Shown: piece after piece, positions 1 to 64,000 of the stretch
Layout: every line of letters begins with the position of its first letter
Numbering within the stretch: position 1 is the stretch's first letter
Origin: Candidatus Marinamargulisbacteria bacterium SCGC AG-343-D04
GTDB lineage: Bacteria; Margulisbacteria; Marinamargulisbacteria; GCA-2716485; GCA-002719695
Assembly (NCBI GenBank): GCA_003265885.1
Contig: QFBQ01000004.1
Span: 473 to 64,472 of the forward strand
Direction of reading: 5' to 3'
Length of the DNA: 64,000 bases
Translations under genes and position numbers: made by a program
Notes under the pieces: model-generated
Told to the model about the DNA's origin: nothing
Database searches by the model: none
What the model saw: the letters and a program-made list of their open reading frames with translations, nothing else

Positions 1-1
1 T

Positions 2-2977
2 AACACTCACACAAAAAAAATTGAAAACACTGTTTCCAATCATGACCTATGGCCCATCCCTTTTTATGAAATAAAACTTTTAAATTCTGCCTATAATAAA
101 AACTCGAAAAAGAAAAATCTTGCCTATTATATCTCAAATAGAAAAAAGTTTATTCTCACAAACTTTAAACAGTTAAAACAAGACCAAGAAAAGTTCCAAT
201 ACTCATGTAATGATGGCTTGTTTCTAAAGTTAGAAAATAAAAGCAGCCTATCATATGGAATTATTTTCATCCATTCGTGGAAAAATAAAAATAAACTATC
301 CTCCCATATTGATGACATTAATAAATATAAAGATATTTCATTAAACTACATTTCAAAAGCCATTAACATTCTAGAAAACTATACATTACACAGCAAAATC
401 AATAACTTAATTACAAATCAAAACAAATTAAAAGTAAAGCTACATAAAGACGAAATAAACTTAAAAAAAAGAGTCCTAGAGCTAACAAGTCTTTACGAAA
501 CATCAAATGAACTCAGCCAATCTCTCAATCATAACGAAATTATAAAAAAAGTTCTACACTCCCTTAACAAAGTCTTAAATTTAAATTTTTGCAGCATTTT
601 TTCATACAATTTATATAAGACAAATGACATATATATATCAAGCCCAAAAAAAGCGCCTAAAAGTATTCAAAACAAAATAGTTAATCAAACCTTAGAAATC
701 ATGGAATCCTTTATCTTTTCAAAAATAAGTAAAAATGAAGTCAAAAAATCCATAATTCACATTGATAACTATCACATTCCAATTACAGCTAAAGAAATTA
801 ACATACATACAAATATTCCTCTCATATTTAGGGGAGAACTTCTAGGTGTTATTTGTATTTTTTCTGCAGAGCATCAACAACTTAACGATAATCAAAATTT
901 CATTAACACCATTTCAAATCAATTAGCCTCCAGCTTAGGTAAAATAAAAATAATAAAAAATCTTGAAAAATCAAAAATCATTTCGCTTTTAGAAAACATA
1001 TCAGACCCCATCATTTTCATTGACGAACATACAAATCATCATATTATCAATACTGAAGCAGAAAAATCACTTCATTTAAATAATATTAATGAAAAAAAAT
1101 TAAACAAAGAGCTGCCCATAATTTTATATAATCTAGGACTATATAATTTATACCAGACTGTATCAAAAACAAAAAAAGCCGTAACCAATCTAAACATACA
1201 GTTTAATAATCATTTCTTTTCAGTAAACATTTCTCCACTTATAAACGAAACATCTCAGTTTTTAGGAACATTAATTACATTCAAAGACATTACAAAAATA
1301 AAAAAAATGGAACGAATAAAAACGCAACGACTCAATGCCATCTCCAAAATAAATCTTTTTATAAAATCAATCAAAAATACAAACCATCTCTTAGAAGTAC
1401 TCATTGATTATTTCTTAAGCATTTCAAATTGTAACATGGGATCCATTCAACTATTTAAAGACAAAAGTTTCATCACCTTCGCACACTCAAATTTTCCAGA
1501 AAAAGTACGTCAAACATATAGATTTAAAAATGGCATTTCAATATCAGAAAAAACACAAAAAACAAAAAAAATGCTCATTATTGATAATTACTTTAACAAC
1601 AAAAACATAAATCCAAATGTAAAAATATTAATTGAAACTTACATCTGCATCCCCTTACTTTACAACGACAATCTCATCGGAATAATTAACTTAGTTAAAA
1701 AATTTGGAGCTAATTCAATAGAGATAACAAAAGAAGACAAAGAAACCTTAACCACCGTAACTGCACTGGCATCAACGATAGTTCAAAACGCAATATTCTA
1801 CAAAGAGAATCTTGAAAAAGAAAAACTTGACCAAGAACTAAAAGTTGCAAAAGAAATACAAAACAGCCTTCTTCCAAAAAAAATACCCGAAAAAGAAAAA
1901 CTCATGATCAGCCTTTTAAACAGTCCCGCTAGAAAAATTGGCGGAGATTTTTATGATTTTATAGAAATGAAAAACAATAAACTAGGCATTATTATAGCAG
2001 ATATTGTCGGAAAAGGGGTTCCTGCTGGCTTATATATGGCTACACTAAAAAGCATCCTAACAAGAAACAACCACCATAACACCTCCCCTAAAAAAACACT
2101 TTATAAACTAAACAACATCATTTATCACGATCCCGTAATCAACAAGTTCATCCCCTTATTTTATGGAATTTTTGATTTAGATAAACACTCATTTACTTAC
2201 TCCAATGCAGGCCACGAAGGTGGGTTCATTTTTAGAAAAAATAAATTTATTTCTCTAGATACTAAAGGATTCCCTCTAGGAGGCTATAAAAATGAAAACT
2301 ATGAAGAAAAAACAATAAAAATAAACAATGATGACCTACTAACTTTTTTCACCGATGGCCTAATTGAAATTCGAAATGAAAAAAACAAGCTATTCGGAAT
2401 TCAAGGATTACAATCCTTTATAAAAAAACATCATAAATTTCCTACAAACATTATCATAAAAAAATTAAACAACGTCATAACATCATTCACTTCAAACAGC
2501 TCACATATAGATGATATCACTGCCATCATATGCAAATTTAACAAAAAATTTGAAAAAAACCACGAAATAATCTTTAGAGACGAATTCAGCACAAAAAGCA
2601 CCTTCAAAAACATCAAGGAAACCAGAAAAAAAATAACAGATTTATGTAAAAAAACAAATTTAGACCACAAAGCGATTTTAGACATACAGCTAGCTATTAG
2701 CGAAGCTCAAGTAAATATCATTGAACATGCATATCTAGGAAATGAAACAAAAAAAATAACATTTATTTTCACAGAATATAATGACAAAATAAAAATAACC
2801 ATCAAAGACCAAGGATTAAAAATGAACAAACACTATATAAGTAAAAAAAACACAAATATTAATGAAATAGAAGGGTCTGGCCTAGGTTTGTATCTCATCA
2901 ACACCTTAATGGATGAAATAGAACATAAAACAACAAAAGAAGAAACCTTACTTATTTTAACAAAATATAAAACATAA
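2..2977 (+). CDS. GAF/PAS/GAF sensor + PP2C (SpoIIE/RsbU) phosphatase + RsbW-type anti-sigma kinase fusion; 5'-truncated by the window edge
   Basis: I read the frame open from position 2 through the track start at 218. PP2C motifs GGDFYD, IADIVGKGVPA, NAGH, FTDGL, DDIT; C-terminal HATPase_c motifs SEAQVNIIEHAY, IKDQG, GSGLGLYL. Confidence 0.9.
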   Translation, partial: NTHTKKIENTVSNHDLWPIPFYEIKLLNSAYNKNSKKKNLAYYISNRKKFILTNFKQLKQDQEKFQYSCNDGLFLKLENKSSLSYGIIFIHSWKNKNKLSSHIDDINKYKDISLNYISKAINILENYTLHSKINNLITNQNKLKVKLHKDEINLKKRVLELTSLYETSNELSQSLNHNEIIKKVLHSLNKVLNLNFCSIFSYNLYKTNDIYISSPKKAPKSIQNKIVNQTLEIMESFIFSKISKNEVKKSIIHIDNYHIPITAKEINIHTNIPLIFRGELLGVICIFSAEHQQLNDNQNFINTISNQLASSLGKIKIIKNLEKSKIISLLENISDPIIFIDEHTNHHIINTEAEKSLHLNNINEKKLNKELPIILYNLGLYNLYQTVSKTKKAVTNLNIQFNNHFFSVNISPLINETSQFLGTLITFKDITKIKKMERIKTQRLNAISKINLFIKSIKNTNHLLEVLIDYFLSISNCNMGSIQLFKDKSFITFAHSNFPEKVRQTYRFKNGISISEKTQKTKKMLIIDNYFNNKNINPNVKILIETYICIPLLYNDNLIGIINLVKKFGANSIEITKEDKETLTTVTALASTIVQNAIFYKENLEKEKLDQELKVAKEIQNSLLPKKIPEKEKLMISLLNSPARKIGGDFYDFIEMKNNKLGIIIADIVGKGVPAGLYMATLKSILTRNNHHNTSPKKTLYKLNNIIYHDPVINKFIPLFYGIFDLDKHSFTYSNAGHEGGFIFRKNKFISLDTKGFPLGGYKNENYEEKTIKINNDDLLTFFTDGLIEIRNEKNKLFGIQGLQSFIKKHHKFPTNIIIKKLNNVITSFTSNSSHIDDITAIICKFNKKFEKNHEIIFRDEFSTKSTFKNIKETRKKITDLCKKTNLDHKAILDIQLAISEAQVNIIEHAYLGNETKKITFIFTEYNDKIKITIKDQGLKMNKHYISKKNTNINEIEGSGLGLYLINTLMDEIEHKTTKEETLLILTKYKT

Positions 2978-2994
2978 ATTTTGGAGGAAACGAT

Positions 2995-3375
2995 ATGGAA
3001 ATTGAAAAGAAAAAAATAAAAAACACAGAAGTTGTTCGTATTAATTTTGGGAAAGAAATCTCCCCAGAATCAAAAGAGCTTACAGGAACTATTGAGCTTG
3101 ATATAGAAAATCAGTTAGAGTTCGTTGACTATATAAACACTCTGTTAGACGAGAACTCTTATTCCATAATAATAGATATGGGAAATATAAGTTATATCGA
3201 TTCATCAGGACTATGGGCCTTATTTGAAAGTCACAAAAAAGCAGAACAAAGAAGTGGAAAACTAATTCTTATTAATCCAAAAAATGATGTCAAAAGAGTG
3301 CTAGATATCACAAAAATGTCAACCAAAATTACAATTCTGGAAAATGAAGAGCAAGCAATCCAACACTTTAAATAG
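2995..3375 (+). CDS. STAS-domain anti-sigma factor antagonist (RsbV/SpoIIAA-like)
   Basis: IDMGNISYIDSSGL phospho-Ser motif; VKRVLDIT; GGAGG RBS upstream. Confidence 0.92.
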   Translation: MEIEKKKIKNTEVVRINFGKEISPESKELTGTIELDIENQLEFVDYINTLLDENSYSIIIDMGNISYIDSSGLWALFESHKKAEQRSGKLILINPKNDVKRVLDITKMSTKITILENEEQAIQHFK

Positions 3376-3377
3376 TC

Positions 3378-5078
3378 ATGATTCTTTCATTAAAACAATT
3401 ACTCATAGAAAACTCGTTCATTAAAAAGGAAGATTTTAAATTAATTTCCAATACAAAAAAGAACAAAGAAATTTTCCAGCAGCTCCTAGAGAATGACCAA
3501 TATCATGATGAGGATATTTTAAAAGCCATTGCAAGTAATTTAAAAATTCCATTCGATGAAGTAAATGAAGCAACATTTGATCCAAAAGTTATTTCATTAA
3601 TCCCTGAAAATTATGCTAGAGAAAATATCATCGTCCCTCTTTTTAAACTCGGAGAAACTCTTTTTGTAGCCTTTGACAATCCATGCAGTCTAAATGTTAT
3701 CGAAGAGTTAGAAATCATTACTAAACAAGTCGTCTCTCCCGTCTTATCTCCAAAATCTTCCATAAATATACTAATAAATTATGGCTATTCCTACCAAGAA
3801 CAAAAAATTGAAGGAGATAGTTCCACCATGTCTAGCTTATTTGAAATGGGATTACAGTTAGTTGGAGATGAAGGCGGAGAAGAAGAAACAACTGACCTAG
3901 CTCATGAAGCTCCCATTGCAAAACTTGTAGACACCATCATAACCCAAGCCATCAATGAAAAAGCCTCTGATATCCACATAGAACCTGAAGAAAACACCGT
4001 AAAAATAAGATTCCGTGTAGATGGACTCCTAAAAGACATCATGGAGCCCCCAAAAAAGTTAGCATCCCCTGTGATCTCCCGACTAAAAATCTTATCAGAA
4101 TTAGACATTACCGAAACAAGAAAACCTCAAGATGGACGTTTAACATTTTCCTTAAAAGATAGAGATGTAGATTTTAGAGTATCAACAGTCAGAACCATCA
4201 CTGGAGAAAAAATGGTTCTTCGGATTCTAGATAAATCAGATGCCTTTGTTCAAATGGATAAACTAGGATTTAGAGAAAGTGAATTCAACAAACTCGACTC
4301 ACTGATATATTCTACATCCGGAATCGTTGTCGTATGTGGCCCCACCGGCTCTGGGAAAACATCGACACTATATGCAGCTCTGTCAAAAATAAACACCCCA
4401 GAAAAAAATATTATTACCATTGAAGATCCTGTTGAATTTAACCTAGATGGAATTAATCAAATTCCAGTTAATCCAAAAATAGGCGTTGACTTTGTCACTG
4501 GATTATCTGCAATTGTAAGACAAGACCCTGATGTAATTATGATTGGAGAAATTCGAGACATTGAAACAGCTAGTATTGCAATCCAAGCCGCATTAACAGG
4601 TCATCTTGTATTTTCAACACTTCATACCAGAAGTGCCGCCGGTAGTGTCACCCGATTAATCAATATGGGGGTACAACCCTTTTTAATTAACAGTTCTTTT
4701 CTTGGAGTTGTAGGACAGCGTCTAGTCAGAAATATTTGTCCAAACTGTAAAAAAGAAGTCAAATACGAAGAGTATCAAGGGATAAAAGCCAAGACACTCC
4801 TTAAGAAATTAACAGAAGAATACAATGCTCCTAAAATTTTCAAAGGAGCCGGATGCAAATACTGCAATGACCTAGGATATAAAGGCCGAATTGGCATATT
4901 TGAAATATTAACTCTCGATGAAGATACACGATCCTTAATTATTGAAAAAGCAAGTTCAGAGAAAATAGTCAACGCTGCTATAAAAAATGGAATGACCTTA
5001 ATGGTTGATGATGGCATTGAAAAACTAATGGAAGGGTTAACCACAGTAGAAGAACTCATTAGAGTTATCGATGTTTAG
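3378..5078 (+). CDS. Type IV pilus / T2SS assembly ATPase (PilB/GspE family)
   Basis: Walker A GPTGSGKT, TIEDPVE, RQDPDVIMIGEIRD, STLHT, CPNC...CKYC zinc site, T2SSE_N-like N-terminus. Confidence 0.95.
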   Translation: MILSLKQLLIENSFIKKEDFKLISNTKKNKEIFQQLLENDQYHDEDILKAIASNLKIPFDEVNEATFDPKVISLIPENYARENIIVPLFKLGETLFVAFDNPCSLNVIEELEIITKQVVSPVLSPKSSINILINYGYSYQEQKIEGDSSTMSSLFEMGLQLVGDEGGEEETTDLAHEAPIAKLVDTIITQAINEKASDIHIEPEENTVKIRFRVDGLLKDIMEPPKKLASPVISRLKILSELDITETRKPQDGRLTFSLKDRDVDFRVSTVRTITGEKMVLRILDKSDAFVQMDKLGFRESEFNKLDSLIYSTSGIVVVCGPTGSGKTSTLYAALSKINTPEKNIITIEDPVEFNLDGINQIPVNPKIGVDFVTGLSAIVRQDPDVIMIGEIRDIETASIAIQAALTGHLVFSTLHTRSAAGSVTRLINMGVQPFLINSSFLGVVGQRLVRNICPNCKKEVKYEEYQGIKAKTLLKKLTEEYNAPKIFKGAGCKYCNDLGYKGRIGIFEILTLDEDTRSLIIEKASSEKIVNAAIKNGMTLMVDDGIEKLMEGLTTVEELIRVIDV

Positions 5079-5137
5079 ATTTCACTCTTGTTTGGAACTA
5101 TAAAAAAAGTATTCTCTTCAATAAAGGAGTTACATAG

Positions 5138-6340
5138 TTGAAAACATTTATCTATGTATATAAAACCGCTGACAATAAAATTGTCAAAAAAAAGCTTAAA
5201 GCCAGCAATTTAGAAAGTGCTAATAATTTTCTAAAGAAAAAAAATATAACCCCCATTTCTATAAAACAAGAACGGCTAAAGTTAATTGAACAACTCACTA
5301 AGCCTACGACTGTTGAAAATGACGATATTGTCGCATTTTCTCAATTATTCGCAGGTTGTATTCAATCCGGACTAAACATAAAAGAATCATTAGATCTTTT
5401 ATCCAAACAATTAAAAAACGCACTCTTAACAGAAAAGTTATCTGAAATTATCATCGATATTGAAGGGGGGGCTGCCATATCGGACTCCTTCAGTAAACAT
5501 ACTGACATTTTTCCAAAGTTTTACCCCATGCTACTCAAAGCAGGTGAAGCCTCTGGAAATCTAGCTGAAGTATTAGAATATATTGCAAATTATTTAGACA
5601 AAACAAACAATCTAAAAAAACAAATTAAAAGCGTTTTAACCTATCCTGCTATAGTATCTGTCATCGGACTTGGGTTACTTGTTGTCATACTTATTTTCGT
5701 TGCCCCCACATTTAAAGATGTATTCAAGTCATCCGGAAAAGACTTGCCTGGCCCTACTAAACTACTATTTTACATGTCAGATCTTGTCATAAATAATTAT
5801 AATCTAATACTATTAATTATTTTATCTGTTCTATTAACCTTTTATTTAATTCACAAAAATCCAAAAGGAAAACGAGCTCTAGATACACTATCTCTATATC
5901 TACCTATTTCTGGGGATATAACTAAACAAATACTTTTACTTCGATTCCTAGGTGCCTTTGATATACTCATTAATAACAACGTCCCCATAACACAAGCACT
6001 AGCCGTTATCGAAGAAGCAACTTCAAATATGCGACTAAAAGAAATTATTACTGAAATGAGAAAAGATGTTGCAAGAGGACTCCCGATATCAGGCGCATTA
6101 ATAAATAATCCTAAGATAGTATCCCCTATGGTTTCATATACTATTTCTATGGGAGAAAAAGCCGGAAATCTTGGTGTTTCATTAAATAGAATTAGTAGTT
6201 TTATAGATAAAGAACTCACATACTCAATGAAAAAGCTTACTTCAAAATTAGACCCTATCATTACATTTTTTTTGGGCATGATTGTATTATTTATAGCAAT
6301 GGCTATATACCTCCCTATATTTGATCTCATGCTTCAATAA
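5138..6340 (+). CDS. Type IV pilus / T2SS inner-membrane platform protein (PilC/GspF family)
   Basis: Duplicated T2SSF repeats (AGEASGNL, MGEKAGNL), LTYP, YLPIFDL C-terminus; TTG start with AGGAG RBS. Confidence 0.93.
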   Translation: MKTFIYVYKTADNKIVKKKLKASNLESANNFLKKKNITPISIKQERLKLIEQLTKPTTVENDDIVAFSQLFAGCIQSGLNIKESLDLLSKQLKNALLTEKLSEIIIDIEGGAAISDSFSKHTDIFPKFYPMLLKAGEASGNLAEVLEYIANYLDKTNNLKKQIKSVLTYPAIVSVIGLGLLVVILIFVAPTFKDVFKSSGKDLPGPTKLLFYMSDLVINNYNLILLIILSVLLTFYLIHKNPKGKRALDTLSLYLPISGDITKQILLLRFLGAFDILINNNVPITQALAVIEEATSNMRLKEIITEMRKDVARGLPISGALINNPKIVSPMVSYTISMGEKAGNLGVSLNRISSFIDKELTYSMKKLTSKLDPIITFFLGMIVLFIAMAIYLPIFDLMLQ

Positions 6341-6458
6341 GAAGATAATAAAACAAACTCGATTGACGAACCTGAAATTTTAAACAATACTTAATCATAA
6401 ATAGGTATTGTTTTTCAACAATAGTGATTGAAAACAATCCTCAAAAAAAGAGGTACAT

Positions 6459-7940
6459 ATGGAAACAACAACTCAAGAAACAGACCATATTTCAGAAGAA
6501 GACATTCGTTTGAAAAAATTAGAAGAACTAAAAAAGAAACATGAAAATGTCTTTGAATACAGTTATAATCCTACACATAAAACAGATGCCTTACATAAAC
6601 ATTACAACTCTTTAACAGAAGGAGAAAAACATACAGATAAAATCATACTAGCTGGACGAATAACTGCAAAGAGAGACCATGGAAAAGCCTTCTTCGGCAA
6701 CATCCAAGACGATAATGGCACTGTTCAATTCTATGCCAACGTAAAAGAAGTTGGAGAAGAAAAATTTAACGAACTACTCTCCCTAGATACAGGCGATATT
6801 ATTGGCATAGAAGGAACACCCTTTAAAACCAGAAGAGGCGAATTAACAGTAAATACAAACACCTTTACTCTACTCACCAAATCTCTATTACCTCTTCCAG
6901 AAAAACACCATGGACTACAAAACATTGAACTTCGATATAGACACAGATATTTAGATCTTATTGCAAATCCAGATGTAAAAAGCATCTTTAAAACCCGCTC
7001 AAAAGCCATTTCAATGATTCGACATGAATTAGAAAAGTTAGACTTCATAGAAGTAGAAACCCCCGTTTTACAAAATATTTATGGTGGAGCAATGGCAAAA
7101 CCATTCGACACCTTCCATAATGAGTTAGAACAAAATCTATATTTAAGAATATCACTCGAATTATACTTAAAACGCCTCATAGTGGGAGGGTTTGAAAAGA
7201 TTTTTGAAATCGGAAGAGTATTTAGAAATGAAGGGATTTCATATAAACACAATCCTGAATATACACTTCTAGAACTATACCAAGCCTACGCAGATTACGA
7301 AGACATGATGACCTTAACTGAAAACTTAATCAGAAACTTAGTGACAGCCATTCACGGAAAAACAAAAATAACCTATAAAGATCACGAAATAGACTTTTCA
7401 AAACCTTTTAAACGAATCAAATTAACAGATTCCATTGAAGAAACCTGTAACATAGATTGTAATGACGAAAAAGCTCTCCAACAAAAAATAAAAGAACTAA
7501 AACTAAAGGTCCCCGAAAACGCCTCAAAAGGCCACATGATTATGGAACTATACGACGAACTCATTGAACCCACTCTCATACAACCTACATTCATAATAGA
7601 CCACCCTTGGGAAACATCTCCTCTTGCCAAAAAACATCGGAAAAATAAAAACAATGTTGAACGTTTTGAATTAATTATCAGCGGCATGGAAATAGCAAAT
7701 GCATTTTCAGAACTTAATGACCCTATTGACCAATACGAACGCTTCATAGATCAACTAAAAGCAAAAGAAAAAGGTTTGGAAGACGCTCAATTAATGGACG
7801 AAGATTTTATAAAATCCTTAAAACACGGCATGCCTCCAACAGGTGGATTAGGAATAGGAATCGACAGAGTTATTATGTTATTAACAAACTCTAGTTCCAT
7901 ACGAGAAGTCATTTTTTTCCCTCATATGAGAGATAAATAA
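6459..7940 (+). CDS. lysS: Lysine--tRNA ligase (class II)
   Basis: AGRI..KR.HGK, RYRHRYLDL, YLRISLELYLKRL, FRNEG, HNPEY, GMPPTGGLGIGIDR. Confidence 0.98.
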   Translation: METTTQETDHISEEDIRLKKLEELKKKHENVFEYSYNPTHKTDALHKHYNSLTEGEKHTDKIILAGRITAKRDHGKAFFGNIQDDNGTVQFYANVKEVGEEKFNELLSLDTGDIIGIEGTPFKTRRGELTVNTNTFTLLTKSLLPLPEKHHGLQNIELRYRHRYLDLIANPDVKSIFKTRSKAISMIRHELEKLDFIEVETPVLQNIYGGAMAKPFDTFHNELEQNLYLRISLELYLKRLIVGGFEKIFEIGRVFRNEGISYKHNPEYTLLELYQAYADYEDMMTLTENLIRNLVTAIHGKTKITYKDHEIDFSKPFKRIKLTDSIEETCNIDCNDEKALQQKIKELKLKVPENASKGHMIMELYDELIEPTLIQPTFIIDHPWETSPLAKKHRKNKNNVERFELIISGMEIANAFSELNDPIDQYERFIDQLKAKEKGLEDAQLMDEDFIKSLKHGMPPTGGLGIGIDRVIMLLTNSSSIREVIFFPHMRDK

Positions 7941-7971
7941 AAAAAGTATGTTGTTCACATAAAGTCTTCGT

Positions 7972-7986
7972 TATAATAGATATATG
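7972..7986 (+). promoter_or_regulatory. Putative -10 box 6 nt before the secD ATG (leaderless transcript)
   Basis: TATAAT-agatat-ATG; no SD. Confidence 0.55.
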
Positions 7987-9294
7987 TCCAAATTAAAATT
8001 TATACTTCTAACACTTCTTATCGCCTTAAGCTGTTATGTCATTTATACAAAACCCATAAAACTAGGGTTAGACTTGCAAGGCGGAATGCTCTTAATCCTT
8101 GAAGCTGAACCTACCAAGAAACAACCCCTGACTCACGAAGCCTTATTAGGCAGCATTGAAGTAATCCGAAACAGAATAGATTCACTCGGTTTAACAGAGC
8201 CCAGCATAAGAAAGTTAGGAGAAAATCAAATTTTAGTAGAACTGCCCGGTGTAAACAATCCAAAGCAAGCAAAAGAACTCATAGGAGATACGGCTCTTCT
8301 AGAATTCTATATTTCTGAATGGGCTCCAAATGGCATCGAAAATCTTCCCCCGGATAAACAAAAAATATTAATGGGAAACAAAGGAAAATTAAGCCATTTA
8401 ATAGAAAAAGATAAAAACGGAAATATAATCAATAAAAAGCCTATCATACTACACAGCGTTGCTTTAACAGGAGCAGATTTACTAAATGCAAATCCTGGAA
8501 CTGATGAATTTGGAAACCCAGTTGTAAGCTTAGAGTTTAATCCTGAAGGTGCCAAAAAGTTTTATAATACGACACTCAACAATCGAAACAAACCTCTGGC
8601 CATTGCCTTAGACAAAACCATTATTTCTGCCCCTAATATAAACGAAGCTATCTCAGGAGGAAAAGCACAGATTTCTGGAAATTTCTCTTACACTGAAGTT
8701 AAAGATTTAGTGATTAAACTTAAAGCAGGTGCATTGCCATTGCCCGTCACTATTGTGCTCGAAAAGCAAATTGGGCCTACTCTAGGTAAAGACTCCATAG
8801 ACAAAAGTAAAACAGCCTTCTTAATAGGCTTTATAATCGTCGCCTTCTTTATGATCTTCATATATAAAACACCTGGAATCATTTCCTGTATTAGTCTTAT
8901 TACCTATATTATCATCTCTTTTTCACTCTTTAAATTTTTAAACGCAACCTTAACACTTCCAGGTATTGCCGGCTTTATCCTGACAATGGGAATGGCTGTA
9001 GATGCCAATGTCATTATTTTTGAACGCATACAAGAAGAAATAAACACCGAAAAAGGGCTCAAAAAAGCCATCATTAATGGCTTTAACAAAGCCTACTACA
9101 CCATATTAGATGCCAATATTACAACACTCATTGCCGCTATAGTCCTCTTTTGGTTAGGAACAGGCAGTATTAAAGGATTCGCTATTACACTTTCAATAGG
9201 TATTTTAGTCAGTATGTTTTCAGCCATTACCATAACACAATCTATATTAATAAGCTTTCCTCAAATAAAGCTGTTTAAAAAAAAGGATATATAA
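7984..9294 (+). CDS. secD: Protein translocase subunit SecD (short form)
   Basis: LGLDLQGG, RNRIDSLGLTEP, LKAGALP, LTLPGIAG, GMAVDANVIIFERI. Confidence 0.97.
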   Translation: MSKLKFILLTLLIALSCYVIYTKPIKLGLDLQGGMLLILEAEPTKKQPLTHEALLGSIEVIRNRIDSLGLTEPSIRKLGENQILVELPGVNNPKQAKELIGDTALLEFYISEWAPNGIENLPPDKQKILMGNKGKLSHLIEKDKNGNIINKKPIILHSVALTGADLLNANPGTDEFGNPVVSLEFNPEGAKKFYNTTLNNRNKPLAIALDKTIISAPNINEAISGGKAQISGNFSYTEVKDLVIKLKAGALPLPVTIVLEKQIGPTLGKDSIDKSKTAFLIGFIIVAFFMIFIYKTPGIISCISLITYIIISFSLFKFLNATLTLPGIAGFILTMGMAVDANVIIFERIQEEINTEKGLKKAIINGFNKAYYTILDANITTLIAAIVLFWLGTGSIKGFAITLSIGILVSMFSAITITQSILISFPQIKLFKKKDI

Positions 9295-10191
9295 ATGAAA
9301 TATACATTTAAATTTACAGAAAAATTTAATTTTTGGGCATTCATAAGTATTACTCTAATAGCCATAGGGTTTTCCTTAATGGGCTTACGCGCATTTGAAT
9401 CAAAGCCCTACTTAAACTTCGGAATAGACTTTATGGGTGGAAACACCTTCCATTTACAACTTCAAGAATCGTCTAACGAAAACACCTTAAAAATGATTAG
9501 AGAATCACTAAAATCATTTAATCTAGAAAATAGCCAAATACAATTATCAGGAGAATACGAAGTCTTTATCAAAACATTGGAACTAAAAGAAAATAAAACG
9601 GAACAAATCATGTCTCATTTAAAAGAAACTATTGGGAACTTCGAAATCTTAGAGATTCAACAAATTGGGGGAAATATCGGAAACTCATTAAAAAGACAAT
9701 CTATTTACATCATCATTTTTATCACTCTTTCTCTTTTAATATATGTAACCTTTCGCTTTCAATTTAACTTTGCATTATCCGCACTCATCGCATTGATTCA
9801 TGACGGACTCATCATTTTAAGCGTCGCATCCATTTTAATGCTAGAAATTAACACCGCATTCATCGCAGCCTTATTAACTATTTTAGGCTACTCTATAAAC
9901 GATACTATCGTCATATTTGACAGAATTAGAGAAAATATCGAGAAATCAAAAGCAACTCAATCATTAAAAGAAATAACAAATACAGCTTTAAATCAAACTC
10001 TCACTCGAACAATTAACACATCCATCACGACCTTAATCGTCATTTCCTCTTTAATCCTATTTGGAGGATCTACAATCAAAGAGTTTTGTATCATCTTATT
10101 TATAGGAGTTGTGAGTGGAACATACTCATCACTATGCATTGCAAGCTCTACAGTTGTTAAATTTGAACGATTTAATAAAATAAATATTTAG
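9295..10191 (+). CDS. secF: Protein translocase subunit SecF
   Basis: GIDFMGG, GYSINDTIVIFDRIREN, RTINTSITT. Confidence 0.97.
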   Translation: MKYTFKFTEKFNFWAFISITLIAIGFSLMGLRAFESKPYLNFGIDFMGGNTFHLQLQESSNENTLKMIRESLKSFNLENSQIQLSGEYEVFIKTLELKENKTEQIMSHLKETIGNFEILEIQQIGGNIGNSLKRQSIYIIIFITLSLLIYVTFRFQFNFALSALIALIHDGLIILSVASILMLEINTAFIAALLTILGYSINDTIVIFDRIRENIEKSKATQSLKEITNTALNQTLTRTINTSITTLIVISSLILFGGSTIKEFCIILFIGVVSGTYSSLCIASSTVVKFERFNKINI

Positions 10192-10200
10192 AAAAAAATA

Positions 10201-11166
10201 TTACTTCTTTTCGGAAACAAAAGACCCCATTTGTCTAAATTTATGATGTCTCTGCTCTACAATCTCATCTGTACTGAGTTTTAAAAATTGCTTCATATTA
10301 GCCAAGATAGTTTTTTTGATACTCACCGAGGTCTCTTCCCAATTATAATGGGCACCACCTAAAGGCTCTTTTATCACTTCATCTGCAACTCCCAAGTCAA
10401 CAACATCCTTCGCAGTAATTTTTAAGTTTTTAGTAGCTTTTTCAGATTGCTTCGCATCTCTAAATAAAATAGAAGCACATCCTTCAGGAGATATTACAGA
10501 ATATACAGAGTATTCCATCATAAACACCTTATTCGATACACCTATCGCTAAAGCTCCACCAGATCCACCCTCTCCAATCACAAAGGTAAGTATAGGTACC
10601 GTAATTTTAACCATTTCCCGTAAATTTCGTGCTATAGCTTCAGCCTGCCCCCGTTCTTCAGCCTCAATCCCAGGAAACGCCCCTGGTGTATCTATGAAAG
10701 TCACGATAGGAATTGAAAATTTTTCAGCCATTTTCATTAATCTCAATGCTTTTCTATATCCTTCAGGGTGAGGCATCCCAAAGTTTCTAAATATATTTTC
10801 TTTAGTATCATGCCCTTTTTGATGCCCTATAAACATGACCCTCTGCATCCCTATAACCCCTAGACCTCCAACAATAGAAGGATCATCTCGAAAAAGCCTA
10901 TCTCCATGCAACGGAATAAATTTGTCGCATATAAGCCTAATTAAGCTAGTTGAATCAGGTCTATTGATATGCCTCGCAATTTGAACAACCTGATGCGGGG
11001 ATAAATTACTATAAATATCTTTTTTTAATTTAACAGCACGATTCTCAATCGATTTAATTTCGCTATCTAGATCCATCTTTCCATCTTTAGAAAGCTCCTT
11101 TAACTGATCAATTTTGTCATAAAGATCTTTTAAGGGTTTTTCAAACTCTAATAGTTTAACACTCAT
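10201..11166 (-). CDS. accA: Acetyl-CoA carboxylase carboxyltransferase alpha
   Basis: LEFEKP, HGDR...DD, GMPHPEGYRKA, IDTPGAFPG, GEGGSGGALA. Confidence 0.98.
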   Translation of the reverse strand: MSVKLLEFEKPLKDLYDKIDQLKELSKDGKMDLDSEIKSIENRAVKLKKDIYSNLSPHQVVQIARHINRPDSTSLIRLICDKFIPLHGDRLFRDDPSIVGGLGVIGMQRVMFIGHQKGHDTKENIFRNFGMPHPEGYRKALRLMKMAEKFSIPIVTFIDTPGAFPGIEAEERGQAEAIARNLREMVKITVPILTFVIGEGGSGGALAIGVSNKVFMMEYSVYSVISPEGCASILFRDAKQSEKATKNLKITAKDVVDLGVADEVIKEPLGGAHYNWEETSVSIKKTILANMKQFLKLSTDEIVEQRHHKFRQMGSFVSEKK

Positions 11167-12029
11167 GATGACGAAACCTCCGGATACAGCATCATCAAAA
11201 GGTTATGCAGCATATCTTTAAGCTTCTTACGCTCTAACACCATATCCACCATCCCATGCTCTAATAAAAAATCAGATCTTTGAAAGCCTTTTGGTAATTT
11301 CTGCTTAATCGTTTGCTCGATTACTCTCGGTCCAGCAAAAGAAATTAACGCATTCGGTTCCGCAATATGAATATCTCCTAGCATCGCAAAACTCGCAGAC
11401 GTCCCTCCAGTAGTAGGGTCACATAAAACAGATATAAAAGGAATTTTAGCATCAGACAGTCTTGAAAGAGCCGCAGATGTTTTGGCCATCTGCATCAAAC
11501 TAACAATCCCCTCCTGCATTCGTGCACCGCCTGACATAGTAAACATAATCACAGGTTCCTTATGCTCTAAGGCATACTCAATCAAACGGGTTATTTTCTC
11601 CCCTACAACCGATCCCATCGACCCGCCCATAAAAGAAAAATCCATAATAGCAAGACTTACTTTACGCCCCTTTAAAGATGCAGTACCTGTAACAACTGCT
11701 TCATTTCTAGACGTCTTTTTCAGCGCTTTCTTTATCCTTTTTTCATAGGGTTCTGTATCCACAAACTTTAAAAAGTCCTGTGCTTGCAAATCTGCGTCTC
11801 TCTCTTCAAAAGAATTAGGATCAAAAAAGTATTTAATTCTCTGTTCAGGCAAAATTCTAAAATGATGATTACAATACGGGCATACCATAAGATTATGATC
11901 TAGATCTTTTTTAAAAACAATATTCCCACAGCTAGGACACTTTATCCAAAGATTCCCAGGAATATTTAGTTTATCCGTACTAACTACTTTATTTTTATTT
12001 TTTTTATCAAACCAGTCTAATATTGACAT
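11163..12029 (-). CDS. accD: Acetyl-CoA carboxylase carboxyltransferase beta
   Basis: WIKCPSC...CPYC zinc finger, FMGGSMGSVVGE, SGGARMQEG, FAGPRVIEQT. Start set at MSILDWF (12029) rather than the track start 12092. Confidence 0.97.
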   Translation of the reverse strand: MSILDWFDKKNKNKVVSTDKLNIPGNLWIKCPSCGNIVFKKDLDHNLMVCPYCNHHFRILPEQRIKYFFDPNSFEERDADLQAQDFLKFVDTEPYEKRIKKALKKTSRNEAVVTGTASLKGRKVSLAIMDFSFMGGSMGSVVGEKITRLIEYALEHKEPVIMFTMSGGARMQEGIVSLMQMAKTSAALSRLSDAKIPFISVLCDPTTGGTSASFAMLGDIHIAEPNALISFAGPRVIEQTIKQKLPKGFQRSDFLLEHGMVDMVLERKKLKDMLHNLLMMLYPEVSSS

Positions 12030-12128
12030 TATGAAAACTCTTTCTGTAAAATTACTTCTTGTAAGTTTAAAAAATAAAAGTGCATTAGTCAATTAAATCA
12101 AACTAGAAATGCAAAAACAGGAAAGAAA

Positions 12129-12500
12129 ATGGCAAATAAAAAAGCATCAAAAAAAGATATTTTAAAAAACAAAAGAAATCGCATTCGTAATGTTCACTTT
12201 AAATCCTTAATGAAATCATCTATCAAAAAAGCAATTGATTCCATCGAATCAAAGCAAGAGGGAAGAGAAAACCTAGTAAGAATCGCACTTAAACAAATAG
12301 ATAAAACTGTTTCAAAAGGTATCATTCATAAGAATTCTGCAGCAAGACTAAAATCATCTCTTGCAAAAAAAAATACCATTAATAAAAAAGAAAGCACAGC
12401 TAAAAAAGAAAGCACAGCTAAAAAAACAAGCACAGCTAAAAAAACAAGCACAGCAAAAAAAGCAAGTACAACTAAAAAAACAGTAAGCACCAAAAAGTAG
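12129..12500 (+). CDS. rpsT: 30S ribosomal protein S20 with a Lys/Ser/Thr/Ala-rich C-terminal tail
   Basis: MANKKASKK..., KGIIHKNSAARLKSSL; tail of about 38 aa of KKxSTA repeats. Confidence 0.95.
   Translation: MANKKASKKDILKNKRNRIRNVHFKSLMKSSIKKAIDSIESKQEGRENLVRIALKQIDKTVSKGIIHKNSAARLKSSLAKKNTINKKESTAKKESTAKKTSTAKKTSTAKKASTTKKTVSTKK
12384..12491 (+). repeat. 18-bp tandem repeat, 6 units, encoding KK(E/T/A)ST(A/T)
   Basis: aaaaaagaaagcacagct x2, aaaaaaacaagcacagc(t/a) x2, then two degenerate units. Confidence 0.93.
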
Positions 12501-12503
12501 AAT

Positions 12504-12929
12504 GTGAGACCATTCTTCGTCCTATACCTCACACTTTTTCTCTTTCTAAACTCTACACTGATTGCATCCGTTACTATGTGTATTAAAAACAACTGCATAG
12601 ATCTTGAAAATGCCAACACCCATGAAAAGAGAAAACAAGGCCTGATGCATAGACCATTTCTAAAAAAAAACGAAGGCATGTTATTTTCATTTGATACTGA
12701 AAAAATCATAGGCATTTGGATGAAAAACACTCTTATTCCTTTAGATATCATCTGGTTAAATAAAAATCTAAAAATTCAAAAAATAGTCAAGAATGCAATT
12801 CCTTTCGACTCAACGACACTCTACCATGTAAAACCTTCTCTATATGTCATAGAGATAAACGCTGGTCTATCCCAAGAACTAGGATTAACTATAGGACAAA
12901 CATTGCATTTGAAAAAACTATCCCGGTGA
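12504..12929 (+). CDS. DUF192 family protein
   Basis: QGLMHR, GMLFSF, WMKNTLIPLDIIW, VIEINAG. Confidence 0.92.
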   Translation: MRPFFVLYLTLFLFLNSTLIASVTMCIKNNCIDLENANTHEKRKQGLMHRPFLKKNEGMLFSFDTEKIIGIWMKNTLIPLDIIWLNKNLKIQKIVKNAIPFDSTTLYHVKPSLYVIEINAGLSQELGLTIGQTLHLKKLSR

Positions 12930-13553
12930 CCGGATAGGAAAATCATCATCCGAATTAAACTGCTGATTAAAATCTATAGTTTCACCTGTAGATTCATCTA
13001 TAGAAGGAGAAAACTCAACAGTCTTTCTTGAAGGATTAAATCCCTTTAAAGGCATTTTCATCTTAGAGTAAACCGTTGAAAATGATGTTCGTCCCGTAAT
13101 ATAAAACTGAAAGAGAGGGTCTATCCCTTCCTCACCTAATCCAAGATCCACCCCCACCAAAACAGAAGGCGAAAACCTGTGATCTACTCCTAACAAAAAT
13201 CGACTTCGATGCTGCCCCAATTCCAGAAAGCGTCCAAATCCAAAAGTAAAAAAATAATCAGACTTAATATATAACTTTGTTTTTAACTTATACGAATGTA
13301 TAGATATATTATCCAATAAAAATTTAATATCTAGATAATCAGAATATAGCCCCAAATAAAACTTATCCCACAGCACATAATCTAAACCCAGTTCAAACGT
13401 AAAATCAACAGAAGAAGACATATAGTCTATTGTTTTATCTATATAAAGGCCTTCAAAATCATCCTCAGGCTCCACCCTAGAAACATCATCTACCCCACAT
13501 ATATTTATAGTGACACAAAAAAGAAAAACAAGAAAAAACACCCCTTTTTTCAT
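12918..13553 (-). CDS. Hypothetical exported protein, possibly a beta-rich outer-membrane protein
   Basis: Signal-peptide-like N-terminus; alternating aromatic/hydrophobic strands; no recognised family. Confidence 0.6.
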   Translation of the reverse strand: MKKGVFFLVFLFCVTINICGVDDVSRVEPEDDFEGLYIDKTIDYMSSSVDFTFELGLDYVLWDKFYLGLYSDYLDIKFLLDNISIHSYKLKTKLYIKSDYFFTFGFGRFLELGQHRSRFLLGVDHRFSPSVLVGVDLGLGEEGIDPLFQFYITGRTSFSTVYSKMKMPLKGFNPSRKTVEFSPSIDESTGETIDFNQQFNSDDDFPIRSPG

Positions 13554-13555
13554 AT

Positions 13556-13933
13556 CTACCTTTGAGCCGCAATAACATCTATTTCAACCAAAAATCCCTT
13601 CGGTAGATTTTTAGTTGGAACAGCAGATCTCGCTGGCCTATGATCTCCAAAAAATTCAGCATAAACACTATTCACTTGAGCCCAAATAGAAATATCAGAA
13701 ATATATACTGTAGACTTTAGCACCAAGGATTTATCACTATTAGATGCTTCTAATACACTCTGAACATTTTTTAAGGTTTGTAACGCTTGCTCTTCCACAG
13801 TCTCTAGAAAACGCGAAGGATCTGCCACATCTATAGGCAACTGCCCCGAAACATACACTAACCCATTATGTACAATAGCCTGAGAATAATGACCCAATGG
13901 CTCTGCAGCCATATCTGTTGTAATAATATCCAT
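13556..13933 (-). CDS. Rid/RidA family enamine deaminase
   Basis: GHYSQAI, VSGQLP, NSVYAEFF..HRPARSAV, LVEIDVIA; ATG 13933 preceded by AGGAG. Confidence 0.95.
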   Translation of the reverse strand: MDIITTDMAAEPLGHYSQAIVHNGLVYVSGQLPIDVADPSRFLETVEEQALQTLKNVQSVLEASNSDKSLVLKSTVYISDISIWAQVNSVYAEFFGDHRPARSAVPTKNLPKGFLVEIDVIAAQR

Positions 13934-14030
13934 GAACAATGCTCCTAATAATTAATTATCTCAGTATACACTATTTCCAAAACCATGACTAATTATAGAC
14001 CTCATCAGAAAAACACTTTATAGTATTAAA

Positions 14031-14543
14031 ATGAGCCTAAAATACAAACGAATAACACTCATTGGAATGTCTGGTGTAGGAAAAACAACATTCGGAAAAG
14101 AACTTGCGAAACAAGAATCCTATACCTTTATAGATACAGATCTTTTGATAGAAAAACAACTCCATTCTAAAATTAAACCCTATATTAAAAAATATGGTGA
14201 AAAAAATTTTAAAGCACTAGAAGAAAATACCATTTTAAACTTACCCATCGATGAACATACCATCATCTCCACTGGCGGCAGCGTTATTTATTCCGAAAAT
14301 GCCATGAATTACTTAAAAAAAGAGTCCACCATAGTCTATCTCAAAGACTCCCTTAAAAATATTAAAAATAGAATCAAAGATTTTAATAAACGAGGTCTCA
14401 TTATGGGAAATCACGACTCTCTTGAAAGTCTCTATAACGAACGAAGAAAATATTATGAAAACTACGCAGATATCACCATAAATTATCCTGATTTCTTTTC
14501 TATTTCAAAGATTTTACATACAATTACCTCACATCTATCATGA
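14031..14543 (+). CDS. aroK: Shikimate kinase
   Basis: LIGMSGVGKTT, DTD, ISTGGS, RGL lid, ERRKYY. Confidence 0.92.
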   Translation: MSLKYKRITLIGMSGVGKTTFGKELAKQESYTFIDTDLLIEKQLHSKIKPYIKKYGEKNFKALEENTILNLPIDEHTIISTGGSVIYSENAMNYLKKESTIVYLKDSLKNIKNRIKDFNKRGLIMGNHDSLESLYNERRKYYENYADITINYPDFFSISKILHTITSHLS

Positions 14544-15364
14544 CACAACATAAAACCTTAACACATCCAGGTTCTCTATCTGGAATAGGCATACACTCCG
14601 GAAACAAGGTATGTCTAGAGTTTTCTCCCTCAAAGGAAGAAGGGATAACATTTAAACAAAAACAAAATCCCCAAAAAAAACTCACTGTCAGCCCTAAAAC
14701 ATCACACTCCGAACATAATAGAGCAACCTGTCTCAAAAACTCATCCATGACCATTTCAACCCCCGAACACCTCCTATCCGCTTGCGCAGGCCTAGGATTA
14801 ACCCATCTATCCATTACCATAGACCAAGAAGAAATCCCCATTTTAGATGGAAGCGCAAAGCCATTCATAGACCTCTTTACGTCACTTGGAATAACAGCAT
14901 TACCTTCAACAGTAGCCCCTATTATCATTAAGGAACCCATACACCTCTACGAACATGACCAAGCTATTATAGTCACGCCCTCGTCAGCACCTATATTTAG
15001 CTATTTTTTGCATTACCCTCATCCCGTCATTAATACTCAATGTATTTCACTAGAGTTTACACAATCGTCTTATATCTCATCTATTTCTGAAGCTCGAACC
15101 TTTGGATTTGAAGAAGAAATTCAACACTTAATTAAAAATGGCCTCGCAAAAGGCGGTTCTCTTGATAACGCATTAGTCATAGGTGATACTGACTATATAA
15201 ACCCGCCTAGATTTCCAGACGAATGTGCCAGGCACAAACTATTAGACCTTATCGGTGACTGCTGGATTTTAAATAGACCTATTCATGGACATATCACAGG
15301 AATAAAGTCAGGACATTCTTTAAACAATGCATTGGTAAAACATCTGACAAAAATCCTAGCTTAA
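14540..15364 (+). CDS. lpxC: UDP-3-O-acyl-GlcNAc deacetylase
   Basis: GIGIHSG, TPEHLLSA, EIPILDGSA, ARTFGF, GGSLDNALV, HKLLDLIGD. Confidence 0.97.
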   Translation: MTQHKTLTHPGSLSGIGIHSGNKVCLEFSPSKEEGITFKQKQNPQKKLTVSPKTSHSEHNRATCLKNSSMTISTPEHLLSACAGLGLTHLSITIDQEEIPILDGSAKPFIDLFTSLGITALPSTVAPIIIKEPIHLYEHDQAIIVTPSSAPIFSYFLHYPHPVINTQCISLEFTQSSYISSISEARTFGFEEEIQHLIKNGLAKGGSLDNALVIGDTDYINPPRFPDECARHKLLDLIGDCWILNRPIHGHITGIKSGHSLNNALVKHLTKILA

Positions 15365-15383
15365 AACAAAAATCTTCACATAC

Positions 15384-15692
15384 TTAAAGCCCCAAAGATC
15401 GTCTCTCTAGCTCTCTAATCTTTCTCAGCTTCTTTTTCAGCTCTTTTATTGTTTGAATAACCGACTCCTCTTCATCATCATCCTGTTCCTTTGAAGATAC
15501 TTTTTTTCGCTTGGCCTTCATTAACGACTGTTTATGAGACTCATCTGCTGCATGAACCGTACTTCCCGAATGATGACCTAGCTTTGAAACAAGCTCCGCC
15601 TTAAAGGAAACATCAGAATCTGCTTTTTGAAAGATCTGCTTTTTGACATCTTTATTTTGATTTAAATTAAACTGTGTACTTAAATCAACCAT
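15384..15692 (-). CDS. Hypothetical protein, 102 aa
   Basis: GGGGGG RBS before ATG; acidic patch and C-terminal coiled coil. Confidence 0.7.
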   Translation of the reverse strand: MVDLSTQFNLNQNKDVKKQIFQKADSDVSFKAELVSKLGHHSGSTVHAADESHKQSLMKAKRKKVSSKEQDDDEEESVIQTIKELKKKLRKIRELERRSLGL

Positions 15693-15704
15693 AATCCCCC
15701 CTAA

Positions 15705-15848
15705 TTAAAGTTCCGTATCCTCATCCTCAAAAACATCATCAAGCTCTTTTAATAAATCTGGGTTAATATCTCCTACTACTTCTTTGGCCTTATCTAAAAG
15801 TTCCTCAGATGGTCTTTTTTTAAAAAAATCTAAATTCAAATCTGACAT
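15705..15848 (-). CDS. Small acidic hypothetical protein, 47 aa (absent from the ORF track)
   Basis: My translation: MSDLNLDFFKKRPSEELLDKAKEVVGDINPDLLKELDDVFEDEDTEL*; fills the gap between same-strand neighbours. Confidence 0.7.
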   Translation of the reverse strand: MSDLNLDFFKKRPSEELLDKAKEVVGDINPDLLKELDDVFEDEDTEL

Positions 15849-15854
15849 AACTTA

Positions 15855-16178
15855 TTACCCCTTTTTGATTTTTTTAATCGTAGCCAAAACCTCTTTTTTT
15901 AAATTAGCATCCTTTAATAATTTTTCTTTTAATTCTTGCACCATCTTAATATCATCTTTCCCCATTTTGGGCCCAATTATGCCTTCTAATTTTAAAACCA
16001 ACATAATATGAGTCACCAACTCCTCCCCAACATGCCCGCCAAGTTGAGGAAAGACCTTTTTTAAAACAGTTTCTAATTGAATATTTTTTTCAATTTGAGA
16101 AGGAGAAAACAAGGATGTTCTTTTATTAGAACCCTTTGATTGATTATCTTGCTTACCTTTACTATCTAGTTTTGCCAT
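15855..16178 (-). CDS. Hypothetical protein, 107 aa
   Basis: Same-strand tight spacing within the serS-ArsR run; no family recognised. Confidence 0.7.
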   Translation of the reverse strand: MAKLDSKGKQDNQSKGSNKRTSLFSPSQIEKNIQLETVLKKVFPQLGGHVGEELVTHIMLVLKLEGIIGPKMGKDDIKMVQELKEKLLKDANLKKEVLATIKKIKKG

Positions 16179-16211
16179 CTATAAACAGATAAACGTAAAA
16201 AATAAAAACTA

Positions 16212-16499
16212 TCATGCACCTGATTTTGGTACCATTTGTCCAAAAGCATCCCAAATAAGATTAAACGAATCAAAATCAATTGAATAAAATACTTTTCTAC
16301 CCTCTTTTCTAGATTTAGCAATTCCTGCTTTTTTTAACATATTCAAATGATGAGACGTCGTGGACTGCTCAAGGTAAAATCGTTTCTCAATATCCTGAGC
16401 AAACATTTCCTTATTCTTCTGTAATAAAGAAATAATCTCTAGGCGCTCTTCATTAGCTAGAGCTTTAAAAAGTTTTATAAATTTTTCGTTATCTTGCAT
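16212..16499 (-). CDS. ArsR/SmtB family transcriptional regulator
   Basis: FKALANEERLEII, QSTTSHHLNMLKKAGI, RKEGRKVFYS. Confidence 0.93.
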   Translation of the reverse strand: MQDNEKFIKLFKALANEERLEIISLLQKNKEMFAQDIEKRFYLEQSTTSHHLNMLKKAGIAKSRKEGRKVFYSIDFDSFNLIWDAFGQMVPKSGA

Positions 16500-17743
16500 A
16501 TTCTTTCAAACCTTACATACTCTTTCAAAACATCAGGAACTTCAATAGACCCATCTACATCTTGATAATGTTCCATTATCGCCGCTAAAGTCCTGCCTAC
16601 AGCAAGACCCGATCCATTTAAAGTATGTACAAAACTAGCTTTACCAGTATCTTTACCTTTATATCTTATCATAGCTCTTCTAGATTGAAAATCAAGAAAG
16701 TTAGAACACGATGAAATCTCCCTATACCTATTCTGAGACGGAAACCATACCTCAAGATCTACCGTTCGAGCCGAACCAAAACCCAAATCTCCAACACATA
16801 ACTCCACCACTCTATAAGGAAGCTTTAATTTCTTTAAAATAGACTCCGCATGCCCCAATAACATCTGCCACTCTTCCATAGAGCGCTCTGGATGAACAAT
16901 TTTAACTAATTCCACCTTATTAAATTGATGTAAACGAATAAGCCCTTTCATATCCTTACCATAAGAGCCCGCTTCTTTACGAAAACACGATGTATACCCA
17001 GTAACACTGATTGGCAAATCTTCTTCAGCTAACACTTTCCCCTGAAAAAGGTTAGTCAACTGAACCTCTGCTGTTGGAGATAAATAGTAATCCGTATCCT
17101 CTAACTTAAACAAATCATCCGAAAACTTTGGAAGCTGTCCCGTTCCCTGTAAAGCTCTTGAATTAACAATGGAAGAAGGTAACACTTCTTCATACCCATG
17201 ATTCAACGTATGTTCATCTAGCATAAACCCAATTAAAGCACGTTCTAACGCAGCGCCTTTACCTCGCAAATTAACAAACCTAGACCCTGTAACAGTAGCC
17301 GCCGTATCAAAATCCAACATTCCACACTGAACTCCCAACTCATCATGAGACAATGGAGAAAAGTCGAAAGATGGAAGAACACCCTCTTTTCTAATTTCAA
17401 CATTATGATCTTCTGTATCTCCCTCTGGAACTACGTCACAAGACATATTTGGAAACTGAAGAGCTAAGGCTTTCAATGATTCTTCCAAAGGAAGTAAACT
17501 ATCCTGCTTTTTCTTAACAGATTCTGCTAATTCTTTAAGCTGACTCAACTGCTCCTGGCTAGGCTTTCCTTTGGGTGTTAATGCATTTCTTTTCTCTTTT
17601 AATTGCTCTACTTCTATCAACGCATCACGCCATTTTCTATCCAAATCAACATAGTCATTAAATAAAGTCTGATCCACCCCTCTCAACTTTAATTTATTAA
17701 AAACCTCTTCAGGATTTTCACGTATTTTCTTTATATCAAGCAT
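16475..17743 (-). CDS. serS: Serine--tRNA ligase
   Basis: MLDIKKIRENPE, GTGQLPKF, PTAEV, FRKEAGSYG, RLHQFNKVE, HTLNGSGLAVGR. Confidence 0.98.
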   Translation of the reverse strand: MLDIKKIRENPEEVFNKLKLRGVDQTLFNDYVDLDRKWRDALIEVEQLKEKRNALTPKGKPSQEQLSQLKELAESVKKKQDSLLPLEESLKALALQFPNMSCDVVPEGDTEDHNVEIRKEGVLPSFDFSPLSHDELGVQCGMLDFDTAATVTGSRFVNLRGKGAALERALIGFMLDEHTLNHGYEEVLPSSIVNSRALQGTGQLPKFSDDLFKLEDTDYYLSPTAEVQLTNLFQGKVLAEEDLPISVTGYTSCFRKEAGSYGKDMKGLIRLHQFNKVELVKIVHPERSMEEWQMLLGHAESILKKLKLPYRVVELCVGDLGFGSARTVDLEVWFPSQNRYREISSCSNFLDFQSRRAMIRYKGKDTGKASFVHTLNGSGLAVGRTLAAIMEHYQDVDGSIEVPDVLKEYVRFERICKITKNL

Positions 17744-18587
17744 AAATAGCCCCCTCTTTATATGAACCTAAAAATTTATAAAACGAACTATTTGAAGCAA
17801 TCTTTTCTAAACATTCCTTCAACACAGTCTCTTCATAATGGCCCATACAATCTATATAAAAAAGATAATCTCCCATCATTTTTTTTGACGGACGAGACGT
17901 AATCCTCGTCAAATTAATACCTCGAGATGACATCTCCTGCAAAATATTACATAAACTACCCGGCTGGTCTTTAAACGTTGAAAAAATAAATGACGTTTTA
18001 TCCTGACCCGTTGGCTCTGTTTTCTCATTCGATAACATCACGAAACGAGTCTCATTATCTTCATAATCATTCACCTTCTCTTTTAAAACCTCTAAATCAT
18101 AAAGTTTCGTTAACTTTTTAGGCCCTATACATGCGCTAGAAGATTTCTCCTTTAAATCTAGCAACGATTGAGCAGCAACCGCATTAGACGAACAAGAATG
18201 AAAAGACGCTTGTGGATACTGACTTTTCAAAAAAGACCGACACTGCATTAACGACTGTTCATGAGAATAAATATCAGAAATATCCCCGACATCTACACCT
18301 TTAACAACCATCAGCGACTGAACAATCTTCATTTGTATCTCCGCCGTAATAGAAACATGCTCCTGAATATGAACTAGTTCCTCTAAAACAGACACAACTT
18401 CTCCCCCTAAAGAGTTTTCAATAGGGATAAATAAATATTGAATATCTCCAGAAAACAATGCTAAAAAACAATCAGAAAAAGTTGAAAAAGGCTTTTTAGA
18501 CACTGACATCCCTATATTATCCAGATACGTATCTAAAGCAATATCTGTAAACGTTCCTGCTGGGCCTAAAAAACCTACTACAGACAT
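17736..18587 (-). CDS. pheA: Prephenate dehydratase (PDT + ACT)
   Basis: FLGPAGTFT, PIENS, SHEQSLMQC, NETRF, PGSL, SRPS, DYLFYID. Confidence 0.95.
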   Translation of the reverse strand: MSVVGFLGPAGTFTDIALDTYLDNIGMSVSKKPFSTFSDCFLALFSGDIQYLFIPIENSLGGEVVSVLEELVHIQEHVSITAEIQMKIVQSLMVVKGVDVGDISDIYSHEQSLMQCRSFLKSQYPQASFHSCSSNAVAAQSLLDLKEKSSSACIGPKKLTKLYDLEVLKEKVNDYEDNETRFVMLSNEKTEPTGQDKTSFIFSTFKDQPGSLCNILQEMSSRGINLTRITSRPSKKMMGDYLFYIDCMGHYEETVLKECLEKIASNSSFYKFLGSYKEGAIYA

Positions 18588-19873
18588 TAGACTAAATGAT
18601 CTAACTCCGGATACAACGGAAATTGGTTTGTTAAAGATTGAACTCTCTTCTTAACATCATTCATCACAGCTTCGTCTTCCAAATTAGAAAGGATATCTGA
18701 AATCATCTGAGCAATCATATCCATCTCTCTTTCTTTCATCCCTCGCGTCGTCACTGAAGGAGTTCCAATACGAATACCTGATGTCACAAATGGGCTCTCT
18801 GTATCAAATGGAATAGCATTTTTATTCACTGTAATATTAACAGCATCTAAAGCCTTATCTGCTTGTTTTCCTGTAATACCTTTTGACGTTAAATCAACCG
18901 ATAACAAATGATTATTTGTACCCCCAGAAACTATCCTAAATCCGTTATCCGTCAACGTTTGACTAACCACCTTGGCATTCGCAACAACCTGCTCTTGATA
19001 TGTAATAAACTCATCTGTCATTGCCTGCTTAAACGCAACAGCCTTAGCAGATATGACATGCATTAAAGGACCTCCCTGAATACCAGGAAAAACAGCTCTA
19101 TTAATTTTTTTAGATAACTCCTCATCATTACACAAAATAAGCCCCCCTCTAGGGCCTCTTAATGTTTTATGAGTTGTTGTCGTTACAACATCTGCATATG
19201 GAACTGGACTAGGATGTAGATTAGCCGCAACTAACCCTGCAATATGTGCCATATCTACCAAAAAGTAGGCCCCAACCTCTTTCGCAATTTGGCCTACTCG
19301 TTCAAAATCAATAATACGAGAATACGCCGACGCCCCTGCAATAATTAATTTTGGCTTTTTCTCCTTAGCAACAGCTTCCATCTCTTCATAATTAATACGT
19401 TCTTTTTCCTTATCTACACCATAAGAAATAACATCAAAATACTTTCCTGACATATTAACCGGAGATCCATGAGTTAAGTGACCTCCATGAGCCAAATCCA
19501 TCCCCATTATTGTATCTCCAGGATTCAATAAAGCCAAAAATACAGCTGTATTTGCCTGTGCCCCAGAATGTGGCTGAACATTTGCAAATTTAGCGCCAAA
19601 AAGCTCTTTTGCTCGATCTATAGCTAAGTTCTCTACAACATCTACATACTCACATCCCCCATAAAAACGCTTTCCAGGTAACCCTTCCGCATATTTATTC
19701 GTTAAACAAGACCCTTGAGCCTGCATAACTGCCAAAGAAGTAAAATTCTCTGATGCAATGAGCTCTATATTATTTTGTTGGCGTCTTAACTCTTCAATAA
19801 TCAGTTTATATACATCTGGATCTTCACTTTTTACTTGGTCTAAATTAGTTATCGTCTTTAAATCTATAGTCAT
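18587..19873 (-). CDS. glyA: Serine hydroxymethyltransferase
   Basis: [39 protein letters not shown]. Confidence 0.98.
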
Positions 19874-20000
19874 AATTTGCCTCTCTTAATGTAATGCTGA
19901 ACTATTATACTATCATTTTCACCATACTAGCTCAACTAAACCCCGTCTCCTCCCCTTCTCCTTTTGAAAAAGAAAAAAGTCCAGTATGATATAAAAACAC

Positions 20001-20996
20001 ATGATAGATATAACCTTAACTGGAATCAAACCCACGGGGCTGCCTCATATAGGCAACTATTTTGGTGCTATCAAACCTGCACTAGAACAAAATTCTTCCC
20101 ATCAAAAACTATTTTTCATTGCAGATTACCACGCACTAACTACCATTAAAGATAAAGACGAATTAAAAAAATTAACACATCATATCACTGCTGCATGGCT
20201 ATCTTTAGGATTAGATCCCACACAATGTATCATCTACAAACAATCTGACATCCCAGAAATTTTTGAACTCAACTGGATACTTTCATGCTTCACAGCAAAA
20301 GGTCTTCTCAATAGAGCTCATGCTTATAAAGCGTTTACAGATGACAACTCAAAAAACAACAAGGACCCCGATAAAAATATTAACCACGGCCTTTTCGCCT
20401 ACCCCGTTTTAATGGCTGCCGATATCCTTCTATTTAACGCATCCAATATTCCAGTTGGCGCAGATCAAAAACAACACGTTGAAATAGCTCGAGATATAGC
20501 CGAAACATTTAACCATACCTACAAAACATCCCTCCTCACGCTTCCAGAACCCAACATTCAAAAACAAAACAATATTATCCCCGGAATAGACGGACAAAAA
20601 ATGAGCAAAAACTACAACAACACCATCCCTATTTTTGATGATGAAAAAAAATTAAGAAAACGCATCATGCAAATCAAAACAGATTCGTTGCCCGTTGAAG
20701 CCCCTAAAAACCCTGAATCATGTAATCTGTATGCCCTATGCAAACTTTTCTTCAATGAAAACGAACTACACACTATACAGCAACACTATATCAACGGAGG
20801 CTTAGGATACGGAACTCTAAAACAACAACTTTTTGAAAAAATGCTCGACACCTTTAAAGATGCTAGAAAAACATTTGATGACTTAATCAACACCCCAGAA
20901 AAGCTTCACTCCATTCTGGAAGATGGCGCTCAAAAAGCACAAAAAATAGCCTCTCAGAACTTGAAAAAAATCAAAGAAACTATCGGTGTATTATAA
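20001..20996 (+). CDS. trpS: Tryptophan--tRNA ligase
   Basis: TGIKPTG..HIGN, ADYHALT, YPVLMAADIL, VPVG-type DQKQH, KMSK. Confidence 0.97.
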   Translation: MIDITLTGIKPTGLPHIGNYFGAIKPALEQNSSHQKLFFIADYHALTTIKDKDELKKLTHHITAAWLSLGLDPTQCIIYKQSDIPEIFELNWILSCFTAKGLLNRAHAYKAFTDDNSKNNKDPDKNINHGLFAYPVLMAADILLFNASNIPVGADQKQHVEIARDIAETFNHTYKTSLLTLPEPNIQKQNNIIPGIDGQKMSKNYNNTIPIFDDEKKLRKRIMQIKTDSLPVEAPKNPESCNLYALCKLFFNENELHTIQQHYINGGLGYGTLKQQLFEKMLDTFKDARKTFDDLINTPEKLHSILEDGAQKAQKIASQNLKKIKETIGVL

Positions 20997-21005
20997 AAAA
21001 TACTA

Positions 21006-21243
21006 ATGACTTATATTTCGCTCCTTCGTGGAATAAATGTGAGTGGTCAAAAAAAAATCAACATGAATGACCTAAAAAATTTATATGAATCTCTTGGTTT
21101 TCAAAACGTAAAAACCTATATTCAAAGTGGACATGTAATGTTTTCTACCCCCTCAAAAAATAAATCTAATTTAAAATTACTATAGAAAAAGCCATTCAAA
21201 AAATATATAACGGACGGCATTGCAAAAGAAACCGACAAACTTA
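21006..21243 (+). pseudogene. DUF1697 family 5' fragment, frameshifted and truncated
   Basis: MTYISLLRGINVSGQKKINMNDLKNLYESLGFQNVKTYIQSGHVMF is the DUF1697 N-terminus as I recall it. TAG at 21183-21185; similarity continues briefly in another frame (ITIEKAIQK). Confidence 0.8.
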
Positions 21244-21561
21244 AAGGGTTAATTAAGTTTCCTGCAGATAAAATCGTTCCCGCTCTTCTTAAAAAAGAAA
21301 TAATAGATACAATAAACAATCTAAAATTTCTTTATAATTCGAAAAGCAACACTACAGGTATATCAAAATAAAAACTGTACAGATCCTACAGAAATCACAA
21401 GAAATTTATTAGAGAACGCTGGCATTGCTCAAGAAAATCAATCCCATGCTAAAACCCTAAAGTTTGAAGAATTTTTGCGCAATCTTCAAGCATCAGCAGC
21501 AAGCAACCTTAGCCCAAGTGAAGCCATAGAACATCTTGAGCAAAAACTGAAACCTAATTAA
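21186..21561 (+). pseudogene. Start-less reading-frame remnants of an unknown gene
   Basis: Two consecutive open frames without ATG (…ITDGIAKETDKLKG…SK* and …TDPTEITRNLLENAG…KLKPN*, stop 21559-21561). Confidence 0.45.
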
Positions 21562-21570
21562 CTGGAATAA

Positions 21571-22350
21571 TTAAAAACGAATCTTCGGAATCGCATCAAT
21601 AAGAATCTTTGTATATGCTTCTTTCGGACTCCCAAAAATATCTTTGGGAGTCCCCATTTCTACAATCTCCCCCAAATACATCACGGCAACCTCATCACAA
21701 CGCTCTGCAACCACCCCTAAGTCATGAGAAATTAATATCATCGACATCTGATATTCTTCTTTCAAACTATCCATTAATTCCAAAATTTCTTTTTGTGTCG
21801 TCACATCCAACGACGCCGTAGGTTCGTCTGCTATTAACAAGTCAGGCTTCATCGACAAAGTCATCGCTATCATAATACGCTGACACATCCCCAATGAAAA
21901 TTGGTGAGGATAATCATGAATACGTTTTCTAGGATTCTCTATCTTCACCTTATCTAACAACTCAATAGCCTCTTCTAAAGCCTCTTCTTTTGTAGCGTCG
22001 CTATGCAAACAAATCGTCTCCACCATTTGATTTGCAACCGTAAACACGGGATTCAATGCAGATAAAGGATTTTGAAAAATATACCCAATTTGAGCACCTC
22101 TAACCAACCGCATAGCAGCTTCCGTCTCTTTTATTAAATCCGTCCCTTTCCAAAAAACCTCACCTGAAACTCGAGCAGTTGAAGGCAATAACTTCAAAAT
22201 GGACAAAGACGACACGCTCTTTCCTGAACCAGACTCCCCAACTATCCCCAAGGTCTGCCCTTCACTAAGTTCATAGGAAATCCCTTTCACCGCATGAACA
22301 CGCGACTGATCACTATGAAACTCAACATCTAAATTACGTATGGATAACAT
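21571..22350 (-). CDS. Peptide ABC transporter ATP-binding protein (OppD/DppD)
   Basis: GESGSGKS, YPHQFSLGMCQR, LLIADEPT, SHDLG. Confidence 0.95.
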   Translation of the reverse strand: MLSIRNLDVEFHSDQSRVHAVKGISYELSEGQTLGIVGESGSGKSVSSLSILKLLPSTARVSGEVFWKGTDLIKETEAAMRLVRGAQIGYIFQNPLSALNPVFTVANQMVETICLHSDATKEEALEEAIELLDKVKIENPRKRIHDYPHQFSLGMCQRIMIAMTLSMKPDLLIADEPTASLDVTTQKEILELMDSLKEEYQMSMILISHDLGVVAERCDEVAVMYLGEIVEMGTPKDIFGSPKEAYTKILIDAIPKIRF

Positions 22351-23158
22351 CTCTTTCCCTCGCTTTCGGATCCAATAATAACCATAATCCGTCTCCTAAA
22401 AAATTTAACGATAACACTGTTAACGTAATTAAAACACCCGGAATCAATGCCATCCAAGGCGCATCTCTTAAATACCCCAAACTGTTTTCTAACATATTCC
22501 CCCAGGACGCATGAGGAGGCTGAACCCCCAACCCTAAAAAACTCAATACAGACTCTATCAAAATAGCACCACCCATCCCCAACATAGCCGCAACAATAAT
22601 GGGGTTCAAGGTATGTGGCACAATATGCTTAAATAAAATCTTTCGTTCAACAATCCCCCGAGCCCTACACGCCGTCACAAACACCCTTTCCTTCATACTC
22701 AACACTTCCGCCCTCACCAATCTCGCTACCCCCATCCACGATGTCACCCCAATCACCACCATAACATTAAAAATACTGGGTTCCAACATCACCTGTATAA
22801 TCAAAATTAAAAATAATGTTGGCAACGCCATCAAGGTATCCAACACCCTCATAACAAGAAAATCAACACGCCCTCCAATAAACCCAGATAATACCCCCAC
22901 GATAACCCCAATACAAATTGAAATCCCCACAGAAACAAAGCCCACCATCAATGAAATACGTGATCCATAAATACTTCTCAATAAAATATCTCGCCCTAAC
23001 TCATCTGTTCCAAACCAATGAGCAAAACTTGGCGCTTGAGGCCTACCTATCAACGACTCATCAATTTGGGTCGGATCAAAATTAAAAAAAGGTACAAGCA
23101 AGGCCAAGACTGTAAGTCCTCCTAGATAAATAAAGGAAAACCACACTTTCCCTGTCAT
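22334..23158 (-). CDS. Peptide ABC transporter permease (OppC/DppC)
   Basis: HWFGTDELGRD, RISLMVG, EAA-like loop, LSFLGLG. Confidence 0.95.
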   Translation of the reverse strand: MTGKVWFSFIYLGGLTVLALLVPFFNFDPTQIDESLIGRPQAPSFAHWFGTDELGRDILLRSIYGSRISLMVGFVSVGISICIGVIVGVLSGFIGGRVDFLVMRVLDTLMALPTLFLILIIQVMLEPSIFNVMVVIGVTSWMGVARLVRAEVLSMKERVFVTACRARGIVERKILFKHIVPHTLNPIIVAAMLGMGGAILIESVLSFLGLGVQPPHASWGNMLENSLGYLRDAPWMALIPGVLITLTVLSLNFLGDGLWLLLDPKARERDVIHT

Positions 23159-23159
23159 C

Positions 23160-24137
23160 TTAAACTCTTTCCTTACCACGAGAAATTCGAGGATCTACAT
23201 AAGCATAACAAATATCCGCAATCATGTTCCCAATTATAATCAAAAAAGACGAAAACAAAATAGTCGCCATTAAAATAGGATAATCTCGCTGAAACACTGC
23301 CTGAACACCCAACTGTCCCATTCCCGGCCACGAAAAAATATACTCAATAATATACGATCCCCCAATCAATGACGGCAAATCCAAACCTAATATTGTAATA
23401 ATAGGCAACATAATATTTTTTAATGCATGCTTAAATAACAAACGAAACTCTGATATTCCTCTAGCCCTAGCCGCGACAATATAGTCTTGAGCCAAAATTT
23501 TGATCACTCCAAAACGATTATATCGAGTTAAGCCCGCAATCCCTCCAACAACAATCGTCAATAATGGCAAAAACATATGATATCCAATATTCATTGCTTT
23601 TTGAAATATCGACGCATCATAAAGTAATGGGTCCATAAACCCCGACGTGGGAAACAAATCTAATGTTAACGAAAACAACAAAATAAACATCAATCCCAAC
23701 CAAAATGATGGGATCGATAAACCCAAAAAACTAAACACCGTAATCGAGTCATCCACAAGTGTATCTTTTTTATACCCACAAATTAGCCCTAAAGGAAAGG
23801 TAATTAACAATATGACTACAAGAGAAGATATAGACAATAACAAAGTTGCAGGAAGCCTCTCCACAATAGCCTGAAAAACAGGCTTACCCGTCACATAAGA
23901 ATACCCTAAATTTCCTAAACACAACTCTTTTAACCACAAAACATACTGTTTATACACAGGAAGATCAAAACCCAAATTCTCTCGGATCTGCTGCATATCC
24001 TCCAAAGAAACACTTGGATCCATATACATAGAAACAGGATCTCCAGGAGCCGCTTTCATAATAAAAAATGAAATCAAGGTCACCCCTAACAACATAGGAA
24101 CAACAACAAGAAATCGTTTATATAAAACGTGTAACAT
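23160..24137 (-). CDS. Peptide ABC transporter permease (OppB/DppB)
   Basis: APGDP, GNLGYSY, ERLPATL, PSFWLG, AARARG, RDYP, YAYVDPRI. Confidence 0.95.
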   Translation of the reverse strand: MLHVLYKRFLVVVPMLLGVTLISFFIMKAAPGDPVSMYMDPSVSLEDMQQIRENLGFDLPVYKQYVLWLKELCLGNLGYSYVTGKPVFQAIVERLPATLLLSISSLVVILLITFPLGLICGYKKDTLVDDSITVFSFLGLSIPSFWLGLMFILLFSLTLDLFPTSGFMDPLLYDASIFQKAMNIGYHMFLPLLTIVVGGIAGLTRYNRFGVIKILAQDYIVAARARGISEFRLLFKHALKNIMLPIITILGLDLPSLIGGSYIIEYIFSWPGMGQLGVQAVFQRDYPILMATILFSSFLIIIGNMIADICYAYVDPRISRGKERV

Positions 24138-25711
24138 TACTCTTCAATATAAATATTTTCGATAGGATTAAACAAACCCGTAGGCCCCGCTTCAGACAAG
24201 CCTTTAACCCGATGATTAATGCCTACCAAAGACTCCGGGTAATAAAGAAAAACATAAGGAACATCCTTCGCTATCTCATCATAAATGGTCTGATAAATGC
24301 CTTGTCGTTTATCCCTATCCATAGTCACTCTCCCCAACTCCAAAAATCGATCAACCGTCTCATTTTGATACCCTATAAAATTAAAGCCCTTAGGGTACTG
24401 CGACGAATGCCAAATACTATATCCATCAGGGTCTAAACCTAATGACCAACCCAATATTACAGCATCATAATCTTTAGGATCTTGATCAGAATTCACAATG
24501 GCTATAAACGAACTCCACTCCATCAATTGTAAGGAAACATCTATTCCAATATCTTTTAAATTTCCCTGAATAATCTCCGCTGCTTTTTCTCGATCTTTGT
24601 TTCCTTTGTTAGTAATAATTTTAAACTGAAAAGGATCCCCATTTTTCTCAAAAATTCCTGTCCGTGAATTCATCACAAAACCAGCTTCTTTCAACAGAGA
24701 CTTAGCCCCCTCTGGGTCAAAATCATAGGAAAAAGAACGTTTAGGGTAGGTCCACATTTCCGGAGATGTAGGTAAATGAGCTGGAGTTCCATACCCTCTT
24801 AATATACCATCCACAATACTTTTCTTATTTATTGCCATAGCTATAGCCTGCCTAATATCAGGCATTGAAAACAAAGGATTTTTTAAATTAAACCCTAAGT
24901 ACGTATACGCCAAATCATAATATTGAAACGTTTGAAAAAGAGAACTTTCCGAAATTCGTGGAAACTCTTTTCCAGGAATACCACTTGAATAAATCTCCTC
25001 CTTTTCAAACGAAACCAATGCCGTGTTGTTATCTGGAATAATTTTTAACAAAACAGTTTCAATAGTAGGCTTCTTATCAAAAAAATCTAAATTTTGAGTT
25101 AACAATACAAACTGAGATGTTTCCCATCTTTGAAATACGAAAGGTCCAGTTCCTATTGGCTTTCTGTTAAACTCAGAAATATTTATATCTTCTGAATTGA
25201 AAATATGCTTAGGAATAATCCCCATAGTTAACCTATTGAGCAATGGAGCAAAAGGAGATGGCAATGTAATACGAATCTCATAATCACCTACTGCTTCAAA
25301 ACCAATAGGTTCTCCATTTATAATATAATCACTTCGTCTAACAGTATTCGTATTAGAATCCAAAATCTTATCAAATGTAAAGACAACATCTGAAGCTGTA
25401 AAAGGAACACCATCATGCCATTTTACATTCTTTTTCAAATAAAATACTAAACGCCTTCCATCTTCAGATACCGTATATTTTTCGGCCAAGTCTGGAACAA
25501 GCTCCATCTTTTCATTCACTTTCAATAAGCCATTAAAAATATAGCCGTTTACAGATGAAGATGGGGCATCAGTAGATAAAATAGGGTTTAACATACTAGG
25601 TTCTGCCCCTAAACGCATCACCAATGTTTGCTTATCCGTAGATTGTGTACAAGACAAAAGAATCCCTAAGCATATACACCAAAACACTACACATATCTTT
25701 TGCCTAACCAT
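24137..25711 (-). CDS. Peptide ABC transporter substrate-binding lipoprotein (OppA/AppA-like)
   Basis: Lipobox LLSC, LNPILS, PDLAE, WHDGVPFTA.DV.FTF, PIGTGPF; ATG 25711 has a GGAG RBS. Confidence 0.94.
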   Translation of the reverse strand: MVRQKICVVFWCICLGILLSCTQSTDKQTLVMRLGAEPSMLNPILSTDAPSSSVNGYIFNGLLKVNEKMELVPDLAEKYTVSEDGRRLVFYLKKNVKWHDGVPFTASDVVFTFDKILDSNTNTVRRSDYIINGEPIGFEAVGDYEIRITLPSPFAPLLNRLTMGIIPKHIFNSEDINISEFNRKPIGTGPFVFQRWETSQFVLLTQNLDFFDKKPTIETVLLKIIPDNNTALVSFEKEEIYSSGIPGKEFPRISESSLFQTFQYYDLAYTYLGFNLKNPLFSMPDIRQAIAMAINKKSIVDGILRGYGTPAHLPTSPEMWTYPKRSFSYDFDPEGAKSLLKEAGFVMNSRTGIFEKNGDPFQFKIITNKGNKDREKAAEIIQGNLKDIGIDVSLQLMEWSSFIAIVNSDQDPKDYDAVILGWSLGLDPDGYSIWHSSQYPKGFNFIGYQNETVDRFLELGRVTMDRDKRQGIYQTIYDEIAKDVPYVFLYYPESLVGINHRVKGLSEAGPTGLFNPIENIYIEE

Positions 25712-25892
25712 AGATATCTCCAAAAAAAGATTAATACTTTAATTGTCAATCATGAAAGCAAAAAATTCAAATGAAAAATATCGCAACATTAAATTCAAAT
25801 ACTATCAATGGTATAATAAAAACGATGATTTTTTTCTATGCTATTAATAAAATGTATGTCAATTTCAAACAAGAAACAAAGCTCACATTATT

Positions 25893-26639
25893 ATGACAAA
25901 AAAAATAAACGATTTTAAACATATTCGTCAAAACTTTACCCCACACTCAGAAAAAGATATAAAAAGTATTGCTCAATTTAACTTTTCAAAAGAAGAATGG
26001 GTATCACGTTTTCACGATATATTAATAAAACACAATATTCCACTTGTACTTTTATACGGGACTTGTTTAGGAATAGTACGAGATAAAAAAATTATTGATA
26101 ATGATACCGATGCCGATTTTGGAATATTTCTTGAAGATCTATCTAAGCTGTTTTCATGCATACCCGAGCTTCTCGACAATGGCTACTTTATTTCTGGAAG
26201 AGGTTTATTCCAGATCTCATTTAGCCTACCCAACATAAATTTTTATATCGACATCTGGCCAATTAAAAAAGTCACAAATCCATTCTTAAGACTATTTAAA
26301 ATGAAGTGGTTGTGTGACCATGTCTATTTTAAACAAGACTTCTTCAACACCCCCGAATCTATACAATTTTTAGAGAGAAACTACTTAACCCCTCATCCTA
26401 AAGAACTTTACCTTGAAACAGTCTACGGTCTCGACTGGAGAACTCCCATTAAAAATCGTTTTTCTGGTCCAAGAGGCGCTCTATCTCAATATATCAATAA
26501 GTGTTTTGTAGATTTTCCAATACCCTCTCAATTCTCCGGAGACAATTCTCTCGGAACGTTTAAACCATGGGTATCCTATATTTTAAAAAAATTCTTTCCA
26601 AAATCACGTATATCCTCCATGTTCAATCACCCAAAATAA
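25893..26639 (+). CDS. LicD-family nucleotidyltransferase-fold phospho(no)transferase, copy 1
   Basis: YGTCLGIVRD...NDTDADFG (LicD GTxLGxxR...DxD), YLETVYGLDWRTP. Confidence 0.85.
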   Translation: MTKKINDFKHIRQNFTPHSEKDIKSIAQFNFSKEEWVSRFHDILIKHNIPLVLLYGTCLGIVRDKKIIDNDTDADFGIFLEDLSKLFSCIPELLDNGYFISGRGLFQISFSLPNINFYIDIWPIKKVTNPFLRLFKMKWLCDHVYFKQDFFNTPESIQFLERNYLTPHPKELYLETVYGLDWRTPIKNRFSGPRGALSQYINKCFVDFPIPSQFSGDNSLGTFKPWVSYILKKFFPKSRISSMFNHPK

Positions 26640-26658
26640 AATACTACATGTCGCATCT

Positions 26659-27426
26659 ATGACTAAAAACATCAAAAAAAATCCAAAAGAAATCAAGTCC
26701 TTTTCCGAAATGGAAAAAATATTTAGAACTAACATCCAAGAAGAAACAACACAAAATATCACTCTTAAAAATGAAGACTGGCTAATAAAATTCAATCAAA
26801 TACTGTCTAAGAACAATATAAAAACGATACTTTTATTTGGATCTTGTTTAGGAGTTATTCGCCAAAATTCGCTCATTGACTACGATCACGACGCAGATAT
26901 TGGCATTTTTTTTGAAGACCTTTTATCTTTTCATAACTGCTTACCTGAGTTAGAAAAAGAGGGATTTTATATATCTAAAACCAAAAAATTCAAAATTCAT
27001 ATTAACATGCCAAACACCGACTTCTGTATAGATCTTATGCCTGTCAAAAAAATTCAAAATATTTTCTTTAAACTATTTGGATATAAATGGTTTTGTGACA
27101 TGATATATTTTAAAGATAATTTTTTTGAATCCCCAAAAAAAATAAACTTTAAGTCCCAAGTTTTTTTTACTCCCAACCCTACAGAACTATATTTAGAAAA
27201 AACTTATGGTAAAAATTGGCGAACTCCAATAAAAAATAGAAATGCTCACTTACGTCCAGTATTATCACAAATCATAATTAAATATTTTGTAGACTTTCCT
27301 GTCCCTCTTGAGTTTTCTGGAGATAACTCTCTTGGCACATTTAAACCTTGGATATCAAAACTCTTAATAAAAACCTGTCCTAATGCTAAAATCACTTCAT
27401 CATATAAACACCCTAAATCACAATGA
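26659..27426 (+). CDS. LicD-family protein, copy 2 (paralog of copy 1)
   Basis: [10 protein letters not shown]...[21 protein letters not shown]; shares [13 protein letters not shown] with copy 1. Confidence 0.85.
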
Positions 27427-29021
27427 AAAAAACAAGTCACCTTAAACAACTCATTCAAAGCAAACAGCTAGAGTTCCTTATGGAAGCCCATAATGGCATG
27501 AGTTCAATCATTGCCCAAGAAGCCGGATTTAAAGGAATTTGGGGAAGCGGATTATCTATATCCGCAAGTCTTGGAGTCAGAGACAACAATGAAGCCTCCT
27601 GGACTCAAGTCATCGATGTTCTAGAGTTTATGAGCGATGCAACTGACATTCCCATTCTATTAGATGGTGATACAGGTTATGGAAACTTTAATAATGTAAG
27701 GCGTCTAATTAAAAAACTAGAACAACGTGACATTGCTGGAGTTTGCATCGAAGATAAACTCTTTCCAAAAACAAACTCATTTATTAACGGAGAATCTCAA
27801 GATTTAGCTGACATTGACGAATTTTGTGGAAAAATAAAAGCAGCTAAAGACACTCAAAAAGATCCAGATTTTTGTGTTGTTGCTAGAGTTGAGGCCTTTA
27901 TTGCTGGTTTAGGACTTGAAGAAGCTCTAAAACGAGCGGAAGCTTATGAAAATGCAGGTGCAGACGCCCTTCTCATTCACAGCAAAAAATCAACTGCTGA
28001 AGATATTGTCGACTTTATGAAACATTGGAAAAAAAACACCCCTATCATTATTGTCCCAACTAAATATTACTCAACTCCTACCGAACTTTTCAATAAAATT
28101 GGCATATCTACTATAATTTGGGCAAATCACTCTATCAGATCTTCTGTTCAGGCCATTAAAGAAACTGTCAACACCATTCATAAAGAACAGCACTTAAAGA
28201 ATATAGAAAGCAATATTGTATCCGTTTCAGAAATTTTTAGATTACAAGGTTCCGATGAACTTGCTCAAGCTGAAAAACAGTATCTTCCCGGGTACGAGCT
28301 ATCTCTATCTAGCATCATATTAGCTGCTGGAGCATCAAAGATAGACAGCCTAACTGAAAACATCCCAAAATGCCTGATAGATATCAATAACAAAACTATA
28401 CTAGATCATCAAATTGATGCTTTTAAAAAGTTTAATATCTCCGATATTACAATTGTAAGAGGCGATAAAAAAGAAGCTTTTCTTGAAAACCAATATACAA
28501 ATATCGACAATAACTCGTTTCATGAAACTCACGAAGTATATTCTCTATATTTAGCTAAAGAAAAACTAAAAAATGAATGCTTTATTAGCTATGGAGACAT
28601 TGTTTTTAAAGACTACTTTATACACGAATGTTTAAATAACAAATCTGATATCTCCATTATTGTAGATTCATCATGCAAAAAAGATGCCTCAAATAAAGAT
28701 TACATAAGCGCAACAAAAGAATATGACCCCATTAACTTTAATCAAGACACCTACCTAACAAAAATGAATAGAAAAATCGACGCCAACTCAATTCATGGAG
28801 AATTTATCGGATTAATCAAAACATCTAAAAAAGGAAGCAATATCCTATTAGAAGCCCTAAGCTCCTTACCTGAAGAAGAACTAAAAACAATGCATATGCA
28901 AGACCTACTTAACCACTTAATTGAAAAAGGTCATCAAATCTCTATCATATATATTCAAGGAAATTGGGCCGACGTAAATACCATTGCAGATCTTCATCTA
29001 GCCACTAACTTATATGCTTAA
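27423..29021 (+). CDS. pepM: Phosphoenolpyruvate mutase fused to a C-terminal NTP-transferase (cytidylyltransferase-like) domain
   Basis: PepM-diagnostic [10 protein letters not shown] (EDKx5NS), [14 protein letters not shown]; C-terminal IILAAG...PKCL. Confidence 0.96.
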
Positions 29022-30153
29022 AACCACCGAAATTGGAGAGGCATTATCTTCATACGGATTCAATTTTTATTCGGGTGTTCCTTGCTCATTTTTAAAAGAT
29101 CTTATCAATTATGCCATCAACCATTGTAACTATATATCTGCAACAAACGAAGGAGATGCCGTCGCTACCTGCGCAGGAGCCGCTTTAAATGGAGAAAAAA
29201 CAGTGATGCTCATGCAAAATTCCGGCCTAGGAAACACTGTTTCACCACTCACATCTCTCATTTATACCTTCAAGCTACCGATACTCATGTTTTGCAGTCT
29301 CCGAGGTGAAAAAGGAATTCAAGATGAACCTCAGCATGAACTAATGGGAGAAATCACCTCGTCCTTACTTAAAACTATGAATATTAACTATGCTGTACTC
29401 AATCCAAATATCAATACAGCTCTAAAACAATTAGATCAAGCCAATTTCTACATAGAAAAAGGCCTTCCCTTTTGTTTTATAGTCAAAAAAAACAGCTTTG
29501 AACCTCATAAACTAGAACGCTCTCAACTCCCGACCAAACATAAAGAAACAGACTATAACAACATCAACACCACTCCATTAGGCTCTCGAACAGACGCCCT
29601 CAACATCATTAAAAAAAGTCAACCCAAACATGCTGTATTACTCGCAACTACCGGAAAAACAGGACGTGAGTTATTCGAGCTAGGACATGAACCTAACCAT
29701 TTTTATCAAGTAGGGTCTATGGGCTGCATTAGTGCTATAGGCCTAGGTTTAGCTTCATCACATAAAAGGTTACCCACCATCGTGATAGATGGAGACGGCG
29801 CAGCCTTAATGAGACTTGGAAGTTGGGCTACCAACGGCTACTACAGCCCTAATAACCTATGCCACATTCTTCTAGATAATGAAGTCCACGATTCTACAGG
29901 AGGACAAGATACAGCCTCTAAAGCCGTAAACTTCGTTCGTTTAGCGAGCTCTATGAACTACCCAAAAGCATTTTCTGTCACATCATTTGATGACTTAAAA
30001 CGTCGCTTAGAAGAATGGACAAACTCCCCTCAACTCACACTTATTCATGTTAAAATAAATCCAGGAAGTCCTAAAAAACTAGGAAGACCCACTCTTACAC
30101 CTATCGAAGTCGGTAATCAACTGAAGCAGTATATAAAGGACACTCATGATTAA
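29014..30153 (+). CDS. aepY: Phosphonopyruvate decarboxylase
   Basis: [40 protein letters not shown], ThDP motif DGDGAALM...[10 protein letters not shown]. Confidence 0.95.
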
Positions 30154-31993
30154 AACTGCCATTATTTTAGCCGCAGGCCGAGGAACAAGACTTCGCCCAC
30201 ACCTAGATCCTGAATTGCCAAAAGGAGCTCTCCCTCTTAACAAAATTTCAAAAGATAAAATCCACACTAATAATGCAGAAAGTGTCATTGAATTCAGTAT
30301 CATTCAACTACTTCAACAAGGTATCGAACACATCTTTATTGGCACCGGACACGGCCATGAATGGTATGAAAACCTTGCAAAAAAATATCCTCAAATCACT
30401 TGTATTTACAACCCTATCTTTCAAGATTCAGGAAGCATGCATACTCTTTCCTTGATTATCCCACACATCAGCGAAGACTCCCTATTACTAGAATCTGACC
30501 TAATTTACGAAAAAAGAACACTTCGATATCTTCTAGAATCTCCTACTCAAAACGGACTCCTAAGCACTCCTTACTACTCTTTTGGAGATGAAGTTTTCAT
30601 TGAAAACACTGAAGATCAACTAAAATCTATGAGTAAAACAGCTCCAGACTCTCTAGAGAAGGCTCAAGTCTTAGCAGGTATAACAAAATGCTCTCTTCCT
30701 CTACTTCAGGCTATGAATACCTTCTACTCTTCTCAAGATTCTCACAATATAGACTATGAAGATGCACTCGTTCAGTCCTCAATACCTGTAACTCTCTTAC
30801 ACAACTCCGCAATTTCTATCATGGAAATTGATGATGCTATTCATCTAAAAAAAGCAGAAAAAACATGGACTACATTATGCCTTCATAACGCCACAGAACA
30901 CCATGAAAGAAAATATTTACTAAATCCAGGTCCAGCAACAACATCCAGCACCGTCAAAAAGGCACAGATTATCCCCGATATTTGTCCAAGAGAAGAAGAA
31001 TTCAATGCTGTTATGACAGAAATCTGTGATCAAATCAACTATATGTCATCTATATCTCCTCTTTCCTTGGCTACAACCTTGTTCAGTGGCTCAGGAACAG
31101 CTGCCGTTGAATCCATGATCAGTTCTTGTATTTCTTCAACAGAAAAATGCCTCATTATCGACCAAGGCGCTTATGGAAAACGAATGCAAAAAATTGCAGA
31201 AATTCATGGCATTCCTCACGAAATTTATACCCCAAACCCACTTAAAGAACTTCCCCTAAACACACTAGAAACACTGCTTAAGTCAGATTCATTCACACAT
31301 CTTGCTATTGTGCATCATGAAACCTCTACAGGCCTATTAAACAATATTCACGATATTGGAAAACTATCAAAAAAATACAATATTTTGCTATGTGTAGATG
31401 CTATGAGTTCTTTTGGCGCAACACCTATCGATCTCATTCAAGACAATATCGCATTCTGCGCTGCTAGCAGCAACAAAAACATCCAAGGGATGGCAGGAAT
31501 TAGTTTTGTAATCGCACAAAAAGAAGAACTCGAAGCTCTAAAAAACAAGCCAAAAAAAACCCTATATTTAGACCTATACGACCAATATCAGTACGCCATC
31601 ACTCAACACCAATGCAGATTCACCCCTCCTGTTCAATGTATGTATGCACTAAGAGAGGCATTACGTGAATTAAAACAAGAAGGACTCAAAAATAGATATG
31701 CACGCTATCAAGCTATGTGGGCACTCATCACAAACTGCCTCGTAAACCATGGTTTTGATTATATAATCGATGATAAAGTCCACGGAAAACTGATCACATC
31801 CTTCATTATCCCAGAAAATAGTTCCTTTTCATTCGACGACTTTCACAGTTTCTTATACCGACACCATATCACTATTTATCCAGGAAAAATAGCAGAACAC
31901 AACACCTTTCGTATCGCAACAATTGGGGATTTAAACACTGAAGATATAGATCATATTTGCAAGATTATCGACAATTATTTCAGTAAAAAATAA
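30146..31993 (+). CDS. Phosphonate cytidylyltransferase-like (PntC/LicC) domain fused to a 2-aminoethylphosphonate aminotransferase (AepZ/PhnW-like)
   Basis: N-terminal IILAAGRGTRL, LLLESDL; C-terminal LLNPGPATT, HHETSTG, VDAMSSFG, SSNK (PLP Lys), RFTPP. Confidence 0.92.
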   Translation: MIKTAIILAAGRGTRLRPHLDPELPKGALPLNKISKDKIHTNNAESVIEFSIIQLLQQGIEHIFIGTGHGHEWYENLAKKYPQITCIYNPIFQDSGSMHTLSLIIPHISEDSLLLESDLIYEKRTLRYLLESPTQNGLLSTPYYSFGDEVFIENTEDQLKSMSKTAPDSLEKAQVLAGITKCSLPLLQAMNTFYSSQDSHNIDYEDALVQSSIPVTLLHNSAISIMEIDDAIHLKKAEKTWTTLCLHNATEHHERKYLLNPGPATTSSTVKKAQIIPDICPREEEFNAVMTEICDQINYMSSISPLSLATTLFSGSGTAAVESMISSCISSTEKCLIIDQGAYGKRMQKIAEIHGIPHEIYTPNPLKELPLNTLETLLKSDSFTHLAIVHHETSTGLLNNIHDIGKLSKKYNILLCVDAMSSFGATPIDLIQDNIAFCAASSNKNIQGMAGISFVIAQKEELEALKNKPKKTLYLDLYDQYQYAITQHQCRFTPPVQCMYALREALRELKQEGLKNRYARYQAMWALITNCLVNHGFDYIIDDKVHGKLITSFIIPENSSFSFDDFHSFLYRHHITIYPGKIAEHNTFRIATIGDLNTEDIDHICKIIDNYFSKK

Positions 31994-32008
31994 CAAAAAA
32001 AAACGCCC

Positions 32009-32842
32009 TTATTTAGCTATAAACTCTCGTATATACTCTGCCATTCGTCGAGGATACTCTAAAGGCAACAAATGCGTAGCCTCCTCACATCGTATGGCCC
32101 TAAACTGCGGACATGATTTTCGAAAACGATTCACCATAGACTCTGAAATTACATCCGAATACTGCCCATAAATCAATAATATATCAGAATCTATTTCTTT
32201 AAGATTTCTCCATATATAAGGAGCATGCCATACCCCTGTTTCATAAATTTTTGCTTCCCATTTCACATCAAATGCCAAGGACACCCCATTAGTTGACGTA
32301 ACAAAAATACTTTCAATATAATAGCGTAACGATTCATCTGAAAAATATTTAAAAACTCTCTTTTTTCGATATTGGCAAAACACATCCTCCATAGAGTCAA
32401 AACATGTTCGTCGCTTTAATGTACGATTAATATAAGGATGAACTCGACGGTGCAAACCCAATAACCAAAAAAATGAATATCCAAAAAAAACTGGATACGA
32501 AAAAATAGCAGGATCAATCAGAATCATTTTTCTAGGTCTACACAAACCTCTCATAGCTGCAAGCAACCACAATGTTGCCCCAATAGAATGACCCACTACA
32601 ACATCCACCTCTTGTCTTTCCTTTAAAAAAGAATGAACATCATCAACAAAAGGATCCCAATTTCTCAAAGAAGGAGGGATTAAAGCCGGCCAATGAGGCC
32701 TCAACAACATAGACTGTATCGTATACTCTGGCAAACAGGAAAAAAGAGGGGTATACACCGATGGAGGATAGCCATTAGCATGTAAAAAATACAGAGAAGA
32801 ATCTCCATCCCCAAAACATTCGGACGGAATTTGAATGGACAT
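32009..32842 (-). CDS. Alpha/beta fold hydrolase
   Basis: HANGY oxyanion motif, GHSIG nucleophile, C-terminal HLLP. Confidence 0.9.
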   Translation of the reverse strand: MSIQIPSECFGDGDSSLYFLHANGYPPSVYTPLFSCLPEYTIQSMLLRPHWPALIPPSLRNWDPFVDDVHSFLKERQEVDVVVGHSIGATLWLLAAMRGLCRPRKMILIDPAIFSYPVFFGYSFFWLLGLHRRVHPYINRTLKRRTCFDSMEDVFCQYRKKRVFKYFSDESLRYYIESIFVTSTNGVSLAFDVKWEAKIYETGVWHAPYIWRNLKEIDSDILLIYGQYSDVISESMVNRFRKSCPQFRAIRCEEATHLLPLEYPRRMAEYIREFIAK

Positions 32843-32857
32843 AAATATAGTATAACA
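32840..32857 (-). promoter_or_regulatory. Putative extended -10 6 nt before the hydrolase ATG (leaderless)
   Basis: TGT-TATACT-atattt-ATG. Confidence 0.55.
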
Positions 32858-32889
32858 CCCTTACAAAATTTCCGAAAAACAATCATTAA

Positions 32890-32907
32890 TGCTATCCTAA
32901 CACTATG
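32890..32907 (+). promoter_or_regulatory. Putative extended -10 6 nt before the permease ATG (leaderless)
   Basis: TGC-TATCCT-aacact-ATG. Confidence 0.5.
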
Positions 32908-33939
32908 GAAAATGAAAACTCCTGTTGTCACCCCAAATCAAAATGGTATACAGACAAACTCATCATAGCCTCAATTATCGGTATTTTAATGATGCCTATA
33001 ACAACTTTTCTCACTAATGATGTAGGACTTATTATTTATGGAGTTTCATTTTTCAAAGAGACATGGTTTCCTATATCTCTAGGGCTTCTAATAGGAGGAT
33101 TGATTGAGTACTATATCCCAAGAAACTATATCGAAAAGCTCCTAGCTAACCCTAAAAAAAGGACGCTTCTTTCGGCAGCTCTTATAGGATCCCTTCTTTC
33201 TACTTGCTCTCATGGAATTTTAGCCATAAGCATGCAGCTATACAAAAAAGGCGCCTCTATTCCATCTGTCATCGTATTATTAACGGCATCCCCTTGGGCC
33301 AATTTTCCCATTACCATCTTATTATTAAAGTTTTTTGGCTTACAAGGCCTACTATTAATAGTCATATCTGTATTTATTGCCATCATTACCGGACTAATCT
33401 TTCGAGAACTCGATAAAAAACATCTCCTCGATCATTATCCAAGCAACAATTTAAAAAGCTTCAACGATTTTTCAATTCGACACGATATAAAAAAACGTTT
33501 TAAAGCCTACTCATTTAGCATATCTCAATGCAAAATAGATATAAAGGGCGTCTTCAACGGAGCTGTTAATCTATCCAACATGGTACTCACCTGGTTTATT
33601 CTCGCGCTAATCATGGCTACCTATTTAGGTTATTATATTCCCACACAGTTATTTCAACAGTATTTAGGCAACAACCTTCTAGGACTATTCAATACCTTAC
33701 TAGGAGCATCGGTTATTGAAGTATGCTCAGAAGGGTCTTCAGTTCTAGCCTTTGAAATCCATAAGCATACAGGCGCACTTGGAAATGTCTTAGTCTTTCT
33801 CTTAGCAGGCGTTGCCACAGACTACACAGAAATTGGACTGTTATGGAAAACCATTGGAAAAAAAACAGCGATTTTATTACCAATCATCTGCATCCCCTTT
33901 ATCTTACTTGCAGGGATAGCTCTAAACACCTTTTTATAA
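32905..33939 (+). CDS. Predicted permease (DUF318/ArsP-like)
   Basis: Multi-TM; duplicated CSHG / CSEG motifs. Confidence 0.8.
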   Translation: MENENSCCHPKSKWYTDKLIIASIIGILMMPITTFLTNDVGLIIYGVSFFKETWFPISLGLLIGGLIEYYIPRNYIEKLLANPKKRTLLSAALIGSLLSTCSHGILAISMQLYKKGASIPSVIVLLTASPWANFPITILLLKFFGLQGLLLIVISVFIAIITGLIFRELDKKHLLDHYPSNNLKSFNDFSIRHDIKKRFKAYSFSISQCKIDIKGVFNGAVNLSNMVLTWFILALIMATYLGYYIPTQLFQQYLGNNLLGLFNTLLGASVIEVCSEGSSVLAFEIHKHTGALGNVLVFLLAGVATDYTEIGLLWKTIGKKTAILLPIICIPFILLAGIALNTFL

Positions 33940-33940
33940 G

Positions 33941-34381
33941 TTACCAGGACCCAACACTTTCCATAGAAACCCAAGGTTCTTGAACTGGCAAAGCCTCCCC
34001 TTTCTGCAATAATTCAATAGAGATCCCATCTGGAGATTTGATAAAGGCCATGCGTCCATCTTTTGGCGGACGATTTATCTCTATACCTTTTTCAATTAAC
34101 TGATCACAAAACGTATAAATATTATCTACAGAAAAAGCTAAATGACCAAAGTTTCTTCCTCCCGAATAGGTTTCTGCATCCCAGTTATAGGTCAATTCCA
34201 ACAAGGGAGCTTTATGCTCTTTAGCCTGTTCAACATCATCAGACGCAGCTAAAAAAATCAAAGTAAATCGACCCTTTTCATAGTCAGATCGACGGACTTC
34301 TTTCATACCCAAACACTCACAATAAAAGTGCAAAGACTCTTCTATATTCGAAATTCTAACCATCGTATGCAAATAATTCAT
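33941..34381 (-). CDS. gloA: Lactoylglutathione lyase (glyoxalase I)
   Basis: YLHTMVR, LELTYNW, GRNFGHLAF, AFIKSPDGISIEL. Confidence 0.95.
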   Translation of the reverse strand: MNYLHTMVRISNIEESLHFYCECLGMKEVRRSDYEKGRFTLIFLAASDDVEQAKEHKAPLLELTYNWDAETYSGGRNFGHLAFSVDNIYTFCDQLIEKGIEINRPPKDGRMAFIKSPDGISIELLQKGEALPVQEPWVSMESVGSW

Positions 34382-34393
34382 GTTACTTCCTTT

Positions 34394-35606
34394 TTATTTT
34401 CCTACATTCATTCCCGCAATATAACCCGTAGACCAGGCATTTTGAAAATTGAAGCCCCCTGTAACACCATCTATATTCAAACATTCCCCCACAACAAACA
34501 GGCCAGGAATAGCTTTGGACTCCATCGTTTTCATTGACATTGTATCACAATTCACCCCGCCACTCGTTACAAACTCTTCTTTAAAAACACCTTTCGCCGT
34601 CAAGCTATACCGATCTTTTTTCAAAAGATCGACTAAGACTCTCAATTTTTTTTGAGATAACGTCGACCATGTACATCCATCAGCATCACACTTAGTTAAA
34701 AAATAGCGCCATAAGCGTAAAGGAATGTCTGAAAAGAGTGACTGAGTCTGACATTGCTGATTAGAGCCCGCATTCTTCATCTCAGAAAAACGATTAAACA
34801 CATCCTCATGAGAAAAGCCTGGCAACCAATCTACGTCAAAAGAAGATCTATATCCACATTCATGTAAATATCGAGCAGACCACGCCGATGCCTTAATTAT
34901 CGCAGGCCCGCTCATACCCCAATGAGTAATCAATAATGCCCCCTCTTGAGGCTTGAAACCAGGAACTGTAATCGTAGCATTAGCTACAGACAAACCCATC
35001 AACGAACACAACTGCTTATCTTGAATAGTAAAGCTGAACAAAGACGGAACAGGATCCACCACATCCATTTCTAAAGATCGTAAAAAATCATAGCCTTGTC
35101 TCCCCCCCCCCTGAGGCCATAATCACTCGATTAAATACCCGTTCTGGAGCATTATGAAAATGACAAGAAAAATCACCGGACTCTAAACGGTGAATAGATT
35201 TAACACCACATGCCGTTTGAATCTTTACCCCCACAGACTTAGCCTCCTGTAACAAACAATCCACAATATCTTGAGACAAGTCTGATACAGGAAATACTCT
35301 ATTATCGTCCTCCACTTTCAGCTCAACACCTCTAGATGAAAACCATTGCATCGTATCTTCAGGTTGAAATTGCTGAAAAACACTCAACAAAGCCTTTCCA
35401 CCTCTTGGATAAAACTCTGTTAATTGTCGGGTATCAAAGCAGGCATGTGTTACATTACACCTTCCCCCACCTGAAATCCGTACTTTTTGCAAGACTTCTT
35501 TACCTTTCTCAAACAAAATAACATCCGAATCTGGAAAAAAATATTTAGCATGAATAGCCGAAAAAAAACCCGATGCTCCGCCTCCTATAACAACTATAGA
35601 TACCAT
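34394..35606 (-). pseudogene. HI0933/YhiN-family FAD-dependent oxidoreductase split by a frameshift in a G10 tract (or a sequencing indel)
   Basis: N half: GGGASG, ISGGGRCNVT. C half: DPVPSLF, FVTSGGV, GGFNFQNAW. Removing one G at 35102-35111 gives a continuous 403-aa frame (…ASGGGRQGYDFLRSLEMDVVDP…). Confidence 0.88.
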
Positions 35607-35614
35607 ATGAAAAG

Positions 35615-36859
35615 CTAGCTTAAATGATCTTTAATTGTTTCAGCAAAAATCTGAACCCCCGAACGAATATCCTCATCCGTCGCCGTCAAACTAATACGAA
35701 AACAGTTCAACAACTCTTTATTAGAAATAGATTCAGCATTATGAAAAAACATAGATCCAGGAACAACCAATACTCCTTTTTCTTTAGCTTCAGCATAAAG
35801 CTCTAGATCTGTCCTTTTCAATTGAGGAACCCACAGCCAAGAAAATAGTCCACCTTGATGAACATGTAAGTACCAATCTAAATCTCCAAGAACATGTGTA
35901 AGAACATCCTCAACGCATTGTCTTTTCTTAAAATAAAGATCTTTCAAGTAACGCTGACACATCGATTCAAAATCATATTCTGTTAATACATCCGCAGCTA
36001 TCGCCTGTCCTAAACGAGAAGAATGAATTGTTGCATTAGACTGAAAACACTCTAACTTATCTATAACAGCTTCATCGCCAACTAACACCCCCATACGTTC
36101 TCCAGGTAACCCGCATTTTGACAGACTAAAAGAATATACCATATTTGGATACAGAGACATGTCTACAGACACATCTGTAATACCAGGAAAAGGTTCTGAA
36201 TAAGCAGAATCTACAAAAATAGGAAAATCATATTCTTTGGCCATGGATGCAAATTCATGAAACACATCATCTTCTAAGACATTCCCCGTAGGATTCGACG
36301 GTCGAGAAAAAGCCATAGCCCCGACTTTTTTCTGAGTCAAAATCTGACGAATACGGGATACATCCACTTGATATTTAAAAGTATGAGGTGACACTATAGA
36401 GGTATTAGGAACAACCGTAAGTGGATCTTCTAAAGAAACCCAACTCGACTTATACCCCGTATAATCTGGATTTAAAGGCAACAATAATGGCTGAGACTGA
36501 TCACAAAACATATTGGTCCCGTAAAAAATACCCGCCTGGCTTCCTGGTGTAATCAAAATATTTCGTTCAGATATATCCCACTGATATCTCTGTCTAAAAT
36601 AATCTTTTACAACGCCTACAAACGGTTGGTACCCCTGACTATCTCCATAACGCCCTATAATCGAGTCGAAATCTGGAGTCTCCATAATCTTAGATAAAGA
36701 TGACTTCCACAATTCTCCAATTTCAGGGATGACAAGAGGATTTCCTGCACTTAAATTAATGAACGATTTTCCGGCACCTAAGGACTCTTTAATATCGGCC
36801 ATAATGGCACGAACACCTGTAAGTTGAGTTATTTTTTTACCTATTTCAGATACATCCAT
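35615..36859 (-). CDS. avtA: Valine--pyruvate transaminase
   Basis: TQLTGVRAIM, INLSAGNP, SRPSNPTG, DSAY, SLSKCGLPGER. Confidence 0.88.
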   Translation of the reverse strand: MDVSEIGKKITQLTGVRAIMADIKESLGAGKSFINLSAGNPLVIPEIGELWKSSLSKIMETPDFDSIIGRYGDSQGYQPFVGVVKDYFRQRYQWDISERNILITPGSQAGIFYGTNMFCDQSQPLLLPLNPDYTGYKSSWVSLEDPLTVVPNTSIVSPHTFKYQVDVSRIRQILTQKKVGAMAFSRPSNPTGNVLEDDVFHEFASMAKEYDFPIFVDSAYSEPFPGITDVSVDMSLYPNMVYSFSLSKCGLPGERMGVLVGDEAVIDKLECFQSNATIHSSRLGQAIAADVLTEYDFESMCQRYLKDLYFKKRQCVEDVLTHVLGDLDWYLHVHQGGLFSWLWVPQLKRTDLELYAEAKEKGVLVVPGSMFFHNAESISNKELLNCFRISLTATDEDIRSGVQIFAETIKDHLS

Positions 36860-36990
36860 CGTTTTTCCTGTTATCCCTTTTCAAAAGTCGATTACTTAAA
36901 AGAAAGTAGCACATAACCCATTAAAAAAGAAGATTACAAGTCAAAAAAACCATCGTTTTAAATACAAAAATAAAAGAAAATTATACACAT

Positions 36991-37614
36991 TTAAAATGCA
37001 TATACACATGCAACTGATGTTCTATCCAATGCAGGTTGAATCTTAAAAGAAAAATTAGAGTTAGATTTCAAAATCATTTGATCAATCATGACCTCTGTAG
37101 TTGTCCTAGATAAAAAACTATGTAAACTAAAACCGAGAAAAATCACACTATTGGCAGATAACGCATCTAAATTAGGATTCTTATAAATTTCAATTCCTAC
37201 TGGAATTAATAAGAGTGCTGAATTTAAATACCTCTCCTTAGCATACTCATGTTTAATATCCTTCAAAGCATCTAAAGCCGAATAACTCCCTACATCAAGA
37301 AATCTCTTATACAGCAGTTCATTTTTTCCCGGAGTAAATCCTGTAAAAAAAGATGAAGAAAAAATAAGCGCAGAAGAAGCTAAAACAATTTTTTGATCAT
37401 CATCCGAATAATCTTTCACAAGTGTAGTCGCTGCTAATGTAGCTGAAACAATAATTAAGCTTAATGAACTTTGTTCTCTATAAATAGAAGACTCATCATG
37501 TAAGTATTTCAAAAATACTTCCGGAGTCATATCATGTTCACTTTGTGCATAAATGTCATGACTTCCCAACACGATACAAAAAACAACCATTATCAATAAT
37601 TTTAAAATTTTCAT
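36991..37614 (-). CDS. Hypothetical membrane/exported protein
   Basis: Signal peptide plus several hydrophobic segments. Start moved to 37614 because the track start (37671) lies inside the terminator hairpin. Confidence 0.65.
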   Translation of the reverse strand: MKILKLLIMVVFCIVLGSHDIYAQSEHDMTPEVFLKYLHDESSIYREQSSLSLIIVSATLAATTLVKDYSDDDQKIVLASSALIFSSSFFTGFTPGKNELLYKRFLDVGSYSALDALKDIKHEYAKERYLNSALLLIPVGIEIYKNPNLDALSANSVIFLGFSLHSFLSRTTTEVMIDQMILKSNSNFSFKIQPALDRTSVACVYAF

Positions 37615-37669
37615 CTTTAAAAAGATAACAAAATTAAATACACATGAAAATAATATTTTATAGAAAAAC

Positions 37670-37698
37670 AAAAGAGGTCACTTTACATGACCTCTTTT
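37670..37698 (-). terminator. Rho-independent terminator after the 94-aa orphan
   Basis: aaaagaggtca-ctttaca-tgacctctttt inverted repeat with T-runs on both strands. Confidence 0.8.
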
Positions 37699-37727
37699 TT
37701 AAAAAATTAATAAAAATTTTCTCTATC

Positions 37728-38012
37728 TTATGGGCAATTAACTCTTTTTGGTTCTCCACCAGAGACACATACAAATGATGCATGGTTGGGTGGAGCGGGT
37801 GATTTTGTTTGTGACAAATCCACCTGTCCAAGGCATCTTAACCTATTTCTCATTGCCTTACTATTAGCAGCCCTTTGTTTTTCAGCCTTATTCTCAGCAA
37901 TTTTAGCAGCTTTTTCAGCCTCCTTCTTCGCATTGGCAGCTTGAATCCTTCCTCGTCCATTTTTGCCAGCAGCAGTTCTCGCTAATGCTACCATGTATTT
38001 AGATCTGAACAT
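37728..38012 (-). CDS. Basic orphan protein, 94 aa
   Basis: Perfect AGGAGGTG RBS, own terminator, AT-rich upstream spacer. Confidence 0.8.
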   Translation of the reverse strand: MFRSKYMVALARTAAGKNGRGRIQAANAKKEAEKAAKIAENKAEKQRAANSKAMRNRLRCLGQVDLSQTKSPAPPNHASFVCVSGGEPKRVNCP

Positions 38013-38220
38013 TTTTTCACCTCCTATAGTTTTAATTTCAATTTCTTTTCTAATTAGTTATCGCATTTAATTTATGATTAATTTCATTTTTTTTATACAT
38101 TATTTATATAATAAGTAAAAGGATCTTCTTTAAATGAATATCTTTAATAACATTCAAGGTAGTCTCAGAAATTTTTTTTACTCGCTCAAAGTGTCAAAAC
38201 AATTATGATCTAAAAAAAGA

Positions 38221-38985
38221 ATGTGGAATAAAAAGTCCCTCAGTATTATCCTTAAAACGCTGATGACTAAAAATAAATGTAACACTGGCGACAATATTAT
38301 GATCACTGAAGGCGAAAAGTGGACGTTTGACAAAAATGTCCCTCAAAAATTTGAAGATCATATCTCTAAATCGGTGCCCTTTTATAAAGAAGGTCACGAC
38401 CTCATTTTAAAATTGAGCCACTATTTCACAAAAAAAGAATCAATCATCTATGAACTAGGATCTTCCACAGGTATTCTCAGTTACCATCTCGCTCAACACC
38501 ATGAAAAAAAGAATTGCCAGGTCATCGGCTATGATATTTCAGAAAAAATGATCGATCATGCAAAACAGTCATACTCCCATCCTTCTCTACACTTTGATCA
38601 ACAAGATATTAGCTCTATACCTCTTAAAAAATCAGATCTCATCATTTCATATTACACACTACAATTTATTGAAACAAAAAAACGACTTCCCTTAGTTAAA
38701 TCTATCTATAAAGCCCTAAACCCCGGAGCTGCCTTCATCTTCTTTGAAAAAACCCTAAACCCAAACAAAAAATTTCAAAACTTGCTCACTGACTTATACA
38801 TCAACTTCAAACAAGACAATGGCTACAGCATAGAAGAAATAAACAATAAAGCGAAGAGTCTCATTGGTGTTTTAGAACCCCACTCTGAAACTGAAAACTT
38901 AGAACTTTTAAAAGAAAGTTCATTCACACACATCACCCCTATCTTTCAATATCTGAATTTTCAAGGGTATTTAGCCATAAAATAA
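38221..38985 (+). CDS. CmoA-like class I SAM-dependent methyltransferase
   Basis: WTFD...FEDHISKSVPFY, ELGSSTG, YDIS, YYTLQF. The real start may be 38263. Confidence 0.8.
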   Translation: MWNKKSLSIILKTLMTKNKCNTGDNIMITEGEKWTFDKNVPQKFEDHISKSVPFYKEGHDLILKLSHYFTKKESIIYELGSSTGILSYHLAQHHEKKNCQVIGYDISEKMIDHAKQSYSHPSLHFDQQDISSIPLKKSDLIISYYTLQFIETKKRLPLVKSIYKALNPGAAFIFFEKTLNPNKKFQNLLTDLYINFKQDNGYSIEEINNKAKSLIGVLEPHSETENLELLKESSFTHITPIFQYLNFQGYLAIK

Positions 38986-38991
38986 GTTCAT

Positions 38992-39708
38992 TTATTTCAC
39001 GACCTCTTTAAAACCCCCGTTTTTCAAAAAGAAAACTGTCTGATCTAATACGTCCTGATCATTCATAATCCACGAATGACTAGCATGAACCGTCATAAAA
39101 TCCTTACCTTGAATTTCTGCACTTTTTAGAGAAACTTTTCCATCATTGTCGCCAGGAATCATCAACGAAAAAAATGGATTCAAAGATTTTGTCCCCGCAA
39201 TAACCCCAAGTGAATAATGAGGGACTGGCAACCGATTAGGAACACTCGACTCATCCGTCGATAATTGCATAAACGCAGGTCCTAACCACCATCTATAGAA
39301 AAAAACATTCCCAAGTTTGTCGACCAACTCACTCCCCTTATTAGGTGGGGCAATCATCACAACATGTCCTAGTTTTTCCAAAGATCGCTCATTCAAATAA
39401 TAACGTACCAAAATGCCTCCCAAAGAATGGGTCACAAAATGAATAGTCTCAGATTTAGAACACAATTGAACTGCCGGTTCAATATAGTCAGACACCAAAA
39501 CATCTATAGTATATTTTCTAGAAGGATAATTAACATTATAGACAACATACCCTTCTTTTTCTAAAACAGTCGCCATTTTAGCCATAGATCTAGACGTTCT
39601 CCCCAACCCATGCGCCACAACAACACATTCATCCTCAATAGCTGCAACTAATCCCGACGATAAAAAATAAATAGAAAAGAAAAAAACAACAAAAAAACAT
39701 CTCTTCAT
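38992..39708 (-). CDS. Exported lipase/esterase-like alpha/beta hydrolase
   Basis: Signal peptide, AHGLGR, FVTHSLGG, DGKVS, HSWI. Confidence 0.88.
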   Translation of the reverse strand: MKRCFFVVFFFSIYFLSSGLVAAIEDECVVVAHGLGRTSRSMAKMATVLEKEGYVVYNVNYPSRKYTIDVLVSDYIEPAVQLCSKSETIHFVTHSLGGILVRYYLNERSLEKLGHVVMIAPPNKGSELVDKLGNVFFYRWWLGPAFMQLSTDESSVPNRLPVPHYSLGVIAGTKSLNPFFSLMIPGDNDGKVSLKSAEIQGKDFMTVHASHSWIMNDQDVLDQTVFFLKNGGFKEVVK

Positions 39709-39712
39709 GACT

Positions 39713-40645
39713 CTAAAATCCCAAAATAGATTTCACCCATTCATTCCAATATTTTGTAGACCCCCAATCGGGAAAATGATGTTGAAAATGAGCCTCTTGA
39801 GACTGTACAGCACACCATGCTGCAAAATGAATCTGGCGCATAATACGTAATGCTGGAATAAGATCCAATTCACGTGCTGAAAAATCTCGAAACACCGAAT
39901 ACCCTTCTTGAAACCACGCTAATTCCTGTTTACACTGCCCTGTCTCATCAGGCAATAACATCCATACATCTTGAACAGAAGGTCCTATCACTACATCGTC
40001 AAAATCCACAAGATATACATGCTCTCCAGGTCGATAAATAATATTTCCATAATGACAATCTCCATGAATTAAAAACATCTCACACCGTGAAAACAATGAA
40101 TCCGCTTTTTGAATAAATTGCTCAATAGCACGTATACTAACCGCTCTGTAGTCCTCAGGAATAACCCCACAATCACAGAGGGTTTTTAGATGTCTAGTTG
40201 TCGCAATCTTGGGTCTCCATTTCATACGTCCAGAATCCGTAATAGTCTGACCTAAATTATGAAGTCGACCTAAAAGACGCCCTGTTTCTTTCCATAAATC
40301 CTCATTGAATTCATCCATCACCCTACCCCCTTTTTTAGGAAAAAGAGCAAAGGGAATCTCGTCCAACATGAACAAGGTTTTGTCATTAAAGGTAAGAGGT
40401 GGAATCACAGGCAAATCGTTATCATGCGCATGCTTTAAAAAAAAATGTTCACCCAAAATCATGTCCGTCGACCATCGATTGGGCCGATAAAATTTTGCAA
40501 TCACTCTATCCTGAGAATCCAACTCCATTTCATAAACACGGTTAATATAACTATTTCGAGGAATACACACATTGGTCAATCTCTGCTGACAAGCATCTTC
40601 CACCGCTTGCATAGCTGACTCCAATGTTAAGGATTCCCAGATCAT
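39713..40645 (-). CDS. srkA: Stress-response Ser/Thr kinase SrkA/RdoA
   Basis: SYINRVY, KFYRPNRW, IHGDCHYGN, VDFDD. Confidence 0.9.
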   Translation of the reverse strand: MIWESLTLESAMQAVEDACQQRLTNVCIPRNSYINRVYEMELDSQDRVIAKFYRPNRWSTDMILGEHFFLKHAHDNDLPVIPPLTFNDKTLFMLDEIPFALFPKKGGRVMDEFNEDLWKETGRLLGRLHNLGQTITDSGRMKWRPKIATTRHLKTLCDCGVIPEDYRAVSIRAIEQFIQKADSLFSRCEMFLIHGDCHYGNIIYRPGEHVYLVDFDDVVIGPSVQDVWMLLPDETGQCKQELAWFQEGYSVFRDFSARELDLIPALRIMRQIHFAAWCAVQSQEAHFQHHFPDWGSTKYWNEWVKSILGF

Positions 40646-40654
40646 GCAAACATC

Positions 40655-41785
40655 TTAGCTTTTCCGACCAAAAAACTGATAATACCAACACTTAATACCC
40701 CCATTATATATCTTTCGATGTTTATTAGACTCTCTGCCAAACAACTCTTCAAAATAATCACACGATGTCAGTACATAATAGCTCCATAAGGGAAATTTTT
40801 CTTTAAACACTCGCCCCATTTCCTGATACAACAAATCTATATCTGGCTGTTCTTCTAAACGGTGTCCATAAGGAGGGTTTGTAATGATTCTTCCTTGTTC
40901 ATAACGACTAGAAATTTCAGAAAGTTCTCGTTTTTGAACAAAAACATCCGGTAACCCTGCCAACTCAATATTTTTATTAGCAATCGATAAAGCTCTAGCA
41001 TTATTATCGGATCCATAAATTCTATATTTAGCATCTTTTTTAATAAGGTCCCTGGCTTCTTGTCTTACATATCTCCAATGAGCTGAATCAATACAAGACC
41101 ACCTTTCTGAACAAAAAGACCTGTTTAAACCTGGGGCAATATTTTTGGCTATAAGACCAGCCTCAATCAACAAGGTGCCCGTTCCACAAAAAGGATCCAT
41201 CAACATATCTTCTTCTGGTCTCCATCGACTTAACAATATCAATCCAGCCGCCAACGTTTCTCGCAGAGGAGCAATGTCCATATGCGCACGGTATCCACGT
41301 TTATTTAAACCAGATCCTGACGAATCAATACTTAAAATAACCTTATCATTTTCAATTTGAATACGAATAGGACAACTCGCTTTTGTTTCTGGTAATGTTT
41401 CACATGAATGCGCTTTTTTTAACTGAGTAACAACCGCTTTTTTAACAATAGATTGGCAATCTGATTTACTAAATAAGGCAGACTTTCGAGACGTCACATC
41501 CGCAACAGGAAACTTATCGTCTTTGCCAATCCACTGTGCCCAATCTAATGCTGTGGTTTTATCAAAAAGTTCATCAAAGGTTGTCGCTTCAAACTCCCCA
41601 ATTTTGATATAAATTCGTCCAGCCGTACGTAACCATATATTGGCACGACAAATATCTCTATAGTCTCCTTGAAACTCTACTTTATGATCAAAAACCTTAA
41701 CATCTTTGTAGCCCAAAGCCTTAATTTCTCTAGCTAAAACAGCTTCAAAACCCATCGTAGTCGTTGCAATTAGTGTAAATGTCAT
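40655..41785 (-). CDS. rlmL: THUMP-domain 23S rRNA methyltransferase (RlmL-like, stand-alone)
   Basis: LHK/NKRGYR, PLRETLAA, DPFCGTGT, TNPPYG. Confidence 0.85.
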   Translation of the reverse strand: MTFTLIATTTMGFEAVLAREIKALGYKDVKVFDHKVEFQGDYRDICRANIWLRTAGRIYIKIGEFEATTFDELFDKTTALDWAQWIGKDDKFPVADVTSRKSALFSKSDCQSIVKKAVVTQLKKAHSCETLPETKASCPIRIQIENDKVILSIDSSGSGLNKRGYRAHMDIAPLRETLAAGLILLSRWRPEEDMLMDPFCGTGTLLIEAGLIAKNIAPGLNRSFCSERWSCIDSAHWRYVRQEARDLIKKDAKYRIYGSDNNARALSIANKNIELAGLPDVFVQKRELSEISSRYEQGRIITNPPYGHRLEEQPDIDLLYQEMGRVFKEKFPLWSYYVLTSCDYFEELFGRESNKHRKIYNGGIKCWYYQFFGRKS

Positions 41786-41852
41786 AGATCTTTATTATCT
41801 CATAATTAAACAAGCACTAGAAGCATCCACATATTTCCATTAGCATAAACAT

Positions 41853-42803
41853 ATGGAAAACTATGACGAATTAACAAATCGTATCGCAAAACGATTTACT
41901 CATTTGAAAAAATGGGCAAAACGAAACTCCATCAACTGTTTTAGAATCTATAACAAAGATCTTGGCAATTTCCCTCTTATCCTAGATTGGTATGATGGAG
42001 ATGCACTAGTATGGTTATACAACAGAAAAAAAGATGAAACAGATGCACAAAAAGAACAATTTAAAGAAAACGCTATCGCCAGTATTTACAGCGCATTAAA
42101 TATTCCCGAAAAAGCATTACACATCAAACAACGACGTCGACAAACAGGGCTTTCCTCACAATATGAAAAAAACAGTCATCAAGAATACCGAAAAATAATC
42201 CAAGAAGGAAATCTAAAATTTGAAGTTAATTTAAGCGATTATTTAGACAGCGGTTTATTTTTAGATCACCGAAATACCCGAAACATGTTCAGAAAGATGG
42301 CTGAGGGGAAACGAATTCTGAACTTATTCGCTTACACAGGTTCCTTTACCTGTTATGCCATCGATGGCGGGGCAACCTCCACCACAAGTGTAGACATGAA
42401 TAAAAACTACGGTGAATGGATAAAACGAAATCTTGCGTTAAATGGATTTGATCACCGAAAATCAGACAGAGTCATCACCGATAATTGTTTATCTTTCATT
42501 AAGCTTGAGGCAGCTAGAAATAGGTATGATCTTATCATCTGTGATCCCCCTACATTCAGCAATTCCAAGAACATGAAAACCACTTTTTCTATTGATAAAG
42601 ATTACCCAGATCTACTCAAATCATGTATCAAACTACTCTCCCCCTCCGGAACCTTAATTTTTAGTACAAACTCTAGAAACTTCTCACTAGATGCAGCAAA
42701 ACTTCCCCCCAAAGTTCAACTAGACTCTCTAACCCATAAAACCGTTCCCGAAGATTTTAAAAGTCAAAAAAGTCATCAATGTTGGATGATTAATCTACGT
42801 TAG
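41853..42803 (+). CDS. Class I SAM rRNA methyltransferase (RlmK-like, stand-alone)
   Basis: FRIYNKD, YLDSGLFLDHR, LNLFAYTGSF, CDPPTFSNSK. Confidence 0.85.
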   Translation: MENYDELTNRIAKRFTHLKKWAKRNSINCFRIYNKDLGNFPLILDWYDGDALVWLYNRKKDETDAQKEQFKENAIASIYSALNIPEKALHIKQRRRQTGLSSQYEKNSHQEYRKIIQEGNLKFEVNLSDYLDSGLFLDHRNTRNMFRKMAEGKRILNLFAYTGSFTCYAIDGGATSTTSVDMNKNYGEWIKRNLALNGFDHRKSDRVITDNCLSFIKLEAARNRYDLIICDPPTFSNSKNMKTTFSIDKDYPDLLKSCIKLLSPSGTLIFSTNSRNFSLDAAKLPPKVQLDSLTHKTVPEDFKSQKSHQCWMINLR

Positions 42804-42873
42804 ATATTTATCAAAACACTTTATCTTGACACATTTAATTAATACATTAATACTTTAATAAATAGGAGATAAA

Positions 42874-43092
42874 ATGGCCTTGATAATTCATAAAGAATCT
42901 AAAAAAAAAGCATCCTCCAAAGAAGATACTTGGAAACTAACAGAAAACATTAAACCGATAACTAAATGTACTCAAGACTTAAAACACCTACCCATCAATG
43001 CTGAATCTTTTTCAAATCAACCCAAACTCCTAATTAAACCCCGCATTCTTGATCATTGGATAAAAGCTAGCTCACTTCCTTTAGTGAGTTGA
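42874..43092 (+). CDS. Hypothetical protein, 72 aa
   Basis: AGGAG RBS; no family recognised. Confidence 0.6.
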   Translation: MALIIHKESKKKASSKEDTWKLTENIKPITKCTQDLKHLPINAESFSNQPKLLIKPRILDHWIKASSLPLVS

Positions 43093-43226
43093 TAATATCA
43101 CATGCAAACTACATTCATAGTATGGGTTTATCAGGAACATAACATTTTTTAAAAAAGGAGGTATCTATCTTAACAAAAAATATTTTTGAATCAGACCCAG
43201 GAATTAATAACCAGTTCTCTCAGTAC

Positions 43227-43814
43227 ATGACAGACGGAAAAATTAATATCGAAAGGTATACTGATGAAATTTCAAAATTAATGATGTCTATTAATTTTGA
43301 AACAATAAAGGTCGCTGCAAGTAATATTCGTCAAAGAATGGAAGCCGGAGGCCAGATTTTCTTTGCTGGAAATGGCGGTTCTCTTGCCATATCACATCAT
43401 GCAGCTTGTGATATGGGAAAAGGTTTATACCGATTCTATAAAGAAAAGTTACGAGTCCGATCGCTTGGAGTAAATGCTGCTCTCACCTCAGCACTAGCCA
43501 ATGATTTTGGATATGAAAATATTTTTTCAGCTGAATACCAAATGGTTCGCTCCAATTCCATCGTTAATTCCAACTCCAATGACGTTGTAATTTGCATCTC
43601 TTCCTCCGGAAATTCGGATAATATTCTGAATTTAGCGACTACTGCAAAAGATGATGGCACAATGGTAATCGGGTTATCAGGGTTTTCTGGTGGAAAATTA
43701 AAAGACAATTGTGATATTTCGGTTCATGTTTCTGCAGAAAACTACCTTATGATTGAGTTGGCACATCAGCATATTCTTGATCTCATTTTTCTTGAATTAT
43801 GGGTAAATGAATGA
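43227..43814 (+). CDS. gmhA: Phosphoheptose isomerase (SIS domain)
   Basis: GNGGS, ALANDFGYENIF, ISSSGNS.NI, LSGFSGG. Confidence 0.9.
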   Translation: MTDGKINIERYTDEISKLMMSINFETIKVAASNIRQRMEAGGQIFFAGNGGSLAISHHAACDMGKGLYRFYKEKLRVRSLGVNAALTSALANDFGYENIFSAEYQMVRSNSIVNSNSNDVVICISSSGNSDNILNLATTAKDDGTMVIGLSGFSGGKLKDNCDISVHVSAENYLMIELAHQHILDLIFLELWVNE

Positions 43815-45046
43815 GCGAAAATTTGATTATAATTGGAGGTGGGAAAGGGGTTAGAATGGCAGAATATATGCCAGGCATTCCAAAACTACTTCTCCCACTT
43901 GACAATGAACAAACTGTATTATCACGTCTAATAAAGCAAACACATGCAAGTTCTGTTTATCTAGCACTTAACTCCGACTCAAAAAAAATCACCGATGAAT
44001 TATCCCCTCCTTCAGTAAATTTCCAAATTAGCATCGAAGAAGAACCGTTGGGCACCTTTGGGGCCCTAAAGTTATTAGCACAAAGATATAGCTCTGTTTT
44101 ACCCGAAAAAATCACAGTTATTCTTGGGGACTTGGTATGCAATGAATATCAAAAATATCAGGTAAATTTGATGAAAGAACTAACCAAGAGAGATGGAAAC
44201 TGGTTCTTTTTTACAAAAAATAATCATCCGCATGATAGTGATCGAATAGATCTAGAGGATAACAGAAGAATAAAAGCTTTATATAAGAAAACAGAGACCT
44301 CTCCTAAATTCTTTGTAAATAAAACTGTAAGTGGATTGTATCTATTAAACTTAAAAGATGTCTTACAAACAGATTTAGATAGAGGAGATATAGTTATGGA
44401 TTTCCTCCCAACATTAATATCTCAACAAAACGCTTTCGCAACTGAGCTTCTATGTAATTTAAATGACATTGGCACCCCCGATCGTTACAAAGCACTAATT
44501 AAATCTGGCAGTTATTCTGTGAAACGAAAATATTTATTAATGGATTTAGATGGAACGCTAATCGTGGATAGAGGATCAAGCCCTACAGCTTATGAAATTA
44601 CACCCACTCTTAATCCAGTTGCCGTGAATTTACTTAAAAGATGTAATAAAAACAGAGTTAAAGTTATAATTATTACAAATCAAGGAGACATCGCCAAAGG
44701 CTTTCTTTCTAAGCCTCAGTTTGAAAATGAGATTAGATCGATTGAAGATCAACTTTGGCAAGCAGGTGTTTGGTTCGATGATTTATTTTATTGCCCACAT
44801 CACCCTGAAAGAGGGTATGAAGGAGAGATCATTGATCTAAAAATTGAATGTGAATGTCGTAAGCCCAAGTCTGGAATGTGGCAGAAAGCGAAGGAGAAGT
44901 GGTCTATCAGCACAGACAATGCTGTGTTTGTCGGAGATACTCATTTTGATGAAGGTTTTTGCAGAGCTGCAAACTTAAAGTACTATGACATCAACTCTAT
45001 ACAGGGCCAACTTGAAGAGTTAGATAAATTTATTGGAGAGTCTTAA
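43811..45046 (+). CDS. Sugar-phosphate nucleotidyltransferase (HddC-like) fused to heptose-bisphosphate phosphatase (GmhB-like HAD-IIIA)
   Basis: GGGKGVRM...PK, EPLGTFGA, DIGTP; then DLDGT, ITNQ, YCPHHP...CECRKP, VGD. Confidence 0.88.
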   Translation: MSENLIIIGGGKGVRMAEYMPGIPKLLLPLDNEQTVLSRLIKQTHASSVYLALNSDSKKITDELSPPSVNFQISIEEEPLGTFGALKLLAQRYSSVLPEKITVILGDLVCNEYQKYQVNLMKELTKRDGNWFFFTKNNHPHDSDRIDLEDNRRIKALYKKTETSPKFFVNKTVSGLYLLNLKDVLQTDLDRGDIVMDFLPTLISQQNAFATELLCNLNDIGTPDRYKALIKSGSYSVKRKYLLMDLDGTLIVDRGSSPTAYEITPTLNPVAVNLLKRCNKNRVKVIIITNQGDIAKGFLSKPQFENEIRSIEDQLWQAGVWFDDLFYCPHHPERGYEGEIIDLKIECECRKPKSGMWQKAKEKWSISTDNAVFVGDTHFDEGFCRAANLKYYDINSIQGQLEELDKFIGES

Positions 45047-45048
45047 CT

Positions 45049-46029
45049 ATGATTTTAGTATCGGCCCCCTTGAGGGTAAGTTTTTTTGGTGGTGGGTCAG
45101 ACATAGAAAGTTATTATGAAAATCATGGAGGTGCTTTTCTAAGTTTGACTATTGATTCACGCATTTATTTAACTGTAAACCAAACAACAAACAATGAAGT
45201 AAAAGTTCACTACAGTACAACTGAATTAGTAAAAGATGCTTCTGAACTTGCACACCCCTTAATAAGAGAAGCTCTATTGATGTACAACAAGAAAAACAAC
45301 ATAGAAATTGGATCCTTTGCTGATATGCCCACTATTGGAACAGGCTTAGGGTCTTCCTCAACTTTTTCTGTAGCATTAATTGGAGCATTAAAAACGTTAG
45401 CTGGACAAGCATTTTCAAGTCGTGATTTAGCAGAAGAAGCTTGTCATCTAGAAATTAATCGTTGTGGAGAACGCATTGGAAAACAAGATCAATACGCTGC
45501 AGCTTTTGGGGGTCTAAATTTCTATGAAGTTGATACATCTGGTCGAATTAAAGTGAGTAAAAATCTGGTTACACGTGATATTGAAAACATATTAGAAGAT
45601 AGTATTTACCTCGTAAACACTGGTGTAAAACGAAGCGCGTCGTCTTTGTTAAAGCATCAGATTAAGAACCTGAAAAATTCAAAATCATCTTTAGATAATC
45701 AAGCACGATTGGTTGAAATGGCATATAAAGCATATAACTATTTAGTTGAAGGAGATCTAGACCAGTTTGGACAGCTTTTGCATGAATCCTGGTTATGCAA
45801 GAAGAATATATCAGGCCTAATATCAGATAATAGTCTAGATGATATCTATACTGAAGACCTAAATGCTGGAGCAATTGGTGGAAAGCTACTTGGAGCAGGT
45901 GGTGGTGGATTCTTTCTTTTTTACGTCCTCAAAAAAAATCGAAAAAAGTTTGAAACGCATTTTCAAGGAAAGTTCCGTAAAATACGAATATCACAACAAG
46001 GGTTTATGGTGAATTATGAAGCTAAATAA
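45049..46029 (+). CDS. D-glycero-alpha-D-manno-heptose 7-phosphate kinase (HddA-like GHMP kinase)
   Basis: APLRVSFFGGGSD, GTGLGSSS, GKQDQY, GGKLLGAGGGGF. Confidence 0.9.
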   Translation: MILVSAPLRVSFFGGGSDIESYYENHGGAFLSLTIDSRIYLTVNQTTNNEVKVHYSTTELVKDASELAHPLIREALLMYNKKNNIEIGSFADMPTIGTGLGSSSTFSVALIGALKTLAGQAFSSRDLAEEACHLEINRCGERIGKQDQYAAAFGGLNFYEVDTSGRIKVSKNLVTRDIENILEDSIYLVNTGVKRSASSLLKHQIKNLKNSKSSLDNQARLVEMAYKAYNYLVEGDLDQFGQLLHESWLCKKNISGLISDNSLDDIYTEDLNAGAIGGKLLGAGGGGFFLFYVLKKNRKKFETHFQGKFRKIRISQQGFMVNYEAK

Positions 46030-46975
46030 AGCAGTAATAACTGGCGGTTGCGGGTTTCTTGGATTAAATTTAACGAATTGGCTTATTTCACAAGGATGTG
46101 AAGTATTAGTAATAGATAATCTCTCTACCGGAAAACTTTCAAATCTTGATACTGCAAATCCACTAATAACGTTTCTTGAGCATGATTTACTTAAACCAAT
46201 TCCTCAAGACTTACTTAACGGTGTAGATATAATATTTCATTTTGCGGCTAATGCAGATATTCGCCATGGAATGAAGCATAGTGAAAAAGATATTGATCAG
46301 AATATAGTTGTAACTGAGCGCATATTAAGAAGTGCTGTTGAAGCTAATATAAAAGACATAGTTTTTTCTTCTACAGCAGCAGCTCTTGGTGAGCCTGATA
46401 TTTTCCCTACTCCAGAAGATATATCAATCCCAAAGCAAACTTCTCTTTATGGAATGTCTAAACTTGCAGCAGAAGGCATATTGTCAGCTTACTCAGCTAA
46501 CTACGGCTTACGAGTTAGTGTATTTAGATTTGTAAGTATCGTAGGTCCATACTACTCCCATGGACATATTATTGATTTTGTACATAAGTTGAGAGACAAC
46601 CCTAATACCCTAGAAATTTTAGGTGATGGACAGCAAAGAAAAAGTTATTTACATGTAGATGACATGATACATGCTATAGAGATTGTACTTAAAAATCATA
46701 ACGATATAAGCTCAGAATTCTTTGAAGTTTACCATTTGGGCAACAAGGAGTATTGCAAAGTTGTGGAGTCTGCAGACACAATATGTTCATCACTTGGTGT
46801 AAATCCATCTTACACGTTTACAGGTGGAAAACGTGGCTGGATTGGAGACAGTCCTTTCGTTCACCTCGACACTTCTAAATTGAGAAAGTTAGGATGGGAA
46901 CCCACAAAAAACATCCTACACTCCATACATGAAACAACAATTTGGCTTAAAGACAGAGGTGAGTTCAATTCGTAA
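46016..46975 (+). CDS. NAD-dependent nucleotide-sugar epimerase/dehydratase
   Basis: TGGCGFLG, DNLSTG, SSTAA, YGMSK, GWIGD. Confidence 0.9.
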   Translation: MKLNKAVITGGCGFLGLNLTNWLISQGCEVLVIDNLSTGKLSNLDTANPLITFLEHDLLKPIPQDLLNGVDIIFHFAANADIRHGMKHSEKDIDQNIVVTERILRSAVEANIKDIVFSSTAAALGEPDIFPTPEDISIPKQTSLYGMSKLAAEGILSAYSANYGLRVSVFRFVSIVGPYYSHGHIIDFVHKLRDNPNTLEILGDGQQRKSYLHVDDMIHAIEIVLKNHNDISSEFFEVYHLGNKEYCKVVESADTICSSLGVNPSYTFTGGKRGWIGDSPFVHLDTSKLRKLGWEPTKNILHSIHETTIWLKDRGEFNS

Positions 46976-48095
46976 ATTACTAATAAACTTTCTAACATCA
47001 AATACTGGCGGTGTTATTAATTTTAAAAAAGATGTAATAAAACATATTGATCACAATGCTAAAGATTTTGAATTTGAAATTTACTGCTTGGTGTCTGTAG
47101 AAGCCGAAAAGCAGATTGGAACTCTAAAGAACATTAAATATTGTCGAGGTTTAGATATTCCTAAGTCTTTTATAAAAAAAATATTATTTTATGAGAGAAA
47201 ACTTGAGGGTCTTGTAAAAATTCATAACATTGATATTGTCTTAAATTTTGGAGATATCCCAGCCAATGTTTCCGCTAAACAAATTTTTTATTTTGACTGG
47301 CCATATGCAGTGTATGACGATTTCAAAATCTGGTCTCGCTTACGCTTTCAAGATCTAGGTTCGAAATTGGTCAAAAGATTATATTTCAAACTAACGAATG
47401 ATCGTTTAGAACATTATGTAGTTCAAACAAACACAATGAAAAAAAGGTTATCAGCAAAAATAAAAAATCGCCCTATTTCGGTTATCGATGTTGGTTTTAA
47501 TGAAGAAGAATCAAAAAAAACCAATTGCTCAGTTATAGACACCCCCAAATCTTTGAAACCTACCTTGATTTATCCCACAATAATGTACGCTCATAAAAAC
47601 GTTGAAATACTATTATCCGTCGCCAAGTTATTAAAAGCTCAAAATTTTGAAGCAACATTCGAATTAACTTTTTCAGAGAATTCAGGAAAAAAAGAATCCC
47701 GTTTTATTAAATCAGTGAAAAAGCATGGTCTATCGGACTACTTTTCATTCTTAGGTCGCTTAAGTAGGAATTCCTTAGTACAAAAAGTAAAGTCCTCTAC
47801 TGCTATTATAATGCCTACACTAATCGAAACATATGGCCTCCCATATTTGGAAGCTCAATTATTCGAGAAGGTGATGTTCACTAGTGATCGAGATTTTGCC
47901 CGAGAAATTTGTGGAGATTCTGCCATTTATTTTGACCCTAACAATGCGGCTGACATTGCAGAAAAGATAGTTGAAAATATTTTATCTGAAAGCCGTATGT
48001 CAAAGCATATTATGGCTACAAATGTTGAGCGAGCTAAACGTGTAAGCTGGACTGAGTCAACTCGGCGTTTTCTAGAGACTGCGACTCTGGTGTAA
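46929..48095 (+). CDS. Glycosyltransferase, GT4/GT-B family
   Basis: HKN, MPTLIETYGLPYLEA (Ex7E), YFDP. The true start may be GTG near 46959. Confidence 0.88.
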   Translation: MKQQFGLKTEVSSIRKLLINFLTSNTGGVINFKKDVIKHIDHNAKDFEFEIYCLVSVEAEKQIGTLKNIKYCRGLDIPKSFIKKILFYERKLEGLVKIHNIDIVLNFGDIPANVSAKQIFYFDWPYAVYDDFKIWSRLRFQDLGSKLVKRLYFKLTNDRLEHYVVQTNTMKKRLSAKIKNRPISVIDVGFNEEESKKTNCSVIDTPKSLKPTLIYPTIMYAHKNVEILLSVAKLLKAQNFEATFELTFSENSGKKESRFIKSVKKHGLSDYFSFLGRLSRNSLVQKVKSSTAIIMPTLIETYGLPYLEAQLFEKVMFTSDRDFAREICGDSAIYFDPNNAADIAEKIVENILSESRMSKHIMATNVERAKRVSWTESTRRFLETATLV

Positions 48096-48222
48096 CTTGG
48101 TTTTAAAATACTGAAAATTTAGTTTAGAGTCTAGAAAGATGCTTAAAAACAGCAGTGATTCATATATTAAATATATCTCCATTTAAGCAGATCAGTTTAG
48201 AATTTTATTAAGATTGAAAAAA

Positions 48223-49560
48223 TTATCCCCTTCTAGCAGAACGGTTGCTGCTGTTGCTAGAAGGTCTTTGACTTCTTCTATTCTGAGTACCTCTATTATG
48301 TTTGGGGCCTCTATGGCGATTTTTATTCTCATCTCTATCACGATAAGAATCACGACGTCTATCCCCTGTCCGTCGTTCATGAGTGTGTCCTTCTTTGTTT
48401 CTCGCATCTTCTTTATCCAACACTTTAAAGTGTTCAGAAAACCCATCCATACTATTTACTGTTATCTTTTTCTTGATCAATCTCTCAATGGCACGAAGCA
48501 ATTTAATTTCATCGCCTGAGGCGAACGAAATGGCCTCTCCAGAACTTCCTGCACGACCTGTACGGCCAATTCGGTGAACATAATCTTCAGGAACCTCTGA
48601 CAAATCATAATTCACAACATGAGGTAATAAGCTGATATCTAATCCACGAGCCGCTACATCTGTTGCAACTAAGACTCTCACTTTCCAGGCTTTAAAATCT
48701 GCCAAGGCTCGGGTTCTTGCGGCCTGACTTTTATTTCCATGAATAGCAACCGAAACAATCCCCTCTTTATTCAGTTGTTTAGATACCCGATCAGCACCGT
48801 GTTTTGTTCGGGTAAAGACAAGAATTTGGTTCCAATCTCCTTCTTTAATCAGATGGACTAACAAGTCACTTTTTCGAGATTTAGGGACGTGATAAACAGA
48901 TTGGGTAACAGTGTCTGCAGCCATATTTTCACGAGCAACTTCAACCAATTCTGGATTCACAAGAATAGTATCTGCTAAGGATTTAATTTGTTTTGAATAT
49001 GTTGCAGAAAAAAATAAAGTTTGACGCTTTTTGGGGACTAGTCGAATAATTTTTTTAATATCATTAATAAACCCCATATCGAGCATACGATCTGCTTCAT
49101 CTAAAATTAAAACTTCTATACGAGAAAGATCTAGCGAGTTTTGTTTACATAAATCCAGAAGTCGTCCGGGAGTCCCTATAACAATTTCCACTCCCTGTCG
49201 TAACCTTTTTTTCTGAGGGTTAATACCAACGCCTCCAAAAACAATAGCTGACCGTAGAGAAAGACCTTTTCCATATGTATCAACACTTTTTCCTACCTGA
49301 GCTGCAAGTTCTCTGGTCGGGGTTAAAATAAGAGCCCTTGGAAGGTGAGACTTTGACCGTTTTTGAGAAGTTAAGCGATGTAATAACGGCAAAGTAAAAG
49401 CGGCGGTTTTACCAGTTCCGGTTTGAGCACCAGCCAACACATCTTTCCCCTTTAAAACATGTGGAATAGCTTTTGCTTGAATAGGTGTAGGTTCAGTATA
49501 TCCCTGTTTTTCAATAGATTGCAGTAATTCAGGCAACAAATTTAGTTCTTTAAATGACAT
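48223..49560 (-). CDS. rhlE: DEAD-box RNA helicase, RhlE-like
   Basis: [43 protein letters not shown]; Arg-rich tail. Confidence 0.9.
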
Positions 49561-49561
49561 A

Positions 49562-50938
49562 TTAAATTAATCCTCGATAATCACGTTTTCGTTTGATTTT
49601 ACTCTCAATAAGTTTTTCAACCGCAACTAATTTCTTTTTATCTTTATGTGAATAAAAGCTAATGGCCTTCCCAGACTTACCTGCTCGACCTGTTCTGCCT
49701 ACACGATGAATATATTCTTCACTATTATTGGGGATATCATAGTTGATGACAAGGTCTACATTGGGAATATCTATCCCTCGTGCGGCTATATCACTGCATA
49801 AAAGCGCATAAATACTTCCTGCACGAAAACTTGCGACAACCGCTTCTCTAGCAGATTGCACCACTTTAGAATGTATACAATCTAATTTGTATAATTTTTG
49901 ACGATGAAGTTGTTTTAAAACACGACTTGTTTCGTTGATGGAATTAAAAAAGACCATGGCTTTACCTCTATGTTTACGAAGCAAATAAGCAAGAGCCGTT
50001 AATTTTTCATGATCATTCATTTCAACTAGAACATGTTCCACAGACCCTGCCACACTGGTGGGATTTCCAATTATAATTTCTTCATAGTCACTCGCATATC
50101 GCTTGGCCATTTTTTTAATTTCTGGAAAAAGGGTTGCTGAAAAAAGAAGAGTTTGGTGAGCACCACTTAGTTGTTCATGAATTTTTATTAAATCTTCTTC
50201 AAAGCCCATATCTAACATACGATCAGCCTCATCAAGAACAACATAGCCAGTATAGTTAAGCCAAATGAGCCCTGTATTTAACATATCCAAAAGTCTCCCT
50301 GGCGTCGCAACGAGAATTTTAGGGTATTGTAATAGAGCTTGCTTTTGCATACCCATATCTGTTCCACCTATTACTAATGCAGATGTAATCGAGTCATCGG
50401 TCAGACTTTTCAATGTTTTTTGAATTTGAATAGCAATTTCACGTGTAGGACAAATAATAAGAGCTTGGTCTAATTCTTTTTTATAAAATTTATGAATCAT
50501 AGGAAGTAAAAAAGAGAGTGTCTTTCCAGATCCTGTTTCGGAGGAGCAAAACACATTTTTTCCACTCATGGAAACACCAATGGATTTTTCTTGAACTTCA
50601 GTTGAAAAGGCAAAATTATTTTCCTTTAATTTTTCAAGCACCGTAGGATGAAATCCAAAATCAGAAAAGGCTTTTCCTTTGTATTGAGGGGAAGAAACTT
50701 GGGTATCTTGAGATTTTGTATGTCTGAAAGGTTTATCTTTATGAGACTGATGCTTAGACTGTTGTTTATGGTGTGCTTGTCGTTGTTGACGATGAACATG
50801 TTTTTCTTTTTTTGGATGATGTGAATGGCGTTTTTTTTCTATTTCTTTTTGATTTAAGGGCTTTTTTGAATTCTTTTTTGAAAAAAGTTCATCTTTAACA
50901 GTAGTTAATAGTTTTTTTATTTTTTTACGTAATGTCAC
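49562..50938 (-). CDS. Second DEAD-box RNA helicase with a basic His/Gln/Lys-rich N-terminal extension
   Basis: [37 protein letters not shown]; GTG start. Confidence 0.92.
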
Positions 50939-51231
50939 TCTATATACCTTTTATCTTATCCATTTATCTTATTCTCTGTAGTAGTTCTGCATCTTTTTTC
51001 TATGTCAAAGAAGAATCTGTCACTATGTTACACCGCTTTAAGACCTTTTAAACTGAAATAAGCAGATTAACCTTTAAAATGTTTTCTCAATCCACACTAA
51101 GACTACCCTGTATTAAAGAATTTGGCAAAAGTTATTAAAAAAAACAGAATTCTCTTAAAAGTATTCATACAAGTCCGTTTTATATAGAAATATGATATAA
51201 TCGACTTAAGACCTTCACTGGAGAACGTTAT

Positions 51232-51528
51232 ATGATATTAGAAGCCGCGGTTTTAAATATAAGACCTGGTCAAGAAAAAAAGTTTGAAGAAGCCTTTTCT
51301 AAAGCACAAAAGATTATTTCAAGTATATCGGGATATGTATCTCATGAACTTCAAAGGTGTATAGAAACATCTAACAGATACATATTGTTAGTGAACTGGA
51401 ATACTATCGAAGATCATACGGTTGGGTTTAGACAATCTGAGGAATATCAAGAATGGCGCAGATTATTACATCATTTTTATGATCCTTTTCCAGAAGTAGA
51501 GCATTATAAGCATGTATTTAAGAGTTAG
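51232..51528 (+). CDS. Antibiotic biosynthesis monooxygenase (ABM) family protein
   Basis: MILEAAVL...YILLVNW...HTVGFRQSEEYQEW...HFYDPFPEVEHY. Confidence 0.9.
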   Translation: MILEAAVLNIRPGQEKKFEEAFSKAQKIISSISGYVSHELQRCIETSNRYILLVNWNTIEDHTVGFRQSEEYQEWRRLLHHFYDPFPEVEHYKHVFKS

Positions 51529-51543
51529 GTAGAATAATAGACC

Positions 51544-52146
51544 ATGACTCCAGAGTCTAAGTATCTCAACGATTATTTAGTGGCAGACCCGGTTGTAAAC
51601 TGGAAAGAGAAAATGGTCTTGGATAAAGCAAATGAGTTAAGCAAAGGGCTTTCTGATACCTTTACGAAAGCCCAGTATTTATTTGAATGGGTCCGAGATA
51701 ACATTCCCCACTCAAAGGATATTGATTCAGACATTGTTACATGTTCTGCAAGTGAGGTATTGAAGGAGGGGACAGGTATTTGTGCAGCAAAAAGCCATTT
51801 ATTAGCGGCATTATGCCGAGCCGTTAAAATTCCTGCTGGTTTTTGTTATCAAAAACTAAAACAAGACCCTCCCTTTACAGGTTTTGTTTTACACAGTTTT
51901 AATGGCATTTATATATCGGAACTTCAAAAGTGGATTATAGTAGATGCGAGAGGAAACACAGGAGATATTAATGCGCAGTTTGACATTAATCAGAAAGGAC
52001 TTGCCTTTCCAACACATTCCGATGAAGGAGAGATATTATATGACCCAATATTTGTTTCTCCAGCACCAGAATATATAGAAACCCTTAACCGGTACAAAAG
52101 CAGAAAAGAAATGTGGGCATTCTTACCCTCAGAGTTACCCCACTAA
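51544..52146 (+). CDS. Transglutaminase-like family protein
   Basis: GICAAKSHLLAALCR (Cys), HSFN (His), VDARG (Asp). Confidence 0.88.
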   Translation: MTPESKYLNDYLVADPVVNWKEKMVLDKANELSKGLSDTFTKAQYLFEWVRDNIPHSKDIDSDIVTCSASEVLKEGTGICAAKSHLLAALCRAVKIPAGFCYQKLKQDPPFTGFVLHSFNGIYISELQKWIIVDARGNTGDINAQFDINQKGLAFPTHSDEGEILYDPIFVSPAPEYIETLNRYKSRKEMWAFLPSELPH

Positions 52147-52205
52147 ACATCAAAGACAGGCCAGAGACATCAAAGATGAGCAACCCCGCGACATCGAAGA
52201 TGAGC
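52147..52205 (+). repeat. Three short direct repeats acatc(a/g)aaga(tgagc)
   Basis: Copies start at 52147, 52167 and 52191. Confidence 0.75.
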
Positions 52206-52240
52206 GAACTAGTCATCCATGCAGAGAGAAGCCACAGCGT

Positions 52241-52331
52241 TCATAAATTTCCAAGCGTGCCGAAATGGCGTAAGGCGCGATATCGAAAGATATGCGACTG
52301 GTGCCATTTCGAGTGCGATTGGGAATTTAGG
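52241..52331 (+). other. GC-rich ~90-nt imperfect hairpin with a GAAA tetraloop, family unknown
   Basis: taaatttccaa/ttgggaattta, cgaaatggc/gccatttcg, atatc-gaaa-gatat; several G-U pairs favour folding of the + strand. Confidence 0.65.
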
Positions 52332-52338
52332 AATGCTG

Positions 52339-52412
52339 TGGCTGGGGTGGCTGGATTCGAACCAACGATCACGAGACCAAAACCCGTTGCCTTGCCGCTT
52401 GGCTACACCCCA
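52339..52412 (-). tRNA. tRNA-Gln (UUG), CCA encoded
   Basis: TGGGGTGTAGCCAAGCGGCAAGGC ACGGG-TTTTGGT-CTCGT...GGTTCGAATCC...CCCCAGCCA. Confidence 0.97.
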
Positions 52413-52465
52413 ACAAAGTGGAACATATATTCTAGAGGAAGATAAGCAAAATGAAAAGATTTGAT

Positions 52466-53116
52466 CTACACTTTTTTATCAACTAAAGATGTTAGGTGTC
52501 GTATCATCAATTTAATTTTAGATTTTCTTTCTTTAGATTTACAGTATTTAAAAGCATTATAGAAAAATTTTAGTGCTTTTTTTTGATCTTTCAATCCTAA
52601 ATAAGCCATAGCCAGAGAATGAGAAAAGTAAAAAGAGTCGAATAGATTCTTATATTGTTGGACAAAGGTAACCACAGAAGAAAAATCTTTTAAGGCAAAT
52701 AAAACGGTGACGTAATGAAGCATTTCATCTTTTTCAGGATTATGAAATGAAAACAGAGTATCTAAATATTCTTTTGCTTTTTGAAAGTGTCCTTTTTGCC
52801 AACTATCTTTAGAGATATAAAACAGTGCTTCTTTATTTTCTGGAAAATGTTTCAAACAATCTTCACATTCCAACAATCGGATATCAGATTCTTGAGATCT
52901 GTAGACTTTATAAACTCCTTGATAATCTTTTAGAGGGTTATACTTATGCATCAAATCGTATTGATCTAATAACTCTTGAACAGACAACACAACCTTTTCT
53001 CTGCCAAAATAGAGTAAAGGTTTTTTACATACCATACAACAATCCACTTCAGAAACAAGCAATGATTTTTCGTCTGGGACAATTTTTTCGCAAGATTTAC
53101 AGTATTTTATACTCAC
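52466..53116 (-). CDS. Hypothetical protein with an N-terminal CxxC...CxxC zinc ribbon and TPR-like helices
   Basis: CKSC...CMVC, CEDC, TPR-like pattern LAMAYLGLKDQKKA. Confidence 0.7.
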   Translation of the reverse strand: MSIKYCKSCEKIVPDEKSLLVSEVDCCMVCKKPLLYFGREKVVLSVQELLDQYDLMHKYNPLKDYQGVYKVYRSQESDIRLLECEDCLKHFPENKEALFYISKDSWQKGHFQKAKEYLDTLFSFHNPEKDEMLHYVTVLFALKDFSSVVTFVQQYKNLFDSFYFSHSLAMAYLGLKDQKKALKFFYNAFKYCKSKERKSKIKLMIRHLTSLVDKKV

Positions 53117-53832
53117 TTATTTTGGTATTGCTCAACAATATCAAGAATTTTTTTTGCAGCCATTTGTTCTGCTCGCTTTTTAGTATCAGAATCTCCCTGA
53201 GAAATAACCACCATTTCATCTATAGTGACAGAGGCTTCGACATGAAACATTTTCTTATGATCCGGTCCTATTTCTTTGACCACTTTATACACTGGCAATT
53301 TACTTTTATATTTTTGACATTTTTCTTGTAAAAGTGTTTTAAAATCATTAAATTCTTCTGAATCTAACTGATCCCGTACCTCTTCCCACAATCTAAAAAA
53401 AAGAGTTTTAGTCTCCTCTAATCCTTTATCTAGATAACAAGCCCCTAACAATGCTTCCATAGCGTTAGCAATCATACTTTTACGCAATACGCCCCCCGAC
53501 TTTTGTTCTCCAAATGACATAAATATATACTGCCCCAAATCAATTTTCATTGCCATTTCAGCTAAAAATTTATCTGAGATAATCTGAGATCTCAATTTAG
53601 ACAACTGTCCCTCGTTATAATCTGGGTATGTATGAAACAAATACTCCGTTACAATAAATTTTAATACAGAATCTCCAAAAAACTCTAACCGTTCATTATG
53701 CTGTTTATCTTTTGGTAAATGTCTAATAAAAGAGCTATGGGTTAAGGCTTCTTTAAGGTAGTCTTTATTAGAAAAAATCACCCCAATTTCCTTTTGCAAA
53801 TCCTCTAAACTATACTCTGGATTTTGACCCAA
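53113..53832 (-). CDS. rnc: Ribonuclease III
   Basis: ALTHSS, NERLEFFGDSVL, EALLGA, dsRBD KTLLQE...GPDH. Confidence 0.97.
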   Translation of the reverse strand: MGQNPEYSLEDLQKEIGVIFSNKDYLKEALTHSSFIRHLPKDKQHNERLEFFGDSVLKFIVTEYLFHTYPDYNEGQLSKLRSQIISDKFLAEMAMKIDLGQYIFMSFGEQKSGGVLRKSMIANAMEALLGACYLDKGLEETKTLFFRLWEEVRDQLDSEEFNDFKTLLQEKCQKYKSKLPVYKVVKEIGPDHKKMFHVEASVTIDEMVVISQGDSDTKKRAEQMAAKKILDIVEQYQNK

Positions 53833-53834
53833 AC

Positions 53835-55838
53835 CTATTTCCTCAACGACAGTTTTCTTAAAAAAACAGATCTAAATAATCGATATAAAAAGAAATAAAT
53901 CAATGTCATGGCTATTCCAAATAACAGTCCTAAAACGGTCCGGTATAAAGAAATGAATAAAGGAGTATGAATATGACAAAACGAATTAATAACCGACACT
54001 AAAGAAATAGATCCTAAAATATTAAAAAACCAAATCCATACTCTAGAAATTTTTTCATCAACAAACATAAACGATAAGATCAAAAAAGGATATCCAATTA
54101 AAAATTCTTTTGTACGAGGCCTAACATAAAAAACAGATTCTAGTAATTCCCTTAAATGCGACTCTGCGTAAAAAGAAGGTAACAAGAGAAAATTCCCACT
54201 CCTAATTAATAAAATAAAGAAGAACGAGATAACCGCAAAAATTGAAATAAGGCCAGCCGTTCTAACTGGCGAATAATAAAGACGACGAAGAACAAAAAAG
54301 GTAGATGTAATACGATGAGGCCTTAAATAAAAAAACAATCCAATCAAAACCAACGGAACCAGAAAAGACAACTTAACACCAAAAAACTGTTCCACACCTT
54401 TAAGAAAGACAATATCAGACAAAAAGCTAATAATTAATATTGCACCTATTAAACAAATACCTAAAATCTTTACTAAATATACAAAGCTTTTAAAAAAGCG
54501 AACGACAAATTTCTTTTCTCCAACTTGTTCCTGTGGAAACTGTGTAATAATAGCCAGGGTAGGAAACAAAACAGCTACAAAAAAAGCCATACATTTTGAA
54601 ATAAACAGATCATATCCAAATTGATTTAATGTATAAATACTTCCCAATGAAAACAAATAAAACGTAAAAATATTAAATAAAGACAATACTTTAAAAAAGC
54701 TAATACAAAACAAGAACGTAGTACATACTGAAAAAATCAACACAATCTTTTCAAAAGGTGTTATGGGTATATAAATTTGCTTTGGAAATTGTTCAACAGA
54801 AAATATATCAAACTCATTATGAATTAAACCTGTTACCACCTTATCTATAAAAACAATATTATAATCAATAATCGATAACTCATTTTTAGAATTAAAATAA
54901 GGATGCAAAAATAGCATATCGACACTTCTCTCTTTAGCAGCTCGTAAATATCGATTCACCGCTTTCCCCATGGACATTTCTTGCAACTCTTCTACATCAA
55001 TACTATGCACACGAAAAACATTGTAAGATAAATCATCCAATAACGTTTTTATTCCTTTTTGATAAAAAAACTCAACTGCCCCAAAACGTATCTGCTTATC
55101 TTCAAATTTCTCTTTTAACAAACCCAACTGAGTGGGATATCCCAACACTGAATCTCCCTCAAACAAAACAGAACTTCCTACAACAGGATCATAAAAACTC
55201 ATTATTTTACTTGTAATCACTCCGGCCTTTAATCGAGTCGTATTCTTTAAACGAAAAAGAGGTTTAAACCCAAATTGTGTAACCAATTTAATATCAGAAT
55301 CCAAGATACCCAACCCAATATTCACCAGATCTTCTCGTGTATCCAAAATCTGTAAAATATGATAGTTTTTTATTTGTTTTACTTTATCAGACCCAAACTC
55401 TATTTTTAGAAATTTTTTAATTCTTTCAAAATCTTTACGTTGAGAAACATATAAATAAAAATATTCTGGTTTAACCTGCCCTTGTTTATACACTTGGCTT
55501 AACAGTGTCCTATTAAGACGCCCAACTCGATGCATATTAATGATTTCAGACCCTTTAATTAAAGCCATTTTTCCAGATTCAATAAAATCATGTAAGGTCA
55601 CTTCCTCAATCGCAATGGTAGTTAAAGAACTTTCTTTATCCAAACGTGTCATTAGAGATTCAATACTTTCACCTCCAACAACAGCCAACTCTCTTAACTC
55701 TCTCAAAGAAACTGCAATTTCAACAGTATTTTTCTGTGTTTCAAACTGGTATCGACGAACCGAAATATTCAGCCCAACTAACAAACTAATAAAAATAACT
55801 GTACAAAAGAAGAAACGCAAAACTTTATTATCAATCAT
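53835..55838 (-). CDS. DUF5693 family membrane protein
   Basis: RAAKERS, RPRTKEFLIGYP, NSFCHIHTP; multi-TM C-terminus. Confidence 0.85.
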   Translation of the reverse strand: MIDNKVLRFFFCTVIFISLLVGLNISVRRYQFETQKNTVEIAVSLRELRELAVVGGESIESLMTRLDKESSLTTIAIEEVTLHDFIESGKMALIKGSEIINMHRVGRLNRTLLSQVYKQGQVKPEYFYLYVSQRKDFERIKKFLKIEFGSDKVKQIKNYHILQILDTREDLVNIGLGILDSDIKLVTQFGFKPLFRLKNTTRLKAGVITSKIMSFYDPVVGSSVLFEGDSVLGYPTQLGLLKEKFEDKQIRFGAVEFFYQKGIKTLLDDLSYNVFRVHSIDVEELQEMSMGKAVNRYLRAAKERSVDMLFLHPYFNSKNELSIIDYNIVFIDKVVTGLIHNEFDIFSVEQFPKQIYIPITPFEKIVLIFSVCTTFLFCISFFKVLSLFNIFTFYLFSLGSIYTLNQFGYDLFISKCMAFFVAVLFPTLAIITQFPQEQVGEKKFVVRFFKSFVYLVKILGICLIGAILIISFLSDIVFLKGVEQFFGVKLSFLVPLVLIGLFFYLRPHRITSTFFVLRRLYYSPVRTAGLISIFAVISFFFILLIRSGNFLLLPSFYAESHLRELLESVFYVRPRTKEFLIGYPFLILSFMFVDEKISRVWIWFFNILGSISLVSVINSFCHIHTPLFISLYRTVLGLLFGIAMTLIYFFLYRLFRSVFLRKLSLRK

Positions 55839-55880
55839 AGATCTTAGTTTACATGATGAAAAATAAGTTGATAAGAGTAA

Positions 55881-56988
55881 TCATGCTTTATAGTGCAACA
55901 AGGAATTAATAAAGGCGTCTAAGTCTCCATCTAACACTGTATTAACATTTGATGTTTCAAAGTTAGTCCGCAAATCTTTAATAAGCTTATACGGGTGTAA
56001 CACATAAGACCTTATTTGATGTCCCCATGCATTTTCTTTTTGCTCTCCTTTTAACTCTGAAACTTCTTCTTTTTTTTGCTCTTTCATTAACACAATAAGT
56101 CTAGATATCAACATCTTCATTGCAGACTCTTTATTGCTACTTTGTGATCTACTGGATTGGCAGGTAGCCACGAGACCTGTAGGCAAATGTGTAACTCTGA
56201 CTGCAGAATCCGTTTTATTGACATGCTGTCCCCCTGCTCCACTTGCTCTATAGGTATCTATTTTCAAATCTTTTGTATCCAACTCTACCTGGCCTACATC
56301 TGTATCGACTTGAGGGAACACTTCAACTGCAGCAAACGACGTTTGTCGTTTATTATTCGCATTATAAGGAGACTGACGTACAAGCCTATGAATCCCCTGC
56401 TCATGCTTTAAAAACCCAAAAATATAATCGCCAGAAATACGCAATGTAGCAGATTTAATTCCAGCTTCATCCCCAGGCGTATACTCTAAAATATCGCATT
56501 CAAACCCTTTTTTTTCACACCATCTCATATACATCCGACACAACATCTCTGCCCAATCCTGAGCATCAGTACCTCCTGCTCCAGCATAAAAACTAAGAAA
56601 GGCATTGTAGTCATCATAAGGGCCCGAAAGTAAAGATTTCAACTCTAAATCCGTCACTTTTTTTGAAAAACAACTCACTAATTCACGATGTTCTTTCATC
56701 AAAGATTCATCCCCAAGCAAAGCCCCATCAGCATCTATCAATTCATATAAAGCCAATACATCTTCTTCTATCGCTCTAATATCGTGTAATTCCTGCAATT
56801 CCTTTTTCTTTTTTGAAAGGGTATTAAACAATTCCTGAGCATTTGGATTATCGACCCAAAAACTTGATTCATTAACTTCTTTTTCTCGCTTTTCTATATC
56901 TCGTTCACATGAAGCTTCGTCAAAGATAGTCTCCTAAAAGGTGAAATGTAGCTTGATCCTTTAAAAATTGTTTTTTTTCTTCATCCAT
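55881..56988 (-). CDS. prfB: Peptide chain release factor 2, translated via programmed +1 frameshift
   Basis: ATG 56988 gives 22 codons (MDEEKKQ...GDYL), then CTT TGA C, then the frame containing AQDWAEML, SGAGGQHVN. Confidence 0.96.
56919..56935 (-). promoter_or_regulatory. prfB +1 frameshift site with internal Shine-Dalgarno
   Basis: AGGAG-AC-TAT-CTT-TGA-C on the minus strand. Confidence 0.96.
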
Positions 56989-57008
56989 AACACAACTCTC
57001 CTCTCTGT

Positions 57009-59594
57009 TTATAAAGTAGACACAAGTTCCCATCCTTCTTGCTTGATCAATGGTTCTGCAACCTTCCATTTCACCTCTTTTTTCCCCCCATTTTTAGAGA
57101 TAACAACCTTATCATTTCTGCCTATTTTGTGTGACACAACGGGATTTGAAGAGGAAGTGACTTTAGTCGCTTCTTTCTTTGCACTATGCGTAGAAATCGA
57201 ATTAATATCGATTACAGAATCATCAGAATGTGATGACGCGTCTTTATTGACCAGAACAGATCGATTAATCAATGTAACAGATTCTTCAGAAATATGACGT
57301 AATAATTCCTTAAACATTCCAAATCCTTCACGTTTATACTCAATCAAAGGATCCCTCTGACCATAAGCACGAAGCCCTATCCCCTCTCTCAAAATATCCA
57401 TATTATATAAATGATCCATCCATTTTTTATCCAAGGTCATCAACATAATTCGTTTCGTGATAATTTCATCAAAAACACCCACTGGATGCTCATTTTTTCT
57501 ATACATATAATAATCATTTAAAACTTTTTTTAATGGGGAGAAACTTTGTTCCTTTATAAGAACAGAAACACTTTCGTCTAAATTTTGTACAGGTAAAAAC
57601 TGCTGAACTCTTACTAAAAAGGCCTTTTTAAGATCCGAATCCTCTAACTCTTTGATCGGGTATTCAAGCTCAAGATCTTCTAAAATCGTATTCACAAAGT
57701 CTGAATACAAACGATCATAGTCTTGCTTAATTAAAATGGAATTCCTAAACCGGTAAATAGTTTCACGTTGTTTATTCAAGACATCATCATATTCTAAAAT
57801 TTGTTTCCGAATGCCAAAATGGTATTTTTCGACCTTTGTCTGAGCCTTTTCCAAAGAACGAGTCACCATACGATGCTCAATCGGCATATCATCAGGCATC
57901 CCTAACTTTTCCATGATAGTTTTAATACGATCAGATCCAAATAAACGCATCAAGTCATCTTCTAAAGACACATAAAATTTGGTCTGACCAGGATCCCCTT
58001 GTCTACCAGAACGCCCTCTAAGCTGATTATCAATCCTTCTAGATTCATGTCGAGAAGATCCCATAACATACAGCCCCCCCAAATCAACAACTCCTTCACC
58101 TAAAACAATATCCGTTCCACGTCCAGCCATATTGGTAGCAATCGTTACCGCTCCACGTTGACCTGCATTCGCAATAATCTCGGCTTCTTTCTCATGAAAT
58201 TTAGCATTCAGCACATTGTGAACTACCCCTTGTTTTTTTAATAGTCTAGAAAGAACTTCTGATGTTTCAATCGCAATCGTTCCTAATAAAACCGGCTGCC
58301 CCTTTTCATGCAAACGTTTAACATCTTCTACAATCGCACCAAATTTAGCTTCTTTAGATTTATAAACCACATCTGATTCATCTTCACGAACAATAGGTTT
58401 ATTCGTAGGGATCACCATAACAGACAAACCGTATATTTTTTCAAACTCAGACGCCTCTGTAGCCGCCGTCCCTGTCATACCTGCTAACTTTGGAAATAGT
58501 CGAAAATAGTTTTGAAAGGTAATACTAGCTAAGGTCTGACTTTCTTCTTGAATAGTTAATCCTTCAATAGCTTCAATAGATTGATGTAATCCATCCGAAA
58601 ATCGTCGCCCCTCCATTAAACGACCTGTAAACTCATCTACAATCAATACCTGTCCCTCTTTCACAACATAATCCACATCTTTTTTAAATAAATGCAACGC
58701 TTTCAAACACTGCACAGCCATATGCGCAACATCCATATTTTCTACTGAAAAAATATCTGAAAGCCCCATTTCTTTTTCAATAAGAGAAATTCCATCATCT
58801 GTTAACACAATATTTTTATGTTTTTCATCCATCGTATAATGATCTTTGATCTTCATTCGTTTAGAAATTTTAGCCAATTTAACATACTTACTTGTAGAGT
58901 CTTTAATGGGTCCAGAAATAATAAGTGGGGTTCTTGCTTCATCGACCAAAATACTATCTACTTCATCAATAATGGCATAATGGCGCCTCAATTGGCAGCA
59001 CTGAGACTTATCACCTACTAAGTGATCTCTTAAGTAATCGAATCCATATTCATTATTTGTCCCAAACGTAATATCACATTCGTAAGCCTTTAGCCGTTCT
59101 TCTGGATCCATCCCCGACTGAATCAAGCCCACAGACAATCCTAAATAAGAATAAATTTGCCCCATCCATTCGCTATCTCGTTTAGCTAAGTAGTCATTAA
59201 CCGTAACAATATAAACACCTTTTCCTTCCAAAGCATTTAAATAGGCAGGCAAGGTAGCCATTAAGGTTTTTCCTTCTCCCGTTTTCATTTCAGATATCAT
59301 ACCTCTATGCATGACCATGCCCCCAATTAATTGAACATCAAAGTGTCTCATATTAAGCACACGTTTCGAAACTTCTCTAACACAAGCAAACACATCTACC
59401 AACAAATCATCCAATGTTTTCCCTGATTTCATCAGTTGTTTAAACTCATCAGTCTTTGCTTTTAACTGGTCGTCTGATAATGATTCAAAGTCCGCCTCTT
59501 TTGCGTTAATGAGATCTACTTTTTGGTAATAAGGCTTTAAAGCCTTGTCCATAGGGTTCCCTAAAATTCGTTTAATCATTTTTTTTATTGGCAT
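57009..59594 (-). CDS. secA: Preprotein translocase ATPase SecA
   Basis: MKTGEGKT, IIDEVDSILVDEARTPLIISG, ATNMAGRGTDI, RRIDNQLRGRSGRQGDPG. Confidence 0.98.
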   Translation of the reverse strand: MPIKKMIKRILGNPMDKALKPYYQKVDLINAKEADFESLSDDQLKAKTDEFKQLMKSGKTLDDLLVDVFACVREVSKRVLNMRHFDVQLIGGMVMHRGMISEMKTGEGKTLMATLPAYLNALEGKGVYIVTVNDYLAKRDSEWMGQIYSYLGLSVGLIQSGMDPEERLKAYECDITFGTNNEYGFDYLRDHLVGDKSQCCQLRRHYAIIDEVDSILVDEARTPLIISGPIKDSTSKYVKLAKISKRMKIKDHYTMDEKHKNIVLTDDGISLIEKEMGLSDIFSVENMDVAHMAVQCLKALHLFKKDVDYVVKEGQVLIVDEFTGRLMEGRRFSDGLHQSIEAIEGLTIQEESQTLASITFQNYFRLFPKLAGMTGTAATEASEFEKIYGLSVMVIPTNKPIVREDESDVVYKSKEAKFGAIVEDVKRLHEKGQPVLLGTIAIETSEVLSRLLKKQGVVHNVLNAKFHEKEAEIIANAGQRGAVTIATNMAGRGTDIVLGEGVVDLGGLYVMGSSRHESRRIDNQLRGRSGRQGDPGQTKFYVSLEDDLMRLFGSDRIKTIMEKLGMPDDMPIEHRMVTRSLEKAQTKVEKYHFGIRKQILEYDDVLNKQRETIYRFRNSILIKQDYDRLYSDFVNTILEDLELEYPIKELEDSDLKKAFLVRVQQFLPVQNLDESVSVLIKEQSFSPLKKVLNDYYMYRKNEHPVGVFDEIITKRIMLMTLDKKWMDHLYNMDILREGIGLRAYGQRDPLIEYKREGFGMFKELLRHISEESVTLINRSVLVNKDASSHSDDSVIDINSISTHSAKKEATKVTSSSNPVVSHKIGRNDKVVISKNGGKKEVKWKVAEPLIKQEGWELVSTL

Positions 59595-59677
59595 AAATAT
59601 TCCTTCTATAGACTAGTCTTAATAAACAGAAATTATAATACAGCTTTAATAGAGAGTCTAATTATATAAAAATCAAA

Positions 59678-64000: not shown

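Follow-up and report, generated by a model that had tools for sequence, protein, structure and literature searches.

What does a partner switch control when its genes run directly into those for a pilus assembly motor? Partner switches with outputs other than sigma factors are known, and STAS-only proteins with non-sigma or so far undefined outputs include SypA (paired with SypE), BtrV, RbaV and HmpV (PMC8256260), whose direct targets are mostly unidentified. The question was raised by the left end of a 64-kb stretch of DNA from a marine Candidatus Marinamargulisbacteria (the whole stretch is called the window below). With this locus an uncultured marine phylum, whose physiology is inferred from genomes only, gains a regulatory feature.

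A compact run of switch and pilus genes

All window genes described here lie on the forward strand. The gene for a sensor phosphatase/kinase (2..2977) is open from base 2 and ends with TAA at 2975-2977. The full-length protein has 1038 aa (database entry P0001), so that just 47 N-terminal residues (47 codons) fall outside the left edge of the window and the C-terminal 991 are encoded inside it. A 17-nt spacer (2978..2994), in which direct reading of the sequence revealed an RBS, GGAGG, at 2983-2987, leads to the gene for a STAS-only protein of the anti-sigma-factor antagonist type (126 aa, 2995..3375; Pfam and NCBIfam). Its stop codon, TAG at 3373-3375, is followed by the two letters 'tc' and then by the ATG of pilB at 3378. 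The PilB/GspE-family pilus assembly ATPase (566 aa, 3378..5078) and, 59 nt further on, the PilC/GspF platform protein (400 aa, 5138..6340) were both assigned by Pfam/NCBIfam profiles. pilC starts with TTG, with AAGGAG 8 nt upstream. Ribosome-binding sites lie where expected across these junctions; at the pilB start no Shine-Dalgarno sequence is visible on reading. The order and gaps agree with those reported in a sequence-only reading of this DNA, which had placed STAS 17 nt after the sensor, the pilB ATG 2 nt past the STAS stop, and pilC next. Downstream, lysS, secD and secF (6459..10191) continue in the same orientation; the same genes stand directly 3' of STAS in relatives that lack pilBC.

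Judged from the spacing, sensor, STAS, pilB and pilC are probably co-transcribed. A promoter and terminator scan of 1..10400 returned the same counts as shuffled sequence, and it thus neither supports nor opposes internal promoters. The domain E-values given below, together with the conservation seen over more than 20 loci in relatives, place the arrangement far beyond chance.

The upstream region of the unit was read in relatives. There a small receiver (REC) gene, overlooked in the sequence-only reading, opens the unit at a position that lies just past the left end of the window. In all relatives with a readable upstream region this separate gene of 115-133 aa lies directly before the sensor start or runs into it. 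The receiver is degenerate in the clade to which the window belongs.

PilB matched T2SSE (E=4e-134) and, at its N-terminus, MshEN (E=5e-13), with the Walker A motif GPTGSGKT present; PilC matched T2SSF (E=5e-51; all Pfam). The PilB profile TIGR02538 scored 588.7 bits and the GspE profile 576 bits, both under their own cut-offs. As for gene neighbourhoods in relatives, a prepilin gene follows the orthologs in two loci (L008 and L009), and in a third (L098) pilins, PilM, PilO and a secretin come after PilB. No prepilin gene was detected in the 64-kb window by a prepilin motif search or by tblastn with the relatives' pilins. A metagenome scan with a single PilB protein gave 7 loci, none informative, the patterns being too specific.

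Conserved phosphatase, kinase and STAS modules

The N-terminal part of the sensor holds an input region (533..1783) in which Pfam identified GAF (533-937, aa 178-312), PAS (986-1294, aa 329-431) and a second GAF (1385-1783, aa 462-594). Of these input domains the second GAF is the best conserved, with a mean column identity of 0.65. A PP2C (SpoIIE-family) serine phosphatase domain follows (1976..2539, aa 659-846, E=1.4e-36), and then an RsbW/SpoIIAB-type GHKL serine kinase (anti-sigma-like) domain (2603..2965, aa 868-988, HATPase_c_2 E=5.9e-22). The top NCBIfam matches of the C-terminus were RsbW (E=6e-21) and SpoIIAB, the kinase domain matched RsbW of PDB 6m36 in sequence, and an alignment with Rv1364c (PDB 3ke6) spanned both the PP2C and the kinase domains (E=2e-10). 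Across 19 orthologs the PP2C motifs GGDFYD, D-VGKG, NAGHE, TDG and DD-T were invariant or nearly so, and the kinase motifs E901/N905/H909, D936-x-G and GSGLGL were invariant. The fusion, PP2C first, was present in all full-length orthologs. The single chain with GAF/PAS inputs, a PP2C phosphatase and an opposing RsbW-type kinase, as proposed from the letters, is thus borne out by Pfam matches and by catalytic motifs that are invariant or nearly so family-wide.

The STAS protein matched PF01740 (E=5e-17) and carries YIDSSGLW at aa 67-74, with Ser70 and Ser71 (codons 3202-3207) as candidate phospho-serines. Among 41 orthologs 28 columns were invariant, including the DSSG motif. In an AlphaFold model (pLDDT 95.5) helix 2 begins at residue 70, and the top fold matches were SpoIIAA, TM1081 and RsbV (TM 0.75-0.85). 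The model indicates a SpoIIAA-like protein whose helix 2 has a conserved Ser at its N-terminal end, where the serine of DSSG singled out earlier is predicted to lie.

In a switch of this make-up, the GAF-PAS-GAF region would set the balance between the PP2C and RsbW-like kinase activities of the sensor, probably with help from the small receiver whose gene lies immediately upstream. The kinase domain would add, and the PP2C domain remove, phosphate on the STAS protein, presumably at Ser70 (or Ser71). STAS would then swap partners, being either held by the kinase or, in its putative active form, free to act on a target, which would not be a sigma factor encoded nearby.

Candidate sigma-factor outputs

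A Sigma70 domain scan of the 64-kb window, covering ORFs of 150 aa and longer as well as the main gap ORFs, found no sigma factor, and none was found in relatives within 8-10 kb upstream or downstream. The lack of a downstream sigma factor noted in the sequence-only reading therefore extends to all window ORFs scanned, and the upstream side, where it had allowed for a cognate factor, was likewise free of one over 8-10 kb in relatives. A nearby sigma factor as the explanation of the module was rejected on these two results.

A sigma factor encoded elsewhere might still be sequestered by the kinase domain and released by STAS, as with CrsR and HsbR, which bind RpoS despite having no rpoS nearby (PMC6482189). 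The adjacency of pilB-pilC would then be a leftover of how genes were ordered in the ancestor of a compact genome; these genes would not be targets of the switch and could at most be regulon members. That the sensor C-terminus most resembles RsbW and SpoIIAB, both of them anti-sigma factors, fits such an output, as does the presence of the housekeeping genes lysS and secDF in the same tight co-oriented string. Marinamargulisbacteria also carry at least one more PP2C-STAS pair, close to a sigma-70 gene and CheA/CheY genes (locus L028). However, neither the window scan nor the relatives' flanks yielded a candidate sigma factor, and we regard control of a distant one as possible but doubtful.

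Conservation of the operon and its linkage to pilB

The REC-sensor-STAS-PilB-PilC block is kept down to 30% sensor identity. Its upstream flank is ACIII/cox in L001 and L007 versus recA-rny-ymdB-lptFG in L009 and L100; downstream, most loci have lysS-secDF, L023 has TfoX_N and L100 has other genes. The STAS-PilB-PilC order is intact although both flanks differ (L023, L100, L009), and in nearly all loci that contain pilBC the pilB start either overlaps the STAS stop or lies 2 nt from it. Retention down to 30% identity and through both flank changes points to an old operon, and comparison of the loci indicates that its ancestral form was a compact REC-sensor-STAS-pilB-pilC. The switch thus stands directly before pilB-pilC over long evolutionary distances in the sister lineage of Cyanobacteria. 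Passive synteny by itself would not lead one to expect the STAS-pilB-pilC linkage to survive where lysS-secDF or the upstream genes have been replaced, and this argues against inherited gene order with a distant sigma factor as the output.

The same linkage, with a start codon at most 2 nt from the STAS stop in nearly all pilBC loci and no visible RBS, would suit direct control of the motor. One phospho-form of STAS would bind to PilB, the N-terminal domain being the probable site, and the phospho-state would thereby gate the assembly ATPase, so that pilus assembly would be switched on or off post-translationally with PilB as the main output. If true, this would be the first partner switch whose output is not a transcription factor but a type IV pilus motor. 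Against this reading, none of the 59 more distant STAS loci (L032-L090, ~30% identity, mostly Acidobacteriota) had PilB adjoining STAS; L090 alone had a weak PilB-like match, ~8.5 kb off on the opposite strand. The PilB ortholog of sediment (Rifle) Margulisbacteria, which lies within a complete pilus cluster, has no adjoining switch.

Loss of pilB-pilC in relatives

pilB and pilC were absent at the locus in 9 of the 21 informative orthologous loci, all of which retain REC-sensor-STAS with undiminished conservation and with the same invariant residues in the switch as loci that contain pilBC. Mean pairwise STAS identity was 0.56 with pilBC and 0.55 without, and the invariant motifs were identical. 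In the pilBC-less loci STAS adjoins lysS, in some with a 4-nt overlap; these junctions being equally tight, a close STAS junction is not specific to pilB. The pilBC-less loci are interleaved across the tree (simple NJ trees from one protein pair). L013 has lost pilC and the ATPase domain of PilB but retains, right after STAS, an intact 150-aa ORF that corresponds to the N-terminal domain of PilB. Repeated gains of pilBC were rejected in view of the orthology of the PilBs, the need for an identical insertion point each time, and the L013 remnant. We conclude from these gene contents that pilBC was, by all indications, lost repeatedly while the switch was retained.

These losses warn of another job for the switch and weigh against direct motor control, and its persistence after pilBC in many lineages would be expected were a distant sigma factor the output. 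The L013 ORF can be read in two ways: retention of the PilB N-terminal domain next to STAS favours direct motor control, but the remnant is just 34% identical to PilB and so has the appearance of decay. Residue Q85 of STAS, invariant in 11 pilBC-plus loci and altered in 3 of 8 pilBC-minus loci, favours contact with PilB. Taken with the distant STAS loci and the Rifle PilB, the evidence leaves direct gating of PilB an improbable account.

The output of the switch thus appears not to be exclusively PilB, as judged by the absence of pilBC at the locus only. Since the switch is unchanged in relatives whose pilB-pilC has been deleted, a second target is suggested. We give about even chances to a bifunctional fused phosphatase/kinase partner switch that sits in an ancestral pilB-pilC operon and has at least one further target encoded elsewhere. 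Made together with PilB and PilC, it would most likely tune pilus-related behaviour in addition to that target. Of the earlier proposals, the RsbUW-STAS-PilB-PilC order proved conserved to deep divergence but is broken by the missing pilBC in those nine loci; similarly, a toggle without a local sigma factor as output agrees with the make-up of the switch and the sigma-factor searches, while the pilus-specific part of that output is weakened by the same losses.

Comparison with known partner switches

Novelty of the fused toggle, as first put forward, was overstated, since there are earlier examples of fused phosphatase/kinase switches that lack a sigma factor nearby (SypE/SypA, HsbR/HsbA, CrsR/CrsA and Rv1364c). 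HsbR-HsbA of Pseudomonas aeruginosa and CrsR-CrsA of Shewanella oneidensis combine PP2C and then an RsbW-like kinase/anti-sigma domain in one chain that acts on a separate STAS protein (PMC6482189); their operons have no sigma gene, and more than one partner is known for their STAS protein (PMC6482189, PMC5085249). Similarity to the window sensor is at the domain level only. Their input is a receiver fused at the N-terminus, whereas here it is GAF-PAS-GAF with the receiver encoded by a separate upstream gene, and their operons have no pilus genes, unlike the window operon with its pilB-pilC.

RsbU/RsbW/RsbV-SigB and SpoIIE/SpoIIAB/SpoIIAA-SigF of Bacillus share the same three domain families, and their phospho-serine sits where STAS helix 2 begins, as does the candidate serine here. 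Their components are separate proteins, however, with the gene for the cognate sigma factor in the same operon, where the window has none in 64 kb. Rv1364c carries its STAS domain on the same chain and has a single PAS input, unlike the window sensor, and is not known to have pilus genes beside it. The domain order of SypE, kinase-REC-PP2C, is opposite to that of the window sensor. Rv1364c of Mycobacterium tuberculosis (PDB 3ke6) fuses PP2C and an RsbW-like kinase in the same order as the window sensor, and SypE of Vibrio fischeri is a dual serine kinase/phosphatase on the STAS-only protein SypA, whose unphosphorylated form acts on a non-sigma, so far undefined target, both genes lying inside the locus of the cell-surface structure they control (PMC8256260). 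That structure is a polysaccharide, not a pilus.

A functional parallel to direct motor control is HmpU/HmpW/HmpV of Nostoc punctiforme, from the Cyanobacteria, the sister group of Margulisbacteria. [quoted passage not shown] Binding of STAS to PilB is therefore a concrete and cheap hypothesis, and gating of PilB, should it hold, would suggest that PilB is the effector long sought for HmpV-type STAS proteins in cyanobacterial motility. The Hmp system differs from the window operon in that phosphatase and kinase are separate proteins and the genes lie in a chemotaxis-like locus, not with pilB-pilC.

Organization and conservation of the switch genes

ORF calls over bases 2..6340 gave four co-oriented genes on the + strand. 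The first, open from the window edge to a TAA at 2975–2977, encodes a sensor whose database twin (P0001) is 1038 aa long, so 47 residues are missing at the edge. Pfam places a GAF (aa 178–312), a PAS (aa 329–431), a second GAF (aa 462–594), a SpoIIE/PP2C (aa 659–846, E=1.4e-36) and a HATPase_c_2 domain (aa 868–988, E=5.9e-22) on this one chain, and NCBIfam matches its C-terminus best to RsbW and SpoIIAB, which are anti-sigma factors. A 17-nt spacer including GGAGG leads to the gene for a 126-aa STAS protein (start 2995, + strand), residues 67–74 of which read YIDSSGLW. The STAS stop (TAG, 3373–3375) is followed by the two bases 'tc' and the ATG of pilB (566-aa PilB/GspE ATPase, + strand), and pilC (400-aa PilC/GspF, + strand) begins with a TTG at 5138 behind AAGGAG. 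The sequence-only reading had described this arrangement, with GAF/PAS inputs, PP2C and an RsbW-type kinase on one polypeptide and the same spacings, and was correct in each particular. Downstream of pilC lie lysS, secD and secF on the same strand, and beyond them accA and accD on the opposite strand. The 118-nt pilC–lysS spacer (6341–6458) includes an AT-rich palindrome (TATTGTTTTTCAACAATA). It has no prepilin gene, unlike the loci of two relatives, L008 and L009, in which a canonical one lies 3' of pilC.

Among 19 orthologs, the PP2C motifs GGDFYD, D-VGKG, NAGHE, TDG and DD-T and the kinase N, G1 and G2 boxes (E901/N905/H909, D936-x-G, GSGLGL) are invariant or near-invariant. The PP2C-kinase half matches P. 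aeruginosa RssB, RsbW and SpoIIE in sequence, and M. tuberculosis Rv1364c, a solved fused phosphatase-kinase, over both domains. The STAS protein is unusually conserved (>200 homologs at 50–65% identity; 28 invariant columns in 41 sequences), whereas sensor identity is only 30–51%. The conserved STAS surface takes in E34–Q40, K81/K82/Q85 and D98–K111. In its AlphaFold model (pLDDT 95.5) helix 2 begins at Ser70, and the top superpositions are SpoIIAA (from the SpoIIAB complex), TM1081, TM1442 and RsbV (TM 0.75–0.85). Because the catalytic motifs are conserved, the STAS fold is SpoIIAA-like and Rv1364c is matched, the earlier proposal of a bifunctional toggle on a STAS serine is well supported at the level of sequence. 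Sensor ORFs depart from this pattern in two relatives: in L027 (6469–8631) the protein stops after PP2C, without a kinase domain, and a 292-nt gap precedes STAS; in L008 (5885–8969) it is split into several ORFs, by decay or long-read frameshifts.

Only ~14 full-length sensor homologs were found (41–51% identity), all of them of marine metagenomic origin or from single-cell or metagenome genomes of Candidatus Marinamargulisbacteria. Genes in the window for LpxC (14540–15364), a TolC-like outer-membrane efflux protein (61225–62556) and outer-membrane phospholipase A1 (62553–63758) would fit a diderm envelope with LPS in this lineage.

An upstream receiver gene and the search for a sigma factor

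Wherever the DNA upstream of a relative's sensor was readable, a gene of 115–133 aa ends immediately before the sensor start or overlaps it (L001 9628–9993; L003 9646–9993; L007 8182–8571; L009 5437–5817); by position, this gene would lie just past the left edge of the window. The operon unit is therefore bigger than first described and includes this receiver gene. Most lineages have a canonical receiver (DD...D...T...K), but the clade of the window has lost the DD acidic pair while retaining the C-terminal YKPFDIEE face, which suggests a pseudo-receiver adaptor.

The earlier statement that no sigma factor lies downstream holds for all ORFs scanned across the 64-kb window. On the upstream side, 8–10 kb of the relatives' DNA likewise showed no sigma factor before the receiver gene, where, depending on lineage, ACIII/cox, recA-rny-ymdB-lptFG or pst/phoU genes lie instead. 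The ACIII/cox operon agrees with that published for Marinamargulisbacteria (PMC6349859).

Repeated loss of pilBC beside a retained switch

GTDB species representatives were scanned with the STAS alignment, loci were classed by tblastn plus ORF calls, and extra contexts were looked up; counts take orthologous loci with a readable gene after STAS. The order anticipated from the window, STAS-PilB-PilC, was kept in 12 loci (the window, L003, L007, L008, L009, L011, L012, L018, L019, L023, L025 and L100), but pilBC is absent in 9 others, where lysS follows STAS (L010, L013, L014, L016, L017, L021, L022, L027 and the P0075 locus). L100 (identities: sensor 30%, STAS 49%, PilB 50%) has the receiver-sensor-STAS-PilB-PilC block with another upstream region and without lysS downstream. 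In L023 a TfoX_N gene and other, unrelated genes come after the block, and in L009 the upstream region differs. Since the block persists in these three despite changed flanks, we take it to be more than mere background synteny. The TfoX_N-domain gene of L023 (12316–12645; competence-regulator family) overlaps the pilC stop, and hints at a possible role of PilB-PilC in DNA-uptake pili of some lineages.

The pilBC-plus and -minus states are interleaved on simple NJ distance trees of sensor and STAS, a pattern that calls for five or six separate deletions from a pilBC-bearing ancestor. In L013, a free-standing 150-aa ORF (493–945) directly 3' of STAS corresponds to the PilB N-terminal (GSPII/MshEN) domain (34% identity to window PilB residues 27–143), the ATPase domain and pilC being deleted. 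Mean pairwise STAS identity was 0.55 in pilBC-less loci vs 0.56 in the others, with the invariant motifs shared; only Q85 was relaxed in the former (3/8).

What the switch may act on

Judged by gene order, the five-gene operon dates far back and has stayed intact through rearrangements; this history speaks for co-expression and for some functional tie with the pilus. The switch is retained, unchanged, wherever pilBC was deleted, so PilB, its absence being judged at the locus, cannot be the only STAS partner. Direct control of PilB by STAS as the main output we consider unlikely. Nor is the close STAS-PilB spacing evidence of a special relationship, because this compact genome as a rule has tight or overlapping junctions, whichever gene comes next; in L010, L016 and L017 the STAS stop and lysS start overlap by 4 nt. 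More distantly, PilB adjoined STAS in 0/59 loci (~30% identity; mostly Acidobacteriota), where the RsbW-like kinase is usually a separate gene; the sole weak PilB-like match (L090) was ~8.5 kb off on the opposite strand. In one Margulisbacteria genome from Rifle sediment, the PilB ortholog (52%) leads a complete cluster in which pilins, PilM, PilO and a secretin follow, with no switch alongside.

Fused phosphatase/kinase partner-switch regulators acting on STAS without a local sigma factor are already established in HsbR-HsbA, CrsR-CrsA and SypE-SypA, and Rv1364c provides an example of solved structure. HsbR-HsbA, like CrsR-CrsA, controls RpoS, with FlgM bound by HsbA as well (PMC6482189); HsbD is a further HsbA target (PMC5085249), and the target of SypE-SypA is unknown (PMC8256260). 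Control of a distal sigma factor in the manner of CrsR or HsbR, with pilBC as passive neighbours, is a tentative alternative, somewhat less doubtful than PilB as main output. The reading we prefer, at roughly even chances, is of a partner switch that acts on a non-local target and was co-expressed ancestrally with the pilus genes.

In Nostoc, the HmpU/W/V switch controls hormogonium pilus-driven motility via an undefined effector (PMC6495340, PMC8256260); full-text searches combining pilB with partner switches or anti-sigma antagonists returned nothing beyond that work. The toggle as such is a known principle. What appear to be new are the operon fusion of the switch with pilB-pilC and the GAF-PAS-GAF input plus a separate, sometimes degenerate, receiver. 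A second, paralogous GAF-PP2C + STAS pair, without a kinase domain, occurs in Marinamargulisbacteria (L028 7077–14429), adjoining two CheY-like receivers, a CheA-CheW fusion and a sigma-70 gene, a layout reminiscent of the cyanobacterial hmp locus.

Other features of the window

A phosphonate biosynthesis cluster (25893–31993) comprises two LicD-family genes, a PEP mutase-nucleotidyltransferase fusion, a TPP-dependent decarboxylase and a nucleotidyltransferase-aminotransferase fusion; its product is probably 2-aminoethylphosphonate-decorated surface molecules. An HI0933-like flavoprotein (34394–35606, - strand) is divided between neighbouring ORFs of 172 aa and 224 aa with 19 nt between them, by either a gene interruption or an error in sequencing. 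Over 1–64000, + strand GC skew is strongly negative (-0.08 to -0.38) in nearly all 2-kb bins regardless of gene strand, and near zero or positive only at 44–48 and 50–52 kb. This stretch (~44000–52000), with a sugar-nucleotide/glycosyltransferase cluster (43227–48095) and two tandem DEAD-box helicases (48223–50938), could have arisen by inversion or been acquired as an island. Between the genes for RNase III and a PCRF/RF-1-domain peptide chain release factor lies that of a 667-aa DUF5693 protein of unknown function (53835–55838, - strand; E=1e-125).

Follow-up and report, generated by a model that had tools for sequence, protein, structure and literature searches.

Five co-oriented genes at 25893-31993 of the window (the whole 64,000-nucleotide stretch of DNA analysed here) form, as judged from homology, a complete operon that makes 2-aminoethylphosphonate (AEP) and activates it as CMP-AEP, and the product is most likely attached to some molecule of the cell envelope. 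The operon is an ordinary representative of a type of gene cluster known from a 2019 description, and the duplication of licD is the sole feature special to the window among the loci compared. Quite probably, it is a Pnt-type (phosphonyl-tailoring) operon that decorates the cell envelope with AEP.

By homology to characterised enzymes, PepM (the N-terminal domain of gene 3) would isomerise PEP to phosphonopyruvate, Ppd (gene 4) would decarboxylate this to phosphonoacetaldehyde and pull the unfavourable mutase equilibrium forward, AepZ (the C-terminal domain of gene 5) would transaminate phosphonoacetaldehyde to AEP, and NT2, a PntC domain at the N-terminus of the gene 5 protein, would condense AEP with CTP to CMP-AEP. 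As to the remaining parts, we infer that the soluble LicD1 and LicD2, with a DxDxD-bound metal, may move the AEP-phosphonyl group from CMP-AEP to acceptor hydroxyls with release of CMP, that the most likely acceptor is a lipid-linked glycan (LPS core or O-antigen, for example), which would be made elsewhere in the genome and modified on the cytoplasmic side of the membrane, and that NT1, fused to PepM, could act in regulation, bind nucleotides or serve as a cytidylyltransferase on a different substrate. The logic of the original prediction holds: make (PepM, Ppd, AepZ), activate (the PntC-type domain of the gene 5 protein), install (LicD).

Layout and recurrence of the operon

The claim of five co-oriented genes, the last four overlapping, proved correct to the base. 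Five plus-strand ORFs in the ORF listing of the window, in the order licD1, licD2, pepM+NT1 (gene 3), ppd (gene 4) and NT2+aepZ (gene 5), fill the interval exactly (Table 1). A gap of 19 bp separates licD1 from licD2, and at each of the next three junctions the genes overlap, by 4 bp (ATGA, formed by the stop of licD2 and the start of pepM), 8 bp and 8 bp, which fits translational coupling. The gene identities were also right, with PepM, Ppd and AepZ above the curated NCBIfam cut-offs and the LicDs above that of Pfam; TIGR02320, TIGR03297, PF04991 and PF12804 were all matched in these two collections. Moreover, the synteny check showed that the order licD - pepM+NT1 - ppd - NT2+aepZ recurs in other bacteria, and a cassette of the same type is met across many phyla. 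Because the same gene order is found again in unrelated genomes, and the E-values of the three core enzymes are 1e-114 to 1e-119, chance is ruled out.

Table 1. Features of the operon and its flanks, in window positions
Feature	Position	Strand	Extent	Assignment	Model
Divergent intergenic region (Opp-like binding-protein gene - / licD1 +)	25724..25892	.		Candidate promoter region	
licD1	25893..26639	+	248 aa	LicD-family phosphotransferase, soluble	PF04991
licD2	26659..27426	+	255 aa	More diverged tandem paralogue of licD1	PF04991
Gene 3 (pepM+NT1)	27423-29021	+	532 aa		
PepM domain	27423..28292	+	Gene 3 residues 1-290	PEP mutase, PEP to phosphonopyruvate	TIGR02320
NT1	28302..29021	+	Gene 3 residues ~294-532	Nucleotidyltransferase-fold domain	PF12804
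ppd (gene 4)	29014..30153	+	379 aa	TPP-dependent phosphonopyruvate decarboxylase, phosphonopyruvate to phosphonoacetaldehyde	TIGR03297
Gene 5 (NT2+aepZ)	30146-31993	+	615 aa		
NT2	30146..30895	+	Gene 5 residues 1-250	PntC-type cytidylyltransferase	PF12804 at residues 5-134
AepZ domain	30905..31993	+	Gene 5 residues ~254-615	PLP-dependent AEP transaminase, phosphonoacetaldehyde to AEP	TIGR03301
Alpha/beta-hydrolase gene, convergent with operon	32009..32842	-	277 aa	Possible accessory gene (low confidence)	Abhydrolase_6

It had been suggested that such a pathway may be undescribed, which was mistaken, as the cluster type is explicit in Rice et al. 2019 (PMC6697681) and in Li & Horsman 2022 (PMC8942020). 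In these papers, a Ppm-fused NT, a second PntC and nearby LicD-like transferases are described together as clusters, and the second PntC is fused to an AEP transaminase in Treponema denticola Tde1415 (PMC6697681; PMC8942020). The lineage, on the other hand, was rightly taken to be uncultured, the host being a marine Marinamargulisbacteria relative (SecA 70% identical).

The operon promoter likely lies within the divergent intergenic region, an assignment that we infer. An extended -10-like element, TGGTATAAT, is located upstream of licD1 at 25809-25817 (+), with about one chance occurrence expected in the window, and a promoter consensus scan remained at chance level. At the other end of the operon, the alpha/beta-hydrolase gene has no NCBIfam match; its homologue in the Margulisiibacteriota MAG L081 (46% identical) is co-oriented inside the operon, between ppd and NT-aepZ, and homologues are absent from the other related loci.

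The LicD pair and its predicted acceptor

LicD1 and LicD2 score 31.9 and 29.4 bits against PF04991 (cut-off 22.6), the match spanning residues ~46-108 only. By sequence, LicD1 is orthologous to the LicD that related clusters carry as a single copy upstream of pepM (57%, 52% and 48% identity to the LicDs of L081, L001 and L082), and in a neighbour-joining tree it groups with the single-copy LicDs, LicD2 falling outside (84/100 bootstraps). LicD2 shares 47% identity with LicD1, and no other protein among 1.84 billion representatives exceeds 45%. Both proteins keep D-x-D-x-D (D71/D73/D75 in LicD1) and all 12 invariant residues of the subfamily. The AF2 model of LicD1 (pLDDT 92) has the FKRP catalytic domain as its best PDB fold match (E 3.9e-08), and no transmembrane segment is predicted in this protein.

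The subfamily is small, with 15 clusters at E<=1e-30 among the same 1.84e9 representatives, and in six of the seven contexts that were informative (L001, L081, L082, L085/L086, L087 and L090) it lies beside or close to AEP genes, the exception being P0243. LicD1 is predicted to transfer AEP-phosphonyl from CMP-AEP to the acceptor; no LicD-like enzyme shown to use CMP-AEP was found in the literature searchable here. By analogy, the pair most likely uses one donor to modify either two positions of an acceptor or two acceptors; two positions would be plausible, as pneumococcal LicD1 and LicD2 serve two positions with one donor (PMC4649388).

The acceptor might instead be a lipid. The best NCBIfam match of both LicDs, and the only NCBIfam model matched by both, is the Mf1 glycolipid cholinephosphotransferase of Mycoplasma fermentans (59-65 bits), which leaves a lipid acceptor open; it is conceivable, albeit rather unlikely, that the LicDs put AEP-phosphonyl from CMP-AEP on diacylglycerol, ceramide or a glycolipid and not on polysaccharide, with products that would resemble the AEP phosphonolipids of Bacteriovorax stolpii and eukaryotes. 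This would suit the position of the operon outside any glycan locus, both in the window and in the Margulisbacteria relatives L081, L082 and L090, as well as the conserved basic-hydrophobic C-terminal tail of the subfamily (FKPWVSKILKRFFPN..KHP), which could bind a membrane surface, and the presence of a PF12804-fused Ppm also in the B. stolpii phosphonosphingolipid cluster (PMC8942020). However, the Mf1 scores are far under the cut-off of 225, and the literature-assigned phosphonolipid clusters and L091 have CDP-alcohol phosphatidyltransferase-type enzymes, not LicD. In addition, LicD-family enzymes of known substrate act on sugars (pneumococcal teichoic acid, PMC4649388; FKRP, 6KAM with sugar acceptor), and one subfamily member lies beside a GT9 heptosyltransferase and another within a GDP-sugar cluster.

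With regard to the preferred lipid-linked glycan, the host encodes LpxC, TolC and PldA and is thus diderm with LPS, and a GDP-heptose-type gene set and a GT4 glycosyltransferase are found 11 kb from the operon. Counting against this reading, the acceptor is not encoded next to the operon, whose immediate neighbours include no gene for a glycosyltransferase, a flippase or lipid synthesis.

Synthesis and activation of AEP

Gene 3 scores 395.5 bits against the PEP mutase model (cut-off 319.55), and its PepM domain carries the EDKx5NS motif and matches Mytilus PEP mutase 1M1B (E 1.6e-134). Ppd, which contains Pfam TPP_enzyme_C and TPP_enzyme_N domains, reaches 380.5 bits (cut-off 312.5). Over its full length, gene 5 is homologous to Tde1415 (6PD1/6PD2; E 4.3e-138), with which the SNKNIQG lysine motif of AepZ aligns; Tde1415 makes CMP-AEP and has AEP transaminase activity (PMC6697681). 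NT2 is accordingly named here as the predicted catalyst of CTP + AEP -> CMP-AEP + PPi. It retains all five Tde-PntC residues checked, R15, K25 (the PK lysine), E104, K153 and E196, and the Tde-PntC mutants R15A, K25A and K153A have activity below 10% (PMC6697681). The Arg-to-PK spacing of its motif, nine residues and not 4-8, counts against the preferred reading.

NT1 differs from NT2. It matches PF12804 with 35.2 bits at gene 3 residues ~297-405, and its signature motif is non-canonical. In its family, Arg15 of GXG(T/S)R is lost (a gap in 104/120), the loop holds no basic residue in 89 of 120 relatives, E104 is replaced by Y in 116/120, E196 by T/A/S and K153 by S, while K25, D106, W218 and D220 are kept. 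The 120 closest PepM+NT1 homologues do not differ in length or architecture. By its sequence, therefore, NT1 is a conserved appendage of the PepM family whose pyrophosphate-binding loop is degenerate; as a PntC or AEP activator it was rejected, since it lacks both the Arg needed for catalysis and the Glu residues that bind the AEP amine.

It had also been proposed that two NT domains and two LicDs suggest two donors, in which case NT1, LicC-like and acting on phosphocholine or phosphoethanolamine, and NT2 would activate different head groups, one for each LicD. The nearest solved structure to NT1 is indeed the phosphocholine cytidylyltransferase Spn-LicC (1JYK, E 7.5e-15, the match being confined to the N-terminal 110 residues), NT1 shares just 20% identity with NT2 and so falls in a different subfamily, NT1 is conserved about as well as the pathway enzymes (43% to L001 vs 46-51% for NT2, AepZ and Ppd), and K25, D106 and D220 are in place. 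Yet each related cluster examined has a second NT in addition to PepM+NT1, while LicD is single in L001, L081, L082, L085 and L090 and missing from L091 and L092, and hence the number of NTs is independent of that of LicDs. The family-wide losses weigh on the same side, and no choline or ethanolamine kinase, transporter or other head-group supply was found in the window; the gene of the APH family at 39713-40645 is SrkA/YihE-like. Two donors are accordingly improbable, and one donor, CMP-AEP, is preferred.

AEP catabolism or salvage, in which the transaminase would run in the PhnW direction and recycle environmental AEP, is highly improbable, for although AEP transamination is reversible (the assay of Tde1415 ran from AEP to phosphonoacetaldehyde) and an ABC importer gene set adjoins the operon in the window and L081, PepM and Ppd are biosynthetic and above equivalog cut-offs, gene 5 exceeds the cut-off of the PhnW-AepZ model (380.9 bits vs 360.8) but not that of TIGR02326, the catabolic PhnW model (325.5 vs 400.8), no phosphonatase, PhnA or C-P lyase gene is among the annotated window ORFs, and the neighbouring transporter is of family 5 (peptide/nickel type) and divergently transcribed.

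Relation to known systems

The T. denticola cluster likewise combines Ppm, Ppd, PntC-AEPT, a Ppm-associated second NT and nearby cell-surface transferases. Gene 5 has the same two domains as Tde1415, the alignment covering residues 1-605 of 615, and the checked PntC catalytic and substrate residues are conserved in NT2. In contrast, pepM of the window is directly preceded by a tandem licD pair, whose second member is translationally coupled to it. Treponema-type loci belong to another PepM clade (~35% identity to the window domain vs 68-71% for the PepM+PF12804 clade) and have no NT1-type domain after pepM (e.g. T. putidum L031).

The PepM+PF12804/Ppd/PntC-AEPT cassettes compared were those of Margulisiibacteriota MAGs L081, L082 and L090, the Alteromonas-labelled MAG L001, L085, and Bacillaceae, Paenibacillus, Peptococcaceae and Spirochaetota loci. 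They have the gene order of the window, but in place of the tandem pair they carry a single LicD or, within 10 kb, none at all. PepM+NT1 is 63-68% identical between the window and Margulisbacteria-like contigs. L081 shares the 4-bp licD/pepM overlap, flanking Opp-like ABC genes (70-78% identical), an ArsP-type permease and the alpha/beta hydrolase, but there the hydrolase gene lies within the operon and NT2-AepZ has just 40% identity. In L085, a PhyH dioxygenase and a methyltransferase are present in addition.

The lic locus of Streptococcus pneumoniae (LicA/B/C, LicD1/LicD2) is similarly Kennedy-like, a PF12804 cytidylyltransferase activating on CMP and LicD-family enzymes transferring, and it too has a LicD paralogue pair, its two members serving two sugar positions with one donor (PMC4649388). 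In the window, however, the head group would be made de novo with a C-P bond (AEP to CMP-AEP, not CDP-choline), the operon has no choline kinase or permease, and the LicDs are a small divergent subfamily with a Pfam match on the N-terminal catalytic motif only. Finally, the LicD1 model resembles FKRP/fukutin, eukaryotic LicD-superfamily CDP-ribitol phosphotransferases (6KAJ-6KAN; query-normalised TM-score 0.51). FKRP is a Golgi membrane protein with an extra N-terminal stem domain and acts on the dystroglycan O-mannosyl glycan; sequence identity to LicD1 is only 18-20%, but the G-x-x-L-G-x-x-R ... D-x-D-x-D and D-[IL]-W-P motifs are common to both.

Operon layout and the predicted route to CMP-AEP

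The five genes of the operon lie close together on one strand, with a 19-bp spacer between licD1 and licD2 and overlaps of 4, 8 and 8 bp among the last four; the original prediction had placed these ORFs exactly, and Pfam and NCBIfam confirmed their families. PepM is a member of the TIGR02320 equivalog (395.5 bits, cut-off 319.55, NCBIfam) and carries the Ppm-specific EDKXXXXXNS motif, which is also found in all 120 of its closest homologues, and Ppd belongs to the TIGR03297 equivalog (380.5 bits, cut-off 312.5), with the TPP-binding C and N domains PF02775 and PF02776 present. The AepZ domain scores 380.9 bits with TIGR03301 (cut-off 360.8) but falls below the cut-off of the catabolic PhnW model TIGR02326 (325.5 vs 400.8 bits), and a catabolic reading of the operon was rejected because the transaminase fits the biosynthetic AepZ model and misses that of PhnW. 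Two PF12804 domains complete the set, one following PepM (NT1) and the other preceding AepZ (NT2). Transmembrane segments were predicted in none of the five proteins, and an Rfam search revealed no riboswitch upstream of the operon, one tRNA being its sole match in the window. A scan for promoter and terminator consensus sequences performed at chance level and is uninformative on operon boundaries, and an exact-sequence look-up of the gene 5 protein (NT2+AepZ) gave no record.

Coordinates of the operon genes and of other features discussed (window positions)
Feature	Position	Strand	Length or content
Partner-switching fusion gene	218-2977	+	919 aa; SpoIIE/PP2C-type phosphatase region and C-terminal RsbW-like anti-sigma kinase domain
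PilB/PilC gene pair	3378-6340		type IV pilus
Stretch without ORF >=80 aa	20997-21570		575 bp
licD1	25893-26639	+	248 aa
licD2	26659-27426	+	255 aa
pepM+NT1	27423-29021	+	532 aa
PepM domain	27423-28292
ppd	29014-30153	+	379 aa
NT2+aepZ	30146-31993	+	615 aa
Alpha/beta-hydrolase gene	32009-32842	-
HI0933-like flavoprotein gene	34394-35606	-	ORFs 35088-35606 and 34394-35068, whose frames differ
APH-family gene	39713-40645		SrkA/YihE type
GDP-heptose-type set	43227-48095	+	gmhA (GmhA), hddC+gmhB fusion (HddC-like NT + GmhB-like HAD phosphatase), hddA (HddA-like GHMP kinase), epimerase/dehydratase, GT4 glycosyltransferase
RF2 ORF of prfB	55881-56831
Element upstream of prfB	56916-56990	-	frame other than that of the RF2 ORF

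Residues 1-605 of the 615-aa gene 5 product can be aligned (E 4.3e-138) with Tde1415 of T. denticola (PDB 6PD1/6PD2), a bifunctional PntC-AEP transaminase that converts CTP and 2-aminoethylphosphonate (AEP) to CMP-AEP and strongly prefers AEP over phosphocholine (Rice et al. 2019, PMC6697681). PntC enzymes were recognized by the signature GXG(T/S)RX4-8PK with Arg15 and Lys25 (numbering of Tde-PntC, the cytidylyltransferase of Tde1415), together with Lys153 and with Glu104 and Glu196 at the AEP amine. In Tde-PntC, the variants R15A, K25A and K153A have activity under 10%, and Glu104 and Glu196 contact the AEP amine (PMC6697681). The NT2 signature is GRGTRLRPHLDPELPK, and R15, the PK lysine, E104, K153 and E196 all align with their counterparts in Tde-PntC, the one deviation being an Arg-to-PK spacing of nine residues vs 4-8. 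NT2 is hence a predicted AEP cytidylyltransferase, forming CMP-AEP from CTP and AEP. Because these residues are conserved as in Tde-PntC and the transaminase fits AepZ, homology to characterised enzymes gives good support to the steps from PEP through phosphonopyruvate, phosphonoacetaldehyde and AEP to CMP-AEP. Activation of AEP to CMP-AEP followed by LicD-mediated transfer, whatever the acceptor, is regarded as likely.

The LicD pair and the acceptor

LicD1 and LicD2, 47% identical to each other, belong to the LicD family: they score 31.9 and 29.4 bits with PF04991 (cut-off 22.6; the match spans just positions 3-61 of the 227-position profile), their motif corresponds to the D-x-D-x-D with which FKRP binds metal, and the confident AlphaFold model of LicD1 (pLDDT 92) has the LicD/FKRP-type fold, FKRP being its top PDB match (E 3.9e-08). 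Both fall in a small subfamily of proteins of ~245-255 aa (15 clusters at E<=1e-30 in a HMMER search of 1.84 billion representatives), with a conserved, basic-hydrophobic C-terminal tail and twelve invariant columns, including G56, L59, G60, R63 and D71/D73/D75, all of which are kept in both window copies. Members of the subfamily are encoded directly upstream of pepM in an Alteromonas-labelled MAG (L001), in three Margulisiibacteriota MAGs (L081, L082 and L090) and in the loci L085/L086, and in L087 the subfamily LicD lies 3 kb from the NT-AepZ gene. The sole informative context without phosphonate genes within 8 kb is that of the homologue P0243, which adjoins a GT9 heptosyltransferase. This linkage of the subfamily to phosphonate genes is the main argument from which we infer that the window LicDs use CMP-AEP as donor.

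All relatives have a single licD copy. Identity to the L081, L001 and L082 LicDs is 57%, 52% and 48% for LicD1, compared with 45%, 39% and 37% for LicD2, and a neighbour-joining tree groups LicD1 with the single-copy LicDs and leaves LicD2 outside in 84 of 100 bootstraps. By sequence, LicD1 thus appears to be the orthologue of the relatives' single LicD, whereas by position it is LicD2 that overlaps pepM. The best match of LicD2 anywhere is LicD1, and read most simply, the pair arose by tandem duplication in place, after which LicD2 diverged faster; an older duplication is conceivable, and scans of metagenome contigs with LicD1 and LicD2 yielded no confirmed relative. In pneumococcus, LicD1 and LicD2 put phosphocholine on two different GalNAc residues from one donor (PMC4649388), a natural precedent by which the window LicDs could serve two acceptor positions with one donor. 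LicD-like ORFs also occur in two archaeal loci: a Methanomethylophilaceae archaeon (L044, 14270-18679) has AEP genes with two such ORFs, one inside a ~680-codon frame (14270-16303), and another Thermoplasmata locus (L046, 13115-13954) has a LicD-like gene split into two ORFs; the window is thus not alone in having multiple LicDs beside AEP genes.

Genes for glycan or lipid assembly are absent next to the operon, whose upstream neighbour is a divergent Opp-like transporter and whose downstream neighbours are an alpha/beta hydrolase, a permease, a glyoxalase and housekeeping genes. Elsewhere in the window, the GDP-heptose-type set, homologues of which were found near phosphonate genes in several other loci, is a candidate supplier of the glycan that accepts AEP, though this is no more than a hint. 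The favoured acceptor is a lipid-linked glycan such as LPS. Its main rival is a lipid acceptor, with a phosphonolipid as the product, in line with which the operon stands alone in Margulisbacteria and both LicDs match the diacylglycerol/glycolipid cholinephosphotransferase Mf1 (NF045866), although at 59.3 and 64.6 bits these matches stay far below the equivalog cut-off of 225. A lic phosphocholine pathway finds no counterpart here, as neither a LicA choline kinase nor a LicB choline permease is encoded in the 64 kb window. The window's sole APH-family gene, considered as a LicA candidate, was rejected as being of the SrkA/YihE type (285 bits, cut-off 194).

The nucleotidyltransferase-like domain fused to PepM

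NT1 is only 20% identical to NT2, and its closest solved structure is pneumococcal LicC, with the match limited to the N-terminal 110 residues. Its signature loop is one residue short of canonical and without the Arg, a Lys adjoining the Arg position, which sets it apart from PntC. Conservation was read from the 120 closest PepM+NT proteins (the best 120 of at least 8000 matches), in which the loop has the consensus LAASQGSLGELTKDxPK. At Arg15, 104 of these homologues have a gap, the first five loop residues are without a basic residue in 89, and the Glu104 column holds Tyr in 116; Thr, Ala or Ser occupies the Glu196 column and mostly Ser that of Lys153, while the Lys25, Asp106, Trp218 and Asp220 columns are essentially invariant. 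The degeneracy of the loop is thus family-wide and not an accident of this genome. Since NT1 is without the Arg, E104, E196 and K153, it is classed only as a PF12804-fold domain, conserved and, by its sequence, probably functional, yet short of the features that define PntC.

In every NT1-carrying locus examined, a second, canonical NT accompanies NT1, fused to AepZ in L001, L081, L082, L085, L090 and 11 other NT1-carrying GTDB loci, and stand-alone in a Fulvivirgaceae (L091) and an Elusimicrobia (L092) locus. The NT1-carrying comparison clusters have one LicD or none, so the two NT domains are not paired with two LicDs. The proposal that two NT domains and two LicDs signify two donors is accordingly not supported, as NT1 is not PntC-like and two NTs occur elsewhere with at most one LicD. 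The literature searched contained no published test of a Ppm-fused PF12804 domain, and the enzymes characterised by Rice et al. are non-Ppm-fused only (PMC6697681).

A joint reading, in which the tandem LicDs have split in function, LicD2 having gained a new acceptor or donor, and NT1 either makes a further CMP-phosphonate as a non-canonical nucleotidyltransferase or senses CMP-AEP allosterically to control PepM, is considered highly improbable. If it were true, the LPS of the lineage would carry two chemically distinct phosphonyl decorations, and a role would be settled for the domain that one in three PEP mutases carries as a fusion.

Host lineage and relation to known systems

Marinamargulisbacteria are an uncultured marine sister lineage of Cyanobacteria. 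The window has a G+C content of ~35% and a strongly negative GC skew, and encodes LpxC, a TolC-family protein, a PldA-like phospholipase and PilB/PilC, the first three of which indicate that the host is a diderm with LPS. The nearest named relatives of its SecA are Candidatus Marinamargulisbacteria (70% identity), followed by other Margulisiibacteriota, and its secA-prfB synteny is shared with Paenibacillus. The nearest PepM+NT proteins are 63-68% identical, some, among them that of L081, being named Margulisiibacteriota or Marinamargulisbacteria. A Firmicute or Bdellovibrio-like host, suggested by the GC skew, the synteny with Paenibacillus and the phosphonolipids of Bacteriovorax, was rejected on the strength of these SecA and PepM relatives and of the diderm genes. 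The flanks are common to the window and L081 (GCA_902591055.1), including the Opp-like ABC transporter (70-78% identity), an ArsP-type permease (58%) and the alpha/beta hydrolase (46%). The operon has hence long resided in this uncultured marine lineage.

Several further observations concern the window and its relatives. Identity to L081 is mosaic, at 68% for PepM+NT, 69% for Ppd and 57% for LicD but only 40% for NT-AepZ, for which identity between the window and L082 is 53%; this suggests replacement of NT-aepZ in one of the lineages. The alpha/beta-hydrolase homologue of L081 lies within the operon there, between ppd and NT-aepZ (12811-13650), and the hydrolase, which obtained no family-level annotation, may be functionally linked to the AEP pathway. 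GC skew is uniform at -0.2 to -0.3 along the window, with positive AT skew and genes on both strands, apart from a stretch at 44-52 kb, with which the GDP-heptose-type set coincides and where it is near zero or positive; this segment may have been inverted or acquired. GC skew is +0.17 in L081 and -0.17 in L082, and strong skew seems to characterise the lineage.

The flavoprotein gene is broken near 35100-35110, after a G10 homopolymer, which suggests an error in sequencing or assembly, or else a tract subject to phase variation, more than an old pseudogene. The RF2 ORF of prfB is matched by its model only from position 48, and the element upstream of it, reading ATG...TTAGGAGAC TAT CTT TGA C, is a classical SD-like element with the CUU UGA C +1 programmed frameshift site. 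Between trpS and the lone ATPase gene of the Opp-like transporter, systems of this kind usually having two, the stretch without an ORF of 80 aa or more opens with a short, prematurely terminated ORF, MTYISLLRGINVSGQKK..., possibly what is left of a gene. The 919-aa protein is an unusual partner-switching fusion, and its gene is followed by the PilB/PilC pair.

With this operon, Marinamargulisbacteria have a complete predicted pathway that makes, activates and transfers AEP, and the marine phosphorus redox cycle gains a further candidate among the producers of surface-bound phosphonates. Its five soluble proteins, which need no other genes for the donor, would form a convenient set for heterologous tests, and with them two questions that concern the whole class rather than the window could be addressed, namely the use of CMP-AEP by LicD-type enzymes and the role of the PepM-fused NT. 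In the searchable library, no literature linking Marinamargulisbacteria or Margulisbacteria to phosphonate synthesis was found, an apparent mention of pepM in a Trichoplax symbiont paper being a false positive ('PepMap').

The PEP mutase of the mollusc Mytilus edulis (PDB 1M1B, E 1.6e-134) is an unusually close relative of the PepM domain, and a 534-aa protein of the freshwater mussel Potamilus streckersoni (P0061) matches PepM+NT1 from end to end at 57% identity; bacteria and animals hence have the fusion in common, unless this record is contamination. The PepM+NT search, with at least 8000 matches, included a mussel protein. The gene 5 fusion has 230 confirmed relatives in 185,579 GTDB species genomes, ranging over Spirochaetota, Bacillota, Campylobacterota, Gammaproteobacteria and methanogenic Thermoplasmata. 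According to Rice et al., a second NT is frequent in Pnt clusters, and the clusters studied have LicD-like phosphotransferases or glycosyltransferases nearby (PMC6697681). The original prediction therefore stands in its make-activate-install logic and fails in its two donors and in its suggestion of an undescribed pathway, this cluster type having been reported in 2019 by Rice et al. and the relatives of gene 5 being spread across phyla; relative to these known systems, what is new is the host lineage for phosphonate synthesis, as far as the searchable library shows, and the tandem duplication of licD.
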